Shown here: in pieces, positions 1-64,000 of the stretch | Layout of the letters: each line of letters opens with the position of its first letter | Numbering within the stretch: the stretch's first letter is position 1 | DNA from: Macrostomum lignano | Taxonomy: Eukaryota | Assembly: GCA_002269645.1 (NCBI GenBank) | Contig: NIVC01001746.1 | Coordinates: 178,958 to 242,957, forward strand | DNA: 64,000 nt | Reading direction: 5' to 3' | Position numbers and translations under genes: made by a program | The notes under the pieces: model-generated | What the model saw: only the letters and a program-made list of their open reading frames with translations | What the model was told of the DNA's origin: nothing | Database searches by the model: none

Positions 1-546
1 GATTTACTCCTATTGATACATCTAAGAATAATCTAAGAACAAAGAAATTTTTTTTTATTTTAGACTATCATTGACATTTTAGCCAAAAATTAGACCCCTA
101 TTATATTGCCTAATAGGCTAATTATATTGCCTAATAGGCTAAATGTATTATTAATATCTTAATAACTTTATAATGCAATTATGTAAAAAATGCAAGTATA
201 AACTAAAAAGAACATAATGATGTGGGGATTATATAAATAATCTATTTATGTTACTAGTAGCAGTTAACCATGCATATTTTATCTCAACTAATCAGAAATT
301 TTTCTCTTATTTGTTTTAATCTTGTGACAATTTGTTTAATCCTACTTTGTTATAAATTTTGTTGTTATTTTGTTTAAATATGTAGTGCTCACCCCCTCCC
401 CTTTGTAATTCACTATAAAAAGGAGCAGCCTGGACTGAAAAAAAAATAACTTGTATTTTTCTCTGACTTTTGCAAGCAACTCTTAGTAAAATTGAAGTTC
501 AACTATAAAACTTCCACTGAGACTTGTCTTGCTAATTCTTTATTGG

Positions 547-700
547 GAATAGGGAAACATGAGGTTGTGGAGACCCAGAATGGGAGTCTAGAATAGGGAA
601 ACTTGAGGTCATGGAGACCCAGAATAGGAGTCTGGAATAGGGAAACTTGAGGTCATGGAGACCCAAAATAAGGGATCAGACTGACTTGAGGTCGTGGAGA
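547..700. repeat. 44-bp tandem repeat, about 3.5 copies
   Basis: gaatagggaa recurs at 547, 591 and 635; unit gaatagggaaacttgaggtcatggagacccagaataggagtctg. Confidence 0.8.
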
Positions 701-1212
701 CTATAAGAAAGCTATGCAGGCTAATAATAGACATTAGGTGCTAAGGAATTAGGCATTAGGGAGCTAGATAACTACTGCTAGACACCCTTGATCCTTGAAG
801 AACTTTTGGACTTAGTTAGAGAATTAGATAGTGTCTTACCACTTGGGCACTAAAATGCCATCATAAGATTTCTAAGAAATTGTGTGAATCAAAAATTTCT
901 AGGAAAGAATCATAGCATAAGGGCAAACAACACTATTTAAAGTAGACAATTCAATGGCAACTTGATTAGGAACAATTAGGTCCATCATTTAATTTAGTGA
1001 CAGAATACAGGAGCAAAGGTTAGTCCTAGAACATAAAAATACTGGCGTATGACTAAGACTGCTACAGCTATTATTGGCTACTGGTATTGAAGGGGAGCTA
1101 CCAATCTTCTAGCATTGCTATTCCTCTCATAGGTTCCTTTCTTGCAGGCTTATATTGCTAGCTTTCTTACATATTCATCTCCTCTCTAGCATTATCCAAT
1201 AACACATTAAGC

Positions 1213-1696
1213 CCATAGTGTAGATCATGTAGTGCACGCGAGAATTTTCCCGCATGCATTTTCAAAAGTGGCGTGCACTGGCGTGCAATTAGGTAAGTGG
1301 TGTGCATTTGGCGTGCATAATGCACGTTACATAAATACACTGGCGTGCCGCATGCCTGGCACCTGATGTGGCAAAGCTGCCAATGCAATGGTAAGCAGAC
1401 ATAAAATATGTATTATTGTATTTAACTTTTGAAAAAAACTATTGTAAATAAACAGTGTATAGGACTGTTAAATAAATTAATGTATGAGAAATACACGTTT
1501 TAAAAGATATATCATTTCTTTTGTACATCATTTGTTGCTTTGTTTTACACAATGCAATTTAAAATACGTTTTTTGTCTTCAATTTGAATTTTAATTTATC
1601 GGCATGCATCGGCGTGCATTTGCTTGTCGTTGGCGTGCTTTTGGGAATTAGCTTTGGGTCATTTCTCGCGTGCACTTAGCATGATCCACACTATGG
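1213..1696. mobile_element. Non-autonomous DNA transposon (MITE), 8-bp TSD (hAT- or P-like)
   Basis: Imperfect ~32-bp TIRs ccatagtgtagatcatgtagtgcacgcgagaa (1213-1244) and ttctcgcgtgcacttagcatgatccacactatgg (1663-1696). Exact 8-bp direct repeat cattaagc on both sides (1205-1212, 1697-1704). Internal ggcgtgca motif repeats. Confidence 0.85.
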
Positions 1697-3664
1697 CATT
1701 AAGCCAAATTCCACCTCTAGCTCCTCAAGTGTGGCAGTCTTAGTGTGTGAATGTCTTAGTCCTACACCTAAAAAAATGGTAGGCCTAAGCCTAGGCCTAA
1801 GTTCTTATATAAAAAGTAATTATAAAATACAAAGCCAGTAATAATAATTGTACTTTTTGCGCAAAAAAGGTCATAGGCCGTAATGCAAAAATGCCATAAG
1901 GAATTACAAAATTTTCTACAACTAAAAATGCTATAACTTTTTTTATTCCTTGACAGAAATTAACAAGAGAGGCCATTTTGGATTTTGGTTGCAGAGATCT
2001 ACTTAGCTGCCCAAAAATATCCAAGAATAAAAAATGTTTCAAAACCTCACTGGAACCCCTACCAGTATAGTATAATAAAACTATTTTTTGAAAGTTTAAC
2101 CAATCTTTTATTTTAGATATGGGCCAATTTATTTGCTTTAAATTTTGAAAAAAAACAACAAAAATATTTTTGTTTTTATTTATTTAACAAGTTAGCTTTA
2201 TTGCCCACTAGTTGGAAAACAACTTCCAATATAGTAAATTATATCTACTTCTATTACAAGAAAAAAGAATTATAAAGGCATAAGTTATAGCAAAAATGAC
2301 ATTTAAATATTATCCTCATTCATTTTTTAGACCTAAGACTTTGCAACAAAGGCTTTGGCCATTTTAGCTAGGGGCTTATTCTAGATCTATTTTTATCAAT
2401 AGATGGGGGCCTAAGGGATAAAAAAAGCCAGAAAGTTGATCATAGATCATGATGATATTGATCATAGAAATTAGTTAAGCAAAAAATCTATACAAAAAAT
2501 AATAGTAAAACCAGCAGCTTTTGTGGCATTCGTCTTTTGTAAAAAGTTTTTGGGCAAAAATGATTACAGTGGCTAATAGGCCCTAGGGACTAGGCATCAT
2601 CAAAATGTTGGAAATTTCAGATACAAAAAGTTTTGTAGCTTTTTTATTACTTGATCAATTTTCAAAAGTAAGCTGTAGGCCTATTTTTACTTAGGCCTAG
2701 TCATTACTAAATACTAAATTTGAGTAAATAGTAATGTAAATGAGATTTACTGAATGGAATAGAAAAAATTAAAAAATAAACTTTGAATTCTCATTGGAGT
2801 CTCTAGACTCTAGTCCTTAATTCATATATACTTTATAACCATAAACTACATAAACGAAACTGAAAGGAAAAAAAGATTAGCTGATCGATATCATTGCATT
2901 CTTTACACTCATATATATATATATACGCACGTAACGGCACGTGTGTGTCGGTTTGGATGAGCAGTTTCTAAGAAAATATAATCGTACTCAACCAATTTAC
3001 GAGTACTATACTATACAAAACGTTTCTTCATATACACTATACAGTGTATAGTGGCTGTTCGTATGGTTTCTGGTCAGATCGTCATATTCAATTTTGTCAT
3101 AAAGTATTACAAAGTGACTAGAAGCAAAGTAACTTTGTAAAATAATATGAAAGTGGCTAAAATATTTTACTAAATAGGTTGTCCGTTGATGATGTTCACT
3201 ACTATAAGTAACATGGGATGTCGGTTAGCCGATTAGCCGGTTCCGGTCTAATAAGCTCGTCATTATTAAGCCGGACGCTAAATTGTTGCAGGTGGAGCGA
3301 TGCGAACGCTCCATATGTCGCCTCCTCGGGCAATACATATAGTGTACTTCCTTTTGCGGGCTTAATTAGTTTAGGAAATTTTTGAATAGCTTGCCAGGAA
3401 TTGGTTTTGTGGCGATGACAAAAAGAGCGTTAATCATGCACGGAGTTGATTTCTTGTTCACGAAAACATCAAAACTCTATCTTGGAATTTGGAATGCATT
3501 CAAGTAAATGGCAGAACATAATTGTAATAAGAGTTCCCGGAACACAATCCTAACATGCATACATATGTACATTATGACAGAGTTACCGGATACTTCTAGT
3601 GGTCCTTGGGTAACTGTATATGACAATACAATTAGTACATACGTACATGTATGGAGAGCTAGCT

Positions 3665-5275
3665 AATCATGTAAACTAAAGGCTCCAGAATGGAGACTGA
3701 AGCACAGGGTCCCTGCAGTTTCTCTACGCCAATGTGATTTGAATCTCTCTTTAGTTGGAGCTTCAAATGCTTACATGGCGAGGGTGACCATATGATGACA
3801 AGATGTCCAGAGCGCTTAGCATGGTCATCACGCGATCAACGACTGACCCACCTGGCGACCAGATACATCAGTTTCAGGACGACCACACCACAGCCTCTGC
3901 TGAATTAAGCGGCACCTGCCGCGGGGTATCCGCACGTCGAACCCAGCGGCCCGTCTTCGGCAACGTCAGCCACCCCGACTAAGAATCCTTCCATCTCATC
4001 CCCGATCACTGCCTCGTCACCTGCTGCACCTGTCATCGACTTCAACGCCCTCCTCACCTCATGACTGCGATGATGCAGCATAACCATGCTGCTCATACAC
4101 CAGCTCACCGCTAATATCCATCATGCCCCAACATTGGCCTAAAATAGTTCGGAACAAGAACCTTTGCCACAAGTGCCTTCGCCGACACCACATCAGGGAC
4201 TGCCTTGACCGTGCAATTCCCCACACCAGCTTGCCCAAGACAGGCCAAAACGCCCACGTTAATTCAGGTGGTGACGCCGACTTCAAAGAGACAGCCAACT
4301 CCCAAGTCTCTGCCGCAGCCGACGTCGGAGGCCGATCGTGCCGACCATCATGCATGGCTACCTTCCGGGCCGCTCGATCGACTGCACAATTCTTCTCGAC
4401 TCAGGCTGCTCACACTCGCATCTCGACGGCACCGTTGCCCACAAGCTTGGTCTCAAAGCCGCCAAGACACTTATGATAGCCAACTCTGTACCTTCCACTC
4501 CCTGATGATGTCCTAACAGCAGCGTCTATAACCTTCCGCCTGACCACAATCCACGATACAGACGGTACCCTCGACCTCATTCTCAGTGGCGACGTGAACC
4601 AGTTACTCACCAGCCCTGCCGTTCCTGCCCTCGCTCTTCAACCGACTCTGACGGCCTACCTGACGCCCTTCGAAGTCATCCTCAACGGTGCTATCAATGA
4701 CACGGGTGCCCGCAGCATCAACAGCTTCCTCGGGTCCTCGCAGGCCTCTCAGGTCCTCGTCCTCAACAGTAACAACGATGACCTTCGCCTCGAGCGGCTT
4801 CTCGATCGCATGACTGACAGCTTAAGTTCTCGGCATAGCGAAGGACGCTGGAAAGCATGGCCCCAAAAGGCGACGAGCTGACTCAACGCCTTCTCGCGTC
4901 CATTACCCTTGACTTCGATGGCTGCATCTCCGTCGACCTGCCATTCAAATACGGCGATGCACTTCTTCCATCAAACTTCGGGCAGGCCTTTTGGCCGTGC
5001 TCAGGCTACTCACCGACGCGTGAGCCTTCTCAAGCGCGACTAGAGAGTCCTGAAAAACACAATTAAAGCATACCAAACTAAAAATAACACAGGAAGGTTT
5101 CCCATCCCATGAAATCCTCATCTATCAAATCACTTCCCATAGAGATCCCCAAATGCTAAAGTGGTTGTTTTTTCAGCACAACGGAGCCATTTTGCTCCAA
5201 ATGAAGGGATTGTTAGTAGAGAAACCAGGACCCGATGCTTCAGGCACCATTTTGACTCTCAAATTCACATCCTCT
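3665..5275. mobile_element. Degenerate MITE shell (same family as 56012-56544) enclosing a retroelement fragment
   Basis: 3665-3790 resembles 56012-56120 and 5041-5275 resembles 56305-56544. The two ends are imperfect ~45-bp inverted repeats of each other. Confidence 0.65.
3800..5040 (+). pseudogene. BEL/Pao LTR-retrotransposon relic (gag zinc knuckle, aspartic protease, pre-RT region), frameshifted and truncated
   Basis: CHKCLRRHHIRDC (CX2CX3HX4C) at 4165-4203; ILLDSGCSHSH protease motif at 4389 in another frame; DGCISVDLPFKYGDALLPSNFGQA matches the BEL/Pao DGRYxVxLPWK...LPxN block. No RT or integrase and no LTRs seen. Confidence 0.7.
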
Positions 5276-5766
5276 TATTTTTAAAGAAGTTTAATTTGAA
5301 AGAAGACTTTGAAAGAAGCTTGCTCAATATGTACGTTTGTCGATGAAACGTACATGTATTAAAGCTGTATTTAAAATGTTAAGAACTATCTTAACCTAAA
5401 ACTCACAATAAATACGCTCCTATATTACTCGTGATAGATGCTTAGCAGCTAAGTTGCATCCTACAGTAAAACTAAGAAGAGTAAGCTATAAAATTGTATC
5501 TACACTACAGTACAGTACAACTTCGACACAAGTAAGATTCTATAAAGGTAAGAAAATGTGTGGGGGCAGAAACAGAATGCGTTACAGCTTTTTCAGACAA
5601 AAATAACCTCGTCTTCTATCTGCAGTAGCAGTACATGTTAAACGAAATTGTAAAACGGCAGTTTTGTTGGTCTATTGGATGAAGGAAGTTTGTCTTGCAG
5701 CTGGCTAAATTGAATTCATTGTTTTACTTTTTACTCTTTTTACTGCTTTCTGTCTGACTATTCAAA

Positions 5767-8435
5767 CTAATAGAAGTGCAAGCTGTTCTGAGCTCTCGGA
5801 TCGTGCGAAGCTCGACGCATTCTCTTCTGTTGTTGTTGTTGCTGCTTCTGCTGTTGCTGCTGCTGCTGCTGTTGTTCTTGCAGGTGTCTGAAAGCTTCGG
5901 AAAAAACCGATCGATGCGACCGCTCCATGTCGCCGCCTCCAGCAGCTTTGCCAGTTACCCTGGACCCGTCCCCTACCCCTTCCTGACGATCGAAACCCAA
6001 CGCCGCCAGTTGGCTCTTGATTCGATTGACCAAGTCGAGCTGCGTCTGCTCCAGCGTTGGCTGATCAACCAGGCTATCCATTGCCGTAGCTGTCGGCGTT
6101 ACCGCATTTGGAGACGCAATTGTTGCGGCGCTGGGCGCAGGGGATGCGACGCTGGGCGTCGCAGCCGGAGCTGCAGCGGCCGGACGAAGGCATTCGGTCA
6201 GAGCGGCGACGCGAGCTTCCGCGTCTGTGCACTGACGCTGCAACCGTTGCAGACGCGTGCAGGCAACCTGGCAAATAGATTCAACGAATTTGGCCAGCCT
6301 CGATGGCTCATCCACTGGCGGCGGAGCCGGTGGCGCTGGCTGATCAGGCTTAGTGTCGGCAGTTTCATCGCTGTGCCGTTGCAGCTGCGCGGCGGCCGAC
6401 TTGATACTTTTGAGTGCGTCGGTTTTCTCACCCAACGACTTGCGCAGACTGGAAGTCTCCCGCTGCAGCTCGGAGACTCGACGCTCGGCTCGACGTAATC
6501 GACGATCAGTTTTGAAACTTGGATCGGATTGCTGTTGCTGCTGCTGATGCTGCTGCTGCTGCTTGGCAGCGGCCGAGGCCACACCGCTGAGATACTGGAT
6601 GCGAAATGTCAGCTTGCTGTTGGCTTGTCGAAGTCTCTCCCGTTCGGCCAGAAGCAAGCGTTCGCGTCTGTCAAATTCCGCTCGAATTCGATGTAGCTCA
6701 GAGTCGGCTTCTACTCCTCTGTGATTTGCTACAGCGATTGATGACGATGGAGGAGGCTGGGAGCTTGCCCGACTCCGTGTGTCCGACTGAGGACGACTCG
6801 GCCACTGCTGCTGTTGCAGTTGCTGAGGATGATTAGGCGTCGTTGAGGCATCCAGGCGAGATGCGGACCGGCCGAAGGTCAGGCGTTCGCGCGATACGGC
6901 ACGTCGCAGGAAGCCGCCAACTCGCTGAAGCCGGCCTCCTCCAGCTGCCTCTTGCGCTGAAGCTATTGATGTCGAAGCTGGCTGCTGCTGAGACTGCTGG
7001 TTGTTGGACGAATTGATCGACGTACGAAGTTGCTCAATCTCCATGTTCGCATCGGTGAGCTGAAAACGTTTGAGACCAGGGTCAGTGCACTTTCTCTTAA
7101 AAGAGGATAATTGAGCATGGCTAGACCCTGGAAAAAGCATGCAAAAGTTGATAATGGTGCACTATGAAATACATGTAGGACGTAAATGTACTTGTAGGTG
7201 ACCTACAAAGCTTACAAAGTTAATTGGTGCTTAAGTATCAGACAATTGGCATATTGTCAGACACTTTTTGGTACATTGTGTTGGATGCTTTTATGGTACA
7301 ACTGAACAACTTCTACGTCAATCAGGTACAATCAGACAATTCATATTTAAAAGTTTCAAAACTTTCGAAATCAACGCAAATCAATGAAAAATATTTTTAG
7401 GGTAGTTTTAATGCAAATCTCAATGAAGCTTGAAGTCGATGCTTAAACTTTTTTGTTGGCAATTCATAACAGTTGGCTGCAGGACAAAAAACGGAGTTAT
7501 TAAACTTCACTTCTCACCTGCCGTTGCAGCTCTTCGGCCCTCTTAGCCAGTTCCGCGCTCTCCGCGATTCGCTGTTGCGCCAGTTTTCGAAAGCTACGCC
7601 AAGTGGACCGGACAAAGGCGTAGTCGCTGCGCGCCGTGCTGCCCTCTGGGTAGGGCGCCGGCTCCTGCAGCCCGGCCGTCTGCAGAGCGCGCGCGTCTAA
7701 GCATCGGGTGCGTCGAATAATTCGTTCAGTATCTCTGCGCATCTTCCTAGCCATGCTTTCGTGAAGACTGTCTACCGTAGTCATCGATTCGCTTAGAGAT
7801 TGCGACTGGTCATGCTGCTGCTGCTGATGGTTTTGGTGATAAAGCTGCTGATGATGATGCTGGTGCGCTCCTCCCTGCTGCGGCTGTCGAGTTCCTCTCC
7901 GGTTCTGCTTGCCACTGGAGAACAGACCCCATCGACGTCGTTTTCGACGGCTTAGCGTTGAAGCAGCGGCTACTCCTCCGGCTGAGGTAGCCGTTGTCGA
8001 GTCAGCAGCAGCCGAGGCGGCGGTAGCGGAGACATCAGCCGAGCTGCATCGTCGAGCTTTCAGCAGCGTCAGCACCGAGGAACAGTTTCGGATTAGCGGG
8101 CACAGACTTACGTATTCTTGATCGGCAGATTTAGTGAGGATGGTGGGATAGCCCAGTCTAATGAAGTCCTGGTTAACGGTGTGCGCCATCCATTTAAACA
8201 CTTCCTCCGGCATGGCGGGTTCCGACTCGCCCTCGGCCCCCGTTCCAGTCGCTTCCGCCTTAGCAATATTTGTCGAGCCTTCGTCAGTGCTGTCATCGGC
8301 GTAGCTACCGTCTGCGCATTGATTGCCGAAGTCGCCACCGCCTCCTTCGGTGGTGCCGCCATCCGTGCCACCGGTGCTGCTGAGACTGAGCCGACTGACA
8401 CCGGTTGCGGTATTAGATAATCGACTGGTTTTCAT
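5767..8435 (-). CDS. Q/S-rich coiled-coil protein, about 736 aa, two exons (8435-7518, 7059-5767); N-terminal block weakly resembles ADIP/SSX2IP (Msd1)
   Basis: Two long ORFs join in phase 0 through donor cag|gtgaga (7517) and acceptor ttttcag|ctc (7060), giving LQRQ|LTDAN. Heptad-rich segments and polyQ runs. VNQDFIRLGYPTI...LIRNCSSVLTLL recalls the ADIP segment LDQELTTFGFPSL...VLNCMNELLVL (recognised from memory; family call low confidence). Confidence 0.7.
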
Positions 8436-10257
8436 AGCAACTATTAGTATTAGCTCCTCGCTGGGGAGTTTCGACCTATAGTTTTCTAGCCAGACATAAA
8501 TATTCGATAATTACGAGCGTATTTTGCTAAATAGTAGCAAATCTATCAATATAATTTTACCTATACATGAAAAAATGATTGTACTGTCTGATTCGATCTA
8601 ATAAAGTTCGATCAACTAAATCCAAAAGGCTATGGGTGTTGATCGGTTAAAGCTGAGTTGGCAAGATATGAAAGGGATGTCTATTAATTATTATAGAGGA
8701 TTTTGTTGAAACTAAAGATACTTCAGCTCTTTTAGTCTATGGTCTCGCATCACTGGACCAACGTCTGATGGCCATTAAAGCAAAACACATAGCAACTTTA
8801 AAGTATGCAGGGCCGGCAGTTGATTTAGTTTTATGGATACGTATACTTATGGCAAATTTCGCCCCCCCCCCGTTGGGGAAACAACAGCGAAAGGAAAAGT
8901 TACTTTTGAATAAACTACTTGTAGCTTTCGACCTTGTACTATCACTATCAGCTATCAGATATCGAAAACCCAAACCAAAACCAAAGCAAAAAACTCCCAA
9001 TTGACACTTGGCATCTTAGACAATGTGATCGATCTTCGAGGCCTTTGGCCTGAGCCCTGCAATCCAGGGCCACCTACCCTGGAGCCAGATCTTGTCATAA
9101 ACTAACTGACATACATCGAGAGATATTTTTCATTATTGCTAAAATAACAAAGTCTATAACTGTGCAGCAGGTTCGTAATGTGAACCAACCATAGCTCGTA
9201 GACTGCCCTATTTCCCATTTACCTTCGAGTAGAACTAGACATAATGAGACGACTTTACAGAGCGCCATTCATTATTACAGCAATGGGACTATCCTAATTT
9301 TACTACCGCCGATGCCACACTTTTGTACAAATTCAGGGCTAAGACAAGAAGAGACTCAAAGAGGAGGTTGAGCAGAGTGCCTGCGATATCATACATCATA
9401 ATGCATCATAATCGGTCGATTCTTCAACCGTCAGCAGTTGGAGAAGCTGTGGAACAATGATTCAGTTTTACCGCCTTAGTCGCACAGGAGGCTTGGCTGC
9501 AAAAAAACTTGTAAAGCTAAAAGAAAATGCATTGCAGCCTGAAAAAATGCCTCAGTTAGTCCAGAAAGTTAGGAACAAGCGGCGAGCCCTGCAAACTCAA
9601 GACCCAAATCGATCTGCTCGGACGTCTCGCTACTCTCAAGCTAATTGTTATAGTTTTCTCCTGCGCCATATTTTCTTTAAAATTTGCTTCAATGATTCTT
9701 TTAAGGCTTAATTTAAACTGAACAAGCTTGCAGATAGATTGACATTTTCCATTTGGCAAACTTGCTGTACTAACAATGGGATATCCGCATATAAAGATCT
9801 TATATCACAGTACATGTACTTGTATTTATCTTTGTGTTGACAAGGATGGCCTTTCGTCAATTCTTACTACTTCGGAATAGCATTCGTAAATTAGCATTAG
9901 GCACTCTGTTTTGCTTAAAGCTGCTTGCATCAACGTGCAGCACTCGGATCAAGCTGAGCTCCAGCTAAATCATGCTGTTTTAGAATTGCACTTTTGAACT
10001 GCTATCGAGATAAAGGGGATTTACAGGGTGGAAGACATATGCAGACAGCTTTTGCAACAATTACAAAGAGGCCATTGTTATTCAGGATGTAGCTAGCGAG
10101 GAGTTAAAGCGCCTTAACCGGCGCTGTTGTGCCACAGCCGTTTTACATGGCCACTGGGCATTTGAGGCCACAAGCTGGCTACACAACCGTTTTAAGAAGA
10201 CGGGGAATATCAGCGCAGTCTATCCCCTCGCATGTTCCACAGCCCTAACCACCCGAA

Positions 10258-10456
10258 TCAGCCACTAGTGAAGCGTTCAACCAAAAGCCAGGTTGATCGT
10301 CAGAACACTAGAAATCGAAGGGCAAAGAAAAGCCAAGTTTTTCATTTATAATGCCTCATGAAGTTAGAATTACGAGTTAATCGATTTTATAGAAGTTACT
10401 CCTCCCCTGTCTTATCCCAATGGCGATTGCTGAATCGTGTCTTCAGTTTTTTTTAC
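10258..10456 (+). repeat. Dispersed ~200-bp repeat, copy 1
   Basis: gaagcgttcaaccaaaagccaggttgat...gtcttatcccaatggcga...gtcttcagtttttttt aligns by eye with 25910-26117. Confidence 0.7.
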
Positions 10457-10905
10457 TTCAATCAAACGGCTCTCCAAGTTTTACAATGCTGTCCTTTGCC
10501 CCAGCAGAGGCGCCAACCAGTCTAGCAAGCAAATATCGAACACGAATCCGCCCAACAAGCTTAGTATGGTTTTTAGTCGCCGACTCAAGTTTACAATGCA
10601 TTGGCAGCTTCGATAAATTCTTGAAACTGGGAATTCCAGCAGACCCAGTTTAGTGAGGTCACTCAAGCTGTAGCGCTGCTATGTCGCAGCCGCAAGCCCA
10701 ATGCTTGAGCAGTGGATATTGCAATGCGAATGACTGAACCACCCTCCGCTGGACAGAAGTTTCCAAAAAGGCACCTGCTTCGGAGAACTCATAAAGTCCC
10801 TAGAAGAATCGCTTTTAAAAAGCTTAACCAGCAGTAATATTCCGATTCAGCCACAACTTCGGCCGCCTTCACTCAGGGTTTCTGGGCGAACTCAACTGAA
10901 CTCGA

Positions 10906-10969
10906 ATGGCTACTCAACCTCTGCCAGCGATTCTCGTCTGCCTGTGTCTGGCCGCGGGATGTGCTGAAG
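10906..10969 (+). CDS. WSC gene exon 1: signal peptide MATQPLPAILVCLCLAAGCAE
   Basis: Hydrophobic core with small residues at the end, followed by G|gtaagc donor. Confidence 0.75.
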
Positions 10970-13900
10970 GTAAGCCTATAGAGAAAGGAAGGACTCTAAT
11001 CCATGCCTCCGTTTGCTCAGTGAAAAAAGTGAAGACTGAAAAGTCACGTTCTCGCTTAAAACATATTGCAGCACTTACTCCCCTCGGCTGCTACGTGGAC
11101 AAGGGGAGTGACAGAGACCTGCCGGTTCTCCATCATTCGTCGTCGACTACGCCCGAGTCCTGCGTGAGCCGCTGCAAATCTCAGAACTACAAGTACGCCG
11201 GTCTCCAAGCCAGTAACTGGTGCCTCTGCGGCAACTCGTACGGCAAGCACGGCAAGGCTAGCGACTCCGATTGCAAAATGGCGTGCGGCGGAGACAGCAG
11301 CAAGACCTGCGGAGGGGCCTATAGAAACGAAGTTTATCCTACTGGATTCGTTCCTGGTACGTCTTGGGACATTCGTGCTGGATTAGTCATTTGTCAGTAG
11401 CGTGCTAATTTAAGTCGTCAAGTTAGTCAAGCTCGCTTACTTTGTGTCAGTTGGGGCGAAAGAGGGCTGCTCATTCGGCATCTTTGCATTCCTTCCGCTC
11501 GTTTTCTTGATCGGTGAAGCAGTTGATTGCTTGAGAAGTAAATTAATGCTGGAGTTAGAAAGTATAAATATTGGGTTAGGGCATGCAATATTTAGGCTTA
11601 AGCTTTGCTTCACGAGCAAAATGAGATGCTGTCTAAATTAGATGCTACCTGAATCAGACTCTGGAAAAATTAGATGCCTACCTAGATAAGATGTTTGTAG
11701 TTACTGAGCGCTGGTTGTATTTTAATGGGGAGGGGGCTGCGCTGCACGCGCTTAATTGAACGTAGTGCAGAAATAAGATGTCTATGGCAACAAGCAACGG
11801 CAACGTTGTAACAAAGATGGCAGCAGGTAAAGTACAACAATGTTACCTAAATTGATGCAGCTCAGATAAGACATTGCCTTAATTGATGCTACCTAGATGA
11901 GATGTTACCTAAATTGATGCTACCTAGATGAGATGTTACCTAAATTGATGCTACCTAGATGAGATGTTACCTAAATTGATGCTACCTAGATGAGATGTTA
12001 CCTAAATGGATGCTGCCTAGATGAGAGGTTACCTAAATTGCTCACCCAGATGACAGGGTAACTAAATAAATGTCACCCAGATGTCACCCAAATTGATGCT
12101 GCCTAGATGAGATGTTACCTAAATTGATCTCACCCAGATGACAGGGTACCTAAATAAATGTCACCAGATGTCACCCAAATTGATGCTACCTAGATGAGAT
12201 GTTACCTAAATGGATGCTACCTAGATGAGAGGTTACCTAAATTGATCTCACCCAGATGACAGGGTACCTAAATAAATGTCACCAGATGTCACCCAAATTG
12301 ATGCTGCCTAGATGAGATGTCACCTAAATTGTTGCTACAAAGAAGAGACGTTACCTAAACTTGATTGGTACCTAAATGAGACTTTTCCTAAATTAGATGC
12401 TAGCTGTTCTGTTGTACGAAAGAGAATTTCAAGAGAACGAGCCTAGGGCTGTTTACGTGGGTTTGTGTCAGACGTGCACTGTAGGAACAAAGAGATTCGC
12501 TGAAATACTGTTTACAGCAGCGAAGCGCCTCGGCTGCTACGTGGACAAGGGGAGTGACAGAGACCTGCCGGTTCTCCATCATTCGTCGTCGACTACGCCC
12601 GAGTCCTGCGTGAGCCGCTGCAAATCTCAGAACTACAAGTACGCCGGTCTCCAAGCCAGTAACTGGTGCCTCTGCGGCAACTCGTACGGCAAGCACGGCA
12701 AGGCTAGCGACTCCGATTGCAAAATGGCGTGCGGCGGAGACAGCAGCAAGACCTGCGGAGGGGCCTATAGAAACGAAGTTTATCCTACTGGATTCGTTCC
12801 TGGTACGTCTTGGGACATTCGTGCTGGATTAGTCATTTGTCAGTAGCGTGCTAATTTAAGTCGTCAAGTTAGTCAAGCTCGCTTACTTTGTGTCAGTTGG
12901 GGCGAAAGAGGGCTGCTCATTCGGCATCTTTGCATTCCTTCCGCTCGTTTTCTTGATCGGTGAAGCAGTTGATTGCTTGAGAAGTAAATTAATGCTGGAG
13001 TTAGAAAGTATAAATATTGGGTTAGGGCATGCAATATTTAGGCTTAAGCTTTGCTTCACGAGCAAAATGAGATGCTGTCTAAATTAGATGCTACCTGAAT
13101 CAGACTCTGGAAAAATTAGATGCCTACCTAGATAAGATGTTTGTAGTTACTGAGCGCTGGTTGTATTTTAATGGGGAGGGGGCTGCGCTGCACGCGCTTA
13201 ATTGAACGTAGTGCAGAAATAAGATGTCTATGGCAACAAGCAACGGCAACGTTGTAACAAAGATGGCAGCAGGTAAAGTACAACAATGTTACCTAAATTG
13301 ATGCAGCTCAGATAAGACATTGCCTTAATTGATGCTACCTAGATGAGATGTTACCTAAATTGATGCTACCTAGATGAGATGTTACCTAAATTGATGCTAC
13401 CTAGATGAGATGTTACCTAAATTGATGCTACCTAGATGAGATGTTACCTAAATGGATGCTGCCTAGATGAGAGGTTACCTAAATTGCTCACCCAGATGAC
13501 AGGGTAACTAAATAAATGTCACCCAGATGTCACCCAAATTGATGCTGCCTAGATGAGATGTTACCTAAATTGATCTCACCCAGATGACAGGGTACCTAAA
13601 TAAATGTCACCAGATGTCACCCAAATTGATGCTACCTAGATGAGATGTTACCTAAATGGATGCTACCTAGATGAGAGGTTACCTAAATTGATCTCACCCA
13701 GATGACAGGGTACCTAAATAAATGTCACCAGATGTCACCCAAATTGATGCTGCCTAGATGAGATGTCACCTAAATTGTTGCTACAAAGAAGAGACGTTAC
13801 CTAAACTTGATTGGTACCTAAATGAGACTTTTCCTAAATTAGATGCTAGCTGTTCTGTTGTACGAAAGAGAATTTCAAGAGAACGAGCCTAGGGCTGTTT

Positions 13901-16900
13901 ACGTGGGTTTGTGTCAGACGTGCACTGTAGGAACAAAGAGATTCGCTGAAATACTGTTTACAGCAGCGAAGCGCCTCGGCTGCTACGTGGACAAGGGGAG
14001 TGACAGAGACCTGCCGGTTCTCCATCATTCGTCGTCGACTACGCCCGAGTCCTGCGTGAGCCGCTGCAAATCTCAGAACTACAAGTACGCCGGTCTCCAA
14101 GCCAGTAACTGGTGCCTCTGCGGCAACTCGTACGGCAAGCACGGCAAGGCTAGCGACTCCGATTGCAAAATGGCGTGCGGCGGAGACAGCAGCAAGACCT
14201 GCGGAGGGGCCTATAGAAACGAAGTTTATCCTACTGGATTCGTTCCTGGTACGTCTTGGGACATTCGTGCTGGATTAGTCATTTGTCAGTAGCGTGCTAA
14301 TTTAAGTCGTCAAGTTAGTCAAGCTCGCTTACTTTGTGTCAGTTGGGGCGAAAGAGGGCTGCTCATTCGGCATCTTTGCATTCCTTCCGCTCGTTTTCTT
14401 GATCGGTGAAGCAGTTGATTGCTTGAGAAGTAAATTAATGCTGGAGTTAGAAAGTATAAATATTGGGTTAGGGCATGCAATATTTAGGCTTAAGCTTTGC
14501 TTCACGAGCAAAATGAGATGCTGTCTAAATTAGATGCTACCTGAATCAGACTCTGGAAAAATTAGATGCCTACCTAGATAAGATGTTTGTAGTTACTGAG
14601 CGCTGGTTGTATTTTAATGGGGAGGGGGCTGCGCTGCACGCGCTTAATTGAACGTAGTGCAGAACTAAGATGTCTATGGAAACAAGCAACGGCAACGTTG
14701 TAACAAAGATGGCAGCAGGTAAAGTACAACAATGTTACCTAAATTGATGCAGCTCAGATAAGACATTGCCTTAATTGATGCTACCTAGATGAGATGTTAC
14801 CTAAATTGATGCTACCTAGATGAGATGTTACCTAAATTGATGCTACCTAGATGAGATGTTACCTAAATTGATGCTACCTAGATGAGATGTTACCTAAATT
14901 GATCTCACCCAGATGACAGGGTACCTAAATAAATGTCACCAGATGTCACCCAAATTGATGCTGCCTAGATGAGATGTCACCTAAATTGTTGCTACAAAGA
15001 AGAGACGTTACCTAAACTTGATTGGTACCTAAATGAGACTTTGCCTAAATTAGATGCTAGCTGTTCTGTTGTACGAAAGAGAATTTCAAGAGAACGAGCC
15101 TAGGGCTGTTTACGTGGGTTTGTGCCAGACGTGCACTGTAGGAACAAAGAGATTCGCTGAAATACTGTTTACAGCAGCGAAGCGCCTCGGCTGCTACGTG
15201 GACAAGGGGAGTGACAGAGACCTGCCGGTTCTCCATCATTCGTCGTCGACTACGCCCGAGTCCTGCGTGAGCCGCTGCAAATCTCAGAACTACAAGTACG
15301 CCGGTCTCCAAGCCAGTAACTGGTGCCTCTGCGGCAACTCGTACGGCAAGCACGGCAAGGCTAGCGACTCCGATTGCAAAATGGCGTGCGGCGGAGACAG
15401 CAGCAAGACCTGCGGAGGGGCCTATAGAAACGAAGTTTATCCTACTGGATTCGTTCCTGGTACGTCTTGGGACATTCGTGCTGGATTAGTCATTTGTCAG
15501 TAGCGTGCTAATTTAAGTCGTCAAGTTAGTCAAGCTCGCTTACTTTGTGTCAGTTGGGGCGAAAGAGGGCTGCTCATTCGGCATCTTTGCATTCCTTCCG
15601 CTCGTTTTCTTGATCGGTGAAGCAGTTGATTGCTTGAGAAGTAAATTAATGCTGGAGTTAGAAAGTATAAATATTGGGTTAGGGCATGCAATATTTAGGC
15701 TTAAGCTTTGCTTCACGAGCAAAATGAGATGCTGTCTAAATTAGATGCTACCTGAATCAGACTCTGGAAAAATTAGATGCCTACCTAGATAAGATGTTTG
15801 TAGTTACTGAGCGCTGGTTGTATTTTAATGGGGAGGGGGCTGCGCTGCACGCGCTTAATTGAACGTAGTGCAGAACTAAGATGTCTATGGAAACAAGCAA
15901 CGGCAACGTTGTAACAAAGATGGCAGCAGGTAAAGTACAACAATGTTACCTAAATTGATGCAGCTCAGATAAGACATTGCCTTAATTGATGCTACCTAGA
16001 TGAGATGTTACCTAAATTGATGCTACCTAGATGAGATGTTACCTAAATTGATGCTACCTAGATGAGATGTTACCTAAATTGATGCTACCTAGATGAGATG
16101 TTACCTAAATTGATGCTACCTAGGTGAGATGTTACCTAAATTGATGCTACCTAGGTGAGATGTTACCTAAATTGATGCTACCTAGATGAGATGTTACCTA
16201 AATGGATGCTACCTAGATGAGAGGTTACCTAAATTGATCTCACCCAGATGACAGGGTACCTAAATAAATGTCACCAGATGTCACCCAAATTGATGCTACC
16301 TAGATGAAATGTTACCTAAATGGATGCTACCTAGATGAGAGGTTACCTAAATTGATGCTACCTAGATGAGAGGTACCTAAATTGATCTCACCCAGATGAC
16401 AGGGTACCTAAATAAATGTCACCAGATGTCACCCAAATTGATGCTGCCTAGATGAGATGTTACCTAAATTGATGCTACCTAGATGAGAGGTACCTAAATT
16501 GATGTCACCCAAATGACAGGGTACCTAAATAAATGTCACCAGATGTCACCCAAATTGATGCTGCCTAGATGAGAGGTTACCTAAATTGATCTCACCCAGA
16601 TGACAGGGTACCTAAATAAATGTCACCAGATGTCACCCAAATTGATGCTACCTAGATGAGATGTTACCTAAATGGATGCTACCTAGATGAGAGGTTACCT
16701 AAATTGATCTCACCCAGATGACAGGGTACCTAAATAAATGTCACCAGATGTCACCCAAATTGATGCTGCCTAGATGAGATGTTACCTAAATTGATCTCAC
16801 CCAGATGACAGGGTACCTAAATAAATGTCACCAGATGTCACCCAAATTGATGCTACCTAGATGAGATGTTACCTAAATGGATGCTACCTAGATGAGAGGT

Positions 16901-19900
16901 TACCTAAATTGATCTTACCCAGATGACAGGGTACCTAAATAAATGTCACCAGATGTCACCCAAATTGATGCTACCTAGATGAAATGTTACCTAAATGGAT
17001 GCTACCTAGATGAGAGGTTACCTAAATTGATGCTACCTAGATGAGAGGTACCTAAATTGATCTCACCCAGATGACAGGGTACCTAAATAAATGTCACCAG
17101 ATGTCACCCAAATTGATGCTGCCTAGATGAGATGTTACCTAAATTGATGCTACCTAGATGAGAGGTACCTAAATTGATGTCACCCAAATGACAGGGTACC
17201 TAAATAAATGTCACCCAGATGTCACCCAAATTGATGCTGCCTAGATGAGATGTTACCTAAATTGATCTCACCCAGATGACAGGGTACCTAAATAAATGTC
17301 ACCAGATGTCACCCAAATTGATGCTACCTAGATGAGATGTTACCTAAATGGATGCTACCTAGATGAGAGGTTACCTAAATTGATCTCACCCAGATGACAG
17401 GGTACCTAAATAAATGTCACCAGATGTCACCCAAATTGATGCTGCCTAGATGAGAGGTTACCTAAATTGATCTCACCCAGATGACAGGGTACCTAAATAA
17501 ATGTCACCAGATGTCACCCAAATTGATGCTACCTAGATGAGATGTTACCTAAATGGATGCTACCTAGATGAGAGGTTACCTAAATTGATCTCACCCAGAT
17601 GACAGGGTACCTAAATAAATGTCACCAGATGTCACCCAAATTGATGCTGCCTAGATGAGATGTCACCTAAATTGTTGCTACAAAGAAGAGACGTTACCTA
17701 AACTTGATTGGTACCTAAATGAGACTTTGCCTAAATTAGATGCTAGCTGTTCTGTTGTACGAAAGAGAATTTCAAGAGAACGAGCCTAGGGCTGTTTACG
17801 TGGGTTTGTGTCAGACGTGCACTGTAGGAACAAAGAGATTCGCTGAAATACTGTTTACAGCAGCGAAGCGCCTCGGCTGCTACGTGGACAAGGGGAGTGA
17901 CAGAGACCTGCCGGTTCTCCATCATTCGTCGTCGACTACGCCCGAGTCCTGCGTGAGCCGCTGCAAATCTCAGAACTACAAGTACGCCGGTCTCCAAGCC
18001 AGTAACTGGTGCCTCTGCGGCAACTCGTACGGCAAGCACGGCAAGGCTAGCGACTCCGATTGCAAAATGGCGTGCGGCGGAGACAGCAGCAAGACCTGCG
18101 GAGGGGCCTATAGAAACGAAGTTTATCCTACTGGATTCGTTCCTGGTACGTCTTGGGACATTCGTGCTGGATTAGTCATTTGTCAGTAGCGTGCTAATTT
18201 AAGTCGTCAAGTTAGTCAAGCTCGCTTACTTTGTGTCAGTTGGGGCGAAAGAGGGCTGCTCATTCGGCATCTTTGCATTCCTTCCGCTCGTTTTCTTGAT
18301 CGGTGAAGCAGTTGATTGCTTGAGAAGTAAATTAATGCTGGAGTTAGAAAGTATAAATATTGGGTTAGGGCATGCAATATTTAGGCTTAAGCTTTGCTTC
18401 ACGAGCAAAATGAGATGCTGTCTAAATTAGATGCTACCTGAATCAGACTCTGGAAAAATTAGATGCCTACCTAGATAAGATGTTTGTAGTTACTGAGCGC
18501 TGGTTGTATTTTAATGGGGAGGGGGCTGCGCTGCACGCGCTTAATTGAACGTAGTGCAGAACTAAGATGTCTATGGAAACAAGCAACGGCAACGTTGTAA
18601 CAAAGATGGCAGCAGGTAAAGTACAACAATGTTACCTAAATTGATGCAGCTCAGATAAGACATTGCCTTAATTGATGCTACCTAGATGAGATGTTACCTA
18701 AATTGATGCTACCTAGATGAGATGTTACCTAAATTGATGCTACCTAGATGAGATGTTACCTAAATTGATGCTACCTAGATGAGATGTTACCTAAATTGAT
18801 GTTACCTAGGTGAGATGTTACCTAAATTGATGCTACCTAGATGAGATGTTACCTAAATGGATGCTACCTAGATGAGAGGTTACCTAAATTGATCTCACCC
18901 AGATGACAGGGTACCTAAATAAATGCCACCAGATGTCACCCAAATTGATGCTACCTAGATGAAATGTTACCTAAATGGATGCTACCTAGATGAGAGGTTA
19001 CCTAAATTGATGCTACCTAGATGAGAGGTACCTAAATTGATCTCACCCAGATGACAGGGTACCTAAATAAATGTCACCAGATGTCACCCAAATTGATGCT
19101 GCCTAGATGAGATGTTACCTAAATTGATGCTACCTAGATGAGAGGTACCTAAATTGATGTCACCCAAATGACAGGGTACCTAAATAAATGTCACCCAGAT
19201 GTCACCCAAATTGATGCTGCCTAGATGAGATGTTACCTAACTTGATCTCACCCAGATGACAGGGTACCTAAATAAATGTCACCAGATGTCACCCAAATTG
19301 ATGCTACCTAGATGAGATGTTACCTAAATGGATGCTACCTAGATGAGAGGTTACCTAAATTGATCTCACCCAGATGACAGGGTACCTAAATAAATGTCAC
19401 CAGATGTCACCCAAATTGATGCTACCTAGATGAGATGTTACCTAAATGGATGCTACCTAGATGAGAGGTTACCTTAATTGATCTCACCCAGATGACAGGG
19501 TACCTAAATAAATGTCACCAGATGTCACCCAAATTGATGCTACCTAGATGAGATGTTACCTAAATGGATGCTACCTAGATGAGAGGTTACCTAAATTGAT
19601 GCTACCTAGATGAGAGGTACCTAAATTGATCTCACCCAGATGACAGGGTACCTAAATAAATGTCACCAGATGTCACCCAAATTGATGCTGCCTAGATGAG
19701 ATGTTACCTAAATTGATCTCACCCAGATGACAGGGTACCTAAATAAATGTCACCAGATGTCACCCAAATTGATGCTACCTAGATGAGATGTTACCTAAAT
19801 GGATGCTACCTAGATGAGAGGTTACCTAAATTGATCTCACCCAGATGACAGGGTACCTAAGTAAATGTCACCAGATGTCACCCAAATTGATGCTGCCTAG

Positions 19901-20889
19901 ATGAGATGTTACCTAAATTGATCTCACCCAGATGACAGGGTACCTAAATAAATGTCACCAGATGTCACCCAAATTGATGCTACCTAGATGAGATGTTACC
20001 TAAATGGATGCTACCTAGATGAGAGGTTACCTAAATTGATCTCACCCAGATGACAGGGTACCTAAATAAATGTCACCAGATGTCACCCAAATTGATGCTG
20101 CCTAGATGAGATGTTACCTAAATTGATCTCACACAGATGACAGGGTACCTAAATAAATGTCACCAGATGTCAGCCAAACTGATGCTACCTAGATGAGATG
20201 TTACCTAAATGGATGCTACCTAGATGAGAGGTTACCTAAATTGATCTCACCCAGATGACAGGGTACCTAAATAAATGTCACCAGATGTCACCCAAATTGA
20301 TGCTGCCTAGATGAGATGTCACCTAAATTGTTGCTACAAAGAAGAGACATTACCTAAACTTGATTGGTACCTAAATGAGACTTTGCCTAAATTAGATGCT
20401 AGCTGTTCTGTTGTACGAAAGAGAATTTCAAGAGAACGAGCCTAGGGCTGTTTACGTGGGTTTGTGTCAGACGTGCACTGTAGGAACAAAGAGATTCGCT
20501 GAAATACTGTTTACAGCAGCGAAGCGCCTCGGCTGCTACGTGGACAAGGGGAGTGACAGAGACCTGCCGGTTCTCCATCATTCGTCGTCGACTACGCCCG
20601 AGTCCTGCGTGAGCCGCTGCAAATCTCAGAACTACAAGTACGCCGGTCTCCAAGCCAGTAACTGGTGCCTCTGCGGCAACTCGTACGGCAAGCACGGCAA
20701 GGCTAGCGACTCCGATTGCAAAATGGCGTGCGGCGGAGACAGCAGCAAGACCTGCGGAGGGGCCTATAGAAACGAAGTTTATCCTACTGGATTCGTTCCT
20801 GGTACGTCTTGGGACATTCGTGCTGGATTCGTTTGATCAGTTCTAATTTTTTTTTGCTTGAAGAGAGTCTTTATCAGAACGGTGCGTAA
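10906..20889 (+). CDS. Secreted protein with six tandem near-identical WSC carbohydrate-binding domains
   Basis: Signal exon 10906-10969 (donor gtaagc, phase 1), then six 285-nt phase 1-1 exons, each with an AG acceptor and a gtacgt donor. A short terminal exon at 20864-20889 (ESLYQNGA*) after a 62-nt intron with a T-tract is plausible but uncertain. Confidence 0.75.
11072..11356 (+). CDS. WSC exon copy 1
   Basis: LGCYVD...CVSRC...YAGLQ...CLCG...C...CGG....CGGAYRNEVY is the WSC cysteine pattern; acceptor attgcag, donor cctg|gtacgt. Confidence 0.85.
12518..12802 (+). CDS. WSC exon copy 2
   Basis: Same as copy 1 after the first ~11 nt; NAGNAG acceptor tttacagcag. Confidence 0.8.
13964..14248 (+). 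CDS. WSC exon copy 3
   Basis: Same translation as copy 2; 1446 bp downstream. Confidence 0.8.
15175..15459 (+). CDS. WSC exon copy 4
   Basis: Same translation; 1211 bp downstream of copy 3. Confidence 0.8.
17861..18145 (+). CDS. WSC exon copy 5
   Basis: Same translation; 2686 bp downstream of copy 4. Confidence 0.8.
20517..20801 (+). CDS. WSC exon copy 6
   Basis: Same translation; 2656 bp downstream of copy 5; flank diverges from the array at about 20829. Confidence 0.8.
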
Positions 20890-20997
20890 TTCGATAGTCA
20901 CTGAAAATTGAACTAAGTGTTAAATAAGCTCATATGAAATCGAAATTTTCCCAATCATCTTCCTTGAGAGCTCCTTTGACGGATGACAGTTGGTACA

Positions 20998-21122
20998 TGT
21001 GGTGTTCGTGTGGCCAAGCAATCTAAAGTTTGTCTTGGCGGTCGCGTGTATTATAAAGAATAAAATACTCTATGGTACAAGCATAGATAAATGAAATGAA
21101 CAATCAGTCTGGGGATACCACA
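20998..21122 (-). repeat. 3' LTR, with adjacent polypurine tract at 21123-21135
   Basis: 125-bp copy of 25249-25373; the minus strand reads aaaggtggaggga immediately before this LTR. Confidence 0.93.
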
Positions 21123-21142
21123 TCCCTCCACCTTTAGTAAAA

Positions 21143-24100
21143 TCAGTTCATTGTAGGGAAACGAATTGGCCTTCTCAGTACAGTCTGTGGTCGGAGTCCA
21201 CTTCTGCGCATTGTTCTTGGATCACACTGTGGTATTTCGGATGCGTCCCTCTTTTCTCGCTGACTGTCGCTCATTCCTCCTCCACCAGAAAACGTTACCA
21301 GAGCCTCGTCAGATTCTGAGTCTGGGAATATCTTTCTGGCCTTATTAACGTGACGCTTCTTGATTGTGCCACTTTTGTTCTCCAGGATCAACAGTCCTCC
21401 GACTCGCTTCCTTACGTAGTATTGCTCTGTACCAAAAAAACTATCGTACTTGTTCCTTGCTTCCCTTTCAATCACTACTGTGTCACCTGTTTTGATGTCG
21501 CAGTCACGAGCGTTCCGATTAGCGTAGTTGGACATTTTTCTTTTGTAGTCGGCGTCTTTATCTTTCTGCTTAATCAAAGGATCTATTGTCTCGTCGTTCA
21601 TTTGAGGAAGTTTTGTCCGCGCGCTCCACCGAAAGAAAAGGTTTGCTGGCGCTACGCCTGTTGCTCTCATCGGTGTTGTTCTGAAGGCGTGCAAAAAGAT
21701 TTGCAATTCCTCTTCAAAACTTGATCCATTCAAAATTCTGGATCTTCTGATGACTTTGTTCAATGTTTCATTGAATCTTTCCACCTCCCCATTTGCTGCT
21801 GGGTGACGCGGAATTATCCGAGAGTGAATGACGCCTTGACTGTTAAGGTATTCGTCAACGACTTTCGAACAGAAATTTGTTCCGTTGTCTGAGACGAGTT
21901 CTTTCATTGGTCCAAATAGTGAAATCACTTTCTTTAGAATTCGCACTACGTCGCTCGCTTCCGTGCGCTTCATGATGAACACTAGAGGAAATCTCGAGTG
22001 GTAGTCGATGAAAACTAGCAGGTTGCTACCATTCGGAAGTGGTCCTTTGAAGTCCATTGCCACTTTGTCCCACGGCTTATCCGGAATTTCCGTTGGCACA
22101 ATTGGGATCCGACTTCCTTTTTTCGTTGTGTGGATGCACACATTGCATTTCTTGCAAAAGATCTCCACGTCTTTGCTTATACCAGGCCAAAATACGGTAC
22201 TTCGCAGTCGTTCTTTGGCTTTGGAAATGCCTTGATGTCCTTCATGAGCAATTAACAGAGCTTTTGTCGCAGACTCTTCGGCAAGACAATGCGGTCTTCG
22301 TACAGGAGAATTCCATTCTGCTCCGATAGTTTATTTCTTTCTGCAAATAGTTTGTTGTGCTTTTTCCATGTTCCTCCTGATACTATTGATTCCAGTGCCT
22401 CGACAATTTCATCATCAATCGCAGAATCTTTTCGGATCTGCTCTAAGCTCAGAGCTGTGCTTACTGCGCTTTCAAGTTTGCTGTTAATGAATGCAATGTC
22501 GCGTCGATTGCAGAGTGTGTCGTTTGGTGTTTTCACCGTTTGTCTCGACAAAATATCTGCCTCGTTGGTGTCGCCTGGTTCATATTTTATCTTAAAGTTG
22601 AATGGCTGCAATCTCATTGCCCAACGCTCAATTCTTGGTGGTGGTTTTGAGTTCGATGCAAAACATCCGAGTAGAGGTTTATGATCCGTTATTACCGTAA
22701 ATTCGGCTGCTCCTTTGAGAAAGTGAGAAAATTTCTCGCATCCCCATTTAATTGCCAATGCTTCTCGCTCGATTTGACTGTATCGAGTCTCCACGTCTGT
22801 GAGAGTTCTACTGGCATAGCAAACTGGCTGTAGATTTCCATCTTTCTGCCGCTGAACCAAGATCGCACCAAGACCGACAGGACTAGCGTCTACTCGCAGC
22901 TGAGTTTCTCGCCCTGTTCCAAAGTACGCGAGCGTTTCCGTTGAGCTGATCGCTGCTTTGATGCTGTTGAAAGAATTTTCTTGTTCTGGACCCCATTCCC
23001 AGGTTTTTCCTTTCTTTGTGAGGTCATTCAGAGGCTTCGACAAGGTTGCTAGGTTTGGTACGAATCGAGCAACAAATTGTGCTAGACCAAGAAACGATTT
23101 AACTTCACTTGGATTGCACGGTGGTTTGAACATTTGAATAGCTTCCGTTTTCTTCTCGTGGATGGTTATTCCCTTCTCGGTTAGAATAAATCCCATAAAA
23201 GTAGCTTTACTCATTCCAAATTTGCATTTTTCCTTTCCAACGGTCATGCCGTTCTCCACGAGCCTTGCTAAGACCTGCTTTAGCCTGTTGTTGTGTTCCT
23301 TGACGTCCTTTCCATACACAATTATATCATCCTGAATATTCAGCAGTCCTTGTAAACCAGCCAAAACTTTTGTCATGTAGGCTTGAAGATAGAATGACGA
23401 GTTGACCCAACCCATCGGCAATCGTTTGTACCTGTACAGCGGTTGTCCAGGAATTCCTGTTGAGAACGTTGTCAGATGTCTAGATTCACTGTCTAGTTCA
23501 ATTTGATGGAACATTTTCTTGCCATCAATGTAGCTGAAGCAGCTTGCTTCTCCCATATTGGTGAGCTGATCATCCAGAGATGGGATAGGAAATTGTAGCT
23601 TTTCCGTTGCCTCGTTTAAGTTTCGTAAGTCAACGGTCAGTCGTACCTTACCAGTCTTTCCTTTTGGGACGACAACTAGCCGCGAAAGCCATGCACTGGG
23701 ACCATCAACTTTCTCTATGATTCCTGAGTTTTCCTGCTCTTCCAGTTCTTGTAGGAGTGCTTCTCTGAGATGGGCAGCTACTCTTGTTATCGATTGTGAT
23801 GTCGGCGTGCTTCCTTCCTTCAGAGCAATGGTCACTGCTGGCTGCGTGGTCAATCTACCAACTCCCTGAAATACCTCCTGATGATCTTTCAGAATTCGTT
23901 CGATTTCTTCGTTTTTCTTCTCAATCTGATTGATCGTTATCTGCAGCAAATTCAAATCGATGCTGTCTTGACATCCGAGTATTGTCTCAGCGTTGATACC
24001 GCACGTCACGATAAATTTGATTCGCTTCACTGAGTCTCCAGCCATCACAACCAGTGTTGTTGTTCCCAAGACTTCCAGCGCCTTTTTCGACATATAGGCA

Positions 24101-24438
24101 TATAGTCTTGGCTTTTCTGATCTGTTTAGGACGGTATCCTTTGACTTCACTGACTCCCACGATTTCATACTTATCAAACTTGCTGAAGATCCGGAGTCAA
24201 TGAGCACTGTACTCTCAATACCACTGATCTTCACTTTGGCTCTTGCGCCTGCTGATTCCTTCGATTCAGTCATAGCGACAGTGTTGATCTCTTCACCATT
24301 CGATTCGTCGTTGCCATTTTGCTCTTCCGGTTGCTCAGATATCTGAATATTTCTGGTTTTTATTCTGCTCCCTGTCTTTAGACATAGTCTACATGCTTGC
24401 TTGATGTGCCCTTTCTTATGGCAAAATTTGCATTCCAT
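21143..24438 (-). CDS. pol: Pol: protease, RT, RNase H, integrase; one inferred 1-nt frameshift at 22262-22265
   Basis: VLIDSGS protease; RLPMG and IQDDIIVYG RT motifs; VDASPVGLGAIL and TDHKPL RNase H; AHEGHQG...C..C zinc finger; MDFKGP, SDNG and GEVERFN integrase core. Confidence 0.93.
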
Positions 24439-25208
24439 GTTACGAGCGAAGCAATCCCAGGGACGGTGACCTGTTCTGTTGCATCTGTAGCAGACTCGAT
24501 CGCACTTGTTGGTGTTTGGAGTTGATGTCCGCTTGTCAGTCTGTTTGAACTGTAGCTTGTTATTTGGTCTGCTGTCGATTTTGCTGACTGTGTTGCGCGC
24601 CTCATTGGTTGGTTTTTCAATGTCTTTAGCCTGCGTTTTTGTTGCTTCGAAATTCTTGCTGATTTCTACTGCCTTCTTTAAGGTGAGGTCAGAGCCTTCC
24701 TTAAGCAGCAGAGTCCTTAGCGGCTTTGATGTACTCTTTAGGACTATCAGATCGCGAGCAGGCGATCCTCGAAGCTAAGCTTCACTGTACTCTCGTTTCC
24801 TCCAGGCTTGTACTCGACGTGCAAGTTGCAGTACTTTGCTGCACTTTTTAGACGACTGTAGAAGGAATCAAACGTTTCTCCCTCTATCTGGCTAACTGAC
24901 AGCAGCTTGTAAGTGTCATGGACGCTATTGGTTGCACCTTGGAATAGAGAGCTGAGCGCTTCCTTCGTTGCTTCGTAGCCTTGTTCATAGCTTACGGTTT
25001 GCAACAGCTTTCGGATTTTCGGCCCTGCTAGAAGCAAGAATGTAGCTTGCTTCTTTTCGTCGGCTATTCCTTGCACTTCCATGAACAGCTCGACTTCCTG
25101 CACATACTCGTTCCACTTATCTGCATTGTTGAGCGGATCTTCGTCTGGATCGAAATGCCCAATGCTGTAGAACTGTGCTGAGGCCATCCTGCGAGGTATT
25201 TTCTCCAT
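24400..25208 (-). CDS. gag: Gag with two CCHC knuckles, one inferred 1-nt frameshift near 24755
   Basis: ORF 24747-25208 continues in another frame as DLIVLKSTSKPLRTLLLKEGSDLTLKKAV...CYRCNRTGHRPWDC...CKFCHKKGHIKQAC, which is in frame with pol. Confidence 0.85.
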
Positions 25209-25233
25209 AGTACATCCGTAGCTTTTCTCTTTT

Positions 25234-25247
25234 CACCGCTGCCACCA
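25234..25247 (-). promoter_or_regulatory. Primer binding site TGGTGGCAGCGGTG (tRNA-Leu-like)
   Basis: Lies 1 nt inside the 5' LTR boundary and is complementary to the ...CACCGCUGCCACCA 3' end of eukaryotic tRNA-Leu(AAG/UAG). Confidence 0.8.
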
Positions 25248-25248
25248 A

Positions 25249-25373
25249 TGTGGTGTTCGTGTGGCCAAGCAATCTAAAGTTTCTCTTGGCGGTCGCGTGT
25301 ATTATAAAGAATAGAATACTCTATGGTACAAGCATAGATAAATGAAATGAACAATCAGTCTGGGGATACCACA
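25249..25373 (-). repeat. 5' LTR
   Basis: 125-bp TG...CA repeat followed on the minus strand by the PBS. Confidence 0.93.
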
Positions 25374-25909
25374 GTACATTAATGATTTTGTTGTCATTTT
25401 TGTTACGTAAAGACGCAATAGTTTGGCAGTTTAGCCCACGTCTGTTGGGTAGCAATGCTATTAGTAGAGAATATATCGCGATTGCCCAATCTGATCATTT
25501 CCGAATCAATTGCAGGTCAGTAAAAAGTACGCCGAGAACAGAAATTCAGTCTGGTGATGGAGAAATTAACAATATTAATGAACTATTGCTGATCAGACAG
25601 CCGCAGTCTTAACACAATTTTCCTTGATACTCCATTTTCCTTTCAAATGGTGTGTGGGCAATTTAAATTGAGAAGCCTATAATTGTCGTCGACCAGAATG
25701 GAATTTCTTGGAGCAGCTTATTTATTCAGTTTAATTTTTAATATATTTTTCTTCAGCACTATAAAATCGTACAGTGTTCCATAGCTCTTATTTATTTCAC
25801 CAATGAGCGCACACGGGGTTGTAGGCTAGTGGTAGAGCGTGAGTGTGCGTGTGAGTGTGTGTGTTGTAGCCCAGTCACGTCGGTGGGCCGCGGTGTTAGG
25901 CCGATCAGC

Positions 25910-26117
25910 AGAGCCTCTACTGAAGCGTTCGACCAAAAACCAGGTCGATTTGTCTGAACAGTATAAAAATCGAGGGGCGAATTGAAACGCTAATTTTATC
26001 ATTAATATAGCTGCATAAGTTAGAACTACGAATCAATGGATTTTCTAGAGGTTTGTACCCCAGGGCCGGCCTGCAGTCTTATCCGAATGGCGATGAATTT
26101 TTGTCTTCAATTTTTTG
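25910..26117 (+). repeat. Dispersed ~200-bp repeat, copy 2
   Basis: Similar to 10258-10456, same orientation, ending gtcttcaattttttg. Confidence 0.7.
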
Positions 26118-27583
26118 CTTTAAATGGCTCTGTGAGAAACTTGTTGCAAACTAAAGTGAGAAGTCGTGTAATGGTGTTGATATAGTCAAGCTTTTTACCA
26201 CGGTCTGACGTACATGTTCACGTAGATGATATGTCAAGTTATACATATAATGCTGGTGTACATAGCGATTGGAGGCAATTCCAGTCAAACGGTGACAAGA
26301 CGTACGCGATCCTAGCGAACAATGTACAAATGGACACTGTCAAGTACATTTAGTTGAGCAGCTGAGTGCACCACGTTCAGTTTTACAGCGTGGGTGGCCC
26401 ACACAGCGGGAGTGGCCCACACTCAGTGATCGAAAAAAATTGGAAAAAGTTTCCTTTTATTCACAGTACTACAGTTATACTCCAGTGCTGTAAATATGTA
26501 CACCTTGTCGCCGAATTGTCTGTCTCTGATTCGACTGTCGCCGGATCGTCTTGTCGCCGATTTGACCGGTTCCCTTGATCCACCGATCGGATATATAGTG
26601 ATTTGTTATGTAATTATTATTAACGAATCCACGTATTATATGTTTTTTAGCTTTTTTGCCGAGATAGCTATATTTTATTGCCTGGCATAATTAATCTTTA
26701 TCTATATTTTTTGTTATACTTTTGTTATTTGTTTATTTCTGACTTTCTTTAATTAATTTGAACTCACATGATGTGGGATGTGCATGCATGCAGGCACGAT
26801 ATACGTGTTGGTATTTCGCGGCCCGGCTCGGCCAGCTGCAGTCCGGGCCGGGCCGCAATTTTATCACTTAATAAAACAATTTAGATAAATTTTGTTAATT
26901 TAGAATTTTTTTAGGCATGTGACACACAAATGTAGTAAGATTTTTTTAAGCTTTAGGTAGTAAGACTCTAGAATATAGACTTACAACTAAGAACTTTTTA
27001 CTTGTGTTGTTTTGTGCTTGTATAATACAAAAGCAGCTTGTAAATAGTTACATAATTTATATCTTACCTGTATTGTCTACAGATCTACAACTCTTTTTTA
27101 TTTAGTTATGTTTAGTTAGTTAGTTTATTTTGTATTTTATTTTCTTTGGAAATGCTGTCTGCAGAAAAGTTCCTGCACTAGGCCCTATATTAATGTATTA
27201 TTGCAAACCGAGTCGCAGTGTCAGCCTACTGAAACTCTATATAGCACAATCTTAAAGTTTTCACATTCCTTGTGTTTACAATCACCCCAAACAGAAACAG
27301 TGACAATCACCTTTAATAACAGTGACGATCACCACAAAAAACAGTTGTAAGACATAAATCCAGAGTTTCTAATGAAAGGAAATCAAATATTGGCAAACTG
27401 ACTTTGTTTATTTCAAAAGATGGTATCAAGATTGTCGTAGTACTTTATACTTCACCTTCAATTTATAGTCACCCAAATGTATATTGCCTATTTAAATGAT
27501 CGCGAACCAAAGCTAGCAGTGCCAGTAGGAAAGACTGTCAAACTAATTTCAATTGTCAAGTCACAAGTTTGAGCTATGGTAGC

Positions 27584-28513
27584 TAGGGATTCCAATCCCG
27601 GGATCCCAGGATCCCGGGATTGGGGCCAAAAATCCAGGATTTGAATCCTGGGATTTTTTTTGGGAATCGAATCCCAGGATTCTTAATCCCGGGATTGCAA
27701 AAGTCCGGGATCGGGATCCCGCGATTTCAAGGCCTTAATCCCGGGATTGGTCCGGGATTAGAACAACCTTTCAGTGCCTAAATTAGATAATTTAAAGTCT
27801 AAACGTTTATTTGAATAATAAAACATTTATTTGTTTTTGCTGTTTCTCAATGAAACGTTAAACATTTGCAAAGCTCCTGTCCTAATTGAGCCAAAAATTG
27901 TTAATGTGAACTGTAAATGATAGATAATTTTAACTTTTTTTCGTTTTCCACCACGAGACAAGACTGAGGGCCTTTTCATATTGCTTGTTCTGGTTCCAGA
28001 ACCAGAACCAATTTGTGAAGTATAACTTTTTGTCTCCATAACTAGAGGGAGATACGTGCTATAAAGTTTTTATTATTGAATGACAATCGCCAAGAAGAAA
28101 GTGAAAAATCGTGCAAAGTGAGGCTGTTAAGGCAGTCAAATATTAACAGAGTTTAAGTGTTTAATAGTTATACTGCTGTTTTTCTTGGAATTCTGAACCG
28201 ATTCTGGTTCTGGAATTGGTAATATGAAAAGGCCCTGTGACTCTGAGAGTCGCAAGACCATGACTACTGCACGCGGCACGCCGCACAATCCATAGGGATT
28301 CCAATCCCGGGATCCTGGGATCTTGGGATTGGGGCCAAAAATCCGGGATTTGAATCCCAGGATTTTTTTGGGAATCAAATCCTGGGATTTTTAATCCCGG
28401 GATTGCAAAAGCACCGGGATTCCGGGATTTTGAATCCTGGGATTTCAACAGCATTGGGATTTTGGGACTATTCAATCCTGGGATTGTAAAATGTCGGGAT
28501 TTTGGAATCCCTA
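27584..28513. mobile_element. Compound non-autonomous hAT-like element with a duplicated left end
   Basis: TIR tagggattcca at 27584 and again at 28293; right TIR tggaatcccta ends at 28513; exact 8-bp TSD atggtagc at 27576-27583 and 28514-28521; many atcccgggat subterminal motifs. Confidence 0.85.
27967..28236. mobile_element. Small nested MITE (possibly PIF/Harbinger-like)
   Basis: 16-bp TIR agggccttttcatatt / aatatgaaaaggccct with inverted ttctggttc/gaaccagaa subterminal motifs; TSD imperfect. Confidence 0.55.
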
Positions 28514-28989
28514 ATGGTAGCCTATATTTCATATTCAGTTTACAATTACCCAAACATAGCCTATGTTGCCCATTAAATGATTGCGAACCAAAGCTAGGCC
28601 TAGCCATAAGAAAGTGTACTAAGGGTTGATATGCTTTCTTATAGCCAGGTTTGGTTCACAATTATTTCAATAGAATGCATGTATAGAAGTGATCATAAAC
28701 CAAAAGTGAGGGGGGTGCAGCACTAAATATTAATTAAGCCTATACCAAGGCACCAAGCTAGGGTTGATATGCTTTCCAACAACCAGCTTTGGTTCATAAT
28801 CATTTTAATGAGACATGAACATTTGGATGATCATAAAGCAAAGGTGATATATAAGCTACTAGTGAACTGATGTACAATCCTTTTAATTTCAAATTAACAA
28901 AGTTAGTTGATCAACCAACTTTTGCTGTCTTTTCATTTGAAACTACCGTCGGTTTTTATGTTTTAGTTTTGAACACTCCATTTTTGCAT

Positions 28990-29383
28990 CAAAGAGCTTG
29001 CGTGCACGGCCGCCATTCACATAAGCTCAGAATTGCGTGCATGACAGATCTAATATCTTATAGGCTTATACAGTAAGTCATATACTATTCGAATTAATAT
29101 TCAAATTAACAAAAAACAATGAATTAAGATTACATTTGCAGTCCATGGTGTACGGGGGATAAAACATTATAAAACTATGTAGAAAAAATATTTTTTAATT
29201 AGGTTTGCCAATGCCAATGCGTGGATTTAAGGGCCCCAGTCCCGGCCAATTGCCGGCTGCCGTGCACGCAATTACAACACTAGGTGGACGGCTGCACACA
29301 TGCAAATAAAGCACTAGGTAGATAGCCACCATGCACGCAATTCTGAGCTTACGTGAATGGCTGCCGTGCACGCAAGCTCTTCG
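28990..29383. mobile_element. MITE with 9-bp TSD (Mutator-like)
   Basis: About 54-bp TIRs (28990-29043 vs 29330-29383); 9-bp direct repeat tttttgcat at 28981-28989 and 29384-29392. Confidence 0.8.
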
Positions 29384-29681
29384 TTTTTGCATTGCAATAA
29401 GGAAATATAAGGTGATCATAAACCAAAACTGGAAAAATAAAAAGTGAAATAAACCAAAACTGGCAAAATAGATGGTGATCGTAAACCAAAGCCCAAAGGA
29501 TTGCCAAAGTTTATAGGACAAAACTGTTTCAATCTTATTGAAATTTCTTAGGTTGCTACACAAGTACTTGCAAGAATGTGCAAGATCTTTGCTATAATAA
29601 TACCTAGGTAAACTTATCAGCTCTTGGCAACTTGCTACATCATACAACATCTTATCTCAACCACTCAACCACTCAACCACT

Positions 29682-30492
29682 CAAACCACTCAACCAAATG
29701 ATACCAAACTTTACACCCACCCTAAACTTACTACAGAGAATGTCTTAGGCTACTTTTAAATTTCCTAGACTCAAGTCTTCCTACCTAAAAGTACAAAAAA
29801 CTGCTCAATGCAGCAAATAACTTCCATGATTAGCGGAAGCTTTATTATTAGTTTATTGTAAACTTTCTGTATTGTATATCTATTTTCACAACTGTACAGT
29901 AGACAGTAAAGTTAAATAAATAAGACAATGACATCATTTTTAGTAATCCTTACAAATTTATAGTACTAAATAAGATTTAAAATTTAGTATGTATAAATTT
30001 AAATAAATAAAATTATCTATGTGTTACATTATATCACATGATTTGGCAAATTAAGGTAAAACAATATTGATCAAGCAATAGAGCGCATTAAAACAAAATG
30101 GCAATTGTGAGCAAATTAAAGTACAAAGAAATATAAAGCAATTGGGTATGTTAATTGTGTTTGCATGATAGTAGCAGGGGACAAAGCAAAGTTCAGTTCC
30201 TTAAACAACAAGATACTTTTGAAAACTGTATCTAAAATGTTAATAATGAGATGGCATATTTATATTTTTAGATATATTTAGTATTTTAAATATAAGTAAT
30301 ATATCTCTATGTATAAAAGTCAAAACTCTGTCTGTGTGTGTACAATTTTGATTGCTATGGACTCCCAAACCACTCAACCAAATGATACCAAACTTTACAC
30401 CCACCCTAAACTTACTACAGAGAATGTCTTAGGCTACTTTTAAATTTCCTAGACTCAAGTCTTCCTACCTAAAAGTACAAAAAACTGCTCAA
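29682..30492. repeat. Two apparently identical ~127-bp direct repeats (29682-29808, 30366-30492)
   Basis: caaaccactcaaccaaatgatacc...gtacaaaaaactgctcaa occurs twice, separated by ~557 bp of AT-rich DNA. Confidence 0.85.
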
Positions 30493-31349
30493 AATGTGCA
30501 ATTTTTTCACTAAATCCTCCATAGTGTCGCTCCACTTCTACTGATTCTCTTTAAATTTGACACAGACAATCTTAAACTATTTTGGCACAATCATGTAAAA
30601 TTTGAGTCTCAAAGTTAATCTTGAATGGTGCTGTGCACTTTTAAAGTTAGGCTGTTTTTTTCAGTGAGGCAGCCACCCCAACCTCCGCCCACCTGCCTCT
30701 CTTTCCCGATCTGGGCCCAGATTTGTAAAAGGGTTTCAAAATTGACTAACTGTCAGCTGCCATAAGTTTGCTCCATATAAAGCGATTGACTTTAAACTTG
30801 ACACAATTTTTCATTGACTCATTCTTTGTCTAAATGTAAAGTTACAAAAGTTGTAACTCATTCAGAAAAGAAACTGTAAGCATGTGAAGTTTGTCTGCTT
30901 TTTCTGTTGTTTGTGCCACTCACTCACTCATTGCCCCAGAGCCAGACGAAGGGTCAGGCGATAGGACTGAATGTACATAGCAAATGTACAGTGTTTTGGA
31001 ATTCCACCCCGAGAGTGGAGAGGCTACGTTTAGCCATAACAGTTTGGTGAGAAATTCTAACCACTGCCCTCCATTCTGTATTGGCAAACTCTGCAGCAGT
31101 TTAACAGTGGATGGCAATTGGCAAATCGAGGGAATCCAGCATGGTTTGTAAAAGCAAAAGATTTATGAAAAGGCAATTCAATGCAATGCAAAACAACCCT
31201 ACTAAATTAGGCACACCATGGAAATTTTAGGTTTCTTTAAGAGGTACTGTGTAAATTTTAAATGGCCTCCTAAGAAATGCATATTTCCTTGGTTGTTAGA
31301 CTGATGCAGACTGCAGTGGAGCTGAAGATACACAAATTCTTTTCAGGGC

Positions 31350-32450
<1,101 letters not shown>

Positions 32451-34351
32451 TTGTATGTTATGAACAGTCTAAAAACTTTTGGGATATATAGTCTGGATAT
32501 AGTGTCCTGACTTTCAAAATTGCATCTCAAATTAGACCTTGGTTGCAATTTTGCATCTTTGTGCTAGCAATAAAACCTATGGCTAGGCTAGGTTTTTCAT
32601 ACAATAGCCTACATAGGGATGCTATATAATATCCAGACTTTCCAAATCTATGTATTAAAAATGGTTTTGGTATATATGGGATCATGGGTTTTGGTATCTA
32701 TGGGATCAATATAAAAAAGTGGCACAATCAATTTTCTTCAAACTTGTACTATTCAATTAAACTTTTCCTGGTGGTACAGGTGTCTATTAAAATATTGCTC
32801 AATGCTCAAAGGATTAGGTATTCAAATATATGCTTTTTGCAAAGGTCAAATAGACTTTTTGGCTTAAAAAAACAAATTTTAAGAATGTAAGAATGCTAAC
32901 TAGCTAAGTTTTGATTATGATAAATATTATATTATACTAGGCTATTTATTTATTATTAATTGGTTAATTATCAATCTGATTTGACTTAATTGCATCACTA
33001 TAAAACACAATATAATAACATAATAAAAAATTGCAATTGTAAATTAGGCTTGATTTACATTATGTAACTATAATATTATGTTAAATTATTATAAGCCATT
33101 GATTAGAATTGAATAATGATTGCATCATAAGGTAGCACCCAGTAAATCAGTATTTTCTTTACCTAAGCTAAAGAAAATAAAGTCTTTAAAACTGAAAAAG
33201 GAAATGGTTCTTAAAAAATGTGTTTTTAATGGATTTGCATAGTTTTTGCTCTATTCCAAAGGGGGGCACTCTTAGATAAATAATAGATAATAGATAATCA
33301 AAGTGGTTTCATCCTAAAATTAGATATTGGATGCAATTTCCCTATTGGTTTAAGTGGACAAAAGGTGTCTGACCATCCATTGCAATTTTGGAATTTTCTG
33401 GTTTTGCATCATTGGTAGAGTCAAGGCAGGTGGTGTTGCTGTGTGGTGTGATTTTGGGTAGCCTAAATGGCAAGAGTAACCCAATTGTCTTATGAAGGCT
33501 AAATGCCACGTCATCTAATTAGTACTATGCCATATTTGGTACAAAAGTTAACATGTCCTGCGTTGTGTTCTGTTTTTGAGCCACAATTTTAGACCCCGTG
33601 TTGCGCATCCACAGGTTTTCTACACTTATTCCAATAGGGTGCAATTTTGCATTTTAGCACTAGCATAAACTAGTAAAGAAGTGCTTCGCCCCCTTAGGGT
33701 ATACCCTTCCTCCCTATGCCTAGCCTTATATTGTTTAACCTTATAGTTCAAGTCTTACACTAACTCTAGGTTAATTAGGACAAAGGATTGCCTTTTTGAA
33801 TGCATATTGGCAAGTCATGAGACCCTCACTTAAGTGCCTAAGCATAGGCCTAGTCATATCATATTTTTTCAAATAAGTTTTATGACTAGAAGCATAAATA
33901 ATTATTCATAGTATAAAATTTTAAGCTAACCATGGAATAAAGTAATTATTAGTGACCACATTATTTTTTGAATAGCAATCATATTTTATGATTTATTATT
34001 ATTTAAAGCAACAAAATCTCAATTCTATTAGGGGAAACAAGTGTCATTGCAAGCAAATCTAGTCTTTTGTTTCCCCTTGAAATAGTAAATATGCTAGCCA
34101 AAAATAAAATTTCTTAGGAAATACAGAAAACTATAAAAAATTATATACTATAAACATGCTCTCTTTTTATGCTTGTTATAATTTAAAATCTGGATCTGAC
34201 AGATTTTCAATTATTAAAATGGAGGTTAGTAACGAGAAACCATTGGAATTTTTTCAATGTTCTATTGATAAAATTTGTTCTTAAAAAATATTGCAGTTCT
34301 ATTTTTGCAAATACTGCACTTAACTGATATTATTGCATTAAAATCCTTTAG

Positions 34352-37300
34352 GAACATGTAATTGCAACCAGTTATGGCATTCCACTGCATGTTTATATGC
34401 AGCGTGGCACCAAAACTAGTGGATCAATTCTGACATTTCACGACATTGGAACTAACTGTGAGTAGTGCCTATTGTTCAAAAATTTAGTGTCCTAAATCCC
34501 CAAATCCGAGTTAGTGGATTTGCTGAAAATGTTTTACGAGTTTTAGATTTTTCAATGCACTGTACCTCTGAGCTTATCTGAGGATCTGGTAGCCAAGAGT
34601 CTGGGGATCTGGTAGCCAAGAGTCTGGGAATCTGGTAGCCAAGAGTCTGAGGATCTGGTAGCCAAGAGTCTGGGGATCTGGTAGCCAAGAGTCTGGGGAT
34701 CTGGTAGCCAAGAGTCTGGGGATCTGGTAGCCAAGAGTCTGGGAATCTGGTAGCCAAGTGTCTGGGGATCTGGTAGCCAAGAGTCTGGGAATCTGGTAGC
34801 CAAGAGTCTGGGAATCTGGTAGCCAAGAGTCTGGGGATCTGGTAGCCAAGAGTCTGGGGATCTGGTAGCCAAGTGTCTGGGGATCTGGTAGCCAAGAGTC
34901 TGGGGATCTGGTAGCCAAGAGTCTGGGGATCTGGTAGCCAAGTGTCTGGGGATCTGGTAGTCAAGAGTCTGGGGATCTGGTAGCCAAGAGTCTGGGGATC
35001 TGGTAGCCAAGAGTCTGGGGATCTGGTAGCCAAGAGTCTGGGAATCTGGTAGCCAAGAGTCTGAAGATCTGGTAGCCAAGAGTCTGAGGATCTGGTAGCC
35101 AAGAGTCTGGGGATCTGGTAGCCAAGAGTCTGGGAATCTGGTAGCCAAGAGTCTGGGAATCTGGTAGCCAAGAGTCTGGGGATCTGGTAGCCAAGAGTCT
35201 GGGGATCTGGTAGCCAAGAGTCTGGGAATCTGGTAGCCAAGAGTCTGGGAATCTGGTAGCCAAGAGTCTGGGAATCTGGTAGCCAAGAGTCTGGGGATCT
35301 GGTAGTTAAATCCTGAGAATCTGGTAGTCAAAAACCTGAGGATCTGGTAGTCAAAAACCTGATAAGGATCTGGTAGTCAAAAACCTGATAAGGATCTGGT
35401 AGTCAAAAACCTGAGGATCTGGTAGTCAAAAACCTGATGAGGATCTGGTAGTCAAAAACCTGAGGATCTGGTAGTCAAAAACCTGAGGATCTGGTAGTCA
35501 AAAACCTGAGGATCTGGTAGTCAAAAACCTGAGGATCTGGTAGTCAAAAACCTGAGGATCTGGTAGTCAAAAACCTGAGGATCTGGTAGTCAAAAACCTG
35601 AGGATCTGGTAGTCAAAAACCTGATGAGGATCTGGTAGTGTAAAACCTGAGAATCTGGTAGTCAAAAAACTGATGAGGATCTGGTAGTCAAAAACCTGAG
35701 GATCTGGTAGTCAAAAACCTGATGAGGATCTGGTAGTGTAAAACCTGAGGATCTGGTAGCCAAGAGTCATGATCTGATAAACAGCGAAATGTGCTGTGCA
35801 AACTGCAGTGTTTGTACCGTTAGGCCATGAGTGTTGCAAATTAACAGAGTTGATATTCTCCTGGATAAAATTTCCAGATCGGTCATTTCTTGGCTTTTTC
35901 AACTACTGCGACATGCAAGTGATTGCAGACAATTTCAATGTCTACCACGTGTGCGCACCGGGTCACCAGGACAATGCCGGTCCTGTCGCGTCCGAGTAAG
36001 ATTGCACTTTGAATTTGGGAACATGGTATAACTAATTAACATATTGCACTTCAAGTCACTAACAAAATTTTGCACAGATTTTTTTAGCGTAGTTTGTAGT
36101 TTGTATTCTTTTCTTAATTGTAAATTCATTTTCAGGGTGATTATTCGATGCATTGATCAGTGGTAATGTATCTACTGTCATTATAATTATTTATTAACAA
36201 ATTTTTTAAAATACCCGAACCTTAAATAACTGGCTTTTATTGAAAGTTTTGTATTAATATTATTATTTAAATTTAGTAAATTTACCCAGTTCTTTATCAA
36301 ATCTAAATGAATGCGACTTTGTGGTTTTAAACTTATGGAAGTCTTAACACTAGTGGAATTAACGGTTTTTATTTTACTCTCCTACTAATTGTGATTTTGT
36401 CTCAAGTAATTAACATCAGCTTGTGTAACTAAATTTTGCATGGATACGTCAAATTATCTAAAAGCCATTTACCAATTCCCAAACCTGAACACAGACAAAC
36501 CAATCCACAGTCACAAACCAATCCACAGTCACAAACCAATCCACAGTCACAGACCAATCCACAGTCACAGACCAATCCACAGTCACAAACCAATCCACAG
36601 TCACAGACCAATCCACAGTCACAAACCAATCCACAGTCACAAACCAATCCACAGTCACAGACCAATCCACAGTCACAGACCAATCCACAGTCACAAACCA
36701 ATCCACAGTCACAGACCAATCCACAGTCACAGACCAATCCACAGTCACAAACCAATCCACAATCACAAACCAATCCACAGTCACAGACCAATCCGCAATC
36801 ACAAACCAATCCACAATCACAAACCAATCCACAGTCACAAACCAATCCACAATCACAGACCAATCCACAGTCACAAACCAATCCACAGTCACAAACCAAT
36901 CCACAATCACAAACCAATCCACAGTCACAGACCAATCCGCAATCACAAACCAATCCACAATCACAAACCAATCCACAGTCACAGACCAATCCACAGTCAC
37001 AAACCAATCCACAATCACAGACCAATCCACAGTCACAGACCAATCCACAGTCACAGACCAATCCACAGTCACAAACCAATCCACAATCACAAACCAATCC
37101 ACAGTCACAGACCAATCCGCAATCACAAACCAATCCACAATCACAAACCAATCCACAGTCACAAACCAATCCACAGTCACAAACCAATCCACAGTCACAG
37201 ACCAAATCACAATCACAGACCAATCCACAGTCACAAACCAATCCACAGTCACAGACCAATCCGCAATCACAAACCAATCCACAATCACAAACCAATCCGC

Positions 37301-39368
37301 AATCACAGACCAATCCACAATCACAAACCAATCCACAATCACAGACCAAATCACAATCACAAACCAATCCGCAATCACAGACCAATCCGCAATCACAGAC
37401 CAATCCACAATCACAGACCAAAACACAATCACAAACCAATCCGCAATCACAGACTAATCCGCAATCACAGGACTTTTTACAGACTTGCAATCACAGACCA
37501 ATCCTTTTATTTAACTACCACTTAATAATATTTCAGTGGAATAGAAGAAAAGGAGGGCCTTTTAACGGAGAGACAGCAGTTTGCCACTTACGCTGATGGT
37601 GTGCCCGGGAAGTGAGTATGAAGTGTTGCAATATGTTTTCCTTAAATGTCGTTGACCTTTAAAATAGTCAAGAACTTGAAGTTTAGCTTAACAATCCTGA
37701 CTTTCTAGAAGATAGCTTCCCTACAAAACAGCTTCCCTTCTAAGCAGCTTCCCTACAAAACAGCTTCCCTTCTAAGCAGCTTCCCTACAAAACAGCTTCC
37801 CTTCTAAGCAGCTTCCCTACAAAACAGCTTCCCTTCTAAGCAGCTTCCCTACAAAACAGCTTCCCTTCTAAGCAGCTTCCCTACAAAACAGCTTCCCTTC
37901 TAAACAGCTTCCCTTCTAAACAGCTTCCCTTCTAAGCAGCTTCCCTACAAAACAGCTTCCTACAAATAAGCGCCTTCCACTGTACCACTCTAACAGCCGT
38001 TAATCCCCCTGTTAATCCGGCCCAAACCCTTCAGAATCGGGTACCCTAGCCTAGACGAGATCGCAGACATGCTGCAGTCGGTGGTGGCCCACTTCAACCT
38101 GACCTACTTTGTCGGGTTCGGCAGCGGCGCGGGCTCCAACGTGCTGTGCCGCTACGCTTTGAAGCACCCGGACAAAGTGCTTAGTCTGTTCCTAATTAAT
38201 CCCAATGCTAACACGGATAATACTTATTATAATTGGCTATTTGCCAATAACAATGCCGAGTGGCAGAGAATGTCACAGGGATTGCTAACAGACTCAGCGC
38301 TGAAGCTGTTGGAGCGGCATTGGTTTGGTCATAACAGTTCGGATTGCTATGACTCGGTTGAAGCTTGCAAACAGCAGCTGTTGAGCATGTGCCTACCTAA
38401 TGTGGCCGGCTATATCAAGGCGTACAATGATAGGCCTGATTTGGGAATACAGCGCGATTTGGCTAAGCAGCCGGGTAGCGGGCTGAGAACTTTGGAGGTG
38501 CAGGTAAGGCCGGTTTGACTAAGAAATCCTCAGTTTAATCTACCTGAAATCCTTTTTGTTTAAGCAGTTTAAAATCTTCATTTTAACTGCTAGACCTAAT
38601 TTTAGCTTCTAGGAATCCCTGTTTTTGAAGTACTGGAAATCCCCCATTTTCATCTGCTGGAAATCCCTATTTTAGCTACCAGAAATCCCCATTTTTAGCT
38701 ACTAAAAATCCCCTTTTTAGCTACCAGAAATCCCAAGTTTTAGCTACTAAAAATCCCCATTTTAGCTACCAGAAATCCCCATTTTAGCTACCAGAAATCC
38801 CCATTTTAGCTACCAGAAATCCCCATTTTTAGCTACTAAAAATCCCCTTTTTAGCTACCAGAAATCCCCATTTTAGCTACCAGAAATCCCTATTTTAGCT
38901 ACCAGAAATCCCCATTTTAGCTACCAGAAATCCCCATTTAGCTTGAAGTACAGCCTCAAATGAGTGCCCTGTACGCAGGCACCCACTCACAGGGGGTGAA
39001 CAGCAGCCCTTATTTTTATGCCCCTCTTCAAAGCCAGTCTCCAACATCCCGCATGCCAGGCCTTCCTAGTCACGGGCGGCCTGGCCAAGGACATGGTCAC
39101 ACGTTTGGTCGCCATGAACTCCCGCTGCGATCCTGGCCGAACCGAATTCCTCATAGTTGACGAATCTGACGGTATGATGATGGAAACTGAGCCGGCTAAA
39201 TTAGCCGTATTGTTCCTGCGTCATTTGCGCTCCTGCGGTCTGGTTGTGTCTCTAACTCCAGAGCGTGTGCGAGAGCTCGCTAAACAGCGCTGCGCCTCCG
39301 CCTCTGTCGCGGCAGCTGATGTTGAAGCAATCGACGAGACAGCGGACATTGATTGTGGCGATTTCTGA
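34352..39368 (+). CDS. NDRG: NDRG family alpha/beta-hydrolase-fold protein; exons 34352-34457, 35878-35995, 38035-38503, 39060-39368; first coding exon not located
   Basis: Spliced with consistent phases 1, 2, 0: EHVIATSYGIPLHVYMQRG...ILTFHDIGTNY|RSFLGFFNYCDMQVIADNFNVYHVCAPGHQD...|IGYPSLDEIADML...GFGSGAGSNVLCRYALKHP...|AFLVTGG...MNSRCDPGRTEFL...EPAKLA. These match the NDRG motifs TYHD, HVDAPGQ, YPSMD, GAGA and PAKLA. Confidence 0.9.
34580..35765. repeat. 23-bp minisatellite in an NDRG intron, two variant blocks
   Basis: gatctggtagccaagagtctggg up to about 35300, then gatctggtagtcaaaaacctgag. Confidence 0.92.
36490..37500. repeat. 18-bp minisatellite in an NDRG intron
   Basis: Unit cacaaaccaatccacagt, more than 50 copies. 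Confidence 0.95.
37720..37965. repeat. 32-bp tandem repeat
   Basis: Unit cagcttccctacaaaacagcttcccttctaag. Confidence 0.88.
38620..38940. repeat. ~22-bp tandem repeat in the last NDRG intron
   Basis: Unit gaaatccccattttagctacca. Confidence 0.85.
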
Positions 39369-39464
39369 ACCAAAAAAATAATTATTGTTTATGACTTAGC
39401 GAATATATATTGATTTGTGTTTTACATTCAGCTGTTATGCTCATTTTTGGGATGATTAATTGCA

Positions 39465-39815
39465 ATTGTCTATGGCTTTTATAAGTCTGTAGTTAATTGC
39501 AATTGTCTATGGCTTTTATAAGTCTGTAGTTAATTGCAATTGTCTATGGCTTTTATAAGTCTGTAGTTAATTGCAATTGTCTATGGCTTTTATAAGTCTG
39601 TAGTTAATTGCAATTGTCTATGGCTTTTATAAGTCTGTAGTTAATTGCAATTGTCTATGGCTTTTATAAGTCTGTAGTTAATTGCAATTGTCTATGGCTT
39701 TTATAAGTCTGTAAATAATTGCAATTGTCTATGGATTTTATAAGTCTGTAGTTAATTGCAATTGTCTATGGCTTTTATAAGTCTGTCTGTAATGAATTGC
39801 AATTGTCTGTGGCTT
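39465..39815. repeat. 37-bp tandem repeat
   Basis: Unit gttaattgcaattgtctatggcttttataagtctgta; period checked at 39481/39518. Confidence 0.9.
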
Positions 39816-40389
39816 TTAAACGTCTACAAGTATAATATCAAATATAAATGGTGGATCATTAAGTATTTTTCTTTCTAGGAAACACAAAGAATCTTTTGTA
39901 CGTCTATAGTGTAAAACCTGTTTTACGATACATATCGTAAAGCACTGGATTGGGCAGTGACTTATATAGCCTGTGTATAAGATTTACGGGTGGTTTATGC
40001 CAATAATATGCTATTTCCTCGCTTAATTCGCCTCACTGCCTGTAGCTATCTAGTGGGCAAAGTGTCTGTCTTCCCGATGCGTTATCAAGAAAAAGTTTTT
40101 GTACTTCTAGCTCTATTGTAGCACTCCAACTGAGAGCATTTTTTGTTTGGAATTTGAAAAAAATCCTTATTACATAGGATGGATTTGCACACTTGCTATA
40201 GTGCTTCTCTTCTGCGTTGCTGCTGCTGCTTCGGCTTCGTATTCGTAACTTTCACTGACGTCATTTTCATTGCTTCTTGTTTGAAACCATCATACTACTG
40301 CTCAATGTAATTAGAGCCAATTATAGTTTATTAAAGGTCATGAAGCGGAAAGGGCATGTACAAATAATTACCTAATAAGCTCACGTTGG

Positions 40390-41265
40390 GTTATGACCCG
40401 ATCATACCCAAAAGGCCATGACCCAATTATACCCAAAAGGCCATGACCCAATTATACCCAAAAGGTCATGACCCAATCATACCCAAAAAGTCATGACCCG
40501 ATCATACCCAAAATTATGACCCGATCATACCCAAAAGGCCATGACCCTATTATACCCAAAAGGTCATGACCCAATCATACCCAAAAAGTCATGACCCGAT
40601 CATACCCAAAAAGTCATGACCCGATTATACCCAAAAGGCCATGACCCAATTATACCCAAAAAGTCATGACCCGATTATACCCAAAAAGTCATGACCCGAT
40701 TATACCCAAAAAGTCATGACCCGATTACACCCAAAAAGTCATGACCCGATTACACCCAAAAGGTCATGACCCGATAATATCAATTTTATCCAAAAGGTCA
40801 TGACCCGATTATACCCAAAAGGTCATGACTCGATAATATCCAAAAGGTCATGACCCGATCATATCCAAAAGTTCATGACCCGATTACACCCAAAAGGTCA
40901 TGACTCGATAATATCCAAAAGGTCATGACCCGATCATATCCAAAAGGTCATGACCCGATTACACCCAAAAGGTCATGACTCGATAATATCCAAAAGGTCA
41001 TGACCCGATCATATCCAAAAGTTCATGACCCGATTACACCCAAAAGGTCATGACCCGATAATATCAATGTTATCCAAAAGGTCATGACCCGATTATACCC
41101 AAAAGGTCATGACTCGATAATATCCAGAAGGTCATGACCCGATCATATCCAAAAGTTCATGACCCGATCCTACGCATAGGTCATGACCCAATCATATCCA
41201 AAAGGTCATGACCCGATTATACCCAAAAAGGTCATGACCCGATCGTACCCATAGGTCACAGCCCG
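40390..41265. repeat. 25-bp minisatellite with palindromic core ggtcatgacc
   Basis: Unit ggtcatgacccgattatacccaaaa; lies between the convergent NDRG and hemicentin 3' ends. Confidence 0.9.
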
Positions 41266-41595
41266 ATAGGAGTAAACAAAAAATGTTCATGCCTTCAAAG
41301 TCGTTGAAAAGTCACTTCTGCACCTTAATTTTGATTAACTATAAGCGTTTAATGTGAAAAATTATTTTATATAAATATATATTTCACTTGCTTGTAATTT
41401 TGAATTAATCAGTCATCTTATAAATATAGTTTGCGTAGTTAAACAGTCAACGATTCTATTTATAATTACATCCATGCTTATTTAATTGTATCAGATAGTT
41501 TGATTTTTTGTGTTTTTTTGTATTTCTTGAGTCGCGTATCAAAGCTGCTAATTTCTAAAACAAAAACACAAACTCAACTAAAGTTTAGAAATTGG

Positions 41596-63719
<22,124 letters not shown>

Positions 63720-63764
63720 CTGCGAGAATGAGATTGATACAGAGATAGTTAAGTGATAGCTAAT

Positions 63765-64000
63765 GTTACAGTGAGCTACAATGAGTTACAGTGAGTTACA
63801 GTGAGTTACAGTGAGTTACAGTGAGTTACAGTGAGCTACAGTGAGCTACAGTGAGTTACAGTGAGTTACAGTGAGTTACAGTGAGTTACAGTGAGTTACA
63901 GTGAGCTACAGTGAGCTACAGTGAGTTACAGTGAGCTACAGTGAGTTACAATGAGTTACAGTGAGTTACAGTGAGTTACAGTGAGTTACAGTGAGTTACA
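63765..64000. repeat. 10-bp tandem repeat gtgagttaca, running off the window end
   Basis: Directly visible. Confidence 0.93.

Follow-up and report, generated by a model that had tools for sequence, protein, structure and literature searches.

A gene with one putative signal-peptide exon and six WSC exons was found in the window, that is, the whole 64,000-nt stretch of Macrostomum lignano DNA analyzed here (Table 1). The reading that we favor, with some reserve, is that this gene belongs to the expanded M. lignano family of secreted WSC-only proteins, that it is seen just after amplification, and that it would encode a 602-aa multivalent secretory binder. The anatomy of the locus, the identity of its domain, the species and the exon design of the family were established by the analysis. 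The window matched the M. lignano proteins A0A1I8IJ19 (100% identity over 154 aa) and A0A1I8H2D2 (99% identity).

Table 1. Features of the six-WSC gene and its 3′ flank (positions in the window; a slash in a donor marks the exon end)
Feature	Position	Strand	Details
Exon 1, start codon and signal-peptide-like segment MATQPLPAILVCLCLAAGCAE	10906..10969	+	64 nt; phase-1 end; donor aag/gtaagc
Intron 1	10970..11071	+	102 nt
Tandem array	11082..20829	+	five exon-plus-intron units (1446, 1446, 1211, 2686, 2656 nt) and a final 303 nt
WSC exon copy 1	11072..11356	+	285 nt; phase 1-1; unique 5′ end CACTTACTCC = A-L-T-P
31-nt minisatellite, intron 2	11840..12402		consensus ATGTTACCTAAATTGATGCTACCTAGATGAG; higher-order periods 87/118/205
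WSC exon copy 2	12518..12802	+	5′ end CAGCGAAGCG = A-A-K-R, matches copies 3-6 exactly
Minisatellite, other introns	13286-13848, 14732-15059, 15943-17745, 18629-20401		array like that of intron 2
WSC exon copy 3	13964..14248	+	285 nt
WSC exon copy 4	15175..15459	+	285 nt
WSC exon copy 5	17861..18145	+	285 nt
WSC exon copy 6, read as terminal exon	20517..20836	+	285-nt body (20517-20801); donor read through; GTSWDIRAGFV; TGA 20834-20836
Presumed 3′ UTR remnant	20837..20997	+	ends at retrotransposon insertion
LTR retrotransposon, Ty3/gypsy-type	20998..25373	-	RT, RNase H and integrase ORFs

The first-pass annotation had proposed one signal-peptide exon followed by six 285-nt phase 1-1 exons with intact splice sites, and the coordinates and phases were confirmed. 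Exon 1 opens with ATG and carries AILVCLCLAAG, the hydrophobic core of a putative signal peptide without a basic n-region; Kyte-Doolittle means (11-residue) reach 2.5–2.8 within residues 5–20. The ORF at 10906–11400 is unbroken across exon 1, intron 1 and copy 1. Intron 1 is free of stops and its length is divisible by three, so that the protein would gain 34 aa in frame if the intron were retained. Neither a frameshift nor a stop interrupts any of the six WSC exons, and their splice sites are all consensus-like: acceptors read (t)ttacag or ttgcag, the two types lying at an equal position and in equal phase, and the donor reads CCTG/gtacgt. Copies 2–6 are identical at 285 of 285 positions, and the differences of copy 1 from them are confined to exon positions 3, 4, 5, 7, 8 and 10. 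Base composition is coding-like, with a GC content of 58–59% in exons (GC3 72%) vs. 41% in introns. The proposed WSC-only frame, a signal peptide and six WSC domains, is coding-competent, and the product predicted with all six WSC exons has 602 aa. A 98-aa minus-strand ORF recurs in every unit; antisense genes were rejected as its explanation, as it is a by-product of the GC-rich exon.

Identification of the repeated domain as WSC held up. A two-domain construct, assembled from exon 1, the first two WSC copies and the tail, matched Pfam WSC, PF01822, with 135.2 bits (E 9.3e-40, against a cut-off of 27.8 bits) over profile positions 2–82 of 82. When aligned with M. lignano paralogues, cysteines C6, C30, C34, C50, C52, C67, C71 and C79 were invariant, and the RDLP, CGN and CGG motifs were kept. 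The structures of Wsc1 and Kremen1 have eight conserved cysteines in four disulphides (PMC9024836), and the Kremen1 WSC chains in the PDB were matched at the sequence level with E 1.7e-14. As for a PAN/Apple-type fold, the AlphaFold model, made from a 7-sequence alignment, was weak (pLDDT 65), and Foldseek returned no PDB match below E 6.9; the identification relies on the sequence matches to Pfam and the PDB.

Secreted multi-WSC proteins are not novel: they are very common (the best 150 of 7817 matches carry 2–23 WSC stretches each), and several are already annotated in M. lignano. The nearest relatives of the window protein are secreted multi-WSC proteins of this species with 2 to 13 domains and 44–50% identity. 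Their genes give every WSC domain a symmetric phase 1-1 exon of its own, and the final WSC exon closes the gene. The window gene has the same design: a signal-peptide exon that ends in phase 1, WSC exons of phase 1-1, and a WSC exon at the end; reading copy 6 as the terminal exon fits this arrangement, and its intact donor would still allow a further downstream exon.

Two relatives are instructive. Mlig020547g1 (PAA94460.1 / A0A267H817) is, like the window protein, secreted and WSC-only apart from a low-complexity repeat, with 49% identity to the window WSC domain. It shares the phase-1 signal-peptide exon and a WSC exon of phase 1-1 (288 nt), and its gene, too, ends in a WSC exon, with the stop 5 codons past the TTG motif. 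Unlike the window gene, it has only two WSC domains, old duplicates as judged by a mutual identity of only about 50%. Its exon 1 contains a coding repeat, ESKPPKA, and the gene shows no recent amplification of units. Mlig005509g3 (PAA83643.1 / A0A267GC98) is also secreted and WSC-only, with a signal peptide and 13 WSC domains on phase 1-1 exons of 294–297 nt and an intronic satellite (16 kb); its cluster holds versions of 365–1223 aa. In contrast to those of the window gene, its domains are diverged (31–58% identity to the window domain in 12 tblastn matches), so that this expansion is ancient, while the window array is 99.7–100% identical, introns included.

The database searches and the 3′ flank bear on whether the hexa-WSC protein is made. 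Nothing more than about 51% identical to the window protein was present in either protein collection, and both flanking genes are in the UniProt M. lignano proteome. A word-indexed protein search with the 2xWSC construct returned a JGI protein (48% identical) as its sole match, and an exact look-up of ORF 10906–11400 gave no record. With no close match in the protein collections, the gene has no annotated product or transcript support. Downstream, the retrotransposon is inserted 161 nt past the stop codon; its LTRs (125 nt) differ by 2 mismatches, and it is flanked by a 5-bp GTACA target-site duplication (20993–20997 and 25374–25378). No canonical AATAAA was found between the stop and the retrotransposon, with AATAAG at 20923 only, and the first AATAAA past the stop codon lies within the LTR. 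Plus-strand ORFs downstream of copy 6 are short and non-coding in appearance. An Rfam scan of the whole window gave zero matches.

A real array from which no hexa-WSC protein is made would account for several of these observations. The gene might be silent or decaying since the retrotransposon arrived, or its transcripts might end early, by donor read-through to ...GLVICQ and a stop or by intronic polyadenylation, leaving copies 2–6 mostly as orphan pseudo-exons. The protein is missing from both public M. lignano annotations, in which the neighboring genes are present; read-through of each donor meets a stop after 14 codons; the AATAAA hexamers of the introns (3, 3, 1, 13 and 12 in succession), of the kind carried by the minisatellite, could truncate transcripts; and the stretch between the stop and the LTR lacks a canonical poly(A) signal. 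Assemblies and annotations, however, often miss repeat-rich loci, and there are expressed, annotated paralogues whose long introns are filled with satellite. The six exons are also intact with consensus-like splice sites, although in copies this young intactness says little about selection. We consider this explanation unlikely, but not negligible.

The first-pass annotation had also reported introns of about 926 to 2401 nt between the WSC exons, and measurement agreed (1161, 1161, 926, 2401 and 2371 nt). Outside the minisatellite the units are ∼99.7–100% identical, and their introns show 0–2 differences in the first 520 nt and 0–2 in the last 200 nt; the length differences are due entirely to changes in minisatellite copy number. 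The array has sharp edges: it starts at 11082, 10 nt into copy 1, and stops at 20829/20830, 28 nt beyond the copy 6 donor. No significant similarity was found beyond either edge, alignment scores being no better than those of shuffles, and a search across the window for a further unit copy gave no match outside 10.9–20.8 kb, including the region after the retrotransposon. The possibility that the 1.1-kb spacer is a transposon was unsupported, as the window holds no other copy of it. To judge by this identity, the array arose very recently, by tandem amplification of entire 1.2–2.7 kb exon-plus-intron units. The earlier description of homogenized exons, identical even at synonymous sites, was right about the identity (100% among copies 2–6) and not about homogenization: the introns are as identical as the exons, so that the identity at synonymous sites shows no more than how recent the whole-unit amplification is.

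The minisatellite had been proposed as the recombination substrate. It is unstable, with two or more length changes among units whose other sequence differs by ∼0.3% at most; it is not needed, since the 1.2–2.7 kb unit is itself a substrate. The claim that every WSC exon is frame-neutral was upheld by the 1-1 phases, and unequal exchange or exon skipping would consequently keep the frame. Variability in copy number is plausible.

An assembly artefact would give such an array if the true locus had fewer units, for example two or three, and had been over-expanded, or if units from the roughly three paralogous or allelic versions of it in this genome had been chained. The Mlig_3_7 assembly has about 700 Mb where 500 Mb is estimated, and "improperly collapsed or expanded haplovariants" are documented in M. 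lignano (PMC10733133). The three unit length classes (1446, 1211 and about 2670 nt) match the predominantly three-copy genome of this neopolyploid, and units 1 and 2 show no difference over 1436 nt. That same identity, however, places one intron twice in succession, which is impossible from a two-exon locus, and at least three copies in one haplotype follow. The shared 303-nt segment is not long enough to mislead overlaps of long reads, and the array edges are clean, with unique flanks intact on both sides. Nor are the variants random: they are nested, with variants common to units 1 and 2 set against those of units 3, 4 and 5, and a minisatellite expansion common to units 4 and 5, as would be expected of successive real duplications. 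An artefact appears rather unlikely.

Exon-directed concerted evolution, in which gene conversion under selection would hold old exon duplicates identical as the introns evolve freely, is very improbable and is already contradicted by the alignments: the exons are identical everywhere, synonymous sites included, and the 303-nt identity of the edge copies, with unrelated outer flanks, could be one conversion tract, but exons are not markedly more similar than introns, which equal them with 0–2 differences per 520 nt outside the minisatellite and vary in length with minisatellite copy number only, and the old WSC exon duplicates of the paralogues, 30–50% identical, have not been homogenized.

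Under the favored reading, recent amplification within a secreted WSC-only gene, we infer the order of events, as we do expression, secretion, ligand, tissue and copy-number polymorphism. The ancestor most likely had a signal-peptide exon, an internal phase 1-1 WSC exon and a terminal WSC exon, as in Mlig020547g1. Its two WSC bodies would have had an identical 303-nt stretch in common; five units and 303 nt with sharp edges require an ancestor of the form A-spacer-A. Unequal crossing-over would have acted first between the 303-nt direct repeats and later between whole units. As a result, copy 1 would retain the acceptor and the initial 10 nt that were its own, copies 2–6 would carry the other version, and copy 6 would retain its own 3′ flank. 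The minisatellite may afterwards have undergone one contraction (unit 3) and one expansion (the ancestor of units 4 and 5).

If the donors of copies 1–5 are all spliced, the product would have 602 aa and be secreted, a chain in which linkers only about 8 residues long join six identical WSC/PAN-type modules rich in disulphides. Judged from the analogy with SiWSC3, which has three WSC domains, and with the WSC-rich prostate transcripts of M. lignano, it would most likely be a multivalent binder of glycans or glycoproteins in a glandular secretion. For carbohydrate binding the analogues are SiWSC3 and ThCrd2 (PMC9024836), and such binding is not guaranteed, because the Kremen WSC domain takes part in protein-protein complexes. 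SiWSC3 of Serendipita indica resembles the window protein in being secreted and built of tandem WSC domains only. According to the account in PMC9024836, which cites Wawra et al. (2019), it is a beta-1,3-glucan lectin whose three domains jointly make the binding site. Unlike the window protein it is fungal, a cell-wall component and made of three diverged domains, and beta-glucan is not claimed as a ligand of the flatworm protein.

In M. lignano, such proteins have been described among the seminal-fluid candidates whose expression is limited to the prostate (PMC4490696, PMC5977470, PMC6953679), and like the window protein they have a signal peptide and WSC domains. RNA815_80.4 (signal peptide and two WSC domains) is prostate-specific by in situ hybridization (PMC4490696), many prostate-limited Mlig-pro transcripts match WSC proteins (PMC5977470, Table S1), and knock-down of Mlig-pro46, which is WSCD2-like, lowers P2, the paternity share of the second mate (PMC6953679). 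The window gene is different from that of RNA815_80.4, the only prostate WSC protein compared: identity to its N-terminal 101 aa was 31% over 52 aa. Unlike the window gene, the prostate WSC transcripts are 0.7–1.4 kb long, which implies about 2–3 domains. By analogy, the window protein would best be seen as lectin-like, with a seminal or secretory role and with seminal fluid as the leading candidate among secretions.

Human LPA kringle IV-2 offers a parallel for the array, with near-identical tandem units of exon(s) and intron that show little variation (PMC4378929, PMC11515395), each unit adding in frame one disulphide-rich domain of a secreted protein. The window array fits this type, as near-identical exon-plus-intron units in tandem with the reading frame kept. 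The LPA unit differs in having two exons and 5.5 kb, and its copy-number variation in populations is documented; the window unit has one exon and six copies.

The window locus reveals no new kind of protein, domain or mechanism; it is an ordinary, very recent case of repeat-protein growth, and it flags a spot where the copy number of the assembly needs checking. If real and expressed, it would be a snapshot of domain-repeat growth through unequal crossing-over of a symmetric exon with its intron, before divergence, and older, diverged products of the same process, with 2 to 13 WSC domains, are available for comparison in the same genome. For Macrostomum research, it would also be a further, unannotated candidate among the WSC-rich prostate and seminal-fluid proteins, and lines could differ in its valency. 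A reading in which a real array is expressed in the prostate and also varies in copy number among M. lignano lines and subgenome copies is a long shot. If true, the worm would have a "valency dial" like that of LPA KIV-2 on a lectin of its seminal fluid, the number of WSC domains would affect sperm competition or partner manipulation, and sexual selection through intragenic copy-number variation would be directly measurable.

Repeat finding located a 300-nt segment present six times, at spacings of 1446, 1446, 1211, 2686 and 2656 nt. Exon 1 opens with the ATG at 10906, codes for MATQPLPAILVCLCLAAGCAE, with a hydrophobic core of 2.5-2.8 (Kyte-Doolittle, 11-residue window), and ends at the donor aag|gtaagc (10969/10970). 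Each of the six WSC exons has a pyrimidine-rich acceptor ending in cag on its 5' side and the donor CCTG|gtacgt on its 3' side. As 64 nt equals 21 codons plus 1 nt and 285 nt equals 95 codons, they are all phase 1-1. The introns between them measure 1161, 1161, 926, 2401 and 2371 nt. A test construct with two WSC domains, made of exon 1, copies 1-2 and the tail, matched Pfam WSC (PF01822) with E 9e-40. The first-pass annotation of six 285-nt phase 1-1 WSC exons with intact splice sites and introns of about 926-2401 nt agrees with these coordinates, flanks, lengths and domain match. Intron 1 (10970-11071), 102 nt long, is in frame and without stop, so that ORF 10906-11400 runs through it; its retention would add 34 residues after the signal peptide and leave the predicted protein unbroken. 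The 98-aa antisense ORFs that recur opposite the WSC exon in every unit are most simply explained by the high GC content of that exon rather than by a gene.

Features of the window by position
Feature	Position	Strand	Remarks
Signal-peptide exon	10906-10969	+	64 nt
WSC exon copy 1	11072-11356	+	285 nt
WSC exon copy 2	12518-12802	+	285 nt
WSC exon copy 3	13964-14248	+	285 nt
WSC exon copy 4	15175-15459	+	285 nt
WSC exon copy 5	17861-18145	+	285 nt
WSC exon copy 6	20517-20801	+	285 nt
Antisense ORFs	12400-12696, 13846-14142, 15057-15353, 17743-18039, 20399-20695	-	98 aa
LTR retrotransposon	20998-25373	-	~4.4 kb, compact; lies 161 nt past the WSC-gene stop
Integrase ORF	21143-22168	-	retrotransposon
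PR/RT/RNase H ORF	22252-24438	-	retrotransposon
gag-like ORF	24747-25208	-	retrotransposon
23-mer x51	34577-35768		
18-mer x54	36495-37469		
26-mer x25	42160-42843		
21-mer x42	45078-45956		
(AATC)n	50357-50920		
(TCTCC)n	61778-63080		

Copies 2-6 are identical at 285/285 positions, and copy 1 differs from them only at exon positions 3, 4, 5, 7, 8 and 10. This identity had been ascribed to homogenisation of the exons. When the five tandem exon-plus-intron units (U1-U5) were compared, however, 0-2 positions differed between units in the first 520 nt of the introns, and likewise 0-2 in the last 200 nt; between U1 and U2, all 1436 nt beyond the first ten are identical. Because introns and exons match between units to the same degree, synonymous-site identity is no evidence for exon-directed homogenisation, which we reject; exon identity reflects the youth of a duplication that copied entire genomic units of 1.2-2.7 kb. 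The earlier observation stands and its interpretation is supported in part, the homogenisation reading excepted.

Intron length variation is wholly due to the copy number of a minisatellite whose 31-nt repeats form higher-order periods of 87/118/205 nt; ~240 nt of it are missing in U3, and U4 and U5 have a common insertion of ~1240 nt. Alignment columns 701 and 716 split (U1,U2) from (U3,U4,U5), and U4 and U5 share the expansion; the substitutions are nested, the pattern that successive real duplications would give. Minisatellites and simple repeats are also very dense at 31800-50920 and 60400-64000, so the minisatellite of the WSC introns is unexceptional for the M. lignano genome. These repeats explain the strong GC/AT skews, and on either strand they produce long ORFs that are spurious (e.g. 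36429-37596).

Similarity within the array begins at 11082, 10 nt into copy 1, and ends 28 nt beyond the copy 6 donor (first mismatch at 20830). Past either edge alignment scores were no better than those of shuffled controls, and the unit was found nowhere in the window outside the array. The array is 303 nt longer than five units; this non-integer length implies an A-spacer-A ancestor, with two copies of the 303-nt WSC body and an intron between them. Each edge copy has an acceptor of its own, identically placed and in the same phase (ttgcag|CACTTACTCC vs. tttacag|CAGCGAAGCG), an argument for two genuine WSC exons in the ancestor. We infer the order of events as follows: unequal crossing-over between these two exons would have come first, and further unequal crossing-over between whole units second, yielding internal hybrid copies with the 5' end of the second exon and the intron of the first.

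Copy 6 retains an intact donor but is followed by unique sequence; read-through adds GTSWDIRAGFV before a TGA at 20834-20836, giving a predicted product of 602 aa. The LTR retrotransposon downstream (LTRs of 125 nt that differ at 2 positions, the 5-bp target-site duplication being GTACA, and RT, RNase H and integrase domains in its ORFs) probably sits within the 3' UTR of the WSC gene. From the stop to the insertion the canonical AATAAA is absent, the first on the plus strand lying at 21059 within the LTR; the introns hold 1-13 AATAAA hexamers each, inside the minisatellite, and read-through of the earlier donors (copies 1-5) ends at GTSWDIRAGLVICQ*. Taken together, these signals make truncated transcripts a real possibility.

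One WSC exon, used as the query of an exhaustive profile search, matched 7817 proteins. Among the best 150 of these, WSC stretches number 2-23 per protein and no identity to the exon exceeds ~51%; the best-matching named proteins among the matches listed are from M. lignano. They include Mlig020547g1 (signal peptide, ESKPPKA repeat, 2 WSC), Mlig005509g3 (signal peptide, 13 WSC; 90% cluster of 365-1223 aa plus a 52-aa fragment), A0A1I8JE00 (13 WSC stretches) and A0A1I8J1D5 (3, with a repeated non-WSC segment between). Gene structure was compared at the first two loci. In Mlig020547g1 (NIVC01000010.1), exon 1 has a phase-1 end, the first WSC occupies a 288-nt phase 1-1 exon and the second falls in the terminal exon, whose stop lies five codons past the TTG motif; in Mlig005509g3 (NIVC01000412.1), the WSC exons are 294-297 nt, phase 1-1. 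These structures set the family standard (one WSC per symmetric exon, a terminal last WSC exon and intronic repeats), which the window gene follows in a young, six-copy form. A ~16-kb tandem-repeat satellite with ~85% self-identity fills a Mlig005509g3 intron (locus positions 14070-30250), and the deposited protein has no exact translation from that locus. Exon 1 of Mlig020547g1 carries a 21-nt coding minisatellite (ESKPPKA; locus positions 6100-6397), a further case of a secreted WSC protein with a coding repeat that varies in length; the minisatellite has more copies in the genome than in the deposited 282-aa protein, into which the locus does not translate.

No protein of the window WSC locus was found in either protein collection, though both neighbouring genes are annotated. 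M. lignano is neopolyploid, with mostly three paralogous copies per region, and its assemblies are documented as collapsing or expanding copies (PMC10733133). Upstream, two long GC-rich, Q-rich minus-strand ORFs (457 and 311 aa, 5767-8435), without a Pfam match, are probably a single gene transcribed divergently from the WSC gene; over 48% of its length the 311-aa ORF (7500-8435) aligns at 99% identity with M. lignano A0A1I8H2D2, labelled "Calponin-homology domain-containing protein" (paralogue A0A1I8GU12). Downstream lies a large minus-strand multi-Ig-domain gene (about 47200-54833; I-set/Ig_3 domains in ~300-aa exons), whose ORF 52380-52841 matches M. lignano A0A1I8IJ19 at 100% over 154 aa. 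The N-terminal 104 aa of A0A1I8IJ19 match 53099-53440 at only 89%, with gaps, which suggests that genome versions differ in annotation or assembly. These flanking matches identify the window as Macrostomum lignano.

The WSC module is of PAN/Apple type with four disulphides (PMC9024836). The window domain conserves 8/8 cysteines and matches the Kremen1 WSC in PDB (E 1.7e-14); its predicted structure is a weak model. Its closest functional analogue is SiWSC3, described as secreted, with three WSC domains only, and binding long beta-1,3-glucans, the domains reportedly acting jointly (PMC9024836). In M. lignano, a large share of 76 prostate-limited Mlig-pro transcripts match WSC proteins (PMC5977470 Table S1). 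Knock-down of RNA815_80.4, a prostate-specific transcript coding for a signal peptide and two WSC domains, abolished prostate-antibody staining (PMC4490696), and that of Mlig-pro46 (WSCD2-like) lowered the paternity share as second mate, P2 (PMC6953679). The window domain, however, shares only 31% identity with the RNA815_80.4 N-terminus. By family resemblance to SiWSC3 and these WSC-rich prostate transcripts, the window protein is best read as a multivalent lectin-like part of a glandular, most likely prostate, secretion.

We conclude that (i) whole units were recently amplified in tandem inside one member of an expanded and already known family of secreted multi-WSC proteins, which is neither exon homogenisation nor a new architecture, and which in mechanism is the equivalent of the human LPA KIV-2 repeat (PMC4378929); and (ii) a variable WSC copy number and a seminal role would both be reasonable hypotheses.
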